From: Thermodesulfobacteriota bacterium | GTDB taxonomy: Bacteria; Desulfobacterota_D; UBA1144; Nemesobacterales; JAJCZQ01 | Direction of reading: 5' to 3' | NCBI GenBank assembly: GCA_965215275.1 | Contig: OZ244044.1 | Location: 1,797,561-1,861,560, forward strand | Length of the DNA stretch: 64,000 bases | In this document: positions 1 through 64,000 of the stretch, one piece after another | Layout: each line of letters begins with the position of its first letter | How positions within the stretch are numbered: position 1 is the stretch's first letter | Translations under genes and position numbers: made by a program | The notes under the pieces: generated by a model | Database searches by the model: none | What the model saw: only the letters and a program-made list of their open reading frames with translations | What the model was told of the DNA's origin: nothing

Positions 1-408
1 AACCACGAATTTAGCCAGCTCGGCGGGCTGAAAGGTGAACGTTCCCAGTTCCAGCCATCTTTGAGCGCCGCCAACTTTCTTTCCCATGCCCGGTATTAAC
101 ACGGCTATGAGAAGGATCAGGCAGATCATGTAAGCAGGATAAACAAGATTTCTCAACAGCCTGTAATCCAGGTGCATGAAAACTATCATTGAAGACAGAC
201 CCAGCAGAAGATAGAGTGAATGCAGTTTGAGAAACCTTAAAGGGTCGTCGTAAACTTCAAGTGCGTAAACCGAACTTGTGCTGTAAACCATCAGTGCACC
301 AAAGCATGATATGAAGACCACTAATATGAACAGAGGAAAATCGTAGTTATTTTTTAAGGAGTTATATGCTTTTGACAATTTCTTTAAATATCCCTCCTCT
401 TTGTTCAT
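1..408 (-). CDS. ftsW: FtsW (SEDS-family peptidoglycan glycosyltransferase), N-terminal ~135 aa; 3' end runs off the window
   Basis: Minus-strand translation from ATG at 408 gives MNKEEGYLKK...DFPLFILVVFISCFGALMVYSTSSV (TM1) and later GAQRWLELGTFTFQPAELAKFVV. This matches the SEDS GxxRW..G..xQPSEfaK loop motif. The gene lies downstream of murD in the dcw cluster and overlaps the murD 3' end. Confidence 0.75.
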   Translation of the reverse strand, partial: MNKEEGYLKKLSKAYNSLKNNYDFPLFILVVFISCFGALMVYSTSSVYALEVYDDPLRFLKLHSLYLLLGLSSMIVFMHLDYRLLRNLVYPAYMICLILLIAVLIPGMGKKVGGAQRWLELGTFTFQPAELAKFVV

Positions 409-1690
409 AGGATTCGAACATATCAAAACTTGAACAGGCCGGAGAAAAAAGCAGAGTGACATTGCGGCATGGAACTGAAAAAGCGGTTTTGACCGCCTCG
501 TTCAGATCGCTTACCATCGTTGTGCGGACATGGTCTCCTACCTGCTGTTTTATTCTCGTTTTTGCTTCCCCAAAAAGTATCAGATGTTTTACCTTACTTC
601 CTAAAGCGGACTTTAAAACGGAGTAATCCATCCCTTTGTCCTTACCTCCCGCAAGAAGTATGATGGGGGATGGAACGCTCTCAATGGCTTTAAGCGTGGC
701 ATCCGGGTTCGTGGATTTGGAATCATTGTATATATCAAGGCCCAGATGGTTCCCTATGTATTCGATCCTGTGAGGAAGCGGCCTGAAGCCCTTTATGGCG
801 TCTTCGATCGCTTTGTTTTTACAGCCGAGCAGTTTTGCAGCGGTTATTGCACACATTGCATTTTGTAAATTATGAGCACCTCTTAGCATCAGGCCGTTCA
901 GATCGAATTTATCATCTCTGAAAGAGATGAGATTATTTCCAGTAATTGCCAGTTCATTATTTTTTCCCTTTCCAAAAGGAACGACCGTGGACCTGATGTC
1001 TGGCAGGTGATCTCTGACCCGTTCGTGATCCGTGTTTACGATCGCCCAGTCGTCTTCGGTCTGATTTTTAAAAATATTCATCTTTGAGCTGAAATACTCG
1101 TTAAAATCCCTGTGATGGTCCAGATGGTTGGAAGATATATTAAGAAAGATGGCAATATGGGGCCTGAACCTGTCGATCGTCTGCAGTTGAAAGCTGCTCG
1201 TTTCCAGCAGGATAAGATCGTAGTCCGATGAACGATGGGCGATCGATATTGCGGGTGTTCCTATGTTCCCACCGACAAAGACCCTGTATCCGGAACTGGA
1301 GAGTATTTCACCTGTTAAGCTGGTCGTGGTCGTTTTTCCGTTTGTCCCGGTGACCGCAATAATGGGTTTTTCTATAAACTGATAGGCGAGTTCTATCTCA
1401 CTGATCGTTTTTTTGCCCAGGTCCAGGGCTTTCCGTATAAATGGAGTATTGGGACTGACCCCAGGGCTGATCACTATCTCGTCACACCACTTTAAGTAAC
1501 TTTCCGAGTGTCTGCCGAACTCGATCTGCACTCCTGAACTGCACAGCCCGTTTATTTCAGCTGGCAGGTTATCGGCAGAGGACAGGTCAGAACCCCTTAC
1601 TTCTATATTTTTACCCTTTAAAAACCTTATAGTTTCAATTCCGGTCTTTTTCAGTCCTATGACCAGATATTTTTTTGCGTTCCCGCTCAT
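362..1690 (-). CDS. murD: UDP-N-acetylmuramoylalanine--D-glutamate ligase
   Basis: 442-aa ORF with the Mur-ligase motif GTNGKTTTT. Position between mraY and ftsW fits the dcw order. Confidence 0.9.
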   Translation of the reverse strand: MSGNAKKYLVIGLKKTGIETIRFLKGKNIEVRGSDLSSADNLPAEINGLCSSGVQIEFGRHSESYLKWCDEIVISPGVSPNTPFIRKALDLGKKTISEIELAYQFIEKPIIAVTGTNGKTTTTSLTGEILSSSGYRVFVGGNIGTPAISIAHRSSDYDLILLETSSFQLQTIDRFRPHIAIFLNISSNHLDHHRDFNEYFSSKMNIFKNQTEDDWAIVNTDHERVRDHLPDIRSTVVPFGKGKNNELAITGNNLISFRDDKFDLNGLMLRGAHNLQNAMCAITAAKLLGCKNKAIEDAIKGFRPLPHRIEYIGNHLGLDIYNDSKSTNPDATLKAIESVPSPIILLAGGKDKGMDYSVLKSALGSKVKHLILFGEAKTRIKQQVGDHVRTTMVSDLNEAVKTAFSVPCRNVTLLFSPACSSFDMFESYEQRGGIFKEIVKSI

Positions 1691-1691
1691 T

Positions 1692-2804
1692 TTACCTTAG
1701 TTTCAGGGTGGCCAGTGCCATAAGGGCAAACACTATTGATATTATCCAGAACCGTATTACGACTTTGGACTCTGACCATCCGCTTAGTTCAAAATGATGG
1801 TGCAGGGGGGCCATTTTCAAGATCCTTTTTCCCGTTAATTTAAATGACGTCATCTGCAGGATCACTGAAAGTGCCTCTATAACGAAAAGTCCACCTACGA
1901 TCACCAGAAGCAGTTCCTGCTTGATTACTATTGCTGAAAACCCTATGACTGCTCCCAGCGTCATAGAACCTACGTCTCCCATAAAGACCTGGGCCGGATG
2001 AGAGTTGTACCAGAGGAACCCTAGACACGCCCCGCCTATTGCAGATAGAAAAACTGCCAGTTCTCCGCCCACGGGTATATAGGGTATCTGCAGGTAGCTT
2101 GAAAATTCAGAGTTCCCGGCAATGTAGGCCAGGATAATGTAGGTCGATATCGCAACTGCGATTGAACCTATGGCCAGTCCATCGAGTCCGTCGGTGAAAT
2201 TGACGGCGTTCGATGTACCGATTATGACAAGGAGTGCAAATGGGATATAAAAGATCCCCAGTTTTATAACGGCTTTTTTAAAAAATGGAAAGACCACTGA
2301 CGTATGTTCATAGAAGGTATTCTCGTTAACTCCATAGGACATGGTGAACACCCCTTCCTGCACGGAAAGTAAAAGAACTATGAACATGGAACCGACTATC
2401 ATCTGGAGCAGGAGCTTGACCCTTGCTCTCATGCCGTTGTTACTGGTGAGCTTGAACCAGTCGTCCAGAAATCCGATAAGCGAGAAGCCGATCATGGAAA
2501 CAAGCATCACGATCATTATCATGTTGCTTATATTTACCCATAAGAGAGTTGAAATTATAATTGCAAGGACGATGAAGGTACCTCCCATCGTGGGGGTTCC
2601 TGATTTGGCTTTGTGGGAAGATGGTCCGTCTTCTCTGATACTTTCCCTGACCTGCCTTGCCTGCAGGAAATTTATGAACTTCTGTCCGAGGAATATGCAG
2701 ATAAGGAACGCGGTAACCCCTGCTCCGAACGAACGAAAAGTGATGTATTTGAACACGTTGAATAAAATAAAATGTTCTTTCAGATAAAATAAAAAATAGA
2801 GCAT
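1692..2804 (-). CDS. mraY: phospho-N-acetylmuramoyl-pentapeptide transferase
   Basis: 370-aa polytopic membrane protein with the dcw-cluster position between murF and murD. Confidence 0.9.
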   Translation of the reverse strand: MLYFLFYLKEHFILFNVFKYITFRSFGAGVTAFLICIFLGQKFINFLQARQVRESIREDGPSSHKAKSGTPTMGGTFIVLAIIISTLLWVNISNMIMIVMLVSMIGFSLIGFLDDWFKLTSNNGMRARVKLLLQMIVGSMFIVLLLSVQEGVFTMSYGVNENTFYEHTSVVFPFFKKAVIKLGIFYIPFALLVIIGTSNAVNFTDGLDGLAIGSIAVAISTYIILAYIAGNSEFSSYLQIPYIPVGGELAVFLSAIGGACLGFLWYNSHPAQVFMGDVGSMTLGAVIGFSAIVIKQELLLVIVGGLFVIEALSVILQMTSFKLTGKRILKMAPLHHHFELSGWSESKVVIRFWIISIVFALMALATLKLR

Positions 2805-2808
2805 TGTA

Positions 2809-4182
2809 TCAGTTCAGAAACTTTATCGTGTTTTCCATTTTCATACCGCGGGACCCCTTAAGCAGTATAAAATCATTATTTTCTGCGTTTGCAACAAGAA
2901 TTCTTGCAGCTTCCTCGTGCGTTTCAACGTGCAGGTTGTCCACTTCACCTTCAAGTTCTTCATTTATAAGCTTTGATAGTTCTCCATAGGTTATCACCAT
3001 ATCTATGTTCAGGTTTTTTATATGCCTGCCAATTTCCTTGTGCTCGCTGCCGCTGCCGGGTCCGAGTTCAAGCATATCTCCCAGTACGGCGATCACCTTG
3101 TTGTCGTTTTTTAACCTGGAAAGTTCAGTAAGGGCACTGGACATGGACGTGGGATTGGCATTATAGGAGTCGTTGATGATCCTGAATCCATGATCGGTCT
3201 GTATTATTTCAAGTCTCATGCTTACGGGTTCGTACGTTTTTATGCCTTCAACTATCTCCTCCAGCGAATACCCTAATGAGCATGCTATTGCTGACGCACA
3301 GAGAGCGTTCATAACGTTATGTGTACCAAAGCCCTTTATTCTCGCTTCCTCGGACCTGCCGTTTATGATCAGGTCGAAGGTTATGGCTTCAGTTCCCCTG
3401 CTCCTTATATTATCAGCACGTATATCAGCGCTCTTGCTGCTTAGACCGTAGGTGATCTTACGGCAGTTCAGTCCGGAGGCCATTATACTTATGTACGGGT
3501 CGTCCACGTTTACAATAAAGTCATTGTCCCTGCCGAACTTTTCGATCATCTCTCCCTTTGCTTTTGCCACGCCTTCAAGGGTTTTCATCTTTTTCAGGTG
3601 TCCTCTGCCGATGTTCGTTATAGCTCCTATGTCCGGTTGGGCCATACTGGTGAGCTGTCTGATCTCGCCAAAGTCGTTCATCCCGATCTCAGCCACGCAT
3701 ATATCGTGGCTGTCGTTCAGTTTAAGCAGCGTCAGCGGGAGTCCGAGATGGTTGTTTAGATTGCCCTGATTTTTCAATACCTTCTTTTTTACTGACAGGA
3801 TGCCGGCGGTTATTTCTTTTGTTGTTGTTTTACCGTTCGTGCCGGTGATACACGCGACTTTAAGCTTTTTATAACGATTTCTCCATGTGTTTGCCATCTG
3901 TCCGAGCGCTTCAGCAGTGGAACGCACTTTCATTATCGTTTTATTATCTTTCATTTTCAGATTTTCAGGTACACGTTCAAGTATCACGCCGGCTGCCCCT
4001 TTTTCAAATGCCTCGTTAATAAAGTCATGACCATCGAACCTGTCTCCCCTTATGGCGATGAAGAGATCTCCTGAAACTATCTTTCTGCTGTCAATTGATA
4101 TATCGCTGAAGTACCTTGCTGCGGACCTGTCCGACACTACTTCACAACCTGATGACCTTATTATGAATTCTCGTTCGAACAT
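2809..4182 (-). CDS. murF: UDP-N-acetylmuramoyl-tripeptide--D-alanyl-D-alanine ligase
   Basis: 457 aa with Mur-ligase P-loop ITGTNGKTTTKE; sits between murE and mraY. Confidence 0.9.
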   Translation of the reverse strand: MFEREFIIRSSGCEVVSDRSAARYFSDISIDSRKIVSGDLFIAIRGDRFDGHDFINEAFEKGAAGVILERVPENLKMKDNKTIMKVRSTAEALGQMANTWRNRYKKLKVACITGTNGKTTTKEITAGILSVKKKVLKNQGNLNNHLGLPLTLLKLNDSHDICVAEIGMNDFGEIRQLTSMAQPDIGAITNIGRGHLKKMKTLEGVAKAKGEMIEKFGRDNDFIVNVDDPYISIMASGLNCRKITYGLSSKSADIRADNIRSRGTEAITFDLIINGRSEEARIKGFGTHNVMNALCASAIACSLGYSLEEIVEGIKTYEPVSMRLEIIQTDHGFRIINDSYNANPTSMSSALTELSRLKNDNKVIAVLGDMLELGPGSGSEHKEIGRHIKNLNIDMVITYGELSKLINEELEGEVDNLHVETHEEAARILVANAENNDFILLKGSRGMKMENTIKFLN

Positions 4183-5700
4183 CTATCCTTCTGAACCGTC
4201 CAGAAATTTTTTTACGACCTCTCTGTCGTCAAAATCGATCTTCTTATCTCCGATGATCTGATAGTTCTCATGACCCTTACCCGCTATCAGGATAATGTCG
4301 TCTTTTCCGGCAAGTTCGATCGATCTTTTTATGGCCTTCTCTCTGCTGACGATCTTCGTATAGTTGTTACGAATTGAAGGTACGGACCTGATCCCTACCT
4401 CAATGTCGTTAATGATCTTTTCAGGGTCTTCCGATCTTGGATTATCTGAAGTTATTATCACGTGATCAGAGAACTGACCGGCGATTTTACCCATCATGGC
4501 CCTTTTGTCTTCATCCCTGTCTCCTCCGCATCCAAACACCGTGATAATACTGCTTTTTTTGAATGGTCGAAGGGCCTTTAAGATGTTCTGGAGTGCGTCG
4601 GGTGTATGTGCGTAGTCTATAAAAACTTCAAATCCCGCACGGCTTGTAATTTTTTCCAGCCTGCCGGGAACCGTTATATTTTCGGATATTGCGGACCCGA
4701 TACAGGATAAAGGAACTCCAAGTTCAGACGTGATCGTTACTGCCGCCAGGATATTATATAGATTATGTGCTCCTATGAAACTTGATCTTATCCTTAATTT
4801 TTCTCCTTTTACCATCAGTTCTGCCTCTATGCCTGAGCGGGACATCCTGTGACTTATGGAATGTACGTCCGCGTCGTCTGACAGCAGGGAGTAGGAGGCC
4901 GTTCTGTCGTCCGTTCCCGCGGCTATTTCCCTGCCGTAATGGTCATCGGCGTTAACCACTGCGACCTTGTTCTTTTTAGAACTGTTCTTTAAGACCCTGG
5001 TAAAGAGTTTTTTTTTAGAGTCGAAGTACGAATCCATTGAGCTGTGATAATCCAGATGGTCTCTGGAAAGGTTAGTAAACGCGGCACAGTCAAAATTACA
5101 GCCGTCAACCCTGTTCAGGTCCAGAGCGTGGGACGATACTTCCATGCACACGTTACTCACCTTGTTCTGCCTCATTTCGTACAGAAGTCTGGCAAGTTCT
5201 ATCGAATCGGGAGTTGTCATGGAGGAGGCTGATGCTTTTCCAGCGAACCTGTTCTCAATGGTCCCTATGGTCCCGGTTATCCTGTTCTCTTTTTTCCAGA
5301 TGGCATCAACTATGTTCGATACGGTGGTTTTACCGTTTGTTCCCGTGACCCCCACTAACGTCAGATCGTCTGACGGATCAAGGTAATAGCTTGAAGCGGT
5401 AAAGGGTGTGCATTCCCTTGTGTTGCTTACTCTTACGTACGTGATGTCCTCCCGCGTGTTTTCCGGCATGTCCTCCAGAAGTATAGAGGATGCTCCTTTT
5501 TCGGCCGCAGAACCAATGAAGTCGTGTCCATCAAAGTTGCTGCCCCTTATCGCACAGAACATGTATCCCTTTTTTACTTCTTTCGAGTTTGAAGTTATGC
5601 CCGTCACTTTACTTTGAAGACTGCCGGTCACGTTTAAGTAGCTAACATTTTTAAGAACGTCGATTACCTTCATATATCCTGACTCAAAGTGAATGAGCAT
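4183..5700 (-). CDS. murE: UDP-N-acetylmuramoyl-L-alanyl-D-glutamate--2,6-diaminopimelate ligase (start possibly at 5673, MKVIDVL...)
   Basis: 505 aa with Mur-ligase P-loop VTGTNGKTT; the stop abuts the murF start. Confidence 0.88.
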   Translation of the reverse strand: MLIHFESGYMKVIDVLKNVSYLNVTGSLQSKVTGITSNSKEVKKGYMFCAIRGSNFDGHDFIGSAAEKGASSILLEDMPENTREDITYVRVSNTRECTPFTASSYYLDPSDDLTLVGVTGTNGKTTVSNIVDAIWKKENRITGTIGTIENRFAGKASASSMTTPDSIELARLLYEMRQNKVSNVCMEVSSHALDLNRVDGCNFDCAAFTNLSRDHLDYHSSMDSYFDSKKKLFTRVLKNSSKKNKVAVVNADDHYGREIAAGTDDRTASYSLLSDDADVHSISHRMSRSGIEAELMVKGEKLRIRSSFIGAHNLYNILAAVTITSELGVPLSCIGSAISENITVPGRLEKITSRAGFEVFIDYAHTPDALQNILKALRPFKKSSIITVFGCGGDRDEDKRAMMGKIAGQFSDHVIITSDNPRSEDPEKIINDIEVGIRSVPSIRNNYTKIVSREKAIKRSIELAGKDDIILIAGKGHENYQIIGDKKIDFDDREVVKKFLDGSEG

Positions 5701-7592
5701 ATGGTATCACTTTTTATTTTTTGTCCCGTTTCCGGAGACTGGGAAACTGCAAAACCGGCTCCGTCGAACTTTACCTCCACCCCCGTCTGACTTGCCCACT
5801 TTAATATGTCTCTTTTGCTTTTTCCGGCCAGATCGGGCATCAGCTTTTCTCCCGAGAAGTCACTATCCGCCGGTACCCCTAAATGGAACAGGGTCTTTTC
5901 CGTAATGGACCTGAAAATAGGAGCTGCCACGGACCCTCCATATATGGATTTTTTCGGATTGTGCACAACGACCGCAAGGGTGATCTCAGGTTCATATGCG
6001 GGAGCAAATCCTACAAAGGACGCTATGTACCTGTCTTTGTGGTAACCTCCCGTTTCCAGGTCCGGTATCTGGGCCGTTCCGGTTTTTCCGGCAACCTTAT
6101 ATCCGTTGATCTTCGCATTTTTTCCAGACCCGTTCTCCACGACGCCCTGTAAGATGGAGGTGGCCTGCATAGCCGTTTCGTAGGAGATCACTTTTTTCAG
6201 TGCCTCCGGACTTTTTTGTTTAACCGTTATACCGTCCGGTGAGTTTATCTGCTTAACGATGTGAGGTTTCATAAGGTATCCACCGTTGGCAATGGCCGAC
6301 ATGGCAGTTGCCAGTTGAAGGGACGTAATGGAGACCCCTTGTCCGAATGAAATGGTCGCCAGTTCCAGCGGTCCCCATTTTCTGCTGTTCGAAAGCATCC
6401 CAGGGGATTCTCCCGGCAGATCAACTCCCAGGACCTTGCCAAATCCAAAGTCTCTCAGATAACTGTAGAGGTTTGCTTTTCCCACGTTCTCTCCGATCTT
6501 GGACGCACATATGTTACTTGATACCTGTATGGTTTCAGAAACCGTTAAGATCTCGTGAGGGTAGGCGTCTTTTATAACCTTTGAACCGATCTTCCTTTTT
6601 CCGTTTTCACAATCGTAAGTTGAACTGGATTCCACCACTCCTTCTTCCAGAGCGGCTGCCACAAGGAACACTTTCAACGTTGAACCTGGTTCGAACATCT
6701 GCCATATAGAGAAATTCCTTCTGTATTGCTCGGGGAATTCTGCAAATCTGTTAGGGTTAAAGAACGGATAGGAGGCCATGGCAAGTATCTCTCCCGTGTT
6801 CGGGTTCATTGCGACCGCCATTCCACTTTCCGCCTCGGTTTTTATAATGCCGGTTTTGAGTTCCTTTTCCACTATATGCTGTATAGTGGAATCGATCGTC
6901 AGTTGTACTTCATGTCCTCTGGCGGGACTTTCAAGATCAGCCGGGGTCCTGAGTATCTGTCTTCCCTTGGCGTCTTTTCTGAATCTGATCTTTTGAGGGG
7001 TTCCCGACAGTACTTTGTCCATGCCGTACTCTATTCCCTCGATACCCTTTGAGTCTATATCGGTAAAACCAAGTACCTGTCCGAGCAGATATTCGTTAGG
7101 GTAGACCCTCTTGGGTTCCTTTAAAAAACCGATGCCCTCGATGTTCAGACCCTTTAATTTTTTTACCAGCTTCTCGTCAGCTAACCTTTTTAACCATACG
7201 AATGATTTATTTGACGAGACAAGGGCAAGGACCTTCCTGTATTCAAAGTGGGTGTTCGCGGATATTTCCTTAGCGAATTTTTTAGGGTCCCTGATCTGTT
7301 TTGGATTTATATAAATGGAGTCGGTATCAACGTTCGTGGCAAGATACCTGTTGTTCCTGTCAAGGATGTTGCCCCTTCTGGGCAGGAGACCGAACGAACC
7401 GAAATGCTGTTTTTCTGCTATCTTGAGTGATTTGTTACGGTCTGCTACCTGTAACGTGAATGCCTTATAGGCTATGGTCGTAAACGATAGAAAAACGATA
7501 AAAGCCGAAATGTAAATTTTCCATTTACCTGTTCTGGAACCGTCTTTATAATGGTAAGACCGGTTCCTGTTCCGCTTTTTTATAGTTTTCAT
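5670..7592 (-). CDS. ftsI: penicillin-binding protein 3 / FtsI transpeptidase
   Basis: 640 aa with an N-terminal TM segment and an STxK/SxN/KTG transpeptidase fold (GSTLK, KTGTA); sits between ftsL and murE. Confidence 0.88.
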   Translation of the reverse strand: MKTIKKRNRNRSYHYKDGSRTGKWKIYISAFIVFLSFTTIAYKAFTLQVADRNKSLKIAEKQHFGSFGLLPRRGNILDRNNRYLATNVDTDSIYINPKQIRDPKKFAKEISANTHFEYRKVLALVSSNKSFVWLKRLADEKLVKKLKGLNIEGIGFLKEPKRVYPNEYLLGQVLGFTDIDSKGIEGIEYGMDKVLSGTPQKIRFRKDAKGRQILRTPADLESPARGHEVQLTIDSTIQHIVEKELKTGIIKTEAESGMAVAMNPNTGEILAMASYPFFNPNRFAEFPEQYRRNFSIWQMFEPGSTLKVFLVAAALEEGVVESSSTYDCENGKRKIGSKVIKDAYPHEILTVSETIQVSSNICASKIGENVGKANLYSYLRDFGFGKVLGVDLPGESPGMLSNSRKWGPLELATISFGQGVSITSLQLATAMSAIANGGYLMKPHIVKQINSPDGITVKQKSPEALKKVISYETAMQATSILQGVVENGSGKNAKINGYKVAGKTGTAQIPDLETGGYHKDRYIASFVGFAPAYEPEITLAVVVHNPKKSIYGGSVAAPIFRSITEKTLFHLGVPADSDFSGEKLMPDLAGKSKRDILKWASQTGVEVKFDGAGFAVSQSPETGQKIKSDTICSFTLSQDI

Positions 7593-7897
7593 TTTCTATT
7601 ACTGATAATAGTCGCTCTTTCCATGTAAAAGATATCGTTCTGGGTCGGAAATCTGAACCCCAGATTACTGGCTATGATCTCCAGTTTGTACGGTGACTGA
7701 AGATTTGACAGCCTGGCCCTTAATTTCTGCCTTTCCTGTACCAGTGATTTTTCTCTTTCAGTGTTTTCTGATATTGCGTATCCCGTGTCTATCTGATCCA
7801 CCTTTATCTTCACAAAGGCCATTGAGAACCCCAGGGTTAAAACTATTGTCAACAGTGCTATAGATCTTTTGTTCATTGTTTTATATCCTCTCTCCAA
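7589..7897 (-). CDS. ftsL: cell division protein FtsL (small bitopic membrane protein)
   Basis: 102 aa with a single TM segment followed by a coiled-coil-like region; overlaps rsmH and ftsI as is typical for dcw clusters. Confidence 0.7.
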   Translation of the reverse strand: MERGYKTMNKRSIALLTIVLTLGFSMAFVKIKVDQIDTGYAISENTEREKSLVQERQKLRARLSNLQSPYKLEIIASNLGFRFPTQNDIFYMERATIISNRK

Positions 7898-8846
7898 TTC
7901 TCATTTTGGCACTTCTGCATCTTGGATTTTCCATACGCTCCTCTTCGCTGGGTCTTATGGGGGACTTGGTCAGTATTTTCAAGGTGCTTTTTTTCTGGCA
8001 ACCGCACACGGGCAGGTCTGGTGGACAGATACAGTTTGAACTGAATTCCTTGAAGTAGTTCTTAACGACCCGGTCCTCAAGGGAATGAAAGGATATTATT
8101 ATCAGCCGCCCTCCGGACTTTAACAGATCGACCGCTTTTTTTATAAATACCCTTAGATTATCTATTTCGTTGTTCACTGCTATTCGGAGAGCCTGGAACG
8201 TCTTTGTTGCAGGGTGTCTGCTTTTTGAATGAAATCTTTTCGGGATCGAACTGGAAACTATCTCTGCCAGTTCTGCAGCGGTCTTCAGCGGGCCGGATTT
8301 TCGTGCCTTGACGATAGACTCGGAGATCCTTTTTGAAAAATTTTCCTCTCCGTAATTTTTTATCAGACCTTCGATCTCTTCCGCGGTCATCTCGTTCAGC
8401 AGATCGAACGCGGTAAACTGAAGTTTTATGTCCATTCTCATGTCGAGGGGGCCGTTACCTGAGAAGCTGAATCCCCTGTTGTCGTTTTCAAGCTGAAAGG
8501 ATGACATGCCGAGGTCTGCGATTATCCCGTCTACTTTTTCCACGCCGAGGTCCCTGACCACGCTGTCAATGTCGACAAAATTCTTATTTACGAGGGTCAC
8601 CTGACTTTTAAACGGTTTCAGGTACTGCTCGGAATACATCAGAGCTCCCTCGTCTACGTCCAGACCGATTATCTTTGACCTGCAACCCGACATTTCAAGA
8701 AGCTGCATGGAGTGTCCTCCTAATCCCACCGTTGCATCTACGTATACGCCATCTTCCACCGGGTTAAGATAGTCAACGGCTTCTCTCAACAGGACCGTTT
8801 TATGTACAGGCTGATTAACTTTTGTAGCGACTTTATTCATTTTCAT
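7881..8846 (-). CDS. rsmH: 16S rRNA (cytosine1402-N4)-methyltransferase RsmH (MraW)
   Basis: 321-aa SAM-methyltransferase fold lying immediately downstream of mraZ. Confidence 0.88.
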   Translation of the reverse strand: MKMNKVATKVNQPVHKTVLLREAVDYLNPVEDGVYVDATVGLGGHSMQLLEMSGCRSKIIGLDVDEGALMYSEQYLKPFKSQVTLVNKNFVDIDSVVRDLGVEKVDGIIADLGMSSFQLENDNRGFSFSGNGPLDMRMDIKLQFTAFDLLNEMTAEEIEGLIKNYGEENFSKRISESIVKARKSGPLKTAAELAEIVSSSIPKRFHSKSRHPATKTFQALRIAVNNEIDNLRVFIKKAVDLLKSGGRLIIISFHSLEDRVVKNYFKEFSSNCICPPDLPVCGCQKKSTLKILTKSPIRPSEEERMENPRCRSAKMRIGERI

Positions 8847-9289
8847 AGTCCGTATTCTGCAAGGATCTCCCTGTTTTTGTTGAACTGCAGATGAGAGCCC
8901 TTAAACACCTCCTCATACCAGATATTTTTATCCCATATCTCGATTTTCTTCAGCATACCCACCATCACTACCTCTTGTGTGATGTTTGCGTGCTTTCTCA
9001 GCAGCTGGGGTATTAAGACCCTGCCCTGTCCGTCAACGGGGCAGTCTGAAGCCCCTCCCATTAAATATCTAATAGAAGCCAGCAGGTTCTCGTTAAACTG
9101 GGGCAGGGCGGACATACTGTTCTCGATCTTGCTCCATTCCTGTAGAGGATAAGCCACCAGACACCTGTCAAAGTTAGTTATGATGAAGAACTCCTCGTCG
9201 TATTTTTCACGACAGATCTCCCTGAACTTGGAAGGAATACTGACCCTTCCGGTGCTTGTTACCTTGTGTTCATATTGTCCGCGGAACAT
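8843..9289 (-). CDS. mraZ: transcriptional regulator MraZ
   Basis: 148 aa; first gene of the dcw cluster with a 4-bp overlap with rsmH. Confidence 0.85.
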   Translation of the reverse strand: MFRGQYEHKVTSTGRVSIPSKFREICREKYDEEFFIITNFDRCLVAYPLQEWSKIENSMSALPQFNENLLASIRYLMGGASDCPVDGQGRVLIPQLLRKHANITQEVVMVGMLKKIEIWDKNIWYEEVFKGSHLQFNKNREILAEYGL

Positions 9290-9434
9290 GATTAACCAAA
9301 CTGTACCATTTTATGCCATAATATATACTTTATATGCCATTTGATTACGATATAAGAAATAAGTTAAAATGTCAAGCGTTATGAGGATAAGTAAAAAAAT
9401 TATATGTTTTAAGCGGTTTTGAACTGGATGATCA
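9290..9434. promoter_or_regulatory. divergent promoter region of the dcw cluster (mraZ) and the 9435/murJ unit; contains a direct repeat TATGCCAT x2 spaced 21 bp apart
   Basis: AT-rich intergenic region upstream of mraZ. Repeats lie at 9312-9319 and 9333-9340. Confidence 0.3.
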
Positions 9435-9653
9435 ATGCCGGATATTTTCATAAGACTTCATAAGAAAAGTCAGAATGTATTGCTGCAGTCCGTTCTGGGC
9501 AGCTATTCACATTTGATGTGGGTGAGAACCGAGGACCGGAAAAGTGCACTTGTCAGGGTTGCCACGACCGATGACCTCTATCAGGAAACTGTCGGTGTAC
9601 TCAAAAGTATAAGGTCATACATTGGCTATGATATTGTAAAAGCTGATAAATGA
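9435..9653 (+). CDS. hypothetical small protein (72 aa), translationally coupled to murJ
   Basis: ORF ends in ATGA, overlapping the murJ start codon. No recognisable motif. Confidence 0.4.
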   Translation: MPDIFIRLHKKSQNVLLQSVLGSYSHLMWVRTEDRKSALVRVATTDDLYQETVGVLKSIRSYIGYDIVKADK

Positions 9654-11200
9654 GCATGGACAGCGGTACTGTCAGGAACTGGGGATTGGTCGGGCTGTTT
9701 ACCTTTGTAAGCAGGCTGATCGGCTATGTCAGGGACGTTATAATCGTTTATTTTTTCGGTGCTTCATATCAGACCGATGCATTTTACGTTGCGTTCAGGA
9801 TACCTAACCTTCTAAGGCGTCTGTTTGCGGAAGGGTCGATCACGGTAGCGTTCGTACCGATATTTACCAGATATCTGAACAAGGGGAAGAGTTCGGCCAG
9901 GGACGCTCTCAATTCAGTATTTACGGTCCTTTTCCTTGTAGTTTTTGCCGTATCGGTACTGGGAGTGATATTTTCTCCTTTGATAGTAAAGATATTCGCC
10001 TACGGATTTGATGAAAGGACCATGAACCTGGCGGTTGAGTTAAACCGTATCGTGTTCCCCTATATTCTGTTTATATCCCTTGCTTCGCTCGCAATGGGCA
10101 TTTTGAACTCCTTAAAGCACTTTTTTGCCCCGGCTTTTTCCCCGGTCCTTTTCAATCTGGCAATAATAGGGAGCATTGCTCTTTTTTACGGATTTTTTGA
10201 AAAACCGATAACTGCACTTGCGGTGGGCGTCTGTACAGGCGGATTACTTCAACTGGCGATCAACGTACCTTTTCTGATCAGAAAAAGGTACATGTTCAGG
10301 TTCACTGCCAAGCTGAATCATCCTGCGGTAAAAAGCATGGCGCTGCTGATGGTCCCGCAGCTTTTTGGAATAGCCGTTTACAATCTGAACATCATTGTAA
10401 ATACGCAGTACGCCTCGTTTATGCCCAGCGGAACGGTCACGTTCCTGTATCTTTCGGAAAGGCTGATCGAGTTCCCTCTTGGGATCATAGCCGTTTCTAT
10501 TGCCACCGTGATGTTACCGAGACTGTCCCAGGACATTGCAGGTGGTAACATGGATGCCTTCAGAAAAGGTTATGCCTATTCACTGAGGTTAATGATGTTC
10601 ATTATCGTTCCCTGCCTCTTCGGACTGATTGCCCTCAGGGTACCGATCTGTTCAGTGCTTTTTGAAAGAGGGGAGTTTACAAGGGACGAGGTAATATGGA
10701 CGGCACACGCTCTTTTGGGATATTCGGTGGGGTTATGGGCAGTTGGCGGGCTCAGGATCACGGTGCCGGCGTTCTATGCACTGAGGGATACTAGAACGCC
10801 CGTTACGGTGGCGTTCATTGCATTTGTTACAAATGCGGTCCTGGGCTATTTTCTGGGACTTTACCTGTCTCTTTATCAGTTTGGTCTGGCCCTGGCGAGT
10901 TCCATTTCCGCCACTGTAAATTTTCTTTTACTTATATATCTTCTTAACAGGCGTACGAAAAACCTTCTTTCCCGTGGGTCCGCAGGTTTTGCCGTGAAGA
11001 CGGTCGCCTTTTCAGTGATAATGGGCCTTGCGGCATGGAAGGCCTCTCAGTACGTAAACTGGACCGGTAACGAAACGTACTTGAACGTTTTGTTCCTGGT
11101 GCTGATCATTTTATTATCGCTTGCTGTCTACTGTGGTTTGTCAAAAATGTTTAACGTCAGGGAACTGAACGACCTGAGGGAGATGATACCCAGGAAGTAA
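9650..11200 (+). CDS. murJ: lipid II flippase MurJ (MviN)
   Basis: 516 aa, polytopic membrane protein; N-terminal GLVGLFTFVSRLIGYVRDVIIVYFFGAS...AFYVAFRIPNLLRRLFAEGS is the MurJ signature. Confidence 0.9.
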   Translation: MSMDSGTVRNWGLVGLFTFVSRLIGYVRDVIIVYFFGASYQTDAFYVAFRIPNLLRRLFAEGSITVAFVPIFTRYLNKGKSSARDALNSVFTVLFLVVFAVSVLGVIFSPLIVKIFAYGFDERTMNLAVELNRIVFPYILFISLASLAMGILNSLKHFFAPAFSPVLFNLAIIGSIALFYGFFEKPITALAVGVCTGGLLQLAINVPFLIRKRYMFRFTAKLNHPAVKSMALLMVPQLFGIAVYNLNIIVNTQYASFMPSGTVTFLYLSERLIEFPLGIIAVSIATVMLPRLSQDIAGGNMDAFRKGYAYSLRLMMFIIVPCLFGLIALRVPICSVLFERGEFTRDEVIWTAHALLGYSVGLWAVGGLRITVPAFYALRDTRTPVTVAFIAFVTNAVLGYFLGLYLSLYQFGLALASSISATVNFLLLIYLLNRRTKNLLSRGSAGFAVKTVAFSVIMGLAAWKASQYVNWTGNETYLNVLFLVLIILLSLAVYCGLSKMFNVRELNDLREMIPRK

Positions 11201-11244
11201 TGGGGTGGTGCTTGGTGCTGAATTAAGTACTGGTTTTTCGGATC

Positions 11245-11898
11245 ATGAAAAATACCGTTTTTTTAAGTCCCGTACGTCTGGACGAATTAGAGGTCAAATA
11301 TGCAGAGATGCTTGAAGATGATCCTGCCTCAGACTGTTTTGTCCCGCTTTCGCAGCTGTTGATAACGAGAAGAAAAACGGATGAGGCCCTAAAAGTACTC
11401 AGCAGAGGAGTTCGGCACGATAAGGAGAACGTTACGGCAAGGTATTTACTGGGAAAGATATATTTTGAGCGGTGGATGGTAGATAAAGCCAGAAAAGAGC
11501 TTGAGATGGCAGTGAAACTGGACCCTGGCAACATTGATGCTTCAAAAGTGCTGCTGCAGATATATTCAAGCAGGGGAGATCTTGAAACTGCCCTGGACCT
11601 TGCAAGGAACCTGTGTTTCTGCCATCCTAATAACAAAGAGATCAGAGACCTTTTTGATCAGGTCAAAGGGATCGGTCCTGCCGGCAAGGACGGGAGACGG
11701 AACTTCCGTTCGGCTGTTTATCTGAAGGAGAACGAAAGCTGCCAAGGTAACGACCTTGCAACTGAAACGCTTGCGGATTTATATTCTGATCAGGGACATT
11801 ATGATAAGGCGGTTAAAATATTAGATATACTTCTGAAGCAGGATCCATTTAATATGAAACTGTTACAAAAAAGGCAGAAGACAGAAAGCCTTAAATAA
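11245..11898 (+). CDS. tetratricopeptide-repeat (TPR) protein
   Basis: 217 aa with repeated A/L/Y-rich 34-residue TPR-like helical units (LLGKIYFERW..., LLQIYSSRGD..., LADLYSDQGHYDKA). Confidence 0.6.
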   Translation: MKNTVFLSPVRLDELEVKYAEMLEDDPASDCFVPLSQLLITRRKTDEALKVLSRGVRHDKENVTARYLLGKIYFERWMVDKARKELEMAVKLDPGNIDASKVLLQIYSSRGDLETALDLARNLCFCHPNNKEIRDLFDQVKGIGPAGKDGRRNFRSAVYLKENESCQGNDLATETLADLYSDQGHYDKAVKILDILLKQDPFNMKLLQKRQKTESLK

Positions 11899-11907
11899 GT
11901 ACAGATC

Positions 11908-12402
11908 GTGCAAGGGAGGAACATATTGAAAATATTAATTATAAACGGTCCGAATCTTAACATGCTCGGAAAAAGAGAGACGGATATCTATGGCAGCGTC
12001 AAGTTGGAGGATATAGACAGGTTACTGACGGACGAGTCCAAGAGCATTGATGAGAACCTGGTCCTGGAATTCTTTCAGTCGAATTCAGAAGGTGAAATAG
12101 TAGGTCATATTCAGCTTGCTCTTGACAGCTGTGACGGGATACTGATCAATCCCGCTGCTTACACCCACACGAGCGTGGCAATTCGTGATGCGTTACTGTC
12201 CACCGGACTTCCGGTGGTCGAGGTACATATTTCCAATATTTTTAAGCGAGAGGAGTTCAGGCACAGGTCCTTTGTGTCAGAGGTCTGCGTTGGAGTGATC
12301 TCCGGGTTCGGAGTGGATAGTTATTTACTGGGGCTCAGGGGGCTGTATAATTTTATCCGTTATTCTGGCGACAGGGCCGAAAGTGACCCGGTACGGGATT
12401 AA
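11908..12402 (+). CDS. aroQ: 3-dehydroquinate dehydratase, type II
   Basis: 164 aa; [16 protein letters not shown]...IYG and HISN motifs are typical of AroQ. Confidence 0.88.
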
Positions 12403-12479
12403 AAAAGTGAAAGCACCTGAAAACCTTTCAGTTTTATCTGCAGGTCCGTTATCACCGGGCATAATGGACGGCTTTTTGT

Positions 12480-14225
12480 TTGAGGTACCAAGGGTATAAG
12501 GGCATTATGAAAAATAACTGGCTTCTTGCTAAAGAGAACTCAAAGCTCAGAGGGAAAATTACCCAGCGGACCGATATTTTGCCGGTTACGGCACAACTGC
12601 TGATAAACAGAGGGATCAAAGACGATCTGGAGGCTTCTGATTTTTTAAACCCCAGGTTGTTCGATCTCCCCTCACCGTTTCTGATGAAGGACATGGACGT
12701 TGCGGTCAGAAGACTTTACAAAGCACTGATAAACGGCGAGAAGGTTGCCATATACGGCGATTATGACGTTGACGGAGTAACGTCCACTTCGCTGTTTTAC
12801 GGTTTTGCACACCAGCTTGGTATGAACGTCGTGGCCTACAATCCAGACAGAATAAGTGAAGGATATGGAATTAATACTGAAGCAGTTAAGCAGCTTGCCG
12901 AGCAGGGAGTGACTTTGATCGTTTCCGCTGATTGTGGTATAACGGCACACCATGAGGTTGAATTTGCCAGGGAACGCGGAGCTGATTTTATCATTACCGA
13001 TCATCACCAGCCACCTGACAAGGTTCCAGGCTCCGTGGCAGTATTGAATCCTCAGCAGAAGGACTGTAACTATCCCACCGGAGAAATAACGGGCGTGGGC
13101 GTTGTTTTTAACCTTGTACTGGCCTTCAGACGTTTTTTAAGGGATAAAGGGTTCTTTAAGGATGGAGAGCCGAGAGAGCCGAACCTCGCTGACTGTCTGG
13201 ACCTTGTTGCACTTGGAACGGTCGCTGACTGTGCACCGCTTCTCAACGTCAACAGGATCATGGTCAAGGAAGGGATTAAAAGGATAGCTAATTCCAGAAG
13301 ACCGGGAATAAGGGCTTTGAAAGACGTCAGTGGTTTAAGGGACCGGGTGAGTTCCTATGATCTGGGTTTTAAACTTGCTCCCAGGATAAACGCCGTGGGA
13401 AGGCTTAAAAGTTCACGGGCAGCCATTGACCTTTTAACCACGGACGACCCTGAGGTGGCAAAAAGCCTTGCCGTGGGCCTGGATAAGGAAAATACAGACA
13501 GAAAGATCATTGAGAAAAGCGTACTGGACGAAGCGATCAGAATGTACGAGACGAACGATAGCTTTAAAAAGAGCGGTTCGATCGTTCTGTCCTCGGACAG
13601 ATGGCACCAGGGGGTCATCGGTATAGTGGCTTCAAGGCTGAGTGAGCTGTACAGAAAGCCGACTTTCCTGATCGCCCTTGATGACAGCGGATCAGGCAAA
13701 GGTTCGGGCAGGAGCATAGAAGGAATAAATATTTATAGTATACTCTCGGAGATCGGGGAGGTGTTTGAAAGTTACGGCGGGCATGAACAGGCAGCCGGCA
13801 TAACTATAAAAAAAGACAGAATAGAGGATTTCAGAAAGCTTTTTTCAAAGGCCGTTTCAAAGATCAGGGTGGCTCGGGACAGGGTAATAAATATAGATAT
13901 GGAACTTGAACTGGACAGGATCGATCTGCCGCTGCTGAAAGAGATCCAGCGCCTTGCTCCTTTCGGCGTTGGTAATCCGGAGCCTGTCTTTATGGTCAGC
14001 GAAGTAAATATAGAGAATCAGAGACTGATCAAAGGGCAGCATTTTAATGCACTGATAAGCAACGGAAGGTCCTCTCTTGATGCGGTGTGGTTCTACGCTG
14101 ATAATAAAACTGAACTGCCAGAGGTTGCCGATGTTATCTTTACTCCTAAAATAGACACGTGGAACGGTGACGAGAGGATAAAACTTCATATTAAAGACGT
14201 TCACCGGAGAGATGAAGGCGGATAA
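12480..14225 (+). CDS. recJ: single-stranded-DNA-specific exonuclease RecJ
   Basis: 581 aa with DHH motifs (GDYDVDGVTS, DHHQPP) and a DHHA1 region. Confidence 0.88.
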   Translation: MRYQGYKGIMKNNWLLAKENSKLRGKITQRTDILPVTAQLLINRGIKDDLEASDFLNPRLFDLPSPFLMKDMDVAVRRLYKALINGEKVAIYGDYDVDGVTSTSLFYGFAHQLGMNVVAYNPDRISEGYGINTEAVKQLAEQGVTLIVSADCGITAHHEVEFARERGADFIITDHHQPPDKVPGSVAVLNPQQKDCNYPTGEITGVGVVFNLVLAFRRFLRDKGFFKDGEPREPNLADCLDLVALGTVADCAPLLNVNRIMVKEGIKRIANSRRPGIRALKDVSGLRDRVSSYDLGFKLAPRINAVGRLKSSRAAIDLLTTDDPEVAKSLAVGLDKENTDRKIIEKSVLDEAIRMYETNDSFKKSGSIVLSSDRWHQGVIGIVASRLSELYRKPTFLIALDDSGSGKGSGRSIEGINIYSILSEIGEVFESYGGHEQAAGITIKKDRIEDFRKLFSKAVSKIRVARDRVINIDMELELDRIDLPLLKEIQRLAPFGVGNPEPVFMVSEVNIENQRLIKGQHFNALISNGRSSLDAVWFYADNKTELPEVADVIFTPKIDTWNGDERIKLHIKDVHRRDEGG

Positions 14226-14304
14226 ACGTGCCTTTATAATGCTTGGTTTATATGATACTGTCTTCTGCGTTCATAACTGATAATGTTATTTAAGAGGTTC
14301 TCCA

Positions 14305-15057
14305 TTGTATCCTAATCTCATTGAATTCAGTTCCTTTCATATCTCATCCTTTTACGTAATGGTGCTGGCAGCCTCTCTTGTTGCTTACTACGTATGTGAG
14401 AAAGACCTGGTCAGAAGAGGGAAAGATAAAAGTACTGCTGATATAGTGCTGATCGCCAGCTTTATAGGCGGGATGGTGGGTGCAAAGCTGCTTTTTTTGT
14501 ATCAGAATGTGGCGTTTTCAGAGGTGGTCCAGGACCCGCTCCGCTATTTTTCGTCGGGCTATACGTTCTTTGGCGGGTTTATCGGGGCTTTACTTATGCT
14601 CTATCTGGTGTCTGTATATAAAAAGGTGAGTTTCTGGTACCTGACCGATATTTCTTCAGCTCCGGTCATTATTGCTTATGGAGTAGGCAGGATCGGGTGC
14701 TTACTCGCTGGAGATGATTACGGGGTACCAACGGATGTGCCTTGGGCAATGTCGTTCCCGAACGGTTCTCCTCCTACTCTGGAAAATGTCCATCCAACCC
14801 AGATCTATGATTCGATCAGTATGCTTATCGTGTTTTACTTCCTGTGGAACCTGAAGAGCAGAGGTCGTGCGACCGGTTTCCTTACTTCACTGACCTTTAT
14901 TGTACTTGGTACACAGAGGTTCTTGATGGAGTTTATAAGGAACACCACACCGAGTTCCGTTTATGGATTATCCCAGGCGCAGCTGATAGCCCTGTCTTTG
15001 GTATGTGCAGGTATAATAAAAATGGGAATTATATACTTAACTATGCAAGATAAATGA
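14305..15057 (+). CDS. lgt: prolipoprotein diacylglyceryl transferase
   Basis: 250 aa membrane protein; the Lgt signature G..GRIGCLLAGDDYG is present. Confidence 0.85.
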   Translation: MYPNLIEFSSFHISSFYVMVLAASLVAYYVCEKDLVRRGKDKSTADIVLIASFIGGMVGAKLLFLYQNVAFSEVVQDPLRYFSSGYTFFGGFIGALLMLYLVSVYKKVSFWYLTDISSAPVIIAYGVGRIGCLLAGDDYGVPTDVPWAMSFPNGSPPTLENVHPTQIYDSISMLIVFYFLWNLKSRGRATGFLTSLTFIVLGTQRFLMEFIRNTTPSSVYGLSQAQLIALSLVCAGIIKMGIIYLTMQDK

Positions 15058-15072
15058 CATTAGCATTGTAAA

Positions 15073-15735
15073 TTATACACGAATGGTTTTTTTCAATTCT
15101 CCGTTATACCACTCCCCGCCCATTTCCTTTTTGATATAATTTATTTTAAAATCAATATTATCTTTTAAATCATCTATCATAAGATCTTTATTATTTTTAT
15201 ATACATCTATATCGTTTTGTCCTACGATCTCACCCATGTCTGGACACAACACGCAAAATTCACCATTTCTATTAGAATCAGAAAAAGAATATATTCTGTA
15301 TTTACCTTTATATGTTTCAATCTGTTTTAAATCCTTCATATAATAATCTGGATTATATTTTTCATTTATCATGTAATCACTCCTCCTTTTACTTTCATAT
15401 TTACGGGTAACTCCTTCTTTTTTATCAAGTTCTTTTATTCTATCTAATTGTAATTCAAATTGATTTATCTGATAATCCTTCGCATCGTCCCTTTCTCTGC
15501 CAGACACAGTAAGTACTCCAACCTTTTTACCATATTCTGCATGCTTAAATTTCCTATGACCTCCAGTTCCTTTTATCTTCACATAACCAGCTTTTTTTAT
15601 TCGCTTAATTAACTCCCGAACAGATATAACTGTTTTTCCTTCATAAATATGCTCAACCAATGTTGGTTTACGCTCATAAATCTGTTGAATTCTTGTTAGT
15701 TTATTATCTTCTTCCATATTTTTTCCTTTTATCAA
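15073..15735 (-). CDS. HicA/YcfA-like domain protein with a ~140-aa C-terminal extension of unknown function
   Basis: Residues ~40-100 (VRELIKRIKKAGYVKIKGTGGHRKFKHAEYGKKVGVLTVSGRE) resemble the HicA toxin fold (G-S/G-H-x-x-f-x-H). The remainder has no recognised domain. Confidence 0.45.
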   Translation of the reverse strand: MIKGKNMEEDNKLTRIQQIYERKPTLVEHIYEGKTVISVRELIKRIKKAGYVKIKGTGGHRKFKHAEYGKKVGVLTVSGRERDDAKDYQINQFELQLDRIKELDKKEGVTRKYESKRRSDYMINEKYNPDYYMKDLKQIETYKGKYRIYSFSDSNRNGEFCVLCPDMGEIVGQNDIDVYKNNKDLMIDDLKDNIDFKINYIKKEMGGEWYNGELKKTIRV

Positions 15736-15800
15736 TTTTCTATATTATTCAATAACCTTTATCCTTATATGTAATAGAACAAATTAAAATCAATTATATT

Positions 15801-17075
15801 TTATTTACAATAACCAAGTCTTTTGTTTTCTTTTATAAGTCCTGATAATGTGAATTTGTTGCTCTTCAATTTATTACAGGGTCCACAAAGTAAAATTCTG
15901 TTCGATATATGGTTTAGTCCACCATCAGAACGTGGAGTGTTATGATCTAATTCAAGATATCTCGGGTCATCAAATTGACGGTTGCAACCCTGACATTTGC
16001 TCTCCTCTTGATCTAACAGATATTTAAGCATTTCTGCTCGAGTCATTTTATGACCTTTAGGTTCATCTATCTTTAATTTGGTTTTGAGAAAAGGAACTGC
16101 CTCTTCACCTTTATCTGTTCTAACTGGTAAATCTGAAGTCCAAGTTATATTTTTTCTAAAAAGCTGATGCTGTGTTCCAGAGTATCCTTTTTTCCTACCT
16201 TTTACTATTAAGCCTTGCTTTTCAAACAAACCAAGAATTACATCCTTAGCCTTATCCCATATATCAATTCCTACCCACTGCCTGTTTAGTTTTTCAGAAG
16301 CTACTAATGTAGTTCCACATCCACAAAAAGGGTCTAATACTATATCTCCTTCATTAGAAGATGCTTTTATTATACGTTCATATAATGCTGGAGGTTTTTG
16401 TGTAGGATAACCTATTCGTTCTTTTGCTACAGCATTTAAACTATCAATTATCCAAGTGTCATGACATATTCTTCCTCTATCTAAATAATACTTATACTCT
16501 TTGCTGTCTATTTTTCTTATACGATATGCTCTACCATCTTTATCTACTTTATCAAAATGGTTGGATTTTTCCTCTCGGTATGGTTCATATTGTGGATTAA
16601 ATATCTTATTTTTGGTTTTACTATAAAACAGTATTATATCATGTTTTTTACTGAACGACTTCTTACTTGCCCCGCCAGTATTGTATTTCCACACTATTTC
16701 ATTAACAAAGTTTTTATATCCAAAAATAGCGTCCATAATGGCTTTTATATAATGACTTGCTGTTGGATCACAGTGCAGATAAATACTTCCATCTTTTCGT
16801 AGTATCCTTTTCATCTCTAATAAACGAACAGCCATGAAACAGACAAACGCACCCATTCCGTCCGAATGAGCATTTCTTGCACTTTCTATAGCTTCCATGA
16901 GTTCTGGAAAATCATCAGTTATTTTATCAACCCACTCTTGATGAACATCCCTGTCCCAAGACCATCTGTCCTGAAAAGAAGCACCAGAAGATAAACTATC
17001 AGGTGTAGCATGAAAATCTCTATTTTTGTTAAAAGGAGGGTCAGTTGCAATTAAATGAACAGATTCGCTGTTCAT
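15801..17075 (-). CDS. beta-class DNA N6-adenine/N4-cytosine methyltransferase fused to a C-terminal HNH zinc-finger nuclease. As annotated this is an N-truncated form; the full-length ORF would start at 17155 if the G9 tract were G10
   Basis: Motif IV DPPF sits at residues 12-15 and motif I LDPFCGCGTT follows it. C-terminus CQGCN...DHN...H...N...CGPCN is an HNH motif. The in-frame upstream sequence encodes the conserved LFHGDNLDFLRA segment but has no start codon in this frame. Confidence 0.8.
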   Translation of the reverse strand: MNSESVHLIATDPPFNKNRDFHATPDSLSSGASFQDRWSWDRDVHQEWVDKITDDFPELMEAIESARNAHSDGMGAFVCFMAVRLLEMKRILRKDGSIYLHCDPTASHYIKAIMDAIFGYKNFVNEIVWKYNTGGASKKSFSKKHDIILFYSKTKNKIFNPQYEPYREEKSNHFDKVDKDGRAYRIRKIDSKEYKYYLDRGRICHDTWIIDSLNAVAKERIGYPTQKPPALYERIIKASSNEGDIVLDPFCGCGTTLVASEKLNRQWVGIDIWDKAKDVILGLFEKQGLIVKGRKKGYSGTQHQLFRKNITWTSDLPVRTDKGEEAVPFLKTKLKIDEPKGHKMTRAEMLKYLLDQEESKCQGCNRQFDDPRYLELDHNTPRSDGGLNHISNRILLCGPCNKLKSNKFTLSGLIKENKRLGYCK

Positions 17076-17133
17076 TGCTCGGAGAAAATCTAAATTGTCT
17101 CCGTGAAATAAAGTGCGATTCTGCCAATTTGAT

Positions 17134-17142
17134 GGGGGGGGG
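17134..17142. repeat. G9 homopolymer (C9 on the coding strand) in the 5' region of the methyltransferase-HNH gene; candidate phase-variation tract
   Basis: With G10 the ATG at 17155 reads MKASTPPPSNWQNRTLFHGDNLDFLRAMNSESVHLIATDPPF in one frame. With G9 that frame stops after ~20 codons. Confidence 0.7.
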
Positions 17143-17167
17143 TGGAGGCTTTCATAGTCGTTTGTTC

Positions 17168-17380
17168 TTAGCGTTTACGCTTTTTGTCTGATCTATTTTT
17201 ATTCAATAACCGAACTTTATCGTTTTCTTTCTTTACTTGATCAGATTGCTTTCTTGGAGTAAATAAAGCACGAGCTATTTGCTCTGGTGAAACATCAACA
17301 GGCGGTAGTAGATAAGCATGCCTCTTGGTCATTGCATCCTCCTTAACAACATTATTACATACTAAATAACCATTAAGCAA
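17168..17380 (-). CDS. small basic protein (70 aa), translationally coupled to the transposase
   Basis: 8-bp overlap with the upstream transposase ORF; Lys/Arg-rich C-terminus. Confidence 0.4.
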   Translation of the reverse strand: MLNGYLVCNNVVKEDAMTKRHAYLLPPVDVSPEQIARALFTPRKQSDQVKKENDKVRLLNKNRSDKKRKR

Positions 17381-18317
17381 TTAAATCTTCATACTTCAAA
17401 CGTTTTCCGATCATTGAAGCGTATATCTCTTGCATCATTTTTTCAGTATCGTATTTCCGCAAGTTGTGCCGATTGGCAAATTCATTAACGTATCTATGTA
17501 GATGTTTAGGACTAATATGGTGAAAGGTCCCGTAATACCCTCTTTTTAGTAAAGCCCAGAAAGATTCTACACCGTTAATATGAGCTTGTTTGTTTACAAA
17601 TTCTCCAACGCTGTGTTTTACCGTCTTATGATTAAAACTCATACCTTCATAGCTCTTATAATCGTCTGTATAAACCGTTGAATTACCATCTACATGTTTA
17701 CCGATAAATTCTTGCAAACTTGATTTGTCGGTATTATTAACAACAGATGCACTTATATTGTTTGTGTTTCTATCTTTTACACCAACTACAGCCGTCTTGC
17801 CAACGACCCCACGACCTGCTTTTAGCTTTTTGCTTGAATGTTTATTTTGTTCAAGACCACCAAAATATGCTTCATCCACTTCTACGGGACCTGACATCTT
17901 ACCACCCATATTCATCCAAGCCTCACGTAACCTTTGAGCCATGAAATAAGCAGATTTCTGTGTTATTTTTAAATCTCTGTAAAGTTTCATGCTGGATACA
18001 CCTTTTAATGAAGTGGACCATAAGAAAATAGCAATAACCCACTTTTGATAACTGATCTTCGATCTTTCCATTAAACTACCAATACGAACACTGAAATTGC
18101 GTCTGCAATCACCACACCAATATGGCATAGGTTTTCCAGAAGGAACTTTACTCACTTTTACACTACCGCATCTAGGACAATGTAAATGCTTGTTATCTTT
18201 TCCCCAACGTTGCTCTTCAAACCACTGTTCTGCAACTTCATTATTAGGGAATTTCTTAAATAACTCTATAAGTGATATTCCTTTACGATAATGTTTTCCA
18301 GGTGCTTTATATGACAT
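17373..18317 (-). CDS. IS1595-family (ISXO2-like) DDE transposase
   Basis: N-terminal zinc ribbon HCPRCGS...CGDCRR, then an ISXO2-like DDE domain (VYTDDYKSYEG..., FHHISPKHLHRYVNEFA). Confidence 0.8.
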   Translation of the reverse strand: MSYKAPGKHYRKGISLIELFKKFPNNEVAEQWFEEQRWGKDNKHLHCPRCGSVKVSKVPSGKPMPYWCGDCRRNFSVRIGSLMERSKISYQKWVIAIFLWSTSLKGVSSMKLYRDLKITQKSAYFMAQRLREAWMNMGGKMSGPVEVDEAYFGGLEQNKHSSKKLKAGRGVVGKTAVVGVKDRNTNNISASVVNNTDKSSLQEFIGKHVDGNSTVYTDDYKSYEGMSFNHKTVKHSVGEFVNKQAHINGVESFWALLKRGYYGTFHHISPKHLHRYVNEFANRHNLRKYDTEKMMQEIYASMIGKRLKYEDLIA

Positions 18318-18450
18318 ACTATTTATCCTCTTGATTATTGATTTTATAGTATTATACTATCATACAAACCTTGCATAGTCAAGTATATAATTCCCATAAA
18401 AATAGTACTGATATCATCAGGAAAGAAAGAGGAAAGGGCAGGTTGATCAT

Positions 18451-19776
18451 TTGAGAATAATAATAGTAGGTGCCGGACAGGTGGGGCTTTTTTTAGCAGG
18501 TGAGCTGTGTAACGATCATGACGTGGTGGTTATCGAGAACGACAAGGAAAGGTCACTGCATATAAAAGACAGCCTTGACGTGCTGTCCATTCACGGCGAG
18601 GGGGACGACCCAAAGGTCCTGGCAGAGGCCGGACTGGAAGAAGCTGACGTATTTCTTGCCGTAAGTGGTGACGACAGGGCCAATATACTGTCTTCACTGC
18701 TTGCTGACTTGATGAATTTAAAAAGCGTGGTTTGCAGAATAAGGAACAAGGACTATGTGGAACATACCAGCCTTCTGAAAAGTAACAGGATACACGTTGT
18801 TAACCCCAGCGAGATAATCTCGTCCAAGTTCGCTGACCTTGTAAGTCATCCTTTTGCATTGAGGACCGAACTGTTTGGAGAGAACAACGAAGTTGAACTG
18901 TTCAAACTCAGGGTGGAAGAAGGTGCGGAAGTTGCAAATAAAATGCTCAGAGACCTTGAACCTGCCAGTTCCTGGATATTTGTGGGCGTGTCACAGAATG
19001 GGAAAATGAAAGTCCCTAAGGGCGACACGGTACTGTATTCTGGAGATTATGTCTTTGCACTTGGCGATCCCGGCGTCATACAAAGATTAAAAAAGCTCTT
19101 TGATCTGGGGGAGGACAGTATAGGTTCTGCAATAATAGTCGGGGGAGGAAGACTTGGAAGAACGGTTGCGGCCACCTTGTTAAAAAATAAAATAAAGGTC
19201 AAGATAATAGAGAGTGATCCCACCAGGGCGGACCTGGTCGCGGAGGACCTCCTTGGAGCTGCGGTGTTCAAAGGCGATGCAACGAACGCTGAGTGCTTAA
19301 AGGAAGCCGGCGTTGAATCAACTGATTATCTGGCCGCTCTGACCGGAGATGACGAAAAGAACGTTTTAAGCGCCCTTCTTGCAAAAAACCTTGGTGTAAA
19401 GCAAACGACCGTGCTCTATACGAAGCCGGATTACATAGGCGTGCTTGAGGCAATTGGCGTTAACAGGGCGGTAAGTGTAAGACATGCGATCGCGAACGAG
19501 GTCCTGAGCCTGCTGCATATCAGAGGAGTGGAACATATTACGCTTCTGGAAGAGGGAAAAGGCGAGGTGCTGGAATTTAAAATCCATGAAGGGTCAGAAG
19601 TTATAGGGAAAAAGTTAAAAAATATTGATCTTCCAGAAGATGCCATAGTAGGTATCTGTATCAGAGAGGGTAAGATACAGATACCCAGAGGAGAGTTCTT
19701 CCTGCGACGCGACGATCGTTTAATTGTCTTCACGCTTCCCAATGCTGTAAAAAAGGTGGAACAGATACTTGGATAG
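18451..19776 (+). CDS. trkA: Trk potassium uptake system NAD-binding protein TrkA
   Basis: 441 aa; two tandem TrkA-N (Rossmann, IIVGAGQVG / IVGGGRLG) plus TrkA-C domains. Confidence 0.85.
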   Translation: MRIIIVGAGQVGLFLAGELCNDHDVVVIENDKERSLHIKDSLDVLSIHGEGDDPKVLAEAGLEEADVFLAVSGDDRANILSSLLADLMNLKSVVCRIRNKDYVEHTSLLKSNRIHVVNPSEIISSKFADLVSHPFALRTELFGENNEVELFKLRVEEGAEVANKMLRDLEPASSWIFVGVSQNGKMKVPKGDTVLYSGDYVFALGDPGVIQRLKKLFDLGEDSIGSAIIVGGGRLGRTVAATLLKNKIKVKIIESDPTRADLVAEDLLGAAVFKGDATNAECLKEAGVESTDYLAALTGDDEKNVLSALLAKNLGVKQTTVLYTKPDYIGVLEAIGVNRAVSVRHAIANEVLSLLHIRGVEHITLLEEGKGEVLEFKIHEGSEVIGKKLKNIDLPEDAIVGICIREGKIQIPRGEFFLRRDDRLIVFTLPNAVKKVEQILG

Positions 19777-19830
19777 TGGACCGAACGGGGTCGTGTTTAA
19801 AAAATTCTAATTTAAAGGATAATGTGACTG

Positions 19831-21108
19831 ATGAGAGTTCTGGTTATAGGTAGTGGCGGCAGGGAGCATGCTTTATGCTGGAAGATCAGACAGAGCCCTC
19901 TGGTCAGGGAACTGTTCTGTGCACCTGGGAACGCGGGGATCAGCAAGGACGCCAGGTGTGTGGACATTCCAGCAACGGAGATTGACGGGCTTTTACAGTT
20001 TGCGAAAAGAAACGACGTTGACCTGACGGTCGTAGGGCCGGAACTGCCTCTGACGCTGGGGCTTGCTGATGTTTTTGAAAAAGAGGGTTTAAAGGTCTTT
20101 GGACCCTCAAAAGCCGCTGCTGAGCTTGAGGGAAGCAAGGTCTTTTCCAAAAGTTTTATGAAGAGACACGGGATCCCGACCGCGGAGTACAGTACTTTTA
20201 CTGATCACGATGAGGCCCGAAAGTTCATCAGAACGGTAAAGCCCCCGTTCGTCGTAAAGGCGGACGGTCTTGCAGCTGGTAAAGGGGTGATCTTATGCGG
20301 CAGTACTGCAGAAGGTGAGAAGGCACTGAACTCGCTAATGCTGGACAGGGTGTTCGGGGAGGCAGGTGCCAGTATTATAATAGAGGAGTTCTTAGAAGGG
20401 CAGGAAGCATCTGTATTCGTGATAACTGACGGAAAGAAGTATCTGATGCTTGAACCTTCCCAGGACCATAAGGCAGTATATAATGATGATAAAGGTCCAA
20501 ATACCGGTGGTATGGGAGCATACTGCCCGGCTCCGATAGTTACAGAGAACTTGCTTGGGACCATAGCATCTGAGATCGTTGAACCGACCCTGCACGGTAT
20601 GGCATCTGAGGCAAGAAGGTACAAAGGGGTCCTTTATATAGGTCTGATGATCGATGGGAACGATATAAAAGTACTTGAGTATAACTGCAGGTTCGGGGAT
20701 CCGGAAGCTCAGCCCGTTCTTTTCAAAATGAGAACTGACATCGTTCCGATCATGGTTGAGGTGGCAGAAGGTAAACTTACCTGTCAGGAGATCGGGTATA
20801 AGGCAGGTGCCGCTGTCTGCGTTGTGATGGCTTCAAAAGGTTATCCTGGAAAATATGAAAAAGGGATACATCTGAGCAAGATAGACCTGTTGAAGGAAAG
20901 TGAATACGTTGCCGTCTTTCACGCGGGAACCAGGCTCGATAATGGCAGTATAGTTACAGATGGGGGCAGGGTACTTGGTGTGACCTGCACAGGTAACACG
21001 GTAGAAGATGCCGTTGCAAGGGTTTATAAAGAGGTCAGCGTTATAGATGACGGGAATTTGCACTACAGGACGGATATAGGAAGTAAGGCGTTCCGGGCCA
21101 GTTCTTAA
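19831..21108 (+). CDS. purD: phosphoribosylamine--glycine ligase (GAR synthetase)
   Basis: 425 aa; N-terminus MRVLVIGSGGREHAL and an ATP-grasp domain. Confidence 0.9.
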   Translation: MRVLVIGSGGREHALCWKIRQSPLVRELFCAPGNAGISKDARCVDIPATEIDGLLQFAKRNDVDLTVVGPELPLTLGLADVFEKEGLKVFGPSKAAAELEGSKVFSKSFMKRHGIPTAEYSTFTDHDEARKFIRTVKPPFVVKADGLAAGKGVILCGSTAEGEKALNSLMLDRVFGEAGASIIIEEFLEGQEASVFVITDGKKYLMLEPSQDHKAVYNDDKGPNTGGMGAYCPAPIVTENLLGTIASEIVEPTLHGMASEARRYKGVLYIGLMIDGNDIKVLEYNCRFGDPEAQPVLFKMRTDIVPIMVEVAEGKLTCQEIGYKAGAAVCVVMASKGYPGKYEKGIHLSKIDLLKESEYVAVFHAGTRLDNGSIVTDGGRVLGVTCTGNTVEDAVARVYKEVSVIDDGNLHYRTDIGSKAFRASS

Positions 21109-21123
21109 GTGAATTTAAATATT

Positions 21124-21172
21124 TGACAAAAATGTTGACATTGTTTGAATTATCGGAATAAAATAGCAGTTT
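21124..21172 (+). promoter_or_regulatory. candidate sigma70-type promoter of the str operon
   Basis: TTGACA at 21137-21142, then 17 bp, then ATAAAAT. RBS AAGGGAGA precedes the rpsL ATG at 21200. Confidence 0.4.
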
Positions 21173-21199
21173 AAATTTTTAAGGGAGACAGAAGTATAA

Positions 21200-22058
<859 letters not shown>

Positions 22059-22108
22059 AAGCACAGCTGACGGACAGCTGGCAGCTTTTGGAGGATTATT
22101 GAAGTTCA

Positions 22109-24199
22109 ATGTCGGAAAAGACCATACCAATAGATAAAGTCAGAAATATCGGGATCGTTGCCCATATTGATGCAGGAAAGACCACGACTACGGAGAGGAT
22201 TCTCTACTACACCGGTCTTACGTACAAGATAGGTGAAGTCCATGAAGGGACTGCGACCATGGACTGGATGGAGCAGGAGAGAGAGCGAGGCATCACCATT
22301 ACCTCGGCAACCACGACCTGCTTCTGGAGAGATCACAGGATAAACATCATTGACACTCCGGGACACGTTGATTTTACAATTGAGGTCGAGAGGTCTTTAA
22401 AGGTCCTGGATGGGGCCGTGGTCGTTTTTGACTGCGTTGGAGGGGTTGAGCCTCAGACCGAAACCGTCTGGAGGCAGGCGGACAGGTACAAAGTGCCAAG
22501 AATGTGTTTTATAAACAAGATGGACCGCGTTGGAGCTAATTTTTACAAAGTCGTGGGTCAGATCAAGGACAGACTGGATGCCAACCCGATCTGCCTGCAG
22601 ATCCCCTGGTTCGAGAACGGTGAATTCAAGGGGATAGTTGACCTTATTAAGATGAAAATGGCCATATGGGACAGTGAATCTCTGGGAGCTAAATATAAAT
22701 TTATCGATATTCCAGGTGATATTAAGGACCAGGCAGATGTTTACAGAGAGAAAATGGTCGAAGGTCTTGCTGATTACTGTGAAGAAATAATGGAGTTATA
22801 CCTGGGTGGTGAAGAGGTCCCTGAAGAAAAGATCGTGAGCGCTGTAAGGAGGAACACGACAGATCTGAAGATAATTCCCGTGCTGTGCGGTTCGGCTTTT
22901 AAGAACAAAGGCGTTCAGCTGCTCCTGGATGCCATTATCGAACTTATGCCCGCACCATCGGACCTTCCTCCCGTTAAGGGATTGATACCAGGCTCCGATA
23001 AGGAGGACGTAAGGCTGCCTTCCGAGGATGAACCGTTTTCCGCCCTAGTCTTTAAGATAATGACCGACCCGTTCGTTGGACAGCTGACGTATTTAAGGAT
23101 CTATTCCGGCAAGCTTGTTTCAGGTACTACCGTTTATAACACGTCAAGGCAGAAAAAAGAAAAGATCGGAAGACTTTTGAGGATGCATGCAGACAAGAGA
23201 GAAGATATAAAGGAGAACGTTGCCGGGGGGATCGTAGCGGCGGTCGGTTTGAAAAATACGATTACCGGAGATACGTTATGTGAAGAGTCCAGGCCCATAG
23301 TCCTTGAAAGCCTTCATATTGCAGACCCTGTAATATCTATTGCAATAGAGCCAAGGTCCAAAGCCGATCAGGAAAAACTGGGACTGGCCTTGAACAAGCT
23401 GGCACTGGAAGACCCGTCGTTCAGGATCAAGTTTGACGAGGAGACCAGTCAGACACTGATCTCGGGAATGGGAGAGTTACACCTGGAAATTATCGTGGAC
23501 AGACTGGACAGGGACTTTAACGTTAATGCCAGCGTAGGCAAACCGCAGGTAGCTTACAGAGAATCCATTACGCAGGATGCGGACGTTGAAAATAAATTTA
23601 TAAGACAGACGGGTGGCAGAGGTCAGTATGGCCACGTTAAGATCAGGGTTGAGCCGCTGGAAAGGGGAGCGGGATTTAAATTTATAGATGAAATTAAAGG
23701 TGGAGTGATCCCGAAGGAGTATATCCCTGCCGTTGAGAAAGGTATCCTGGAAGTAATGAGGACCGGCGTCGTGTCTGGATATCCCGTCGTGGACGTGTCC
23801 GTGACTTTATATGATGGTTCTTTTCATGAAGTGGATTCGTCGGAGATAGCGTTTAAAGTCGCTGCTTCTCAGGCGTTCAAAGACGCGATCTTAAGATCAA
23901 ATCCAGTTATACTGGAACCGGTGATGAACCTTGAGGTAGTAGTGCCGGAGGATTTTATGGGAACGGTAATAGGCAACCTGAACTCTCGCAGGGGGCGTAT
24001 AAACAACACTGAAGCCCGAGGCAACATGCAGGTGATCGAGGGACGGTCGCCGCTGGGTGAGATGTTCGGATATGCCACAAATCTGAGATCAATGACCGAG
24101 GGACGTGGAACTTTTACAATGGAGTTTTCACATTATGAACCGCTGCCGGAAAGCATTTCTGAAAAGCTAAGGGTGGATGCCCAGGCCGCTACGTCTTGA
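22109..24199 (+). CDS. fusA: elongation factor G
   Basis: 696 aa; [26 protein letters not shown] and the domain IV/V regions are all present. Confidence 0.95.
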
Positions 24200-24314
24200 C
24201 AGATGCCTTACGGAGCATTTTCAGTTTCGCCTTAAATGCCTGTACGATATATACCATAATCGGATTTACGGAAAAGGCGCGCTGACGGAGTAAAAGATAA
24301 ACGTCTGACCGGTT

Positions 24315-24692
24315 TTATCCCTCCAGCAGTACCACTGCGACCGAGTAGTTTTTTTCATGGGAGATAGAGGTGTGTATTTTGCTGACACCTTTCCGTCTGG
24401 CAAAGGATCTGGTCGTACCAAGAAGTTCAGTCCAGGGCTTTCCTGATTCGTTATGCCTGACCTGTATACCATGAAAGTTTATACCACTTCTGAATCCCGT
24501 GCCCAGGGCCTTAACAAGGGCTTCTTTAACCGCGTAGTTTGCAGCGTATCTCTGTACGTTCTGACCTCGCTTACTGATGAAATCGATCTCCATGCCGGTA
24601 AAGACTTTAGCGAGGAACCTTTCTCCCCATTTATTTATTATTTTTCTTATTCTGTCGTTCTGTACTATATCTATGCCCATTCCTAATATCAC
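24315..24692 (-). CDS. acpS: holo-[acyl-carrier-protein] synthase
   Basis: 125 aa; MILGMGIDIV...AAKEAxxKALG pattern. Confidence 0.85.
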   Translation of the reverse strand: MILGMGIDIVQNDRIRKIINKWGERFLAKVFTGMEIDFISKRGQNVQRYAANYAVKEALVKALGTGFRSGINFHGIQVRHNESGKPWTELLGTTRSFARRKGVSKIHTSISHEKNYSVAVVLLEG

Positions 24693-24708
24693 TGTCCTTA
24701 CTCCTCCT

Positions 24709-25425
24709 TTACCGGTCTATAAGTCTGATCATATCTCTGACCGCTGTTTCCATGCCCACGAGCACGGATCTTGATATGATGCTGTGTCCTATGTTAAGTT
24801 CTTCTATACCGGCTATCCGGGCAATTTGTCTTACATTGTGGTAGTTCAGCCCATGTCCGGCGGAGACTCTCAGGCCAAGTGTCAGAGCGTGCTCTGCGGC
24901 ACGTTCGACCTTCGTCAGTTCTCTGTTCCGTGATCTCTCGTTCTTTGCGTTTGCGTACAGTCCCGTGTGGATCTCAACCATATCTGAGCCTGCCTCCTGC
25001 GACATATCTATCTGCTTCCTGTCGGGGTCAACGAACAGGCTTACGGATATATTATATTTTTTTAATCTGGTAACGACTGCTTTGACGTCTGTGAAATTCG
25101 TAGCGACGTCCAGTCCGCCTTCGGTGGTCAGTTCCTTTCTTTTTTCAGGAACGATAGTTGCCATATCAGGACCGGTCTTTGTGGCGATCTTGACCATCTC
25201 ACTGGTGGCTGCCATTTCCAGGTTGAGTTTGGTCTGAACGCATTTTCTCAGTATTTCTAGGTCCCGTTCCTGCACGTGTCGTCTGTCTTCTCGCAGGTGC
25301 ACCACTATACCGCCTGCTCCTGACAGCTCTGATATCAAGGCGGCGGACACCGGGTCGGGCTCCGTTCCGCCCCTTGACTGTCTTAACGTGGCAACGTGGT
25401 CAACGTTTACGTTTAATCTTGGCAT
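24709..25425 (-). CDS. pdxJ: pyridoxine 5'-phosphate synthase
   Basis: 238 aa; N-terminus [17 protein letters not shown] is diagnostic. Confidence 0.9.
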
Positions 25426-26801
25426 TCTTTTAACCCTATTTCCTTTTCAATATGATCATAAATATCGCGGACAATGCCGTTTATATCAGACAGGTCTTCA
25501 CCTTCAGCCATTATCCTTACAACTGGTTCGGTACCTGAATATCTGATATTGATCCTTCCCCTGTCCCCAAGTCTGCCTTTATAATGCTCGACCATTTTTT
25601 CCAGTCCGGGAACCTGATCAAGCGGAGGCTTTGCGGATATTTTTACGTTCTTTATGACCTGAGGGAACATCCTGATCCTTTCCGCAAAGCAGGATAATGG
25701 TTTTTGCAGTCTTTTCATAATTGCCAGAACCTGAAGTGACGCCAGAATTCCATCACCGGTCGTGGTATGATCAAGAAATATAATGTGTCCTGACTGTTCT
25801 CCTCCGAGGTTTATCCCTTTTTCTCTCATGAGTTCTGCCACGTATCTGTCTCCCACGTCAGTACGGTGAAGCCTGATCCCCTTCTGCCTCAGAAAAAGCT
25901 CAAGGCCCATGTTGCTCATTAAAGTTGCAACTATCTCGTTCTTCTTCAGTTTTTTTCCGTTTATCATTTCTTCAGTACAGATCGCAAGAATAATGTCCCC
26001 ATTGGCAACCGTTCCTTTTTCGTCGCATATTATAACCCTGTCGGCGTCTCCGTCCAGGGCGATCCCGATATCTGCTTTGTTCTTCAGAACCGTTTCTGTC
26101 AGCAGCTGCGGATTAAGGCTGCCGCAGTTGGTGTTGATGTTCTTCCCGTCAGGTCTGACCCCCAGAGCTGTCACTTCTGCTCCTAATTCGCTGTATACTG
26201 CCGGAGCTGCCTTGTAAGCCGCTCCATTGGCACAGTCCAGTACGATCTTCGTTCTTTTCAGATCGAGCTCTTCAGGAAAGGTACTTTTGACGAAAGAAGT
26301 GTATCTTCCGACGGGATTTTTTATTACTGCCTTTCCGATATTGTTATCTGAACCTGTCAGTTTTTCTTCAGGGTCGGACATCAACCTTTCGATTTCCAGT
26401 TCTTTCTCGTCTGCGAGTTTAAAGCCGTGTCTGTCAAATATCTTTATTCCGTTGTCCGTGTAGGGATTGTGCGAGGCTGATATTACCAGTCCGGCATCTG
26501 CCTTAATGTCCCTGGTTAAAAAGGCGATCGCGGGAGTTGGTAAAGGTCCTGCCAGATAAACGTTAACTCCCATTGACAGCAGACCGGACGATACTGCATG
26601 TTCAAAGATATCACAGGATTCCCTTGTATCCTTGCCAATGATCACCTTAGGAACGGATGACCTGCGGGAGCTTGTAATAATACATGCAAGTGCTTTTCCC
26701 AGAATGAGTGCTACCTCTGGGGTCATAGGGTATTTATTTGCAACGCCTCGTATGCCGTCAGTACCGAACAGGTTTTTTGAACCGGACAATTTATATTCCA
26801 A
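25413..26801 (-). CDS. glmM: phosphoglucosamine mutase
   Basis: 462 aa; FGTDGIRG and [13 protein letters not shown] active-site serine loop. Confidence 0.9.
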
Positions 26802-26802
26802 C

Positions 26803-27771
26803 TCAGTTGATGTTTATTTCAACTGTTTCAGGTGAGATACTGCTTAAATGTAAACTATCGGAGTTTGGATAGTCAACTTTTACGGGCAGTTCATATTTGC
26901 CGGGCTCGGTGTTTTTCAGGTCGTCAGCGTCAACGTAAACGGATATATCATCGCTGTTAAGCTTGTTAACGTGGCTGTATGGTCCGTCAAATGCGAGAGT
27001 TATTACGGTCGGGCCTGAAGCTGTATACCTGATCTCTTCAAAGTTATTAAAAGAGATGTTCAGGTTGTTGAACTCTTTTATAAGGTTTTCTTCCTTGATG
27101 TTCACGTTTATTTTCACAAGGCTTGTACCCTCTAAACTGAACAGTTCGTTCGGGGACTCCAAAGGGAGTTCAATGGAGAAACTTGATCTTTCTCCCTCCA
27201 GGCTTATAAAGCGCGTGTCGATAGTTGTATATTTCCTTATAAGTTTCCTAGGTCCTTTTACCTTTACTTTAGCAGGTGAGACCTTCGGACTGCCTTCGAT
27301 CAGGAACCCCCTGTTGGGTTTGCCAAGTACTGGGTTGATCTTCATCGTTTTGGTTACGAGCCTGTCGATCTCTATTGAGATCTCAGAAGGGCTTGTGCTT
27401 ATGGCCTTGACTTTTTTCGGAAGATTTATATTAGCGGTCTGAACCTGAACGTTTGACACGCCTGTGCTGAAACTGGACAGGTCGTAAGATATTGGCGGGA
27501 TCGGATTGTTGAAGGAAAAGATATCATACCTTGGACCTCTGACGGTAAGGTTAACCCTGTCGGGCGGGTTATTTACTATGATCAGATTTACCGGCAGGTT
27601 CGTGTACCTCACGGGAACGGAGAAATTCTTTTCTATATCGAATTCCAGGTTCGTTGCAAACCAGAGCAGCGTGGCTATTGTGAACGCAATTATTATCTTA
27701 CCGTAATTATTAAAAAGTGGATTTACGATATTCAGTCCTTTAAGACGGCTGTGATCGGATTTCAGATGCAT
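26803..27771 (-). CDS. cdaR: YbbR-domain protein (CdaR, regulator of diadenylate cyclase)
   Basis: 322 aa; N-terminal TM segment plus repeated YbbR-like beta domains; sits between cdaA and glmM. Confidence 0.7.
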   Translation of the reverse strand: MHLKSDHSRLKGLNIVNPLFNNYGKIIIAFTIATLLWFATNLEFDIEKNFSVPVRYTNLPVNLIIVNNPPDRVNLTVRGPRYDIFSFNNPIPPISYDLSSFSTGVSNVQVQTANINLPKKVKAISTSPSEISIEIDRLVTKTMKINPVLGKPNRGFLIEGSPKVSPAKVKVKGPRKLIRKYTTIDTRFISLEGERSSFSIELPLESPNELFSLEGTSLVKINVNIKEENLIKEFNNLNISFNNFEEIRYTASGPTVITLAFDGPYSHVNKLNSDDISVYVDADDLKNTEPGKYELPVKVDYPNSDSLHLSSISPETVEININ

Positions 27772-27778
27772 TGCTGTT

Positions 27779-28582
27779 CTAATTTGTTGATTCTGACAAA
27801 GACTGTTTCTCTTTACGTTCTGATGGCTTTATATTAAGCAGGCTTGCCAGGTTATTATAAAGTGCTGATGGTTCAAGTTTCTGCTTTATCTCTCCCTGTA
27901 CTGCAAGAGATACGTTCCCCGTTTCTTCTGATACGACGATCACGACGGCGTCAGTTTCAGAAGTTAATCCGACCGATGCTCTGTGGCGCGTTCCAAAGCT
28001 CTTCTCCAGGGCCGGATCGGTATCTAACGGGAAAAAGGACCCGGCGGAGGCGATCTTATTGTTGGAAATAACGATCCCTCCATCATGTAACGGGGATACA
28101 GGATTGAATATGCTTATTATCAGTCCCATCGAGATGTCGGCTTCAAGGCTCGTGCCGAGTTCTATATAGTCCGCCAGGCTGGTATTTCTTTCGATCGCTA
28201 TGATCGCCCCGATCTTTTTGTCTGCCATGTAAGTGGAAGCTTTTACCAGTTCATCAACGGTTCTTTCTTCTGACAGTACTTTGCTGAACCTGAGTAAGAA
28301 CGGCTTCTTTCCTATATTGGTCAGGGCCTTTCTTATATCGTTTTGAAAAAGTATCACTATAATAAGGATAATAGAACCGAAGAAATGGTTCAGTATCCAG
28401 TGCAGTGTAAAAAGTCCCGTACTTTTGGACAGGAAAAACAAAACGATCAAAGCCATCAGTCCAGACAGCATCTGAGCTGCTTTTGTTCCCTCTATGATCT
28501 TCAGGATATAGTAGATCACCAGGGCAACGAGCAGTATGTCCAGAGGGTCCAGTATGTATCTGAAGTTCGATGCAAGTTCCAA
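27779..28582 (-). CDS. cdaA: diadenylate cyclase CdaA (DAC domain)
   Basis: 267 aa; three N-terminal TM helices, then DGA and RHRAS motifs (GAIIAIERN, HDGGIVI, GTRHRASVG). Confidence 0.85.
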   Translation of the reverse strand: MELASNFRYILDPLDILLVALVIYYILKIIEGTKAAQMLSGLMALIVLFFLSKSTGLFTLHWILNHFFGSIILIIVILFQNDIRKALTNIGKKPFLLRFSKVLSEERTVDELVKASTYMADKKIGAIIAIERNTSLADYIELGTSLEADISMGLIISIFNPVSPLHDGGIVISNNKIASAGSFFPLDTDPALEKSFGTRHRASVGLTSETDAVVIVVSEETGNVSLAVQGEIKQKLEPSALYNNLASLLNIKPSERKEKQSLSESTN

Positions 28583-28597
28583 TTTTTAATTCCTTTG

Positions 28598-29434
28598 TTA
28601 ATTCCTGTTGTAGATCGCGTTGGTCATCATAGCGATTAATTTCATATGACGGACGTCATGAACCCTTATGATCGAAGCTCCGTTTATGATCGAGATTACC
28701 ACGCTTGCCGCGGTTCCTTCTAACCTGTCCTGAGGGGGCAGGTCTCCCAGCAGCTTACCAATGAACGATTTTCTTGAAGTTCCTGTCATTACCGGCCTTC
28801 CCAGCTCAGAAAAGCGGGAGAGGTTTCTGATTATCTCAATATTCTGTTCAACCGTTTTTCCAAATCCAATACCTGGATCAACTACAATACTTTCAAATTC
28901 AACTCCAAGGGACAGTGCCTTCTGTATCGAGGAATCAAGGGATGAGATAATGTCTTCGATCAGAGAAGCGTAGCTTACTCTCTGCTGCATATATGCGGGG
29001 CGGCCAGACGTGTGCATCAGAACTATCCCGGCTTTGTGCCGAGCCACCTCTTCCGCTGATCTTTCATCAAAATTAAGTCCGCTTATATCGTTTATTATAG
29101 AGACCCCTAATTTGAGCGCCTCTCGGGCAACTGCAGATTTTGTTGTATCAACTGAAAATATACAGTTAAATCTTTCACTGGCCTTTTCAAGGACCGGCAT
29201 TATTCTGTCCAGTTCTTCCTGTTCCGTAACGTGACGTGAACCGGGACGCGTTGATTCAGCGCCAATGTCGATTATGTCCGCGCCTTCTGAAAGCATTTTA
29301 TCTATCCTGAATAAACAGTCATCTACCGTTTTGTAAAGACCGCCGTCATAGAACGAGTCAGGGGTCACGTTCAGAATACCCATTACGAAAGTCCTCTGAC
29401 CCAGGTTTATGGTCTTATTCCTTAATTTCAGCAA
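28598..29434 (-). CDS. folP: dihydropteroate synthase
   Basis: 278 aa; VMGILNVTPDSFYDGG pterin-binding motif. Confidence 0.9.
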   Translation of the reverse strand: MLKLRNKTINLGQRTFVMGILNVTPDSFYDGGLYKTVDDCLFRIDKMLSEGADIIDIGAESTRPGSRHVTEQEELDRIMPVLEKASERFNCIFSVDTTKSAVAREALKLGVSIINDISGLNFDERSAEEVARHKAGIVLMHTSGRPAYMQQRVSYASLIEDIISSLDSSIQKALSLGVEFESIVVDPGIGFGKTVEQNIEIIRNLSRFSELGRPVMTGTSRKSFIGKLLGDLPPQDRLEGTAASVVISIINGASIIRVHDVRHMKLIAMMTNAIYNRN

Positions 29435-29570
29435 GTCAGAATTTCTTTTTTCAATTTGCCTGTTAATAGTGGCTCAACCTGCAACTAAGCTGTCAAATGC
29501 CATATATCAATTATATGACATATATCAGCAAAATAAAAATAAGCTGTAAGCGTGCGGAACTGATCTGATC

Positions 29571-31397
29571 TTAAGTGGCGGCAAGATCCGGGTTATATTT
29601 CAGCACCAGACCGTTCAGTTCCTTGCTGTCGACCACTTCTTTTTCTAACAGAACGTTGGCAAGTGCATGCAGGATCTCCAGATTATCTTCCAGCAGTTTT
29701 TTGGATCTTTTCCAGCACCCGTTCACGATATTTTTAATTTCTCTGTCAATAAGCACGGCGGTTTCATCGCTGTACTCGGTGTGTCTGGACATCTCCTTGC
29801 CAAGGAATACCTGCTCGTCAGCCTTGCCAAAGGTCACGGGTCCCAGTGCTTCGCTCATTCCCCATTCGCATACCATCTTTCTTGCGATCTCCGTTACCCT
29901 TTCAAGGTCGTTACCAGCTCCGCTCGTTCTTTCATTGAACACTATTTCCTCTGCAGCTCGTCCGCCCAGAAGTACCATGATAGTGCTGTGAAGATACGTT
30001 CTGGAGTGGGTGTATTTATCTTCTATCGGCAGCTGCTGGGTAACTCCAAGAGCCATGCCCCTTGGAATGATGGTAACCTTGTGTATCGGGTCTGCTTCCG
30101 GCGTGAATTTAGCCACAAGTGCGTGTCCGGCCTCATGATACGCGGTAATACGCTTTTCCTTTTCGCTTATCATCATGCTTTTTCGTTCAACGCCCATCAT
30201 CACTTTGTCCTTTGCGTATTCAAAGTCGTCCATTGCTATCTTGTCCCTGCCACGTTTTGCCGCGTGAAGTGCTGATTCATTTACCAGGTTCTGAAGGTCG
30301 GCCCCTGAAAATCCGGGAGTGGACCTTGCAATAAGTGAAAGATCAACGTCGCTGTTAATGGGCGTGTTTTTGGAATGGACCTTTAATATCTCTTCTCTTC
30401 CTCTGACGTCCGGTCTGGGAACCACGACCTGCCTGTCAAATCTTCCAGGTCTTAATAATGCCGGGTCCAGAACGTCTGGTCTGTTCGTGGCCGCCATTAC
30501 TATTACTCCTTCATTACCTTCAAATCCGTCCATTTCCACGAGCATCTGATTCAGGGTCTGTTCCCTCTCGTCGTGTCCTCCACCAAGACCAGCCCCCCTG
30601 TGCCTTCCAACGGCGTCAAGTTCGTCAACGAATATTATGCAGGGAGAGTTTCGCTTGGCCTGTACGAACAGTTCTCTCACCCGGGAGGCTCCCACGCCCA
30701 CGAACATCTCTACAAAATCACTTCCGCTTATTATAAAGAAAGGAACCCCTGCTTCGCCGGCGATAGCTTTGGCAATAAGGGTTTTACCCGTGCCGGGAGG
30801 TCCAACGAGCAGAACTCCCTTAGGGATCTTTCCACCCAGTTTAGTGAATTTCTTCGGGTCCTTGAGGAACTCCACTATCTCGCTGACTTCCTCTTTTGCT
30901 TCGTCAACGCCTGCAACGTCCTTGAACGTGACCTTGTTCTGACCTTCGGTCAGCATTCTGGATTTATTTTTACCAAACGACATCGCCTTGGTCCCGCCTG
31001 TCTGGATCTGTCTCATGAACAGCACCATCAGTAAAATAAGTATGATCAACGGAGCCCAGTTAAACAGTATCTGCGTCAGCGACCCTTCTTTCTTTTTGGA
31101 AAAACTGAAGTTTATATTTTTATCCGTAAGGCGGTTGATCAGCTTTTCAGTTGATGGTCCAACGGTTTTGAACCTTGTGACGTTCTCTCCTGCTTCCGTG
31201 TACCTGAGGTTCCCCTTTATGCTGTTTTCGCTGAACACGATATCACTGACGTCGCTTTGTTCCACCAGAGTTAAAAATCTGCTGTAGCTTATATCTTTAT
31301 GTATTGTCCTTGGTGTGTTTACGAGCTGGTACAGCGCAATGATTACAACGAAGATCAAAACCCAGATAGCTAAATTTTTTAATATTGGACTGTTCAT
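29571..31397 (-). CDS. ftsH: ATP-dependent zinc metalloprotease FtsH
   Basis: 608 aa; TM segments, AAA module ([15 protein letters not shown]) and the HEAGH zinc site. Confidence 0.93.
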
Positions 31398-31698
31398 CTG
31401 CTTATCCTGTTACATGTCTTTATGAAAAATAAGATAATCACTTATTATAAACGTTCAATAATAAAAGTTATCACACTATCTGTTTTCTTTCAATGTTCGA
31501 AATGCTGAAGGGTCCGGCATGACCATGGAACGGAGACCGTTATATACGTATCCAGCACAGGTTTTCCTTCAGGAGAAGATCCTTTTTACCGTCTTCATGG
31601 CAAGGCCACAGATACCATTGTTGCGGCCGTTCACTTCAGTTCGAACGCTTTATCATTTATCTGTTTTACGTTCGTCAGTACCCACGTGCGGGAGGGTT

Positions 31699-32634
31699 TT
31701 ACGAATACGCTGCCACGGTATTTCCCATAACCTCCACGTTGCTCTGCTTACCGACCGGAGCAGGTGCGATTATCGCAAGTTCCATTCCGGTATTAAAATA
31801 GTTCTGAAGTTTTTCCCTGCATTTGGAAGCTGGGCCCGCCAGTGCAACTGCCTCAACTAGTTCATCAGAAAATACTTCCGCGGGGTTTGCACCACCCTGT
31901 ATCTGCTCTACTATATCGCCAAACCCGATATTTTTTATCAGTCTTTGATAGAAGGGGAACCTTGCGTAACCGGAAAGACCTTTTTTAGCGGATTCGATCG
32001 CCTTGCCTTCATCTTCTGATACGAAAGAGGGAATTCCATTTGTTATCGTGATGTCGGAAATGCTCCTGCCTGCTTTTTCCGCCCCTGTTTTAACGTTCCT
32101 GATCAGTTCGGTCATATATTCCGGCGGGCACATATACGGCATTAACCCGTCGGCTACCTCACCTGCCAGTTCTGCTGCTGACTTTGTCAGGCCTGCTATG
32201 TAAACGGGAAGATGTGGCAGCTTTCTCTTCAGTGTCAGTCTTTCGGAACTTCCATCCGCCAAGGCCCTGACCTCCGTTACATAATTTCTCATATCCTCTA
32301 CCGGATCACCCATCTCAATTCCGTATCTGCTGTTGACGGGCTTGTGACTTACTCCCAAGCCAAGTATCATCCTTCCTCCTGTGATCTCCTGAACGGTAAG
32401 TGCCGTTGCCGTGGCTACAACGGGCTGACGCATGTATATATTTGCTATCCACGTTCCGACTTTAATCTTTTCTGTGGTTTCTGCAAACACCTGTGCATTT
32501 GATAAGGCACTGTAAGGAGGAACTTCGGGGGAAAATATGGCATCTAATCCACCCTCCTCACAGATGCGTGCAAGCGACCTGAGATCTTCCAAGCTGCATC
32601 CCCAGACTGGTGAAATCGTGGCGATTTTACTCAT
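31699..32634 (-). CDS. LLM-class (luciferase-like) flavin/F420-dependent oxidoreductase
   Basis: 311 aa; TIM-barrel LLM family pattern (GLDAIFSPEV..., GGRMILGLGVSH). Confidence 0.65.
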   Translation of the reverse strand: MSKIATISPVWGCSLEDLRSLARICEEGGLDAIFSPEVPPYSALSNAQVFAETTEKIKVGTWIANIYMRQPVVATATALTVQEITGGRMILGLGVSHKPVNSRYGIEMGDPVEDMRNYVTEVRALADGSSERLTLKRKLPHLPVYIAGLTKSAAELAGEVADGLMPYMCPPEYMTELIRNVKTGAEKAGRSISDITITNGIPSFVSEDEGKAIESAKKGLSGYARFPFYQRLIKNIGFGDIVEQIQGGANPAEVFSDELVEAVALAGPASKCREKLQNYFNTGMELAIIAPAPVGKQSNVEVMGNTVAAYS

Positions 32635-32958
32635 TATCGTTCTCCTTTGGTATTTAGTTTATACATCATTAAGTTGGTTTTTTGTTTCAACGATATAATT
32701 ATAACACGTTCTTACTGTCATTGACAGAGCAGAAAAGTAAAATAGTTCATCTACTGGACTTTAACGGTACTCTGCCACGGCTCACCCAGCAGTATCCCAT
32801 TAATTTACCTTTACAACTCGTTGTTCGTTGTGTACAATTCAATAAATGTTTGACTTAGAACCACATGAGAAAGAGGGTGCGGTTTACATAGCGGGTGTAT
32901 TTGTTTTAATTGCCTCGATTATGCTGATAGCGTCACTTACGCACGTTATACTTTCACC

Positions 32959-33426
32959 TTAACTGATCCCCCATTTTAACACCTGCAAAACTGCATCTTG
33001 CGGATCTATCACCTTGTTGGTATTGTCGTAAAATGTAATTTCGTCCTTGACCTTCTCATATCTCAGGCTTAACAGCTGTACTGTTCTGTGCATGCTCTGT
33101 TTTACCTGCGTGCCGTCTCTGGAGGCAAGTCCGTATATAAATATGCTGCTTCTGCTCTGGATGACGAAACTGAACTTCTTTTCCGTCCTGATCACAAAAC
33201 CACTGCAGCGGTCCTGAAAACTGAAAAGGAGCGGGACCAGATCTTCGTGCAGTCTGTGCAGTCTGATGGGACAGGCACTGTTCCCGCTGAAATTATCAAC
33301 TCCTGACCTTGCAATATTGAAAAGTATGTTCAGTGCTTCACTGTCTTGTGCCTCGAAGGTCTTGCCTTTTTCAGAAGCCGCTGTCTTTTGTGACATGGCT
33401 TTGATCTCTTTTATAAAATCATCCAT
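32959..33426 (-). CDS. hypothetical protein (155 aa)
   Basis: Isolated ORF flanked by intergenic regions; no recognisable motif. Confidence 0.4.
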   Translation of the reverse strand: MDDFIKEIKAMSQKTAASEKGKTFEAQDSEALNILFNIARSGVDNFSGNSACPIRLHRLHEDLVPLLFSFQDRCSGFVIRTEKKFSFVIQSRSSIFIYGLASRDGTQVKQSMHRTVQLLSLRYEKVKDEITFYDNTNKVIDPQDAVLQVLKWGIS

Positions 33427-33674
33427 TTAAAAAGCCGTTCCTTTTATTTGCTGCTTCTGGGTTATATAATAGTACCTGATGGTTGCTGCATACATCAGCG
33501 AGGTTGTAAAATATAGAGAATATATACGGTAAAACTTCCGGATTAACGAGATCCCAGCTCAAGACCGTCTCAAGGCTTTACAGACGCCGGGTTCAGCCAG
33601 CCAGTCTTATAAGCAGCGAGCTTGTAAGGACCCTTACTCAGACCTCTTACGAAATCGGCAGAAAAATATCCCTG

Positions 33675-35153
33675 TTGATCAACAGAAGGGGCAAGGTCCA
33701 TTCAGTGTTCCTGGGCGATGCGTATGAGATCGATTATGAAAAGCTCTTAGGAAGGTTCAGGGAAGCTAAATTCAGATTAAGGGGATTCAAGGTGATCCAT
33801 TCCCATTTTAACGATTTCAGTTTATCCAGGGACGATCTTGCCACTCTTATAAAAGAGCGGCTGGATATGATGGGCGTGGTAGAGGTAAAGGAGAACGGAC
33901 ACGCCGGGAGATTGCAGTTTGCACATATATCCCTGTCAAACGGTAACCCGGATGAAAAGTGGAAGATCTATTCGTTTGACGACGTAGGCAGGGTAGATAT
34001 TGAATGGAACTATCTTCTGGACGATATCCAGCGAAAGCTGGAGAGATCATACAGGCAGTCAGGGGGGAATACCAGTAACGAAGGGGCTTTACTGGTTGCT
34101 TTCAGCACTCAGGGCAGAGAAGCGGCCGAACGGTCGGTTGAAGAACTTAAATCACTTTCTGAATCAAGTGAGAGGAGGGTGCTTGGTTCTGTGTTTCAGA
34201 TAAGAAAAAGGGTTGACCCGAGGTATCTTATAGGTAAAGGAAAATTAAGGGAGGTCGTTCTTCAGGCTGAACACATTGGTGCGGGCACCATAATTTTCGA
34301 CGTGGAACTGACCCCTGCCCAGATCAATCTGATATCGGCGCAGACCACACTGAACGTTATTGACAGAACTCAGCTTATACTGGAGATCTTTCAAAGGCAT
34401 GCAACCTCAAGCGAGGGAAAGATCCAGGTCAGACTTGCCGGTCTTAAATATAATTTACCAAGATTAAGAGGCAGGGGAGTTGAACTTTCTCAGCTCGGTG
34501 CAGGTATTGGAACAAGAGGTCCCGGAGAGACCAGACTGGAATATCAGCGCAGGACCATAAGAAAGCAGATCGAAAAACTTGAGAAGCAGATAGATAAGAT
34601 CAGTTTCAGAAGGAAAAGCACTCGTGAAAGAAGGACGTCGACCGGTATCAGGTCAGTTTCACTCGTTGGATACACGAACGCCGGTAAGTCCACGCTTTTT
34701 AATACGCTTACCAATGACAGGGTCAAGGTACAGGACAGGCTCTTTTCAACGCTTGGTCCTACCACCAGAAAGATCAGACTTCCTTCAAGGACGGACGTGC
34801 TGATAATAGATACCGTGGGGTTTATAAGCAATTTACCGGAAGATCTGATAAATGCTTTCAGAGCAACACTTGAGGAAATAGGCGAAGCTGATCTTCTTCT
34901 TCACGTTATTGACGCAAGTGACCCGATGATCGAGGAAAGGATAGGATCTGTGGAAAGTATACTGAACTCCATGGGTTTTGGAGATATTCCCGGGTTAATG
35001 GTCTTTAATAAAAGAGATAAGACAGACGAGCAGACTGTACGATTCCTTGAAAGGGCATATGATACAACTGTGGTCTCTGCTTTGAGTAAGATAAATATAA
35101 AGGGCCTGCTGGAATTGATCGATCGGAATATACAGCAGGTTTATCACGGTTAG
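33675..35153 (+). CDS. hflX: GTPase HflX (start uncertain; the N-terminal ~60 aa may be an ORF-extension artefact)
   Basis: HflX N-domain (GTRGPGETRLEYQRR), G-domain GYTNAGKST...DTVGF and a coiled-coil linker. Confidence 0.85.
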   Translation: MINRRGKVHSVFLGDAYEIDYEKLLGRFREAKFRLRGFKVIHSHFNDFSLSRDDLATLIKERLDMMGVVEVKENGHAGRLQFAHISLSNGNPDEKWKIYSFDDVGRVDIEWNYLLDDIQRKLERSYRQSGGNTSNEGALLVAFSTQGREAAERSVEELKSLSESSERRVLGSVFQIRKRVDPRYLIGKGKLREVVLQAEHIGAGTIIFDVELTPAQINLISAQTTLNVIDRTQLILEIFQRHATSSEGKIQVRLAGLKYNLPRLRGRGVELSQLGAGIGTRGPGETRLEYQRRTIRKQIEKLEKQIDKISFRRKSTRERRTSTGIRSVSLVGYTNAGKSTLFNTLTNDRVKVQDRLFSTLGPTTRKIRLPSRTDVLIIDTVGFISNLPEDLINAFRATLEEIGEADLLLHVIDASDPMIEERIGSVESILNSMGFGDIPGLMVFNKRDKTDEQTVRFLERAYDTTVVSALSKINIKGLLELIDRNIQQVYHG

Positions 35154-35306
35154 GGTGTGTTTTGGTCACCGGTATTATTCCTGCAGGAGCGTGATTGTCG
35201 TGCAGCAAGGTCTCCGTCCGTCGAGGACATATCTCTGATCGACAGCCACATATCTGTTAAGGCACACAGCAGATTTCAAACTTAAATCCCTGTGATGGTC
35301 TGATAA

Positions 35307-35336
35307 TAAAAAGGGTACGAAAATCGTACCCTTTTT
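35307..35336. terminator. bidirectional Rho-independent terminator
   Basis: Perfect 8-bp stem GGGTACGA/TCGTACCC with loop AAA, flanked by A5 upstream and T5 downstream. Serves convergent hflX and the 35361-35552 ORF. Confidence 0.75.
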
Positions 35337-35360
35337 ACCTATGATTTTATCTGCTAAAAG

Positions 35361-35552
35361 TTACCAGGGCTTGGATGCGTCGTCCTGACCTTTCAGGTTT
35401 TTGATCCATTTGCTATCATCATATATCGATACACCGTAAATAATTGCCAGGTTGGCAATTATAAGACCTATATCGGTGTTATTTGTCTGTTCCGCCCTTT
35501 TTTTTATCTTATCATGAATAGGGTCGGGAATGTTTATAGTAATCTCAGCCAT
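35361..35552 (-). CDS. small ribbon-helix-helix (CopG-like) protein
   Basis: 63 aa; N-terminal ITINIPDPIHDKIKKRAEQ has a beta-strand-then-helix pattern. Lies 24 bp downstream of the nitroreductase gene and before the terminator. Confidence 0.45.
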   Translation of the reverse strand: MAEITINIPDPIHDKIKKRAEQTNNTDIGLIIANLAIIYGVSIYDDSKWIKNLKGQDDASKPW

Positions 35553-35576
35553 TTTTAACCTCCTGCTAATTGACGT

Positions 35577-36584
35577 TTAATCGTTAGCGCCAATACCTTT
35601 TTCTTTTCTGTAAGTGTCAAGGACCTCTCTTTTAACCGTTGGATGGAGAGTGAAATCATTTGGCGGTGCGCCCTCTGCAGATGCTTTTACCTCTTCAGGT
35701 GAGAGATAGCTGAACTTTGTATCTCCAGCTACTTCGCCCAGTTGTGAAGGTTCAAGTTTCCAGTCCGTTAAAGCTTCATCGCCAAGACCAAATCTCTTTG
35801 TGAGTTTGTTGATCTCTTCAAGTCTGCCTGGCAGCGGACCTTGAGGCTGGATCAGTCTCAGATCTTCAAGGAGTTTCACCGCTTCCGGGTCCCTGCTGAA
35901 GGGATTACCAACTCTTTTCTCAAAGAACATGGTCTCAAAAGGCGGGCGACATCTCTGACCACCGGCTTCCATGCTTTCTGCTGGATACCCTACGGTCATG
36001 AGCCAGCTGAACACATAGGTATCGGGCAGGTTGAACTTTGACTTGGTATTTCTTCTTGCTCCGCCGCTGGCACCATTAAGGCAGGTTCCCAGTCCCAGTG
36101 CCGTAGCTACCAGTGATGCGTTCTGAATGGCATTCCCCAGATCAATTCCCGCAAGCCTGTGCATAATTGCGTCAGGCAGCAGACCCGGCAGGGGGAACAG
36201 ATTTGATACCCTGTCATACTCCCAGCCATGTGCCTTGTCCAGTGCTCCGGTCCTCATAAGATCATGGATGGATTGTCCCTGTGTGTCATAATTAGCCATA
36301 TCGTAGCACCAGAAAATAAGCACAGGTGCCATCTGAGTGGTTATCTGACTCCAGTCCGAGATAAACTCCCATATTTCAGGGTCTTCATCTCTGTATACTA
36401 CAATTGCTCTCTGACCATTGAAGTTACCTGCTGATGGTGCAAGCCTGGAAGCTTCCAGCATTGCCTGGATCTTCCATTTCTCAACCTGTTTATTAGGTTC
36501 ATACCATCTGATGGACCTTCTGGTGCCAATTGCACTGAAAGTATCCATTACACTAACTTCGCCGGATGAAGGTAAGTTACTCAT
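35577..36584 (-). CDS. nitroreductase-family protein with a C-terminal extension
   Basis: 335 aa; RRSIRWY...LEASRLAPSAGNFNGQRAIVV matches the nitroreductase N-terminal signature. Confidence 0.65.
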   Translation of the reverse strand: MSNLPSSGEVSVMDTFSAIGTRRSIRWYEPNKQVEKWKIQAMLEASRLAPSAGNFNGQRAIVVYRDEDPEIWEFISDWSQITTQMAPVLIFWCYDMANYDTQGQSIHDLMRTGALDKAHGWEYDRVSNLFPLPGLLPDAIMHRLAGIDLGNAIQNASLVATALGLGTCLNGASGGARRNTKSKFNLPDTYVFSWLMTVGYPAESMEAGGQRCRPPFETMFFEKRVGNPFSRDPEAVKLLEDLRLIQPQGPLPGRLEEINKLTKRFGLGDEALTDWKLEPSQLGEVAGDTKFSYLSPEEVKASAEGAPPNDFTLHPTVKREVLDTYRKEKGIGAND

Positions 36585-36682
36585 TCCATGTTTCCTCCTT
36601 AATATTTACGAATTTAATTATAAATCTGTTTAAGTATAATGATATTGTTTTATGGTTCATTTGTCAAGATGTAAGTAAATTA

Positions 36683-38013
36683 GGGAATTATAAAGGAAAG
36701 TTGACAAGTTTACCTTAACTGTTCCGAGTGCAGAGTTCCTCTATCCCCGATCTCTTTTGATCTGATACTCTTAGCACTCATCGGGAGTATTTCTACCTTA
36801 TTCCCACCCGATATGAAGTCTCCTTCATCAAGAGTATTGATATTTTTACCTGCATTTATGTCCCTGTCTTCTGAATAACCGCAATACATACAGTTAAAAG
36901 TCCTGACTGACAGAGGCTGTTTGGGATTTACCTTTCCGCATTCAGAACAGGTCCTTGTTGTATAATGAGCTTTAACCAAAACCAGCTTGCCTCCAGCTAT
37001 CCCGGCTTTGTAAGCAAACTGACGTTTGATCTTGCCCCATTGCTGTTCCGTTATGGATTTAGCAAGATGATGGTTCTTTACCATTCCTTGTATATTCAAA
37101 TCCTCTAATTTTATATGATTACTCTTCTTTACGGTCTCTGTTGTTAATCTGTGTATAGCATTATTTTCACGATCGGTAGTTCGTTCCCATTCCTTCGCTA
37201 ACGATAAAACTTTCTTCTTTCTGCTGTCAGAACCTTTTACCGCTCTTGAAACAATTCTTTGCTTTCTTTTCAGTTCCTTCCTGTCTATCCTGATACCGGG
37301 AATTTTAGTTCCATCTGAAAAAGCTAATCTGTTTGTTATTCCAAGATCTATTCCTATGGATTTATCCAAAGGTCTCTTCTTCTCATTTGTAAACTCACAC
37401 AGAAACTGTATCTTTATTCTTAACGAACTCCTGATTATTCTTATTACAGTTTTAGGTTGCTTTAAAACAACTCCGTCAGGCATACTACCTTTGAAAGATA
37501 ACCTCCCAGTCCCTTTATCGTTAAATAAGTCCTTCTGCCGATCTTTTCAATGTTTTTATAATTGTTTGTTTCAAAACTTCTGACGGGTCTGTTCGGACCT
37601 TTATATTTTGGTCTGCCTACCTTTTTTGCTTTCCTGCCAGCTTTTTTATTCCTTAAATAATTCAGATAGGGACCGTAAGCATTATCCAGCCTTTCCAGAA
37701 CGCTTCTTTGAGCTACCACGTTAAACTTTTCAAATTCCCTGTCCTGCTCCCGGACCTCGGTCAGTTCGTTAAACTGCTCGTATTTGGATACGGTTTTTTC
37801 ATACCAGTCATAAGACCTTAATCTGTGATACAGGGCACCGTTGTAAAGATCGGTAAGCTGTTGCAGAAATTCATCCAGCCTTTTATGAAATCCACTATCT
37901 GCCTTTACAGTTCTTGTAATCGTTCTAACCATATAATAACATTACCTTTTTCTATTCTGTTTGTCAATTTTTTCTTGTTAACTTATTTTTGTCAACTTTT
38001 CTTTATAATTCCC
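36683..38013 (-). mobile_element. TnpB-only (IS200/IS605-family, IS1341-like) element bounded by 25-bp near-perfect inverted repeats
   Basis: GGGAATTATAAAGGAAAGTTGACAA at 36683-36707; its reverse complement with one mismatch at 37989-38013; tnpB lies between them. Confidence 0.6.
36710..37932 (-). pseudogene. tnpB: tnpB (RNA-guided RuvC-like nuclease / IS605 OrfB), split by a frameshift near 37462-37483
   Basis: The 156-aa N-terminal ORF and the 257-aa C-terminal ORF overlap in different frames. RuvC-I IGIDLGI, RuvC-II IKLEDLNIQG, zinc finger CSECG...CMYCG and RuvC-III DRDINAGKNI are all present. Confidence 0.8.
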
Positions 38014-38084
38014 GTAAATTACATTTACAAAATATATCAGTTAGTTTAAAATTAAACATAATTTCATCAAGGAGAGACTAGATC

Positions 38085-39245
38085 ATGAGCGACCTGAAAG
38101 ATGTTTATATCATAGGGGTAGGAAACACGGCCTGCGGAAGATTTCCAGACAAACCGGCACATATCCTTGCAAGGGAAGCGGCCTGGGCAGCGATCAAGGA
38201 TGCCGATATTCATCCCCGGAAAATAGAGATTGCTTTTTGTGGTCATGTTTATCAGGGTATGGGAGTGGGACAGAGAGCACTTAAGGAGATCGGTCTTGTA
38301 GGGCAGCCCACTATTAACGTTGAAGGGGCGTGCGGAAGCGGAACGCTGTCGTTCTGGGAGGCATGGAGGACGGTGGCATATGGCCAGTACGACATAGCAC
38401 TTGCTCTGGGCGTTGAGAACCTGAGCAGGGTACTGTCTGGCGGGCCGTTACCGCTTGAAGAGGACGATCTTGAGGTTTCATTAGGTATGGGCATGCCGGG
38501 ACTTTACGCGATAAGAGCAAAAAAATATATGGATGAATACGGGGTTACGATGGAGCAGCTCGCCAAGGTGGTCGTTAAGAGCAGGTACCATGCTTCACTG
38601 AACCCGAATGCACAGTACAGAAAGACCACAACGGTCGAAGAAGTACTTGGAGCTCCGATGATCGCGGACCCGCTCACGCGTAACATGTGCTGTCCCGTTG
38701 GTGATGCAGCGGCAGCGGCAGTGCTCGTTTCGGAAGATCTTCTGGAAGACTATGCCAAAAAACTGCCGATCAAGGTACTGGGCTGTATTGCTCAGTCAGG
38801 TAAGTACAGCAGTGCGACCGGTCTTACGTGTGACCCGTCGGAGAACGTTGTCAGAACGTCGAAACTGGCGTATGAAATGGCGGGATTAGGTCCTGAGGAT
38901 ATGGACCTGGCCGAGATACATGATGCGTTCTCCATTGCCGAGATGATGGTCGTGGAAGCACTTGGGTTTTGTGAAAAAGGAGAAGGTGCAACGCTGATCG
39001 ACGAGGAAAGTACCTGGCTGGGAGGAGATAAGGTTGCCGTTAATCCAAGTGGTGGCCTGTTGTCTCGTGGGCATCCCGTTGGTGCGACCGGACTGCTGCA
39101 GACCGCCGAACTGGTGTATCATCTGAGAGGAGATGCCGGTGAACGTCAGGTTCCGGACGCCAAGGTCGGTATTATAGAAACAATGGGTGGAGCTCAGCCG
39201 GCAATGGATGGTATAACGTGCGTTGTCAGCATACTGGGTAAATAA
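38085..39245 (+). CDS. thiolase-family protein (acetyl-CoA acetyltransferase / SCP-x-like)
   Basis: 386 aa; condensing-enzyme fold with Cys in VEGACGSG and a C-terminal GHPVGATG. Confidence 0.75.
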   Translation: MSDLKDVYIIGVGNTACGRFPDKPAHILAREAAWAAIKDADIHPRKIEIAFCGHVYQGMGVGQRALKEIGLVGQPTINVEGACGSGTLSFWEAWRTVAYGQYDIALALGVENLSRVLSGGPLPLEEDDLEVSLGMGMPGLYAIRAKKYMDEYGVTMEQLAKVVVKSRYHASLNPNAQYRKTTTVEEVLGAPMIADPLTRNMCCPVGDAAAAAVLVSEDLLEDYAKKLPIKVLGCIAQSGKYSSATGLTCDPSENVVRTSKLAYEMAGLGPEDMDLAEIHDAFSIAEMMVVEALGFCEKGEGATLIDEESTWLGGDKVAVNPSGGLLSRGHPVGATGLLQTAELVYHLRGDAGERQVPDAKVGIIETMGGAQPAMDGITCVVSILGK

Positions 39246-39276
39246 ATCAGTTCCCTTAGTTCGTTATTTAACAGAG

Positions 39277-39315
39277 CCGTGCTGCCAGGAACGTGGTAAC
39301 ACGGCTTTTCGTTTT
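39277..39315 (+). terminator. possible Rho-independent terminator after the thiolase gene
   Basis: GCCGTG / CACGGC stem with a 17-nt loop, followed by TTTTCGTTTT. Confidence 0.35.
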
Positions 39316-39497
39316 CAGCTGTTATGCCGGTTTTGACAGCATTTTTCTGCAGGGACGTATTATCAGGGTAATTTATATAGTTTCAAAGTGAATAACTCTG
39401 CTGGATTTTATTGTATAATTGTAAAAAACCACTGATTTCAACTGTAAACTATAGAAGTCCTGTATTAATAAATCATATGATCCTCTGATCGTTCGTT

Positions 39498-41726
39498 ATG
39501 GCGAAGAATAAAAAACCTATACATAAAGATGGCAGATCCACTTTGGTCAGTGAGATACTTTCGGCGATTTTATTTACGACCGGGCTTTTTTCGTACCTGA
39601 GCCTGATATTTTACAGTTCAGAATCCGTGTATGACCTTAAGAACACCATGGGTGCGGTAGGTGTTTTTATTTCCGGGACGTTGGGACACTCGTTCGGAGT
39701 TGTTTCCTTTTTGATCCCGTTCGCTATGTTCTGTTCCGCTTACGTTGTGTTTACGAATAAGCTGCAGGTGATACAGCTTGTAAAGGCGTTGTTCGCCATT
39801 ATTTTTGTTCTGTCCTTAACGACTTTTGTCGGACTGACCTTTCAGGGGGACCTCCTTGGATACGAACCGGCCGGTGGTTCGGTCGGGAATTTTCTGGCCT
39901 TGAGCATAAAGGATTCATTTGCAGGAACTCTGGGGTCTTACATCATAGTAACGGTTTTTCTCCTGTTGAGCCTGATGTTAGTGACCGAGTATAAATTATC
40001 CCGTCTTTTTGTTTTATTAAAAGCCCTTACTGTCAGCCTTACCAGGACTGCTGTTAATTTAACCGTAAAGATCCCTGAACTTCTGTCCTTTGGAAAAAGC
40101 GTTAATGGTAAAACCAGAAGATCAAAGAGCAAAGAGGAACAGCCGGCGATTTATTTCAAACGCAGGGACAAGACCGATAAAGCCGTCCTGAGTGATGACG
40201 GTGAAGTGGCCTCGTCACCTGAGATCGTGTTGGAACTGGATAACGACACCTCAGATCAGAACGGTTCGGGTCAGGTGGACCTGCCACTGAAAAAGGATTT
40301 TGAACTTCCTTCTTACAAGCTGCTTGATATGGGTGACGATATCGAGATAAAGGTTGACGAGGAATTTATCTATAAAGAGGCAAAGCTCATTGAGGACAAG
40401 CTGAAGGATTTTAACGTTTCGGGCGAAGTGACACAGGTAAAACCAGGTCCCGCGATCACGATGTTCGAGTACAAACCCGCTCCAGGGGTTAAGATCAGCA
40501 AGATCTCTTCTCTGACGAACGACCTTGCAATGGGACTGAGTGCGTTAAGCGTGAGGATAATTGCACCAATACCCGGCAAGGACGTAATTGGTATTGAAGT
40601 TCCAAATCAGAAACGAGATGCAGTTATGATAAGGGACCTGATCGAATCCTCTAAATTTATGGAAAAGAGCTCAGCCCTTACTCTTGCACTTGGAAAGGAT
40701 ATTGCAGGCAAGCCATTCTATACCGATCTGAGAAGTGCCCCTCATTTAATGATCGCCGGGACCACAGGGTCTGGTAAGAGCGTTTTGCTGAACGCAATTC
40801 TCGCCAGCCTCGTTTATAAATTAACTCCAAGGGAACTTAAGTTCATTATGATAGATCCCAAGATGCTTGAACTGTCGATCTACGACGGCATACCTCATTT
40901 GCTGCATCCCGTCGTTACAGAACCGGCCAAAGCGGCGGCGGCACTTAAATGGGCCGTGAACGAGATGGAAAACAGGTACAGGCTGCTTTCCGAGGAAACG
41001 GTCAGGGACCTGGAAACCTATAATCAGAAGATCGAAGCCGAAGACCCTGAAAACAAGTGGGACAGATGGCTTCCCTATATAGTTATTATAATTGACGAAC
41101 TCGCGGACCTTATGATGGTTGCCCCAAGTGAGATCAAGGAGTCCATTATCAGACTTTCCCAGAAGGCACGAGCGGCGGGGATCCATCTGATAGTTGCCAC
41201 TCAGAGACCTTCTGCAGATATTGTGGCCGGGCTCCTGAAAGCGAACTTTCCTTCCAAGATCTCATTTCACGTGTCATCTAACACCGATTCAAGGATAATA
41301 CTGGGTAAGGGTGGGGCGGAAAGCCTTCTTGGAAAAGGTGACATGCTGTATCTGAAACCAGGGGTTGGTTCACTTATCAGGATCCAGGGAGCTTTAATAT
41401 CGGACCGGGAGAGAGAAAGGATCACGGAGCATTTAAAGGTGCAGGGACAACCTGAATATAACAAAAGTATTACGCACATTGAGGATCCCGAGGACGATCA
41501 GGATCTCGATGAAGAAAAGGATGAGCTGTATAATGATGCTCTGAGAGTTGTCGTGGAAACAAAACAGGCTTCTGCGTCCATGCTTCAGAGAAGGCTCAGG
41601 ATAGGTTATAACAGAGCTGCAAATATAATAGAGATGATGGAGCGAAAAGGTATCGTGGGTCCGCAGGAATCCGCGGGAAAACCAAGGGAAGTCTATATGG
41701 ACGCAGATCAGACAGAGAGGCTGTGA
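39498..41726 (+). CDS. ftsK: DNA translocase FtsK
   Basis: 742 aa; N-terminal TM domain, linker, alpha/beta motor with Walker A GTTGSGKS, and a C-terminal gamma winged helix. Confidence 0.92.
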   Translation: MAKNKKPIHKDGRSTLVSEILSAILFTTGLFSYLSLIFYSSESVYDLKNTMGAVGVFISGTLGHSFGVVSFLIPFAMFCSAYVVFTNKLQVIQLVKALFAIIFVLSLTTFVGLTFQGDLLGYEPAGGSVGNFLALSIKDSFAGTLGSYIIVTVFLLLSLMLVTEYKLSRLFVLLKALTVSLTRTAVNLTVKIPELLSFGKSVNGKTRRSKSKEEQPAIYFKRRDKTDKAVLSDDGEVASSPEIVLELDNDTSDQNGSGQVDLPLKKDFELPSYKLLDMGDDIEIKVDEEFIYKEAKLIEDKLKDFNVSGEVTQVKPGPAITMFEYKPAPGVKISKISSLTNDLAMGLSALSVRIIAPIPGKDVIGIEVPNQKRDAVMIRDLIESSKFMEKSSALTLALGKDIAGKPFYTDLRSAPHLMIAGTTGSGKSVLLNAILASLVYKLTPRELKFIMIDPKMLELSIYDGIPHLLHPVVTEPAKAAAALKWAVNEMENRYRLLSEETVRDLETYNQKIEAEDPENKWDRWLPYIVIIIDELADLMMVAPSEIKESIIRLSQKARAAGIHLIVATQRPSADIVAGLLKANFPSKISFHVSSNTDSRIILGKGGAESLLGKGDMLYLKPGVGSLIRIQGALISDRERERITEHLKVQGQPEYNKSITHIEDPEDDQDLDEEKDELYNDALRVVVETKQASASMLQRRLRIGYNRAANIIEMMERKGIVGPQESAGKPREVYMDADQTERL

Positions 41727-42406
41727 AACTGATGACAGGGGTTTATTATCTGATCATGATCTTTGCATTACTTTTCTCCAGCCAGCCTGTTTTATCGGGC
41801 GAGAAGGGTAGACTGGATGAAATTGTTGACAGGGTACAGAAAAAATATAATGGGATAAGTGATTACCGTGCTGATTTTTTGCAGGAGGCTGAAGTGCGTG
41901 CACTTGGCAGGACGCAGAAAGCCTCGGGAGAGGTCTGGCTTAAAAGACCTGACAAGATGAAATGGGTCTTTCAGGGTCCCACGAAAGAAGTTTACATTTC
42001 AGATGGGAATAAAGTGCTTTACTACAATGAACGGGATAATCAGCTGCTGGAGACGACGTTTGCCGGAATTAACGGCAATACTGATCCTATGATGCTTCTT
42101 TCAGGTTTAGGAGAGATCAGGAAACTGTATAAGATAAGATTCGCCGATGATAAAGGTTTACGTGTGAAGAATACCGATCTGCTTGAGCTTATTCCAGATG
42201 GAGCGAGCGATAACAAGAGCAGGATCTTTATAAATGTAAACAGGTCGAGCTCGCTTGTGGATACGATCCACCTTTTTGATCCGTTCGGTAATCAGACCAG
42301 GATCTCACTGTCAGAAGTCCGGACGAATACGGATATCCCGGACGGCGTTTTTGCTTTTAAATCTCCGAAAGGCACGGAAGTGATAAAGCTGCCCATAAAA
42401 AGATGA
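41723..42406 (+). CDS. lolA: outer-membrane lipoprotein carrier protein LolA
   Basis: 227 aa; signal peptide, then the LolA pattern (YRADFLQ...SGEVWLKRPDKMKW...YISDGNKVLYYN); canonical position after ftsK. Confidence 0.8.
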   Translation: MKLMTGVYYLIMIFALLFSSQPVLSGEKGRLDEIVDRVQKKYNGISDYRADFLQEAEVRALGRTQKASGEVWLKRPDKMKWVFQGPTKEVYISDGNKVLYYNERDNQLLETTFAGINGNTDPMMLLSGLGEIRKLYKIRFADDKGLRVKNTDLLELIPDGASDNKSRIFINVNRSSSLVDTIHLFDPFGNQTRISLSEVRTNTDIPDGVFAFKSPKGTEVIKLPIKR

Positions 42407-42495
42407 CCTAGGGATACTGAAGTATATAAACCCCGAAAAAAGCGGGAAGCTGAACAGAAGTAACTGTTTACAGTGCCTGTTTTACCTTTTGCAGG

Positions 42496-42524
42496 TTGAT
42501 ATAATGCAGCAGTCGATATATAAT
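42496..42524 (+). promoter_or_regulatory. candidate sigma70-type promoter upstream of the sulfite-reductase-like gene
   Basis: TTGATA at 42496-42501, 17-bp spacer, TATAAT at 42519-42524. Confidence 0.4.
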
Positions 42525-42727
42525 TTCACTTCAGGTTCATCTGTTTTTATGGTTATGATCACAAAGGTTGTTTTATGGTGAGGTGAGTTGATATATCAGG
42601 TACAATTAATTAAAGGGAATTAAAGGTTATGGGACGTGAACGTGCATTTGGCGTTTTTCTTTTCGTTTATAAAGGTATGAACACCTGCACTCATAAGCTG
42701 AACGCATTGTACTTTGAGGTATGAGAT

Positions 42728-44875
42728 ATGGATAATGAGGTTTTAAATAAGATCGATGAAAGGTTACCCGGACCGGTCCTGAAAGAACTGAACGGTTTTA
42801 AGGAAGATATAGAGAGATACAGAACCGGACAGATCGGCGAGGTGAAATTTCAGAAGATAAGGCTTCAGCTCGGAACTTACGCTCAGAGACAGTCGGGAGT
42901 TCAGATGCAGAGGATCAAGATCCCCTACGGCAGGGTGACCTCTGACCAGATGAGAAGACTGTCCGAAGTTTCAGATAAGTACTCCACGGGGTCTATGCAC
43001 CTGACAACGCGTCAGGACGTACAGCTTTATTATCTGGACCTGCAAAGCGTTCCGGACATGATGAAGGAACTGGCCGATGCGGGAATAACCACCCGTGAGG
43101 CATGTGGAAATACCGTCAGGAACGTAACAGCTTCTCCTTTCACCGGTGCTTCTCCTAACGACACGTTCGACGTGACACCCTACGCCGAGGCATTTAAAGA
43201 ATTTATGCTCCGAAACCCTATATGCCAGAATATGGGAAGAAAGTTCAAAGTGTGCTTTGAGAGTGACCCGGATGTGGATAATGCCGGGATAATGATCCAT
43301 GATCTGGGATTCAGGGCAGTGATCAAGGAAGCTGACGGCAGACGACAAAAGGGGTTTCAGTTGTACGTCGGAGGTGGTCTGGGAGCTTCACCTTCGCTGG
43401 GTCATCTGTGGAGCAGCTTCGTTCCGGTCGAGGAGATGATCCCCCTGTCAACCTCCATAATAAGGGTGTTTGACAGATATGGTGAAAGAAAGGTAAGAAT
43501 GAAAGCCAGGATGAAGTTCCTGATCCGGAAACTGGGACTTGACAGGTTCAGAGAACTCGTTGAGGAAGAAAGAGCTAATTTGGAAGTGGATGCTTCATGG
43601 AACGACTATTTAAGATATATTTCAGATAACGAGGTCCCGCCGGATAAAGAGTATGACCTTGAACCTGTCTCGGGTTCCATTAAGGATGATCCCGATTTTC
43701 TGGACTGGAAAGCGGCAAATGTCTCTCCTGCCGGGACCGAAGGATACTCAGTTGTAACCATCAAGATAAAGCTCGGGGACGTTTCCTCTGATTCAGGCAG
43801 ATTTCTGGCCGATACAGCCGACAGGTACGCAGATGGGAACTTGAGGATAACGATACAGCAGAACCTTCTTATAAGGTGGGTTCCGAATGAAGCAGTACCT
43901 TCTCTTTACACTGCTTTGAAAAGTAATGACCTTGCTGACCCGGGTGCGGATTCGTTCAGGGATATAACCGCCTGTCCAGGTGCCGATACGTGCCGTCTGG
44001 GAATTACGTCCGCTAAAGGTCTTGCAACCGAGCTTGCCGGTCTTATGAATAACGGTCTTGGGAAATATAAACAGACGTGCAAGGACCTGAAGATAAAGAT
44101 CTCAGGATGTCCTAATTCCTGTGCACAGCACGTTGCGGCAAGTATAGGTTTCCAGGGAGCTTCCATTACCAAGGACGGAAGATCGGTGCCTGCCGTGATG
44201 CTGTTTCTGGGAGGAGGGCTTTACGGGGACGATACACGGCTTGCGATGCCGATAGGTAAAGTTCCGACAAGAAATGCACCTGAGGTAGTGAACAGGTTGC
44301 TTGAGATGTATGAAAATGATAAGGAGAACGGGGAGCATTTTGATCTTTACGTCAGGAGACTGGGCAGCAAAGCCATTAAAACTGTCCTGAAAGAGTACAG
44401 TGATATTCCTTCTTATGAGGATGATCCTGATTTTTACAGGGATTGGGGGTATGAAGAGGAAAAATTTGAATTACAGCAGGGAGTTAAAGGAGAATGTGCC
44501 GGAGTAACGGTTGAAGAAAAAACTCCCACTTTTGCTGACTCCGAGAAGAGGTTTGAGCAGGCTCAGGCGTTCTTTATTCACGGAGAGTATGAAGACTGCA
44601 TTAATGAACTCTATCTTGCGTGTTCTGACAGTGCTCATGTACCGCTTTATGCAAAACTTGTTGATCCGTTTACCCCTGAGCAGACGATCTGGGAGTTTGA
44701 GAACATTCTTGTAAGAACCGGTGATGCAGATAAAAGATGGATGAACGTTTCAAAGACCTTCACTGATTACAGAACGGGCAGCTACGGTCCTGAAGATGCA
44801 GTTAAGTTCCTTGAACTGGCAAAAGATTTTAATACCGAATGCAGAAGAGTTCATTCTGAACTGACCAAAGGGTGA
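42728..44875 (+). CDS. ferredoxin-type sulfite/nitrite reductase hemoprotein-like protein with a C-terminal extension
   Basis: 715 aa; two NIR_SIR ferredoxin-like halves with siroheme/4Fe-4S cysteines (CPGADTCRLG, SGCPNSCAQH). Confidence 0.75.
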   Translation: MDNEVLNKIDERLPGPVLKELNGFKEDIERYRTGQIGEVKFQKIRLQLGTYAQRQSGVQMQRIKIPYGRVTSDQMRRLSEVSDKYSTGSMHLTTRQDVQLYYLDLQSVPDMMKELADAGITTREACGNTVRNVTASPFTGASPNDTFDVTPYAEAFKEFMLRNPICQNMGRKFKVCFESDPDVDNAGIMIHDLGFRAVIKEADGRRQKGFQLYVGGGLGASPSLGHLWSSFVPVEEMIPLSTSIIRVFDRYGERKVRMKARMKFLIRKLGLDRFRELVEEERANLEVDASWNDYLRYISDNEVPPDKEYDLEPVSGSIKDDPDFLDWKAANVSPAGTEGYSVVTIKIKLGDVSSDSGRFLADTADRYADGNLRITIQQNLLIRWVPNEAVPSLYTALKSNDLADPGADSFRDITACPGADTCRLGITSAKGLATELAGLMNNGLGKYKQTCKDLKIKISGCPNSCAQHVAASIGFQGASITKDGRSVPAVMLFLGGGLYGDDTRLAMPIGKVPTRNAPEVVNRLLEMYENDKENGEHFDLYVRRLGSKAIKTVLKEYSDIPSYEDDPDFYRDWGYEEEKFELQQGVKGECAGVTVEEKTPTFADSEKRFEQAQAFFIHGEYEDCINELYLACSDSAHVPLYAKLVDPFTPEQTIWEFENILVRTGDADKRWMNVSKTFTDYRTGSYGPEDAVKFLELAKDFNTECRRVHSELTKG

Positions 44876-44891
44876 TCTTATCGGTATTGAT

Positions 44892-45182
44892 CTATCTGAA
44901 CAGACTTCTGAAAAACCTGTATATTATACCAAAAAAAGTCGGTTCCTCGGTGTTCTGCAGAGGTACGAAACCCTCTACCGATTGTGCCAGGATATCCTTG
45001 GCTTCATTATAATGATTTTCTGGCACGAAAATTGGTTTGTTATTCAATCCTCCAATAATTGGTCCAACGTACAGGGAGCCAAAATGCTCATTCCTTATGT
45101 AGTATGGAATATCAGCGGAATCCAGCAGGCTTCTTATAACGGCGAGTTCTGATTCACTGTTAGGCACATATAGCTTTTTCAT
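44892..45182 (-). CDS. DUF2007-like small protein (putative signal-transducing protein)
   Basis: 96 aa; SESELAVIRSLLDSADIPYYIRNE pattern resembles DUF2007. Confidence 0.45.
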   Translation of the reverse strand: MKKLYVPNSESELAVIRSLLDSADIPYYIRNEHFGSLYVGPIIGGLNNKPIFVPENHYNEAKDILAQSVEGFVPLQNTEEPTFFGIIYRFFRSLFR

Positions 45183-45276
45183 TCTTTAACGTATATAGGC
45201 GAACCTGTTCTGCACTTTCAGGCAATATTGATCATATAAGAGGGTTTTAATACAAATATCTTTGGGCTTTTACTCT

Positions 45277-45717
45277 TCAGAGACGGTAGCCGCCTTTTAT
45301 ATATTTTTCCAGTTCTCTGATCTGGAACTTCTGATGTTTGATAATATGCGTAAGAACGTCCCCTATTGATACAAGTCCTTCAAGCTTTCCATCTTCTATG
45401 ACGGGCAGGTGCCTTATATGGTTCTCGGACATAAGGGCCATACACTTATCAATAGGGTCAACGGGAGTTACAGAGATCACGTTTTTTGTCATAAGGTCAC
45501 CGACTTCTGTATTGATGGATGACCTGTCCTTTAAGATGATCTTTCTTGCATAGTCCCTTTCTGAGAATATACCCACTATCTTTCCTTTCTCGGTAACCAC
45601 TAATGCACCGATATCTTTTTCCTCCAGTATTTTCAGGGCATTGAAAACGGTGGTTTCCGGTGAAATGGAAAAGACCTCTTTACCTTTGACCTTTAATATA
45701 TCTATTACATTGTTCAT
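45277..45717 (-). CDS. CBS-domain pair protein
   Basis: 146 aa; two CBS motifs (VISVTPVD..., HLPVIEDGKLEGLVSIGDV). Confidence 0.75.
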   Translation of the reverse strand: MNNVIDILKVKGKEVFSISPETTVFNALKILEEKDIGALVVTEKGKIVGIFSERDYARKIILKDRSSINTEVGDLMTKNVISVTPVDPIDKCMALMSENHIRHLPVIEDGKLEGLVSIGDVLTHIIKHQKFQIRELEKYIKGGYRL

Positions 45718-46082
45718 TTTCTGATTTTTCCCAATACAACTTCTTATTACTATTATACTTTAAAAATACTCTGTCAGACAAGGATATTTCAAAATATACT
45801 GTGGATACCCGAACTGTACCATTATTCGGCAGTACTGCTTCCGGAGAAAAATTCGGAATGGATGGTCTTGAGATAACGATGTTCATTAGTGAATGGGCAG
45901 ACAAGGTCAGTTTATTAACTGACCGCTTATATAAGTTTCATTTTTAAGAACCGGCATTACTGCGTTGATCTTATCAATAAAGTTGTGTGTATGGAGATGT
46001 TTTCTGATGAGAAAGGCAGGTTTGCAGGTTTTATACATGGCAGAACGGTGATAGTTCGGGTTGAACCGGAGTTAGCGGTAAA

Positions 46083-46345
46083 GAAAAACAGTGTAAATAC
46101 AAGGGGCGTAGTCCCAATGTCGTTGTTGTATTTTGGATTTAATTCAAGGAAAGTCTGGAAAAGGGACTGCCAGATCTTGTGATAGAAAGTCTTACTTGAT
46201 ATGTTACTTTCGTGCTAAAAAGATCCGTTCTCCCATCATTGCTCCAAATTTTATGATCTCTTTATCCGAAAGGAATGTCTCTGGTGTAACAGTTTCCACG
46301 TGAAATCCAGCATCGCGTATTCTGTCTATGTAATCTTTTCCGCAT
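46083..46345. repeat. direct repeat copy 1 (3' end of the methyltransferase gene plus its downstream region)
   Basis: ~85% identical to 47213-47476 by eye, sharing AATGTCGTTGTTGTATTTTGGATTTAATTCAAGGAAA...TTACTTTCGTGCTAAAAAGATCCG. Confidence 0.7.
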
Positions 46346-46927
46346 AATCGGACATGAAGACATTCACCAAAGGTTTTGAGGCGTTCTTCAGGGTCAGTTA
46401 TTGATGGGTCCTCAAATGTTTTTTGAGTTAAGATCGGGACTAGTATTACAGCCATGCCGTCATCCTTTAATACTCTGTACAGTTCACTTATAGCTTTTTT
46501 ATCATCCTGAATATGTTCCAGTACATGACTGCAGATGATCAGATCGAAAGACCGGTCTGGATATCTGATGTTCGTTATATCCATTTCTACCATCACGTCC
46601 CGGTCACTTAGACCAGCGGATAAGTATCCTTTACCAAAATATTCCTTTAACTTTTGTGCAAGGCACACGGCTGGTGCGATATCAAGCACTTTGATAGATG
46701 GAATGGGGGGGGGGATATGTCTTTAAAAGGAAAAGGTATATCAAGCGATGTCTTTCATAGGAACCGCATGTCGGGCATTTAGCATTTTTACGACTGTTAA
46801 TGCGATTATTAATGGGAAGAAACTCTCTGGACGATCTTTTGCATACTGGGCAATACATTTCTTTTCCACAATGATAATATATTGCTTTTAGAACACTAAT
46901 GAAATATGTACGAATAAGGTGAAGCAT
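46204..46927 (-). CDS. zinc-ribbon + class I SAM-dependent methyltransferase (Methyltransf_11-like), interrupted by a G10 tract; current state frameshifted (OFF)
   Basis: N-terminal ORF (CPVC...CPTC) ends in ...LKTYPPPHSIYQSA* just after the tract. The C-terminal ORF carries the methyltransferase core (DLIICSHVLEHIQD). One fewer C would join the two frames. Confidence 0.7.
46705..46714. repeat. G10 homopolymer inside the methyltransferase coding region; candidate slipped-strand phase-variation tract
   Basis: GGAATGGGGGGGGGGATATG: the tract encodes PPP and shifts frame directly. Confidence 0.75.
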
Positions 46928-47212
46928 AGCCGTTCATTCAAAGTGATAATACATGGTGAAAAGGTAACTAAAATACCGATTTAATACAGATAATGGACCA
47001 TCTGATCAATGATGAGAAAAAAGGATACTATAGCTCAGTTCTGAATTTTTGCAATCAGGTCATTGCTGATAACGCCGTATGCTACCTCTTCCACAGGTTT
47101 TTATAGACCAGTCTTCTTTTAAAGGTATAGATCTGGTCTAGCATTTCCAGATTACGCCAAAGCTGAATACCTTACGAAGCTGGAAGAGTGCCAGAAGTCC
47201 AGTAAATACAAT

Positions 47213-47476
47213 GGTAAGGACCGTAGTTCCAATGTCGTTGTTGTATTTTGGATTTAATTCAAGGAAAATTTGGAAAAGGGACTGCCAGATCTTATGATGG
47301 AAAGTCTCACTTGATATGTTACTTTCGTGCTAAAAAGATCCGTGTTCCCTTAAATATTCCAAATTTTATGATTTTTTATCCGAAAGGAATATATCTGGTA
47401 TAATAGTTTCTATGTGAAATCTAGCATCGCATATCCTGTCTATATAATTTTCCCCGCATATCCGAAATTATTTCTT
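47213..47476. repeat. direct repeat copy 2 (decayed duplicate of the methyltransferase 3' end), abutting the GT2 start codon
   Basis: See copy 1; carries indels and substitutions. Confidence 0.7.
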
Positions 47477-48397
47477 ATGATAACAGTAGTAATCTGCACC
47501 TATAACAGAAGAAGTTATTTAAAGAAGGCAATAGATAGCATTATCAACCAAACCTTTGACCCTGACCTGTATGAACTGATCATAGTTGATAACAACTCTA
47601 CCGATGGAACAAAAGATTTTGTTTTAAACAATTACAGTCACTCCAGAGTAAAGGTAAGGTATTTGCATGAACCAAACCAGGGACTTTCACATTGTCGGAA
47701 TACGGGTCTTCGGAACGCAAGTTTTGAATATATAGCATATATTGACGATGATGGGATTGCTTATCCTGACTGGCTTGAAAATATGGCAAAAGGGATAAAG
47801 AATCAGAATGAGAAATTTGCTGGAATAACAGGTGCGATATTTCCTATATGGGAAATTCCACGACCAAGATGGCTTTTAGATTTAGATAGGTTGACTATGT
47901 TTTACTCAATATATTACCCTGACAAAAGGACTGTTATTGGTTACGGTTATGTTTTTGGCGGAAACATGGTGTGGAAAAAAAGTCTTTTAATAGAATGTGG
48001 TGGATTTAATACAAAATTAGGAAGAGTAAAAAACAATCTGATATCAGGAGAAGAAAGTCTTACTGCTGAGAAAATAGAAAAAAAAGGATATGAATTCATA
48101 TACGACCCAAAGATGAGAATAAAGCACCATATTCACAAATCCAGAATAAGTATAATGTGGTTAATTAAAAGATCTTTCTGGGGAGGTTATTCACGTATCG
48201 CAATGGAAAATATAAAAACAAAAAAAAGCATTTTAGCAAAGTTCATACAATCGTTTAAGGAGATTAAAAAAGCACTTTATAACCTTGGGTCAGTTCCTAA
48301 ATCCATTATATTTGAACCGAGGTATTATTTTTTGATTAAAATAGTTGACGCTGTAGATTCATTAGGAAGACTCTATGCTTTAGTAATAATAAAGTAA
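47477..48397 (+). CDS. family-2 glycosyltransferase (copy A; the ORF-track start at 47414 is probably an upstream extension)
   Basis: MITVVICTYNRRSYLKKAIDSIINQT...IVDNNSTDGT is the GT2 N-terminus. Close paralog of 51616-52542. Confidence 0.8.
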   Translation: MITVVICTYNRRSYLKKAIDSIINQTFDPDLYELIIVDNNSTDGTKDFVLNNYSHSRVKVRYLHEPNQGLSHCRNTGLRNASFEYIAYIDDDGIAYPDWLENMAKGIKNQNEKFAGITGAIFPIWEIPRPRWLLDLDRLTMFYSIYYPDKRTVIGYGYVFGGNMVWKKSLLIECGGFNTKLGRVKNNLISGEESLTAEKIEKKGYEFIYDPKMRIKHHIHKSRISIMWLIKRSFWGGYSRIAMENIKTKKSILAKFIQSFKEIKKALYNLGSVPKSIIFEPRYYFLIKIVDAVDSLGRLYALVIIK

Positions 48398-48439
48398 CCT
48401 TGCGTTTTTTCCAGTCAGTAAAAATATATCTATAGGCTT

Positions 48440-49267
48440 TGGTTTTATTACCTAATTCATTAAGAATAAAGTTGTTAACTTATACAAAAAACTAATTAAA
48501 TACTTCAGTATTTACGCCCACTCAAAGTGTTTTTCAATATGGTTTTAACCAATAATGCAATAAAAATACCCTCTCCCTCAATCCATTATCAGTCTGATTT
48601 CTGTTCCTTCATGTTGTAAAGGACTTCCAGTAATATTGTTTATATCATCGGTAATTAAAACTCAATAAATTGTCCTTTAGTTGTTAAGAGAGTATAAAAA
48701 ATTTTTGACCTGTTATCCATTAAGACTATCCCTGAAAATATATTGAACTTCCAGAAAAAGGGTATTACGATATGTTTTACCAAGGATAAGGATATTGGTC
48801 CTTACACAAAAATTATTTCAACCTTAACACTTTATCCCAGTGCTATAATCATCCCTGATCACATTATCTGCTCAAGATACAGAAATATGGTAAAAGAGAG
48901 TGAAAACTAACTTATACCGTATAACCATTAGACACTTAACTATTGGCTCGAAAACTGCAAATCAAAAATACATGAAATTAATTTGTTCTTTAATTCCGGG
49001 TTCGGAACTTTATTTTCACCCCAAAGCCTGCCAACTGTAACTGTAGATGAAAAGATCTTTACAGAATTAAAGTCCCTATGCGGATGATGTCTGGTTAAAC
49101 GCCATGAGACTATTGAATAACGTCAAAGTTAGTTACATAAAGACACCGCAGTATATCTATTTATACGGACATAAAAATAATAGTAAAGCACCTGACACTC
49201 TACATAGTATAAACATGAACAGAAAGCAAGTGTTTAACAAATATAATCTATACGAACGGATAAATTA
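48440..49267 (+). pseudogene. decayed paralog of the DXD-motif glycosyltransferase at 52558-53472
   Basis: Nucleotide-level similarity across the region, with multiple indels including a ~75-bp deletion spanning the DXD region. No intact ORF remains. Confidence 0.7.
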
Positions 49268-49286
49268 GTCTGTTATAGAGTGATTG

Positions 49287-50252
49287 TTATCGATAGCCAA
49301 ATAATGATCTGTATATTAACTTCTGCAGACCTTCAGGGAGAAATCTCTTGAACACATTAAACCATACCCAAGACATGATTCTGAATAACAGAAAACTTTG
49401 TAATCTTCTATGCTGGACTTCTAAATTATTATATTGGGTTTTCAAATCTCTATTTTCAACCCACCATCTTCTATTTTGGACTGTAGTACTATTAGTTTTC
49501 AGATGTTTTGCGGTCATAACCTTCACCCAATGTTTTTCATATAACTTTCTGTGTTTATTTATAATATAAGCATAATAGATATCTGATTTACTGATATTAC
49601 TCAAATACAATGAATTTTTATGTACTCTATAGTTAAATAAATATTCAGGTATTACTTTTATTTTCCATCCATCTTTAGCTATGTTTATCCAGTGCTCCCA
49701 GTCTTCATGATTCTTCAAATTTTCATCATACATCCCCACTTTAACGGATGCTTCTCGTCTGAAACAGGACGATGGTATTATATAACACCATGTTAATATC
49801 CTAACTAAACTCGTATTGCCTTTGCTATAACTACGCTTGTCAACAATATCTCCAAACATATTAAAAAAAGGAGCTACTATCCCAACATCTTTATAGTTTT
49901 CAAACACATTCCTTGCTTTCTCTAAATAGGTCGGTTCCAAATAATCATCCCCATCAAGACAACATATATATTCAGAGTCTGCCTTCTTTATACCTTCATT
50001 ACGAGCTGCTGAAACTCCTCTGTTTTTATCCAGTTTTATTAAGTGAACATTGTTTGAAATCTCATTCAGAACCTTGATCGTCTCAGGGTCGTCCGAGCGA
50101 TCATCAACTACTATCAATTGCACGTCCTGCAATGTTTGACCAAGTACCGAGTTAATTGCCTTCTTCAGCAATTTCCCTTTATTGTAAGAGGTAATTACTA
50201 CCGTGAACTCGTATACAGATAAACTTCTTGAATTATAACTGTTTCGTCCCAT
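49287..50252 (-). CDS. family-2 glycosyltransferase (copy A of the 53491-54408 paralog)
   Basis: FTVVITSYNKGKLLKKAINSVLGQT...VVDDRSDDPET...DGDDYLEP are GT2 motifs. ~85% aa identity to the paralog, with a 22-aa in-frame tandem insertion near the C-terminus. Confidence 0.8.
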   Translation of the reverse strand: MGRNSYNSRSLSVYEFTVVITSYNKGKLLKKAINSVLGQTLQDVQLIVVDDRSDDPETIKVLNEISNNVHLIKLDKNRGVSAARNEGIKKADSEYICCLDGDDYLEPTYLEKARNVFENYKDVGIVAPFFNMFGDIVDKRSYSKGNTSLVRILTWCYIIPSSCFRREASVKVGMYDENLKNHEDWEHWINIAKDGWKIKVIPEYLFNYRVHKNSLYLSNISKSDIYYAYIINKHRKLYEKHWVKVMTAKHLKTNSTTVQNRRWWVENRDLKTQYNNLEVQHRRLQSFLLFRIMSWVWFNVFKRFLPEGLQKLIYRSLFGYR

Positions 50253-51189
50253 GAGATTTTATAAAAAAATTTTTAACCTTCCTGTGTACCCAGTAAGTTA
50301 TTAATCTGTCTAAAAATAGGTTAAACTTTACTAAATATCCTTTATTTATTGGATTACTGTTCATTGTATAACTAAAACTAACTATAGATGGGTACTTCAG
50401 AGTTAATATATAAGATAAATGTCTATTCCTCTGTTTCTTTGATAATATATGTTTTAAATTATTATAGTAATTATGAAATAAAACTAATTCCGGATCATAA
50501 AGAAAAGAATCCTTGTCATATCCATAGAACTCAACCATTCTAAAACACAAAAATGTACCCTCGTGTCCCACCATACCATCCTCAAAACCTCCCACCTCAA
50601 TAAAATCCTTCCTCTTGAACATTGAGACACATTCAGCATTTATACAGCAAGGAATAACTTCATCTCCTAAATCATAATGACACGGTTCAATTCTAATCAA
50701 ACCGGTATGGATCTGTTTTACCTTACCTCTAATTGCCACTAATTTAGCGTCATTCATCAGAACTTGAACCTTATCAAACGCTATGTCCACGTCTTCAAGA
50801 TAACCATCGGCATCAACAAAAAAAATAACGGGTGCATTGCAGTATAAACTCCCTATGTTCCTTCCCGTTCCACATCCCACGTTTTTATTCATAACAATAT
50901 GCTTTAGGGAATAGGACCGTAACTTCTCTTTAGCTGGTTCGGATAGACCATTATCAACAACTACTATTTCATACGACCCTGATTTGGCACATGTTATAGA
51001 ACTCAACGCTCTGAATAATAACTCATCTTCATTATAAACAACCAGCAAAAAACTTATCCAGGGCTCTTGGATATCTTGCAAATTATATGAATTAACCTCT
51101 TCTATACTATCACTATACTTTTCTATTGAGAGCGGTGGCTTTTTATGCTCTAATTTTAAATCGAGATAATCCTTGAGGTTGTTTTTCAT
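50233..51189 (-). CDS. family-2 glycosyltransferase (singleton lying between the two duplicated blocks)
   Basis: SFLLVVYNEDELLFRALSSI...VVVDNGLSEP and a DAD-type motif in FFVDADGY. Confidence 0.7.
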   Translation of the reverse strand: MKNNLKDYLDLKLEHKKPPLSIEKYSDSIEEVNSYNLQDIQEPWISFLLVVYNEDELLFRALSSITCAKSGSYEIVVVDNGLSEPAKEKLRSYSLKHIVMNKNVGCGTGRNIGSLYCNAPVIFFVDADGYLEDVDIAFDKVQVLMNDAKLVAIRGKVKQIHTGLIRIEPCHYDLGDEVIPCCINAECVSMFKRKDFIEVGGFEDGMVGHEGTFLCFRMVEFYGYDKDSFLYDPELVLFHNYYNNLKHILSKKQRNRHLSYILTLKYPSIVSFSYTMNSNPINKGYLVKFNLFLDRLITYWVHRKVKNFFIKSHGTKQL

Positions 51190-51367
51190 TTTAACAAAGT
51201 CGGTGTATTGTTCTGCCTAACTGTAAATAGTGATAGTAATATCTGTATCCCAGAACAGTATGCATAATTATATATAAATCCTGAAAAGTACATTATGACG
51301 GTACAATTTCTACTTTTCATTTCAATCCCGTGGCAAACATGGTGTTTTTAGCTGAGAGAACAAAACT

Positions 51368-51550
51368 TTGTTTCATGGAGACAATTTAGATTTTGTACGA
51401 GCAATGAATAGTAATAGTGTAGATATAGTAAAAACAGACACACCTTTCAATAAAAGCAAAGACTTTTCTGCTGACAGAGCAGTATGGTTTCTGAAGCAAA
51501 GGTTTCAGTATAGATGGTCTTGGGATGACTCTGTTCATGAAAGGTGGTAA
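51368..51550 (+). pseudogene. N-terminal remnant (60 aa) of a beta-class DNA methyltransferase, homologous to the island methyltransferase at 15801-17155
   Basis: MFHGDNLDFVRAMNSNSVDIVKTDTPFNKSKDF...YRWSWDDSVHERW aligns with (L)FHGDNLDFLRAMNSESVHLIATDPPFNKNRDF...DRWSWDRDVHQEW. Confidence 0.7.
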
Positions 51551-51615
51551 GACAAGACCGCTGATAACTTTTCTATTATGTAAAGTTGCGTATATAGTTC
51601 CCTAATTTACTTCTT

Positions 51616-52542
51616 ATGATAACAGTAATAATTTGCACCTATAACAGAAGAAGTTATTTAAAGAAGGCAATAGATAGTATTATCAACCAAACCTTTGACC
51701 CTGACCTGTATGAACTGATCATAGTTGATAACAACTCTACCGATGGAACAAAAGATTTTGTTTTAAACAATTACAGTCACTCCAGAGTAAAGGTAAGGTA
51801 TTTGCATGAACCAAACCAAGGGCTTTCACATTGTAGGAATACGGGACTTCGGAACGCAAGTTTTGAATATATAGCATATATTGACGATGATGGGATTGCT
51901 TACTCTGACTGGCTTGAAAATATGGCAAAAGGAATAAAAGACCAGAATGAGAAATTTGCTGGAATAACAGGTGCGATATTTCCTATATGGGAAATTCCAC
52001 GTCCAAGGTGGCTTTTAGATAAGTGGCAGATTGCTATATATTACTCAATATATAAACACCGTGACAAAAGAATTGTTATTAGTCGAGGTGTCAAGATAGG
52101 TGTTTTTGGCGGAAACATGGTGTGGAAAAAAAGTCTTTTAATAGAATGTGGTGGATTTAATACAAAATTAGGAAGAGTAAAAAACAATCTGATATCAGGA
52201 GAAGAAAATTTTACTGCTGAGAGAATAAAAAATAAAGGATATGAATTCATATACGACCCGAAAATGAGAATAAAGCACCATATTCACAAATCCAGAATAA
52301 ATATAAAATGGTTAATTAAAAGAGCTTTCTGGGGAGGTTATTCACATATAGCAGCAGAAAATATAAAACAAAGCGTTTTAACAAAGTTCATACGATCGTT
52401 CAAGGAGATCATAAGAGCACTTTTTCACATTGGGTCAGTTCCTGCTATCATTATATTTAAACCAAGATATCATTTCCTGATTAACATAATTAACGCTGTA
52501 AATTCATCAGGAAGGATCTATGGTTTGTTGAGAATTAAGTAA
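51616..52542 (+). CDS. family-2 glycosyltransferase (copy B)
   Basis: 308 aa; first ~170 aa are near-identical to the 47477-48397 product. Confidence 0.85.
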   Translation: MITVIICTYNRRSYLKKAIDSIINQTFDPDLYELIIVDNNSTDGTKDFVLNNYSHSRVKVRYLHEPNQGLSHCRNTGLRNASFEYIAYIDDDGIAYSDWLENMAKGIKDQNEKFAGITGAIFPIWEIPRPRWLLDKWQIAIYYSIYKHRDKRIVISRGVKIGVFGGNMVWKKSLLIECGGFNTKLGRVKNNLISGEENFTAERIKNKGYEFIYDPKMRIKHHIHKSRINIKWLIKRAFWGGYSHIAAENIKQSVLTKFIRSFKEIIRALFHIGSVPAIIIFKPRYHFLINIINAVNSSGRIYGLLRIK

Positions 52543-52557
52543 TCTTGGTTTTAACCT

Positions 52558-53472
52558 ATGTTCATGGAGAATAAAGTTGCTAACTTATTTAAAAGACTAA
52601 TTAAACACTTTAGTACCTATGTCCACTTAAAGTTTTTAAATATGTTTTCAACCAATAAGGCAGTAGCCAATATACCTTCTTCAATCCCACCCATTATTAT
52701 CAGCCTGACCTCTATCCCTTCACGTTTTAAAGAACTTCCAATAGTGCTTGAAAGTTTATGCCATCAGTCAGTAAAACCCGATAAAATTATCCTCTGGCTG
52801 TCAAAAGAGTATAAAAATAAAAAGTTTGGTCATTTGTCCATGAAAACTATCCCTGAAAATATACTGAACTTTCAGAAAAGGGGTATTACAATACGTTTTA
52901 CGCAGGACATCGGGCCTTACACAAAAATCATTCCAACCCTGAAACTTTATCCCAATGCCGTTATCATAACCGTCGATGACGACCTTATGTATAAACCAGA
53001 CCTGGTAAAGTATTTATATGAAAAACACCGGCAATTACCTGATCATATTATCTGCTCAAGATACAGAAATATGGTCAAAAAGAATGAAAACGAACTTATA
53101 CCTTATAACAATTGGGAACTCAACTGCTGGCTTGAAAACTGCAAATCAAAAATACATGAAACTAATTCGTTCTTTAATTCCGGATTCGGAACTTTATTTC
53201 CACCTCAGAGTCTGCCAACTGTAACTGCAGATGAAAAGATCTTTACAGAATTAAGTCCCTATGCGGATGATGTTTGGTTAAACGCCATGAGATTACTGAA
53301 CAACGTCAAGGTCAGTTGCATAAAAAAGCCGCAGTATATCTATTTATACGGACATAAAAATAATAGCAAAGCACCCGACACTCTACGTAGTATAAACATG
53401 AACAGAAAGCAAAACGATATTCAGTTAAAGCAAGTATTTGACAGATATGATCTATACGAACGGATAAATTAG
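52558..53472 (+). CDS. putative glycosyltransferase with a DXD motif (intact copy)
   Basis: 304 aa; VIITVDDDLMY and a capsule/LPS-type sugar-transferase-like pattern. Intact counterpart of the pseudogene at 48440-49267. Confidence 0.6.
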   Translation: MFMENKVANLFKRLIKHFSTYVHLKFLNMFSTNKAVANIPSSIPPIIISLTSIPSRFKELPIVLESLCHQSVKPDKIILWLSKEYKNKKFGHLSMKTIPENILNFQKRGITIRFTQDIGPYTKIIPTLKLYPNAVIITVDDDLMYKPDLVKYLYEKHRQLPDHIICSRYRNMVKKNENELIPYNNWELNCWLENCKSKIHETNSFFNSGFGTLFPPQSLPTVTADEKIFTELSPYADDVWLNAMRLLNNVKVSCIKKPQYIYLYGHKNNSKAPDTLRSINMNRKQNDIQLKQVFDRYDLYERIN

Positions 53473-53490
53473 TCCGTTATGGAGTGATTG

Positions 53491-54408
53491 TCATCTATAG
53501 CTAAATAATAATCTGTATATTAACTTCTGCAGACCTTCAGGGAGAAATTTCTTGAACACGTTAAGCCATACCCAAGACATGGTCCGGAATAACAGGAAAC
53601 TTTGTAATCTTCTATGCTGGACTATCAAGTTACTAGTTCGCCGATGTTTTGCGGTTACGACCTCAACCAAATGTTCTTCATATAACTTTCTGTGTTTATT
53701 TATAATATAAGCATAATAGATATCTGCCTTACCAATATTACTCAAATGTAATGAATGTCCGTGCACTCTGATATTCACTAAATATTGCGGTATTACTTTT
53801 ATCTTCCACCCATCTTTAGCTATGTTTATCCAGTGCTCCCAATCTTCATGATCCCTCAAATTCTCATCATACATACCTACTTTAACGGATGCCTCTCGTC
53901 TGAAGCAGGATGGCGATATTATATAAAACCATGTTAATATCCTAACTAAACTCGTATCACCCATGCTATGACTACGTTTGCCAGTAATATCTCCAAACAC
54001 ATTATAAAAAGAAGCTACTATTCCGACATCTTTATCATTTTCAAATACGTTCCTTGCTTTCTCTAAATAGGTCGGTTCCAAATAATCATCCCCGTCAAGA
54101 CAACATATATATTCAGAATCCGCGTTCCTTATACCTTCATTACGAGCTGCTGAAACTCCTCTGTTCTTATCCAGTCTTATTACGTGAACATCTTTTGAGA
54201 TCTGGTTCAGAACCTTGATCGTTTCAGGGTCGTCCGAGCGATCATCAACTACTATAAGTTGCACGTCATGCAACGTTTGACCAAGGACCGAGTTAATTGC
54301 CTGCTTCAGCCATCTCCCTTTGTTGTAAGAGGTAATTACTACGGTGAACTTAAACCCGTAAGATAGTTTATTTGAATTTGAACCGTTATATTCTTTGACA
54401 GCCTTCAT
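53491..54408 (-). CDS. family-2 glycosyltransferase (copy B)
   Basis: 305 aa; paralog of 49287-50252. Confidence 0.85.
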   Translation of the reverse strand: MKAVKEYNGSNSNKLSYGFKFTVVITSYNKGRWLKQAINSVLGQTLHDVQLIVVDDRSDDPETIKVLNQISKDVHVIRLDKNRGVSAARNEGIRNADSEYICCLDGDDYLEPTYLEKARNVFENDKDVGIVASFYNVFGDITGKRSHSMGDTSLVRILTWFYIISPSCFRREASVKVGMYDENLRDHEDWEHWINIAKDGWKIKVIPQYLVNIRVHGHSLHLSNIGKADIYYAYIINKHRKLYEEHLVEVVTAKHRRTSNLIVQHRRLQSFLLFRTMSWVWLNVFKKFLPEGLQKLIYRLLFSYR

Positions 54409-55054
54409 AAGGGATCACCAATCCTCAGAGTCATACACTTAAACTGTTCTGTAACAAAATTTCCCATCTGAAGATAGGAGAATTACATAGTTGATTTGAC
54501 AAATTGTATTGCTCATCAGCTTTTCCAGACCTTGGTTTGTCGTTTTTACTGCCTGAAAAAATATGAATACACAATCAAATCCTATCCAGTTCATCTCAGG
54601 CAAACAGTTTCTGATTATTAATATCTGATCTGTCATAGTGTGAAATAAAACGTTCAGTCAATTGGTTTTATGATCATCAATATTTAGTGTAATGTACAAA
54701 TTTGTATTGGCAAAAGTCAAATATGTAATGGCACCTGAAGCACTCAAAGGAAATTATATGCAGTAGTGGGAACGTCTGTGTTGTGAGTTCTTACGCCGTT
54801 TTATTTTATGAGAAGTTTTACATTTAAGACAGACAGTTTTACCACACCATCTTATTTATTCAGACCAACCGCCTTGCGTTCAACAGTTTTAACTCGTCTT
54901 TTTACTGTCTTTATAATACCTGTAATACAGCTAAAAATATAATTATATCAAGCAGTTATGACAGATTTATTTAAAATTATTTTAAAGTTTTATGTATTTT
55001 TGTATATAGGTTCCCAATTTAACATACGGTTTTTATCAACTATAATATGGGTTA

Positions 55055-56326
55055 ATGTACCCAAATATTGAAAGGCTTAATTCAACTGGATTATTCGACA
55101 TCAGGCCCGGTCTCAACAGAATTAACACGGTCCTTAATTATCTTGGAAACCCTCATAACAATATCAGATACGTTCTTATAGCAGGCACAAATGGCAAAGG
55201 TTCCGTGGCCTCAATATTATCTAATATACTGATCCATAACGGACATAAAACGGGTTTATATACCTCACCTCACTTAACCTCCGTCACCGAAAGAATAAAA
55301 ATCAACAGTAAGAACATTGATAAAAAGGAGCTGAACAAAGTACTGGGAAACGTTTTTGAAGCATGTACTGAAACTGATGTAAAACTCAGCTATTTTGAAC
55401 TGGTCACCGCTGCTGCTTTTTTATACTTTGAGAAGCAGAAAATCGATACAGGCGTTTTAGAGGTCGGAATGGGTGGCAGGTGGGACGCAACAAACGTCAT
55501 CATCCCACTTGTATCAATAATTACCAGTATATCAATCGACCATACAGACCATCTTGGGTCCACTACTGAACTTATTGCAGGAGAGAAAGCTGAAATTATA
55601 AAAAAAACCGTACCCGTGGTATCGGGTGTCATGGGAAAAGCCCATAGGATAATAATTGATAAAGCAAAAAAGACCAGTTCCGACGTGTTCGTAATACAAA
55701 AGGACTTTAACTATGAAAAAGCTGAGGACGGAAAGTTCAGTTACAGTGGAATTTTCAACAGTATAAACAATTTGACTTCCAGTCTTGCAGGAGAGCATCA
55801 GATGACCAACTCAGCCATTGCACTGGCGGCAGCGGAACTGCTTGACTCAAGATATAAAATAAAGATAGATCTTGAAAGTGTCAGAAAGCCCTTGAGTTCG
55901 GTACAGCTGCAGGGCAGATTTGAAATAATAAGTACCCAGCCTGCCGTAATACTGGACTCCGCTCACAACGTTGGTTCTGCAAATGCACTGATCAATACAC
56001 TTGATGAGTTCCTGCCGAGCGAAAAATGGGTCTTTCTTCTCGGGATGTCAAAAGACAAGGATCATAACGGGTTCACCTCGACGATCTCACGCAAGGCCGC
56101 CAAAGTGGTTGTAACTACCATCCCGGGAGAAAAAGGTACAGACGCCCGGACGCTTTTCAAAACGTCAAGGACCCATGTTGAAGATACAGAGATAGTCAGT
56201 GACTATAAAAAAGCATTTATATATGTTAAAGGTTTAAACATGCCGGTATGTATTACCGGGTCCATTTATCTTATAGGACTTATCAAACGGTTCCTGAAAA
56301 GTAAAACCTGCAACGTTCAGGAATAA
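55055..56326 (+). CDS. folC: bifunctional folylpolyglutamate synthase / dihydrofolate synthase
   Basis: 423 aa; Mur-ligase-family P-loop IAGTNGKGS and an FPGS-type C-terminal domain. Confidence 0.85.
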   Translation: MYPNIERLNSTGLFDIRPGLNRINTVLNYLGNPHNNIRYVLIAGTNGKGSVASILSNILIHNGHKTGLYTSPHLTSVTERIKINSKNIDKKELNKVLGNVFEACTETDVKLSYFELVTAAAFLYFEKQKIDTGVLEVGMGGRWDATNVIIPLVSIITSISIDHTDHLGSTTELIAGEKAEIIKKTVPVVSGVMGKAHRIIIDKAKKTSSDVFVIQKDFNYEKAEDGKFSYSGIFNSINNLTSSLAGEHQMTNSAIALAAAELLDSRYKIKIDLESVRKPLSSVQLQGRFEIISTQPAVILDSAHNVGSANALINTLDEFLPSEKWVFLLGMSKDKDHNGFTSTISRKAAKVVVTTIPGEKGTDARTLFKTSRTHVEDTEIVSDYKKAFIYVKGLNMPVCITGSIYLIGLIKRFLKSKTCNVQE

Positions 56327-56350
56327 GCTGATCGCACAAGACAGAAAATA

Positions 56351-57391
56351 ATGAAGATGAAACGAGTGGGGATCGTAAAAGATGAGCTGTTCTTAAGGCA
56401 CGTAAACGGCTTTCAGCATCCTGAATGCCCCGAGCGGCTTGAGTCTATCTACAATATGCTGAAAGAAACGGACATCATATCAAAGCTAAAGATCATGGAC
56501 CCGGCTGACGCGGCCGATGAGCAGATACTGAAGGTCCACTCCGAACCTTATTACGAAACGGTAAAAAAGACAAAAGGAACCAGGACGTACAGGTTCGATC
56601 AGGATACTTCGTCCAATCCCTACACGTACGAGGCCGCGTTAAGGGGCTCCGGAGGCTTTATATCGGGATTAAATAAGGTATTAGATAACGAGCTGGACAT
56701 TGTCTTTGCCCTGCTTCGTCCACCGGGACATCACGCCGAGTCGGACAAGGCCATGGGTTTCTGCTTCTTTAATCACGTGGCGATCGCAGCAGCACATCTG
56801 CTTTCACGAGGAGTAAAAAAGGTCCTGATATTTGACTGGGACGTACATCACGGGAACGGCACGCAGCATATATTCTATAAAGATCCCAACGTCCTGTTCG
56901 CGTCCATACATCAGTTCCCGTTTTACCCCGGCACGGGGAGTTTAAACGAGACCGGCAGCGAATACGGCCTGGGATTTACGGTGAATATTCCCGTGCCTCC
57001 GATGCTGAACGACAACGATTACAACCACCTGCTTGACGTTATAATGTCTCCTGTAATTGAACAGTTCAAACCTGACTTTATTCTTGTCTCTGCCGGGTTT
57101 GACGCTTATTACGTTGATCCGCTGGGTGGAATGCATATAACCGAAAAAGGTTTTGCACAGCTTACAAGATTTGTGATAAACGCCGCTGAAAAGCATTCAA
57201 AAGGAAGACTTGGACTGGTGCTTGAAGGAGGTTATAACGTTCAGGGACTTGCAGATATAAGCAGGCTTGTTTTTGAAGAACTTCTTGATATGAACAAAAC
57301 CGAGATCGTTATTCCCGATACTTCACCAAATACCGAGTTCGTAATCGAAGGAGTTTTAAGCAGCTACTCCTCGTACTGGAAGTTCAAATAA
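56351..57391 (+). CDS. histone-deacetylase-family protein (acetoin-utilisation AcuC / HDAC-like)
   Basis: 346 aa; RPPGHHA, DWDVHHGNGTQ and catalytic His/Asp/Tyr arrangement. Confidence 0.85.
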   Translation: MKMKRVGIVKDELFLRHVNGFQHPECPERLESIYNMLKETDIISKLKIMDPADAADEQILKVHSEPYYETVKKTKGTRTYRFDQDTSSNPYTYEAALRGSGGFISGLNKVLDNELDIVFALLRPPGHHAESDKAMGFCFFNHVAIAAAHLLSRGVKKVLIFDWDVHHGNGTQHIFYKDPNVLFASIHQFPFYPGTGSLNETGSEYGLGFTVNIPVPPMLNDNDYNHLLDVIMSPVIEQFKPDFILVSAGFDAYYVDPLGGMHITEKGFAQLTRFVINAAEKHSKGRLGLVLEGGYNVQGLADISRLVFEELLDMNKTEIVIPDTSPNTEFVIEGVLSSYSSYWKFK

Positions 57392-57452
57392 AAAAAACAG
57401 ACCTCGACTGCGAACGGCGATCAAGGGACCGCCCTATATCCTTACCCGCTGA

Positions 57453-58268
57453 TCAGCTAAACGACCTTCGATAATCCGTCCCGTCAATATACATAAAGTC
57501 ACACATCTCATGAAGTCTGGATAATATGCGCTTTCCTATTCTTTCCTCCAAGAGCTCGGAGTTTGAAGGATCGTTCCCTGCGTGCTCCCTTGACAGAAAA
57601 TTGGTCGTGATCAAGGTTTTCTTGGACGTGTTGTACCTATCAGAGATCAACTGATCTAAAATGCCCTGCTCCCACTCAGTATTCTTGCCCTTACCCATTT
57701 CATCTATTACAAGCACCTCCACCTTCAGCAGGGGCTGAAGTATGTCTGTTTCATATAAGCCTTGTGAATAAGCCTGCTTGAGTTCGGATAAAAGCAGAAA
57801 AAAATCCTTAAATAAACAATCGATCCCTTTCTCTATCGTAAGTTCTGATATGGTGCCGATCACAAGGTGCGTTTTACCTACTCCCGGAGGTCCCATTAAA
57901 ACGTAACCTTTTTTATTCTCTGAATACTGGTTTATAAATTTGTCCTTTATGTGCTTCAAGGCGTTCTGCTGACTTGTGGACTCGGGTTTATAGGTGTCTA
58001 CCATCAATACTGATGAGAATTTCACGGGTATTTCCGCACGATTGTACTTCTTTATATTGCTTCTCAAATAGCCACAGGCCGGACAGGGAAGATACACTTC
58101 ATAGTTATTTTTATTTTTATCGATTACAGACCCTATACCATTACATAACTGACACTCGTCCACACACCTGCATGCTTTAAGGTGAGAGAATTTCTTATGT
58201 TTACGAGCAACGTAACCCTGATGACGACAGTCAAGACAGCCTATTTGTTTTTTGCGCTCGATGATCAC
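57453..58268 (-). CDS. DnaC/DnaI/IstB-like AAA+ helicase-loader ATPase with an N-terminal Cys-rich zinc module
   Basis: 271 aa; Walker A GPPGVGKTHL and Walker B VLVIDEMG. N-terminal CLDCRH...CRCVDECQLCNG...CPACG cysteine cluster. Confidence 0.65.
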   Translation of the reverse strand: MIIERKKQIGCLDCRHQGYVARKHKKFSHLKACRCVDECQLCNGIGSVIDKNKNNYEVYLPCPACGYLRSNIKKYNRAEIPVKFSSVLMVDTYKPESTSQQNALKHIKDKFINQYSENKKGYVLMGPPGVGKTHLVIGTISELTIEKGIDCLFKDFFLLLSELKQAYSQGLYETDILQPLLKVEVLVIDEMGKGKNTEWEQGILDQLISDRYNTSKKTLITTNFLSREHAGNDPSNSELLEERIGKRILSRLHEMCDFMYIDGTDYRRSFS

Positions 58269-58936
58269 CGTTTATCAACTTCAAATGGATTAAAAGATAT
58301 GTACTTTTCTATTATGAGGTTTTTCAAATAAGTATGCAATAATTTTTCTTTCGACCGCTCATTGACGTAATCATCACGACTGGCTAAAAACCTTTCCACA
58401 TCATCTTCGAAAGTCTCACTGTGCACTTCATACAGACACCTGTATATCCTGTCAAAATACTCCGCCTCCATTTCATTGACCTTTTCAAACACGTTCTTTT
58501 CAGAGACGTCCAGCCCTAAAAGCCCTGCCTTGAACTCACTGTGCAGCTTACGAAGATCAGAGGATCTTTCTGCTTTTATCAATCTGTTGAAGTTATCTGA
58601 CAGGTCTTTTATATAAAGCCTGACTTCCAGGGAACCAGCCGCGACGGACCTGCGTTCGTTCAGTTCCGACCCGCTGCTTTCAACCTGCTCCTTACAGTCG
58701 CAGATACTTCTGATGTTCTTTCCTGTTTTCTGCTCAAAAGCATCCGTTATACCCTTGATGACCCGCTCTTTTGATAATCCCATATCCTGCCACTTACTGA
58801 TGAGGTAATAATCACTGGAAGAGACCATAACCCCTTTTCCGCAGAGCGTTAAAAAGTAGTTCTCAATATCTTTGACAAACGTATCGGACTGGCTCATTCG
58901 TACACCGACAGATACAACCCCGCGACCCGGGATCAT
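58265..58936 (-). CDS. DnaD-like (DnaB_2 / DDBH2 domain) replication-initiation/restart protein
   Basis: 223 aa; the segment YYLISKWQDMGLSKERVIKGITDAFEQ matches the DnaD-domain core (x-W-x-x-G). 4-bp overlap with the downstream loader gene. Confidence 0.5.
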   Translation of the reverse strand: MIPGRGVVSVGVRMSQSDTFVKDIENYFLTLCGKGVMVSSSDYYLISKWQDMGLSKERVIKGITDAFEQKTGKNIRSICDCKEQVESSGSELNERRSVAAGSLEVRLYIKDLSDNFNRLIKAERSSDLRKLHSEFKAGLLGLDVSEKNVFEKVNEMEAEYFDRIYRCLYEVHSETFEDDVERFLASRDDYVNERSKEKLLHTYLKNLIIEKYISFNPFEVDKR

Positions 58937-59607
58937 CAGTTTATTAATCTTTTCATCTCCGCGATCGTTTCGGAGTAGCTTTGCGTGGAGAATATACCCG
59001 ACCCTGAAACTATGACCTCCGCCCCGGCATCGGCAACCTTTCTGACATTGTCCAGTTTAATACCGCCATCCACCTCAATTACAGGTTTTTCAGTTGAATC
59101 CATACCGTCAATGATCTCTCTTAATCTTGCTATCTTACCGGTCGTGGACTCTATGAACTTCTGCCCTGCAAATCCCGGCTCAACGGACATTATCAAGATC
59201 AGGTCCACTATCGGCAGGACCTGGTCCAGAACGCTCAGCGAAGTGGCAGGATTGACAGCTACACCTGCCATGACACCACAGGATCTGATCTTCGAGACCG
59301 TACTGTACAAAAGGTCGCTGGCTTCGGCCTGTACAGTAAGTATCCTGCAGTGAGGAGCGGCAGCTTCTATAAACAACTCCGCAAGCTGATCCGGATTGTC
59401 TATCATCAGATGAATGTCCATAGGAGGTGGAGCAATCCGTGCGAGCGACCTGACCGTGGGAACTCCCATACTTATATTGGGTACAAAATGCCCGTCCATT
59501 ACGTCAACGTGTATTAAGTCCGCACCGGCTTTTTTCACGGCACTTACTTCTTCCGCAAGTCTGGAGATGTCTGCTGCCAAAATCGAAGGTGCGATCAGTT
59601 TCTTCAT
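58936..59607 (-). CDS. rpe: ribulose-phosphate 3-epimerase
   Basis: 223 aa; APSILAAD...HVDVMDGHFVPN is the Rpe signature. Confidence 0.9.
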   Translation of the reverse strand: MKKLIAPSILAADISRLAEEVSAVKKAGADLIHVDVMDGHFVPNISMGVPTVRSLARIAPPPMDIHLMIDNPDQLAELFIEAAAPHCRILTVQAEASDLLYSTVSKIRSCGVMAGVAVNPATSLSVLDQVLPIVDLILIMSVEPGFAGQKFIESTTGKIARLREIIDGMDSTEKPVIEVDGGIKLDNVRKVADAGAEVIVSGSGIFSTQSYSETIAEMKRLIN

Positions 59608-59776
59608 TATAAGGGTCCACTTGATTAACTTTCAGGGACTTAAGATAATACACGAGAAAAAGAAAAAATCTTGTTTTATGAGAATTAATCATATATATAT
59701 TTCAGGTTTTAATATAACACTCCTGAATTACATATTTTTTTAAATTCAGCTAAAATTCAAATCGAAAGGAAATCAT

Positions 59777-62214
<2,438 letters not shown>

Positions 62215-62220
62215 AGATCT

Positions 62221-63123
62221 ATGGCGGACAACACCTATGAGAATATGTTGGAGGCTTATCTGACGTATCTTATAGTTATAAGGGGTTTATCTAAAAATAC
62301 CGTAAACTCTTATAAAACGGACGTTAAAAAGTTATTTGAATTCCTGAAAGCAGCCAACATCAACTCAATGTATGATATACAGCCCGATCATCTGGCTAGA
62401 TTTATAGCCGATTTGAACGTTAAGGGATTAGGTATCAGGTCGATAAACAGGTGTACAGTTTCCGTAAAGCAGTTCTTCAGATACTTAATGCTTGAAAATG
62501 TCCTTGAAAGTGACCCTGCGAGAAATTTAACAACTCCCAGAATGAAAAGAGCTCTGCCGGAAGTGCTGTCGGTGGAAGATATTAAAAAGATCCTTGACTC
62601 TCCCGACCGGTCAACGTTCGAAGGATTAAGGGACTCCGCGATGCTTGAAGTATTGTACGCCTCCGGGATCAGGGTATCTGAACTGGTTAATTTAACCCTT
62701 ACCAGCTTAAATCAGGACCATGGATACCTTGCAGTGTTCGGCAAGGGAAACAAGGAGAGGCTGACGCCAATTGGACAACACGCTTTAAAAAAGGTCAGGG
62801 ATTACTTATCCTTATCCAGACCGCATTTAATAAAGGACAGGATATCAGACTACGTCTTTATAACAAGACATGGTTCGAAGTTTACAAGACAGGGATTCTG
62901 GAAAATAGTAAAAGGCCATGCAGCAAAAGCAGGAATACAGCAGAATATCAGCCCTCACACCATCAGGCACTCATTTGCTACCCATCTTCTCGAAAATGGT
63001 GCCGACCTGAGGTCGATCCAGATGCTGCTCGGACATTCAGATATTTCGACAACACAGATATACACTCACGTTGAGAGTAAAAGATTAAAAGAAATTCACA
63101 GAAAGTTTCATCCGAGGTCATAA
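62221..63123 (+). CDS. tyrosine site-specific recombinase (XerC/XerD family)
   Basis: 300 aa; C-terminal R...HxxR...Y catalytic pattern (HSFATHLLENGADLRSIQMLLGHSDISTTQIYTHV). Confidence 0.85.
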   Translation: MADNTYENMLEAYLTYLIVIRGLSKNTVNSYKTDVKKLFEFLKAANINSMYDIQPDHLARFIADLNVKGLGIRSINRCTVSVKQFFRYLMLENVLESDPARNLTTPRMKRALPEVLSVEDIKKILDSPDRSTFEGLRDSAMLEVLYASGIRVSELVNLTLTSLNQDHGYLAVFGKGNKERLTPIGQHALKKVRDYLSLSRPHLIKDRISDYVFITRHGSKFTRQGFWKIVKGHAAKAGIQQNISPHTIRHSFATHLLENGADLRSIQMLLGHSDISTTQIYTHVESKRLKEIHRKFHPRS

Positions 63124-63124
63124 G

Positions 63125-63799
63125 ATGCCCGATCTGAACTACAGATTTCTTCTCGTTATTGTACCCGTAATACTTTTTTCTCTGACCATACATGAGTATG
63201 CCCATGCATACGTCGCCCATAAGCTCGGTGACGACACGGCAAAAAGACTTGGCAGGCTCACGCTCAACCCGTTAAAGCATCTGGACGTTATAGGGACCAT
63301 ACTTCTGCTGTTGGTGCATTTTGGATGGGCAAAACCCGTGCCGGTCGACCCGTCGAACTTTAAAGATCCAAAAAAAGACATGCTTTACGTGGCAATTGCC
63401 GGTCCGGTCTCAAATCTCATCACTGCCGTCGTCGCTGCGGCGTTTTTAAAGCTTATCGTGTTCAATACCTCAATGGGAAGTATCTTCCCGGTCACCGAAC
63501 CGGTTACTCATATACTTGTATGGTTGATATTCATCAGCGTGGTACTTGCGGTGTTCAATATGCTGCCCTTCCCTCCACTTGATGGGTCCAGGGTACTTTA
63601 CGGACTGCTCCCCGATGAAATGAGCCGCCATATAATGAAGGTCGAAACGTACGGGATATTTATACTGTTTGCAATCATACTGTTCGGAGGGAAATTTTTC
63701 TCCTTCATTATCACTTATCCATTCCTTATATTTATAAAACTCTGTGAATTCACCAACTATGAGAACTACATAATATTTAACGTGATCTTTAACAGATAA
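63125..63799 (+). CDS. site-2-protease-family (peptidase M50-like) membrane metalloprotease
   Basis: 224 aa; HEYAHA zinc motif in TM1, multiple TM segments, LDG motif. Confidence 0.75.
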   Translation: MPDLNYRFLLVIVPVILFSLTIHEYAHAYVAHKLGDDTAKRLGRLTLNPLKHLDVIGTILLLLVHFGWAKPVPVDPSNFKDPKKDMLYVAIAGPVSNLITAVVAAAFLKLIVFNTSMGSIFPVTEPVTHILVWLIFISVVLAVFNMLPFPPLDGSRVLYGLLPDEMSRHIMKVETYGIFILFAIILFGGKFFSFIITYPFLIFIKLCEFTNYENYIIFNVIFNR

Positions 63800-63812
63800 T
63801 CACCCTGCTGAC

Positions 63813-64000
63813 ATGGAACAATTACAACTTCCATACCTTGTTAAACTTCAGATATATGAAGGCCCTCTTGACCTTCTTATTCAGCTTATAAGGAAAAATG
63901 AAGTTGACATTTATGACATTCCAATTGCAAAGATCACGGAACAGTACCTTGAGTATCTGGAAATACTGAAAAAATATGATCTGGCAACCGTTGGAGACTA
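63813..64000 (+). CDS. scpA: segregation and condensation protein A (partial, runs off the window end)
   Basis: MEQLQLPYLVKLQIYEGPLDLLIQLIRKNEVDIYDIPIAKIT matches the ScpA N-terminus. Confidence 0.8.
   Translation, partial: MEQLQLPYLVKLQIYEGPLDLLIQLIRKNEVDIYDIPIAKITEQYLEYLEILKKYDLATVGD

What the first reader, a model, noticed from the sequence alone, without database searches (positions are those of the whole stretch)
46682..46927. G10 tract splits a zinc-ribbon/SAM-methyltransferase gene at the head of the glycosyltransferase locus (phase-variable OFF state)
The N-terminal ORF (two CxxC pairs) reads ...LKTYPPPHSIYQSA* and terminates 7 codons after the C10 run. The methyltransferase core (Methyltransf_11-like, DLIICSHVLEHIQDD) continues in the +1 frame with no internal start other than GTG. 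With C9 the frames join into one ~240-aa protein. Homopolymer-controlled modification genes in surface-polysaccharide loci are a known route to phase-variable glycan decoration (for example O-methylation). Together with the G9 tract at 17134 this makes two homopolymer-switched methyltransferases in 64 kb, and I saw no other G/C runs of 9 or more in the window.
Basis: partly seen in the sequence, partly recalled or inferred. Interest (0 to 1): 0.7.

Follow-up and report, generated by a model that had tools for sequence, protein, structure and literature searches.

The report
Poly-C switch in a methyltransferase gene
A run of ten C's knocks a zinc-ribbon methyltransferase gene out of frame, and related bacteria carry the same run at lengths from 7 to 11 in otherwise intact genes. 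It is therefore most likely an ordinary slipped-strand on/off (phase-variation) switch, seen here in a little-studied uncultured lineage.

Summary
G10 at 46705-46714 (C10 on the coding minus strand) splits a gene into an 81-aa Cys4 zinc-ribbon ORF and a 161-aa Methyltransf_11 ORF. C9 or C12 gives one 240/241-aa protein with the architecture found in 85 aligned homologues.

It is neither chance nor a dead gene. Only about 0.02-0.07 G/C runs of 10 or more are expected in the window. In seven related copies from other assemblies the same codons carry C7, C8, C9 (three copies), C11 or no run. One tract-bearing copy is in frame, five are out of frame, and the tract-free copy is intact. Two contigs differ over 1220 nt by one substitution plus C7 versus C9. 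Every out-of-frame copy is otherwise intact, and dN/dS is 0.25-0.35.

Other long G/C runs in this lineage lie in DNA-methyltransferase and glycosyltransferase genes.

Best reading: a homopolymer contingency locus, OFF in this assembly.

- The copy is a cassette imported from a dapF-adjacent paralogous locus. It sits beside the relic of the resident methyltransferase.
- The glycan substrate is only inferred.

Read-level switching could not be tested. This is a new member of a known kind, of moderate interest.

The parts
46705..46714 (-). Homopolymeric tract: G10 on +, C10 on the coding strand. It encodes the Pro-Pro-Pro linker between the zinc ribbon and the Rossmann domain. This is the proposed slipped-strand switch, out of frame (OFF) at this length.
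   Evidence: The position is homologous to the C7-C11 tracts in L001, L031-L034 and L042.
46204..46927 (-). Whole methyltransferase gene: 240 aa when the tract is C9, 241 aa when it is C12.
   Evidence: More than 430 homologues of about 230-260 aa share the same two-domain architecture.
46682..46927 (-). N-terminal ORF (81 aa): helix plus Cys4 zinc ribbon (CPVC...CPTC). It terminates 7 codons after the tract.
   Evidence: The four Cys are invariant in 85 homologues. An AF2 model of the paralogue P0001 shows a small beta ribbon followed by a helix.
46204..46689 (-). C-terminal ORF (161 aa, GTG start): class I SAM-dependent methyltransferase core. It begins at motif I (VLDIAP). I saw no Shine-Dalgarno-like sequence upstream by eye.
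47038..47121 (-). Fragment of the 3' end of dapF, carried in with the methyltransferase cassette from the dapF-adjacent paralogous locus.
   Evidence: tblastn: 20 of 20 residues identical to the DapF C-terminus of L042. Window 46180-47121 is 93% identical to L042 9481-10414.
47122..47466 (-). Relic of the resident methyltransferase: last ~40 codons, frameshifted and truncated, plus its downstream sequence. This is the upstream copy of the direct repeat.
   Evidence: (84% to L001 10341-10680).
46101..46346 (-). Downstream copy of the ~245-nt direct repeat, made of the 3' end of the current methyltransferase gene plus downstream sequence.
   Evidence: 85-90% identity, spacing 1115 nt.
47477..54408 (.). 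Adjacent low-GC cluster of GT2 glycosyltransferase genes: 47477-48397(+), 49287-50252(-), 50233-51189(-), 51616-52542(+), 53491-54408(-), and a sub-threshold one at 52558-53472(+). These are the possible makers of the methyltransferase's substrate.
   Evidence: Pfam hits. GC is 30-36% here against 43-49% in the flanks.
17134..17142 (-). Second tract, G9, in the 5' end of a DNA adenine methyltransferase-HNH gene (15801-17163, minus strand). G10 or G7 would join the upstream ATG to a 451/450-aa protein.

Best explanation
The gene encodes a class I SAM-dependent methyltransferase with an N-terminal Cys4 zinc ribbon. Its expression is governed by a hypermutable poly-C tract in the codons of the inter-domain Pro-Pro-Pro linker.

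Proposed mechanism (inferred): slipped-strand mispairing during replication adds or removes C's. Lengths of 9 or 12 give the full 240/241-aa enzyme (ON). Lengths of 8, 10 or 11 stop translation just after the zinc ribbon (OFF). The sequenced state, C10, is OFF.

The gene belongs to a small recombining family of such cassettes in this lineage. There are at least three copies in the source genome, and relatives carry copies at a dapF-adjacent locus and at this CBS/glycosyltransferase locus. The tract-bearing copies each have their own tract, so different cells can carry different ON/OFF combinations.

The likely substrate (inferred) is a sugar of a surface polysaccharide built by the neighbouring GT2 genes. 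Switching would then vary surface methylation, for example against phages or a host.

Shown: the tract, its frame effect, tract-length polymorphism among relatives, and purifying selection. Inferred: reversibility, switching rate, substrate and selective benefit.
For: - Frame effect: C9 or C12 restores one 240/241-aa ORF.
- Architecture: Methyltransf_11 scores 53.3 bits. The four Cys are invariant in 85 homologues. The AF2 model of the intact paralogue P0001 has pLDDT 93.8 and places the linker in a loop between helix 53-65 and strand 76-79. Fold matches are class I methyltransferases, including the sugar O-methyltransferases AtmM and RebM.
- Tract polymorphism at the homologous codons:
  - window C10, OFF
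  - L001 C9, ON
  - L030 no tract, ON
  - L031 C9, OFF
  - L032 C7, OFF
  - L033 C9, OFF
  - L034 C11, OFF
  - L042 C8, OFF
.
- L032 and L033 differ over 1220 nt by one substitution and the 2-nt tract difference only.
- After a 1-nt correction every OFF copy gives a full 235-240-aa protein with no other lesion.
- dN/dS between the window copy and the others is 0.25-0.35 overall and 0.20-0.29 in the catalytic domain.
- Six of seven tract-bearing copies being OFF is compatible with the 2/3 expected at random (p = 0.26).
- Chance: 0.02-0.065 runs of 10 or more are expected.
- The assembly is not generally error-prone at homopolymers. Of the 35 A/T runs of 7 or more, 22 lie inside intact long ORFs, including a T9 and four A8. 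None of the A/T runs breaks a gene.
- Lineage-wide pattern: the other long G/C tracts sit in gene classes typical of phase variation. These are the window G9 in a DNA methyltransferase, a G10 in a GT2 gene in L001, and a C11 splitting an MmeI-like methyltransferase in L042.
- Precedent: C. jejuni cj1426 is a poly-G phase-variable capsule 6-O-methyltransferase that switches at about 2.5e-2 (PMC8437040).
- Context: 7 of 13 loci of more distant homologues are polysaccharide loci.
Against: - No read-level data, so heterogeneity within one population and reversibility are unproven.
- Each tract length is a consensus of one assembly. The length in the window contig (1.99 Mb, sequencing platform unknown) could itself be off by one.
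- Most tract-bearing copies are OFF, and the same genome has an intact paralogue (P0001). Relaxed selection on this copy is therefore possible.
- The copy is a transplanted cassette beside a relic, which also fits gene-family turnover.
- Substrate evidence is weak. The dapF-locus copies lie next to Fic, helicase and restriction genes rather than glycosyltransferases. Six of 13 distant homologues are not in glycan loci.
Confidence: 0.68

Rival explanations
1. Decaying duplicate. The gene is a redundant, recently transplanted paralogue that has been inactivated at a mutation-prone run and is on its way to loss. The tract-length differences are neutral drift in dead copies.
For: The same genome encodes an intact paralogue, P0001. 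The copy sits beside a clear relic of another copy and carries a dapF fragment. Six of seven tract-bearing copies are out of frame.
Against: No out-of-frame copy has a second stop or frameshift, even at dS of 0.4-0.5 between copies. dN/dS is 0.25-0.35. The real relic next door shows what decay looks like here: truncated and with a further frameshift. An in-frame tract copy exists at the orthologous position in L001.
Confidence: 0.13
2. Assembly or sequencing error. The true tract in this genome is C9, the gene is simply intact, and G10 is a homopolymer miscall.
For: A 1.99-Mb single contig suggests long reads, which can miscount long homopolymers. G/C runs of 10 are hard for most platforms.
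Against: A/T runs up to 9 nt are handled correctly in 22 intact genes. Independent assemblies, including the SPAdes-named ENA contigs L001 and L042, show the same site at several lengths, mostly out of frame. Even if this one length is wrong, the locus remains length-polymorphic.
Confidence: 0.1
3. Recoding. The tract is decoded through, either by a +1 ribosomal shift of tRNA-Pro on CCC-C during a polyproline stall or by transcriptional slippage. Out-of-frame copies would then still yield some full-length enzyme.
For: Five of six out-of-frame copies are exactly one C too long, the state that a +1 shift or a 1-nt transcript deletion would correct. +1 slippage at CCC-N proline codons is established from my own knowledge. 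SSRs could in principle cause non-standard decoding (PMC1088944).
Against: The 5:1 bias is not significant (p = 0.11) and could reflect an insertion bias of slippage. The frameshift is not conserved: an in-frame tract allele (L001) and a tract-free allele (L030) exist, and one allele needs the opposite shift (L032). The transcriptional slippage analysed in PMC1088944 concerns A and T runs.
Confidence: 0.06
4. Functional split gene. The zinc-ribbon peptide and the methyltransferase domain are made separately, with reinitiation at the GTG that overlaps the stop (GTGCTTGA), and work as two pieces.
For: The stop of the N-terminal ORF lies 2 nt after the GTG start of the C-terminal ORF in the window, L031, L033 and L042.
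Against: The overlap depends on an Asp codon and is absent in L034 (His codon) and in the other frame, L032. The C-terminal ORF starts inside motif I. All 85 homologues are single chains.
Confidence: 0.03

Closest known systems
Campylobacter jejuni cj1426c, the poly-G phase-variable capsule heptose 6-O-methyltransferase (with the other poly-G genes of the CPS/LOS clusters)
   Same: Both have a homopolymeric G/C tract inside the coding region of a SAM-dependent methyltransferase. Both lie next to polysaccharide biosynthesis genes. Both give a frameshift ON/OFF, and both genomes hold several such tracts, including in other modification genes (PMC8437040).
   Different: Sequence relationship to Cj1426 was not tested. 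The organism here is an uncultured lineage; its MetK is only about 70% identical to the nearest named hits, Dadabacteria and Thermodesulfobacteriota MAGs. The protein has an N-terminal Cys4 zinc ribbon. The tract sits in the inter-domain linker, about 30% into the gene. Switching and substrate are unproven. The gene is a multi-copy cassette that moves between loci.
Vibrio cholerae O1 phase-variable O-antigen genes (homopolymer tracts in O-antigen biosynthesis genes)
   Same: Homopolymer-driven frameshifts in surface-polysaccharide genes create heterogeneity in a phage receptor within a strain (PMC3441752, abstract seen).
   Different: From my own knowledge, those tracts are poly-A and lie in biosynthetic genes (manA, wbeL), not in a decorating methyltransferase. 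They also abolish or reduce the whole O antigen.
Phase-variable DNA methyltransferases (phasevarions) and restriction-modification genes with SSRs in Neisseria, Haemophilus and Helicobacter
   Same: The same switch type operates on methyltransferase genes. This lineage also has tracts in DNA-methyltransferase genes: window G9 at 17134 and L042 C11.
   Different: The gene in question has no DNA-methyltransferase motifs. Its best fold and sequence matches are small-molecule or sugar methyltransferases.
Zinc-ribbon plus Methyltransf_11 proteins annotated only as 'class I SAM-dependent methyltransferase' (e.g. P0026 Treponema primitia, P0032 Chloroflexus aurantiacus)
   Same: They share the domain architecture, the four invariant Cys and 40-55% identity.
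   Different: The family consensus has no proline run at the linker. The homopolymer is specific to this lineage. No member with a known substrate was found.

Membership tests
SSR (homopolymeric-tract) phase-variable contingency locus | Long mononucleotide G/C tract (about 7 nt or more) within the reading frame or promoter | tested here: met
   C10 at 46705-46714 lies inside the ORF. Only 0.02-0.065 such runs are expected.
SSR (homopolymeric-tract) phase-variable contingency locus | Some tract lengths give the full-length protein and others truncate it | tested here: met
   C9 and C12 give 240/241 aa. C8, C10 and C11 truncate the protein.
SSR (homopolymeric-tract) phase-variable contingency locus | Tract length differs among closely related strains while the flanks are conserved, and both ON and OFF states are seen | tested here: met
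   Lengths of 7, 8, 9, 9, 9, 10 and 11 nt were seen. L001 is in frame and six copies are out of frame. L032 and L033 differ by C7 versus C9 plus one substitution over 1220 nt.
SSR (homopolymeric-tract) phase-variable contingency locus | The gene is otherwise maintained by selection | tested here: met
   There is no second lesion in any of the six out-of-frame copies. dN/dS is 0.25-0.35.
SSR (homopolymeric-tract) phase-variable contingency locus | High-frequency, reversible switching within a clonal population, with a matching phenotype | not testable with these tools
   No reads or cultures are available.
Class I SAM-dependent methyltransferase with N-terminal Cys4 zinc ribbon | Methyltransf_11-type Rossmann domain above the curated threshold | tested here: met
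   53.3 bits against a cut-off of 21.2. The fold of paralogue P0001 matches class I methyltransferases at Foldseek probability 1.00.
Class I SAM-dependent methyltransferase with N-terminal Cys4 zinc ribbon | Two CxxC pairs conserved in the family | tested here: met
   C25, C28, C46 and C49 are invariant in 85 sequences. They are present in the window ORF as CPVC and CPTC.
Glycan O-methyltransferase of a surface-polysaccharide locus (Cj1426-like role) | Encoded within, and co-inherited with, a polysaccharide biosynthesis cluster | tested here: inconclusive
   The gene is adjacent to five or six GT2 genes here and in L001. Seven of 13 loci of distant homologues are glycan loci. However, this copy derives from a dapF/Fic/restriction neighbourhood.
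Glycan O-methyltransferase of a surface-polysaccharide locus (Cj1426-like role) | Homology to a characterised sugar O-methyltransferase, or demonstrated sugar substrate | tested here: inconclusive
   AtmM and RebM (sugar O-methyltransferases) are among the top fold hits. Phosphoethanolamine N-methyltransferases score equally well, TM is about 0.5 and identity 14-21%. Cj1426 itself was not compared.
Programmed frameshift / transcriptional-slippage gene | The frameshift requirement is conserved across orthologues | tested here: not met
   L001 is in frame with a tract, L030 is intact without one, and the out-of-frame copies need shifts in both directions.
Pseudogene | Accumulating multiple disabling lesions and dN/dS near 1 | tested here: not met
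   There is a single lesion at the tract only, and dN/dS is 0.25-0.35. In contrast, the neighbouring relic at 47122-47466 is truncated and frameshifted.

The most novel reading that the evidence does not exclude
The poly-C/polyproline linker may be more than a DNA-level switch. It could also be a +1 recoding site, through tRNA-Pro slippage on CCC-C during a PPP stall or through 1-nt transcript slippage. Alleles that are one C too long would then be leaky rather than off, giving graded methyltransferase levels across several independently set cassettes in one genome. Five of the six out-of-frame alleles are in this one-C-too-long state.
Probability: 0.06. Interest if true: 0.6.

Novelty: new member of a known kind. 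Interest (0 to 1): 0.42.

Why it matters
Homopolymer contingency loci are textbook biology in a few cultured, host-adapted pathogens such as Campylobacter, Neisseria, Haemophilus and Helicobacter. Here the same logic appears in an uncultured lineage known only from metagenomes. Its nearest named hits are Dadabacteria and Thermodesulfobacteriota MAGs, at about 70% MetK identity. In the roughly 100 kb examined, tracts occur in a surface-type methyltransferase family, a glycosyltransferase and two DNA-methyltransferase genes. If confirmed with reads, this would show that the organism generates stochastic surface and restriction diversity, which points to strong phage or host pressure. It would also give annotators a concrete reason not to discard these split genes as pseudogenes. 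The multi-copy, locus-hopping cassette adds a recombinational layer to the variation. The mechanism itself is not new.

Tried and rejected
- Genome-contig scan: found only homologues of 48% identity or less, not the source genome or close relatives.
- Metagenome-contig scan: only 7 distant loci, with no further close alleles.
- The look-up of encoding contigs for P0001, P0003 and P0121, all on the 1.99-Mb source contig: not on record. The two other paralogues of the source genome could therefore not be read at DNA level. Whether P0003 (162 aa) is really split is unknown. L001 shows that a short gene call can hide an intact gene.
- Logan contig carrying the CBS gene (L051): it ends 466 nt before the position where the methyltransferase would lie.
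- Search with the 81-aa N-terminal ORF and exact look-ups of four N-terminal fragments: nothing found.
- afdb50 fold library: unavailable.
- Rfam and tRNA scans of the window: empty.
- Literature search for the sample accessions and for phase variation in Dadabacteria: no papers. The habitat of the samples remains unknown to me.
- A Markov simulation timed out and was replaced by analytic expectations.
- NCBIfam and PDB sequence searches gave only generic, sub-threshold methyltransferase matches, so no substrate could be assigned.
- Rejected: the idea that the gene is the native head of the glycosyltransferase operon.
- Rejected: a conserved programmed frameshift.

Full report
**Observation**

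The + strand carries G10 at 46705-46714. The gene is on the minus strand.
- An ATG-initiated ORF at 46682-46927 encodes 81 aa with CPVC and CPTC pairs. It ends ...LKTYPPPHSIYQSA*, seven codons after the C10 run.
- A GTG-initiated ORF at 46204-46689 encodes 161 aa that include DLIICSHVLEHIQDD.
- Editing the tract in silico shows that C9 or C12 fuses the two into a 240- or 241-aa protein. C8, C10 and C11 do not.
- The fused protein matches Pfam Methyltransf_11 at 53.3 bits, against a cut-off of 21.2.

The only other G/C run of 7 or more in 64 kb is G9 at 17134-17142. Expected numbers of G/C runs are 0.10-0.26 for runs of 9 or more and 0.02-0.065 for runs of 10 or more. The local GC content is only 39%.

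**The split interrupts a conserved single-chain architecture**

A database search with the fused protein found 435 homologues, nearly all 220-270 aa and covering both halves. In an alignment of 85 of them the four cysteines are invariant.

An AlphaFold model of P0001, the intact paralogue from the same genome (79% identical), has mean pLDDT 93.8. It shows an N-terminal helix, a small beta ribbon, a helix, a loop at residues 66-75, and then the Rossmann fold. The tract encodes that loop. This explains why whole-codon length changes (PPP or PPPP) are tolerated.

The family consensus has no proline run at this point, so the homopolymer is an innovation of this lineage. Fold and sequence searches against solved structures return generic class I methyltransferases. 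The hits include the sugar O-methyltransferases AtmM and RebM, phosphoethanolamine N-methyltransferases and YcgJ. TM-scores are about 0.5 and identities 14-21%. NCBIfam gives only sub-threshold hits. The substrate cannot be assigned from homology.

**Relatives**

The window comes from a 1,990,023-bp contig. The same contig also encodes P0001 (236 aa, intact) and P0003 (162 aa, C-terminal part only) outside the window. Its MetK is about 70% identical to the nearest named hits, which are Candidatus Dadabacteria and Thermodesulfobacteriota MAGs.

I recovered seven related copies from other assemblies and read the DNA at the homologous codons:

| Locus | Source and context | Tract | State |
|---|---|---|---|
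| window | CBS / glycosyltransferase locus | C10 | out of frame (C9 or C12 in frame) |
| L001 | ENA; syntenic thiolase-FtsK-LolA-sulfite reductase-DUF2007-CBS-methyltransferase-GT2 | C9 | in frame; intact 281-aa gene although the gene caller reported only 171 aa |
| L030 | JGI; syntenic | none (interrupted ...ACTACCCTCCCACCC...) | intact, 236 aa |
| L031 | JGI; dapF-type copy (upstream ORF not annotated) | C9 | out of frame (C8 in frame) |
| L032 | JGI; dapF-type copy (upstream ORF not annotated) | C7 | out of frame (C8 in frame) |
| L033 | JGI; dapF-adjacent | C9 | out of frame (C8 in frame) |
| L034 | Logan; dapF-type copy (upstream ORF not annotated) | C11 | out of frame (C10 in frame) |
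| L042 | ENA; dapF-adjacent | C8 | out of frame (C7 or C10 in frame) |

L032 and L033 come from different samples. Over 1220 aligned bases they differ by one substitution and by the 2-nt tract difference, with no other indel.

**Is it a dead gene?**

After correcting only the tract, every copy translates to a complete 235-240-aa protein with no further stop or frameshift. Nei-Gojobori dN/dS between the window copy and the others is 0.25-0.35 overall and 0.20-0.29 in the catalytic domain, at dS of 0.27-0.50. This includes pairs in which both copies are out of frame.

The real relic next door (see the section on the neighbourhood below) is truncated and additionally frameshifted. That is what decay looks like in this genome.

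Six of seven tract-bearing copies are out of frame. This is compatible with the two-thirds expected if tract length is random (p = 0.26).

**Is it an assembly artefact?**

The window contains 35 A/T runs of 7 or more. Twenty-two lie inside intact long ORFs, including a T9 and four A8 runs. The other 13 are not spanned by a long open frame; they lie within 60 nt of an ORF end or between genes. None of the A/T runs breaks a gene; only the two G/C runs do. The syntenic genes have the same lengths in independent assemblies.

Independent assemblies show the tract at various lengths, including the SPAdes-named ENA contigs L001 and L042. I cannot exclude that the length in this particular contig is off by one, but the locus as such is length-polymorphic.

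**Lineage-wide pattern**

In the roughly 100 kb of this lineage that I could read, the other long G/C runs are these:
- The window G9 at 17134-17142. G10 or G7 would join an upstream ATG to a 451- or 450-aa DNA adenine methyltransferase-HNH protein that includes the N-terminal stretch NRTLFHGDNLDFL.
- A G10 near the start of a GT2 gene in L001, in frame. The window orthologue at 49287-50252 has no tract.
- A C11 in L042 that splits an N6_Mtase/MmeI-like gene into 682 and 287 aa.

Methyltransferases, restriction-modification genes and glycosyltransferases are the classic repertoire of homopolymer contingency loci. C. jejuni NCTC11168 has 29 poly-G/C tracts, eight of them in the capsule and LOS clusters. 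One is cj1426, the capsule heptose 6-O-methyltransferase, which switches at about 2.5e-2 in both directions (PMC8437040). Phase-variable O-antigen genes also control a phage receptor in V. cholerae (PMC3441752).

A ~245-nt direct repeat (46101-46346 versus 47216-47460, 85-90% identical) flanks the gene. BLAST against the relatives shows a mosaic:
- 45000-46100 is backbone, 92% identical to L001.
- 46180-47121 is 93% identical to the dapF-adjacent locus of L042. It includes the last codons of dapF at 47038-47121, with 20 of 20 residues identical.
- 47122-47466 is an 84%-identical relic of the 3' end and downstream region of the resident methyltransferase. It abuts the start of the first GT2 gene.

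So the present gene is a cassette imported from the paralogous dapF locus. It replaced, or displaced, the native methyltransferase at the edge of the low-GC GT2 cluster (GC 30-36%; Pfam hits).

In L042 the dapF-locus copy lies next to Fic, a large helicase and a restriction gene, not next to glycosyltransferases. Among more distant homologues, 7 of 13 loci are polysaccharide loci (L002, L003, L004, L035, L036, L038, L040). Six are not (L005-L009 and P0011). A glycan substrate is therefore plausible but only inferred.

**Mechanism and rivals**

Best explanation (confidence about 0.68): slipped-strand mispairing at the poly-C linker switches translation of a zinc-ribbon SAM methyltransferase on and off. 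The gene is one of several recombining cassettes, and this assembly shows it OFF.

Rivals:
- A redundant duplicate in early decay (about 0.13).
- A miscounted tract in this contig (about 0.10). This would not abolish the polymorphism of the locus.
- Read-through by a +1 ribosomal shift or by transcriptional slippage (about 0.06). Five of six out-of-frame copies are one C too long, but this is not significant (p = 0.11). The frameshift is also not conserved.
- A functional two-piece enzyme made by reinitiation at the overlapping GTG...TGA (about 0.03). That overlap is not conserved.

**Verdict**

The 'glycan decoration' claim and the 'head of the locus' claim should be softened. Read-level proof is outstanding.

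This is a new member of a well-known kind of system. Its interest is moderate. It lies in the organism (an uncultured lineage in which I found no report of phase variation) and in the multi-copy, locus-hopping cassette, not in the mechanism.

Noticed in passing
window 17134-17142 (gene 15801-17163, minus strand): A G9 tract lies in the 5' end of a DNA adenine methyltransferase fused to an HNH domain. With G9 the upstream ATG frame stops after 21 codons. G10 or G7 gives a 451/450-aa protein that includes the N-terminal stretch NRTLFHGDNLDFL. An IS1595 transposase lies immediately upstream, at 17373-18317 (minus strand).
   Followed up: partly
window 47038-47121 (minus strand): An orphan fragment of the dapF 3' end, with 20 of 20 residues identical to DapF of L042, sits directly upstream of the methyltransferase. 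It marks the gene as a cassette imported from the dapF-adjacent paralogous locus.
   Followed up: yes
window 47122-47466 versus 46101-46346: A direct repeat of about 245 nt. The upstream copy is a truncated, frameshifted relic of the resident methyltransferase 3' end plus its downstream sequence. It overlaps the spurious GTG extension of the first GT2 ORF, whose real start is probably the ATG at 47477.
   Followed up: yes
L001 9792-9899: Nine copies of an in-frame 12-nt tandem repeat (NRIN/SRIN units) lie in the loop between the two CxxC pairs of the orthologous methyltransferase. The window has two units. This is a second, non-frameshifting repeat polymorphism in the same gene, and it misled the gene caller.
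   Followed up: partly
L001 7274-7283: A G10 tract lies about 50-60 nt into a GT2 gene, in frame. That gene is the orthologue of window 49287-50252, which has no tract.
   Followed up: partly
L042 18101-18111: A C11 tract splits an N6_Mtase/MmeI-like restriction-modification gene into 682-aa and 287-aa ORFs. It lies in a Fic/helicase/restriction neighbourhood next to the dapF-locus methyltransferase copy.
   Followed up: partly
window 47000-55000: The GT2 cluster has much lower GC (30-36%) than its flanks (43-49%). It holds three of the window's five A8 runs (48078, 48220, 50818), all currently in frame. Poly-A tracts of this length are phase-variable in some O-antigen genes.
   Followed up: no
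window 46204-46927 and the source genome: The source genome has at least three copies of this methyltransferase family (window copy, P0001, P0003) plus one relic. The C-terminal domain of the window copy is about 99% identical in protein to L042, while the N-terminal part is less similar. This suggests gene conversion among copies.
   Followed up: partly
window 57453-58268 (minus strand): An IstB-like (IS21 helper) ATPase gene with no IstA-type transposase match next to it: the adjacent upstream ORF (58265-58936) has no Pfam hit, and the downstream neighbour is a histone-deacetylase-family gene. A tyrosine recombinase gene lies at 62221-63123.
   Followed up: no

Follow-up and report, generated by a model that had tools for sequence, protein, structure and literature searches.

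Two repeat blocks and their surroundings

The window (the whole stretch of 64,000 nucleotides that was analysed) comes from an uncultured relative of Thermodesulfobacteriota/Dadabacteria, whose genome measures about 2 Mb. It carries two colinear blocks of three genes each, A and B, and all the genes named in the earlier note were recovered by ORF and Pfam analysis. The features of this region are the following:

46204-46927, minus strand: SAM-dependent methyltransferase (zinc-ribbon and class I fold), with its reading frame split by a C10 tract at 46705-46714
47216-47460, minus strand: remnant duplicate (3' end and downstream DNA) of the SAM-methyltransferase gene, forming the left junction of block A
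47462-50243: block A, a three-gene cassette copy (GT2a-A, middle pseudogene, GT2c-A) colinear with block B
47477-48397, plus strand: GT2a-A, intact family-2 glycosyltransferase, 306 aa (Pfam PF00535, E=2.5e-30; IDDDG)
48456-49267, plus strand: middle pseudogene of block A, matched by tblastn with the block B protein in three pieces and two frames
49287-50252, minus strand: GT2c-A, intact family-2 glycosyltransferase, 321 aa (PF00535, E=1e-29; LDGDD)
50233-51189, minus strand: singleton GT2, 318 aa (Pfam PF00535, E=1.3e-12; VDADG)
51356-51571, plus strand: degraded N-terminal piece of an N6_N4 DNA methylase (DTPF in place of DPPF, and a stop)
51601-54387: block B, a complete cassette copy, with an orthologous block in the related-strain contig L019 (95-97% nucleotide identity)
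51616-52542, plus strand: GT2a-B, 308 aa (Pfam PF00535, E=5.3e-30; IDDDG)
52558-53472, plus strand: intact middle gene, KfiA/EXTL2-like GT-A glycosyltransferase, 304 aa
53491-54408, minus strand: GT2c-B, 305 aa (Pfam PF00535, E=1.8e-32; LDGDD)
54409-54586, minus strand: "B-type" region upstream of GT2c, kept in the L019 copy and in both L022 copies and absent from A

Repeat search, local alignment and self-BLAST agree on a single colinear direct repeat. The cassette order in both blocks is GT2a (+), GT-A "DDD" transferase (+) and GT2c (-), the last gene being convergent; the minus strand given in the earlier note applies to GT2c in both blocks, but GT2a and the middle gene are on the plus strand. 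The local alignment of A and B covers 2919 columns with 2357 matches and 269 gap columns; ungapped columns show 88.9% identity, and the blocks differ by 340 substitutions and 34 indels. On this alignment the similarity of the two blocks is far beyond chance. The closest part is the 5' end, with 96% identity over the first 400 nt and an exact match of 140 nt among them; the near-identity noticed earlier was correct, while its length is 400 nt rather than 500. Sequence comparison gave exact matches of 140 and 107 nt, which could serve as a substrate for RecA recombination.

The block starts are about 4.14 kb apart, and the 1.36-kb spacer (50244-51600) holds the singleton GT2 and the remnant that had been described as a methyltransferase, which corresponds to the decayed methylase N-terminus listed above. 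This remnant matches window positions 17123-16908 by tblastx (61-69% at the amino acid level), has an intact paralogue at about 15801-17155 (-) and is also found in the related strain (L019, 201-360). Self-BLAST found no second copy of the spacer beyond block B. The island is AT-rich (31-38% GC versus about 45%) and bounded by the SAM-methyltransferase and folC; no flippase, polymerase or initiating transferase is present among the listed ORFs of at least 100 aa between 36 and 64 kb.

Moreover, repeat search and self-BLAST revealed another repeat pair, 46101-46346 and 47216-47460, which is 88% identical and abuts the left edge of block A. The second member was also matched by tblastn with the SAM-methyltransferase protein. 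This pair was absent from the earlier note.

Block A was seen in the source assembly alone. An assembly artefact in which one block was represented twice has next to no probability, since beyond the general risk at repeats and this single occurrence little speaks for it: artefactual duplicates would be near-identical, whereas these blocks differ by the substitutions and indels given above, one copy holds a pseudogene, the flanks and junctions are unlike, and an independent assembly (L019) also contains block B together with its left spacer and right flank.

The glycosyltransferases of the cassette

The middle gene survives in one copy, as the earlier note had pointed out: it is intact in B, and the A copy is disrupted by two frameshifts, six in-frame stops and deletions of 69 and 21 nt, the former of which takes out TVDDDLMYKPDLVKYLYEKHRQL, the DDD motif region. 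In the family alignment D140, D141 and D142 are invariant across 27 homologues. The AF2 model of the intact protein (pLDDT 89, pTM 0.89) obtained 203 PDB matches in Foldseek at E<=1e-3, with all 50 of the matches listed being glycosyltransferases and KfiA, PmHS2, GnT-I, SpsA and EXTL2 at the top; a profile match to KfiA (5z8b) was found at E=2.7e-5. According to this model, the intact middle gene encodes a glycosyltransferase with a GT-A Rossmann-like fold. The GT-A fold and DXD motif are common to it and to E. coli K5 KfiA, the GlcNAc-transferase domain of Pasteurella PmHS2 and mammalian EXTL2, which are its best profile and structural matches, yet their sequence identity is just 13-20%. Against PF00535 the protein scores 22.1 bits, just under the 23.3 cut-off, and 18 of the 27 homologues match this family at E<=0.01; no NCBIfam match was found for the middle gene. 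Its nearest homologues outside the lineage are at most 42% identical and the matching GTDB genomes are mostly Bacteroidota, and a horizontal origin of this cassette gene is possible.

Concerning the outer genes, the two GT2a, the two GT2c and the singleton all exceed the curated threshold of PF00535 (48-113 bits versus 23.3), and the DXD motif is kept in all five. At the protein level the two GT2a copies are 84% identical, and the two GT2c copies agree in 82% of aligned codons, or 76% counting a 21-aa gap, so that the approximate 85% reported before was a fair figure. The singleton is only 24% identical to GT2c by tblastn. The 5' end of GT2c-A overlaps the singleton by 20 nt (the "A-type" junction), and the singleton, which lies upstream, is probably co-transcribed with it. 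Three 21-nt heptad repeat units present in GT2c-A are missing from GT2c-B, which has the B-type region upstream instead, as delimited by BLAST of L022 and L023 to 54586-53435 and by alignment.

The dN/dS between A and B is 0.27-0.46 (0.46 for GT2a), and that of GT2c-B against its related-strain orthologue is 0.13. Since the former values are accompanied by intact catalytic motifs, they suggest that the outer genes are under relaxed purifying selection, with changes that fall mostly in the C-terminal (acceptor-side) halves. The A and B enzymes may by now transfer different sugars or form different linkages.

Age of the blocks and exchange between copies

The layout had been read as a recent duplication, that is, an in-situ tandem duplication in the source strain, after which the copies diverged and decayed fast. 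The direct orientation, the same gene order, the short spacer and the nearly identical first 400 nt are consistent with it. However, the dS between A and B is 0.19 for GT2a and 0.37 for GT2c, about 3-6 times the strain-level dS, which is 0.02-0.11 for ten housekeeping genes between the source genome and a strain about 97% identical. B orthologues differ between strains by a dS of 0.09-0.15, and other paralogue pairs by 0.20-0.33. The orthologue of B in the related strain is 96-97% identical, and for A no relative exceeds 82%. The GT2c tree places A with the L020 copy (81%) and B with L019 (its 97% orthologue) and L022c1, so A and B are not sisters; the GT2a genes of A, B and L021 are roughly equidistant (88-90%). 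Furthermore, the A-type and B-type 5' junctions are each common to copies at other loci of the related strain, and the lack of a second spacer copy after B is contrary to a simple tandem unit. Because of the dS above strain level, the non-sister position and the junctions found elsewhere, a recent duplication is not supported, and a recent in-situ origin in the source strain is improbable.

The near-identical 5' part, which would favour such an origin, is explained by gene conversion. The corresponding feature is:

47527-47746, plus strand: tract of gene-conversion type within the 5' part of GT2a; A and B are alike here and the orthologue of B is different

Within it, A and B agree against the orthologue at 15 sites, and B and the orthologue agree against A at 3 (scan-statistic permutation p<=5e-5). 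The tract includes the 140-nt exact match. These data support sequence exchange between cassette copies in the 5' part of GT2a, although a third paralogue could have converted the L019 orthologue instead of an exchange between A and B, and six of the 15 sites match L021.

The cassette forms a family with at least four copies in the source genome and at least eight in the related strain, over several loci (L019, L020, L021, L022 and L024 in the latter). Only 17 close proteins came out of the GT2c search, with identities of 58-100%; four are encoded on the 1.99-Mb contig of the source. The wiring of the island differs between strains: the locus is structurally different in the related strain, with the same join in two independent assemblies, L022 and L023. 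DNA-methylase-HNH or IS1595 fragments adjoin cassette copies in the window, L019, L021 and L022, and an intact methylase-HNH and IS1595 unit lies at 15.8-18.3 kb.

These remnants raise the alternative that one cassette was brought from elsewhere, either through homologous recombination or with a mobile element such as the IS1595 with its methylase-HNH unit. The closest GT2c relative of A and its junction type do sit at another related-strain locus (L020), and the duplicated methyltransferase fragment is truncated at the left edge of block A. Nevertheless, A and B have no flanking IS ends, target-site duplications or transposase, the remnants may have been inserted independently into an island that tolerates insertions, and the common three-gene order and direct orientation suit local duplication equally. 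A separate arrival is considered unlikely.

The best explanation, which we regard as probable, is that A and B are old paralogues of a lineage-specific cassette family (GT2a, KfiA-like GT-A and convergent GT2c) within a glycan-modification island. They would have separated well before the sampled strains split, within a family-wide expansion to several loci. Their adjacency may stem from a tandem duplication in situ or from a second cassette that arrived by recombination. Since the separation, A has lost its middle enzyme and its GT2c has become fused behind the singleton, the GT2c of B, which has an upstream region of its own, has lost the three 21-nt units, and the 5' part of GT2a has been swapped between copies, with the four outer GT2 genes retaining the catalytic DXD. 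The divergence of the outer genes would widen or vary the surface-glycan repertoire, and variation among strains would arise from gain, loss and rearrangement of cassettes through homologous recombination.

Proposed switching and surface-glycan variation

The repeat had also been proposed as a substrate for recombinational switching. The conversion-type tract and the long exact matches agree with its role in recombination; switching as the mechanism is not supported. A programmed switch of the shufflon or invertible-element type, swapping active and silent cassettes, might be suspected from an intact copy that adjoins a partly silent one and from the evidence of copy-to-copy transfer. It is unsupported because there are no inverted repeats (of at least 16 nt in 47-55 kb) and no invertase: no site-specific recombinase is adjacent, and the only one nearby, the XerD-like gene at 62221-63123, lies in a conserved housekeeping context. 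In addition, the "silent" block retains two intact outer genes, each with a start codon of its own. Direct repeats give deletion or amplification, not reversible switching, and the chance of a programmed switch is very slight.

The sole reversible-switch signature found, as far as can be read from the sequence, is that of homopolymer tracts in neighbouring and paralogous genes. Their count was reached by only two of 100 shuffles, and blocks A and B have none. In the SAM-methyltransferase, C9 or C12 instead of C10 at 46705-46714 would restore one ORF of about 240 aa, and the related strain has a C9 tract with an open 282-aa methyltransferase ORF; the variation in tract length is between assemblies only, and an error in sequencing the homopolymer in either of them could contribute to the C10/C9 difference. 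Another C9 is located at 17134-17142, past the DNA methylase start. Among GT2c paralogues there are tracts in L022 (G10) and L021 (C9); the G10 of L022 gives an open 313-aa ORF, and a 9-nt tract in L023 a truncated 260-aa gene call, a difference to which sequencing errors at homopolymers may likewise contribute. The methyltransferase tract, missed in the earlier note, is a better candidate switch than the A/B repeat. Fast on/off variation would come from slipped-strand changes of G/C tracts in the methyltransferase and some paralogues, rather than from the A/B repeat.

Duplicated, diverging glycosyltransferases are standard raw material for surface-glycan variation, and contingency loci are best known from Campylobacter, Neisseria and Haemophilus. 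The lgtABCDE lipooligosaccharide loci of Neisseria reportedly include the paralogous pairs lgtA/lgtD and lgtB/lgtE. There, paralogues recombine, which gives rise to hybrids and deletions in different strains, and poly-G tracts switch some members on or off. The two systems are alike in their clustered paralogous glycosyltransferase pairs in direct orientation, whereas the unit described here has three genes with a convergent member, is copied at several loci, has no tract inside A or B and belongs to an uncultured environmental or symbiotic lineage.

Campylobacter jejuni is said to carry comparable capsule, LOS and flagellar-glycosylation loci. Its AT-rich glycan loci vary by duplication, deletion, fusion and horizontal exchange, with homopolymeric G/C tracts in genes for glycosyltransferases and for methyltransferases, the latter including sugar-decorating enzymes. 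The island is similar in its AT-rich composition and in the kinds of genes that bear tracts, but no kps, wzx or wzy export genes adjoin it, the family relationships are unlike, and tract variation is seen between assemblies only. In Haemophilus influenzae type b, the cap duplication reportedly consists of near-identical copies flanked by IS1016 and amplified by recA-dependent unequal crossover. It is also a direct repeat of a polysaccharide block with a disabling deletion in one copy; in contrast, A and B are 11% diverged, have no flanking IS copies and encode diverged enzymes.

The cassette pair itself is an ordinary bacterial route to surface-sugar variation, a known kind of system. A broader reading, possible though doubtful, is a genome-wide system of glycan diversification with at least four to eight dispersed copies, of which the A/B pair would be the visible part. 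The copies would exchange segments by gene conversion and seed chromosomal rearrangements between strains, G/C tracts would toggle some members and the sugar methyltransferase, and the 21-nt heptad repeat of GT2c, which varies from 0 to about 9 units, would set how far the enzyme reaches from the membrane. To our knowledge, such a combination has not been described outside host-associated pathogens.

The value of these results lies in their context, an uncultured genome of about 2 Mb with one cassette family at several loci, exchange between copies and a strain-specific rearrangement breakpoint, together with homopolymer tracts that turn a neighbouring methyltransferase and paralogous transferases on or off from one assembly to another. 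If reads confirm this, an environmental or symbiotic lineage would be added to those known for the contingency-locus strategy, and these regions would be flagged as hotspots for assembly breaks and strain heterogeneity in metagenomes.

The two blocks and their genes

Repeat finding, local alignment and self-BLAST return the glycosyltransferase blocks A (47462-50243) and B (51601-54387) as a single, colinear direct repeat, so the duplication described in the earlier note is real. Each block carries two outer genes, GT2a and GT2c, around a middle gene, and a spacer lies between them. The gene coordinates agree with those proposed before, but the strand had to be corrected, since not all genes are on the minus strand: only GT2c is, and the plus strand encodes GT2a and the middle gene.

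Features of blocks A and B and of the spacer between them
47477-48397, plus, GT2a of block A, Pfam family 2
48456-49267, plus, pseudogenized middle gene of block A: six stops, two frameshifts and deletions of 69 nt (over the DDD motif) and 21 nt
49287-50252, minus, GT2c of block A, Pfam family 2
50233-51189, singleton GT2, Pfam family 2
51356-51571, decayed N-terminus of an N6_N4 DNA methylase, which is the methyltransferase remnant previously suspected in the spacer
51616-52542, plus, GT2a of block B, Pfam family 2
52558-53472, plus, middle gene of block B, 304 aa, without a curated family
53491-54408, minus, GT2c of block B, Pfam family 2

Of the 2919 columns in the alignment of both blocks, 2357 are matches and 269 are gaps, which fall into 34 indels; the identity over ungapped columns is 88.9%. 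Local alignment showed a mosaic: the near-identity claimed for the first 500 nt or so amounts to 96% over the first 400 nt, followed by segments of 67-100% that alternate with indel-rich stretches. Perfect identity extends furthest at 47540-47679 (140 nt) and 47950-48056 (107 nt). This divergence, together with the independent assembly of block B in a related strain, effectively excludes that the two blocks are an assembly artefact.

Concerning the middle gene, its B copy scores 22.1 bits against PF00535 (cut-off 23.3), and none of GT2a, GT2c and the singleton GT2 reaches an NCBIfam equivalog cut-off. The middle gene has at least 700 homologues, and D140-D141-D142 is invariant in the 27 included in the family alignment. 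The family profile matches KfiA (5z8b, E=2.7e-5) and heparosan synthase, and the AlphaFold model of the B protein (pLDDT 89) matches KfiA, PmHS2, EXTL2 and SpsA. Together, these results indicate that the B gene encodes a predicted GT-A DXD transferase, in line with its original label. As also proposed, the middle gene survives in one copy only, being intact in B and a pseudogene without the DDD motif in A.

A scan of GTDB genomes, in a set without the source species, retrieved homologues of the middle protein with at most 40% identity, mostly from Bacteroidota; a metagenome scan with GT2a of block B gave one uninformative match (25%). The metagenome contig L017 (JGI 3300007082, 2865 bp) carries a middle-gene homologue with 84% amino acid and 86% nucleotide identity to the B copy, adjoining a GmrSD/HNH gene in place of GT2c; hence, the make-up of the three-gene cassette varies within the lineage. 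Beside this homologue, positions 1050-1084 match the end sequence of a TnpB/IS605-type element found in the window (36676-38021), whose ORFs (36710-37483 and 37462-37932) are apparently split and whose ends are a 32-36-nt sequence inverted at 36676-36707 and 37986-38021.

Regarding the outer genes, dN/dS between A and B is 0.46 for GT2a, where change is concentrated past codon 100, and 0.27 for GT2c, and every DXD motif is intact. From this we infer that neither outer gene of block A would have lost its function and that their divergence lies on the side of the acceptor. A compensated frameshift behind the hypervariable GT2a stretch (47862-47949) was ruled out by stops in the other frames. A 63-nt difference between the GT2c copies is made up of three 21-nt repeat units, each encoding a KNLETQH-like heptad; GT2c paralogues have from 0 to about 9 such units, which may form a coiled-coil spacer whose length varies. 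The units (KNLETQH, KDLETQH; 49419-49487 in the A copy) follow the catalytic domain and precede a hydrophobic C-terminal helix, with 0-1 in B, about 2 in A and about 9 in the paralogue P0129.

The cassette family, its island and the related strain

With GT2c of block A as query, the close matches were only 17 proteins (58-100% identity), of which four are encoded by the source contig (1.99 Mb), namely A, B and two paralogues outside the window, P0133 and P0136. Literature searches returned nothing specific to the lineage or the cassette, and FtsK has its nearest named relatives (56-68%) in MAGs that carry the labels Thermodesulfobacteriota, Candidatus Dadabacteria or Deltaproteobacteria. Sequences of the related strain are available as several contigs, from the ENA samples ERZ21849000 and ERZ21848999, and as the MAG GCA_964348445.1.

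Cassette content of contigs of the related strain
L019, complete block
L020, 3' fragment of the singleton, A-type GT2c, middle gene up to the contig end
L021, partial middle gene, GT2a, IS1595 fragment, two GT2c genes
L022, two GT2c genes
L024/L025, two GT2c genes between Peripla_BP_6 paralogues, with a TnpB fragment alongside

L019 is colinear with 51166-63463 of the window at 97.1% and has the orthologous block B; it stops 24 nt into the singleton GT2, its range thus ending short of the block A position. The contigs L022 and L023, from two independent assemblies, match the left flank of the window (37918-46100) at 96.5%. Past the methyltransferase they present two tandem GT2c-like genes in opposite orientation, with methylase-HNH debris between them, and then run into def, thi4 and rplI, all three absent from the window. 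Compared from 46975 onward, the window's left flank (thiolase to methyltransferase) leads in the related strain through these two inverted copies to def, thi4 and rplI, and a different contig of that strain carries the window's right flank (block B to M50 peptidase). Core genes such as def and rplI usually occur only once per genome; we therefore infer that the chromosome has been rearranged, with a breakpoint inside the island, rather than having undergone a simple insertion or deletion. The join that differs between strains is present in both assemblies.

The island has a GC content of 31-38%, versus about 45% around it. A tRNA-linked island insertion was rejected, as the window contains no tRNA genes. 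Adjoining the left edge of block A, 47216-47460 is an 88% copy of 46101-46346, that is, the 3' end of a SAM-methyltransferase gene and downstream DNA. The homology between the blocks begins 15 nt upstream of the GT2a start codon and stops within the first codons of GT2c, so each block is essentially promoterless coding DNA. GT2c of block A is probably co-transcribed with the singleton GT2, given their 20-nt overlap, and GT2c of block B has its own upstream region (54409-54586). Promoter (40 vs 39.5 shuffled) and terminator (8 vs 4.7±1.9) scans were not clearly over the shuffled expectation. The remnant of spacer or singleton GT2 that a tandem unit predicts after block B was not found by blastn, tblastx or tblastn.

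Moreover, a second low-GC islet (15073-18317, 35-37% GC) holds a HicA-like gene and an intact, HNH-fused paralogue of the spacer methylase (15801 to about 17155, minus), adjoining an IS1595 transposase. Decayed remnants of this methylase-HNH gene are also neighbours of glycosyltransferase cassettes, at 51356-51571 of the window and in L019 and L022.

Homopolymer tracts

Only two G/C runs of at least 9 nt are present in the window, a count reached in 2 of 100 shuffles.

46705-46714, C10 on the coding strand (G10 run in the window), in the SAM-methyltransferase gene 46204-46927, minus
17134-17142, C9, just past the start of the DNA methylase-HNH gene

The position of the C10 coincides exactly with the frameshift by which the methyltransferase is divided into ORFs of 81 and 161 aa; C9 or C12 would join them into one ORF (about 240 aa). 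The tract of the related strain has 9 nt (L022 8943-8951, G9; C9 on the coding strand), and there the gene is open at 282 aa. Likewise, C10 at 17134-17142 would yield a full-length methylase-HNH protein starting MKASTPPPS. Within the 5' codons of a GT2c paralogue, L022 has G10 (11646-11655) and an open 313-aa ORF; the otherwise identical L023 has the 9-nt 'GGGGTGGGG' (~2600-2610) and a truncated gene call of 260 aa. Further C9 tracts occur at the 5' end of another GT2c copy (L021 3324-3332) and in an unknown gene (L020 7099-7107).

Homopolymer sequencing error is a candidate explanation for these differences in tract length. The pattern, overlooked in the earlier note, is also the classic one of contingency loci, and the methyltransferase tract is a candidate slipped-strand on/off switch. 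The N-terminal part of this gene also contains a 15-nt tandem repeat (NNRIN/NSRIN), with about 8 units in L022 (~9000-9150) and about 2 in the window (~46780-46830).

Age of the pair and exchange between copies

The earlier note had read the layout as a recent duplication. Between strains, dS is 0.02-0.11 for ten housekeeping genes and 0.09-0.15 for the B-block orthologues, versus 0.19 (GT2a) and 0.37 (GT2c) between A and B and 0.20-0.33 for other paralogue pairs. In the GT2c tree, A and B (81% identical) are not exclusive sisters: the L020 copy is nearest to A (81%), and B is nearest to its own orthologue (97%) and then to the L022 copy L022c1. Furthermore, the 5' junction is of the A type, with a fusion to the singleton's 3' end, in A and L020, and the B-type upstream region is common to B, L019 and both L022 copies. 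Taken together, these data place the split of A and B before the strain divergence, apparently as part of a family-wide expansion, and give no support to a recent duplication. The two blocks could have become neighbours either by duplication in situ or by import from another locus.

To detect conversion, A, B and the orthologue of B were aligned, and significance was assessed with a permutation scan statistic, which replaced a post-hoc Fisher test. In 47527-47746, A and B agree against the orthologue at 15 sites, versus 3 sites of the expected type in which B and its orthologue agree against A (p<=5e-5). In this tract A and B differ at 5 sites, and B and its orthologue at 17, which contradicts the orthology tree at any level of constraint and indicates gene conversion between paralogues after the strain split. 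It may have acted on A and B or on the orthologue, since the L021 copy agrees with the orthologue at 6 of the 15 sites. A weak second cluster in the middle pseudogene of block A (48712-48769), where A and the orthologue agree against B at 6 sites vs 2 (permutation p=0.047), is possibly another small exchange tract.

The recombinational switching suggested earlier is not supported by this architecture: there are no inverted repeats of at least 16 nt in 47-55 kb and no recombinase adjoins the blocks. Recombination between direct repeats could delete or amplify sequence or create hybrid genes, but would not give a reversible switch.

In summary, the original observation stands and its interpretation is borne out only in part. 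To judge from these comparisons, A and B are two diverged members of a glycosyltransferase cassette family that exists in multiple copies and recombines; the pair lies in an AT-rich glycan island. Such cassettes are a kind of system that is already well known, to which this pair adds.
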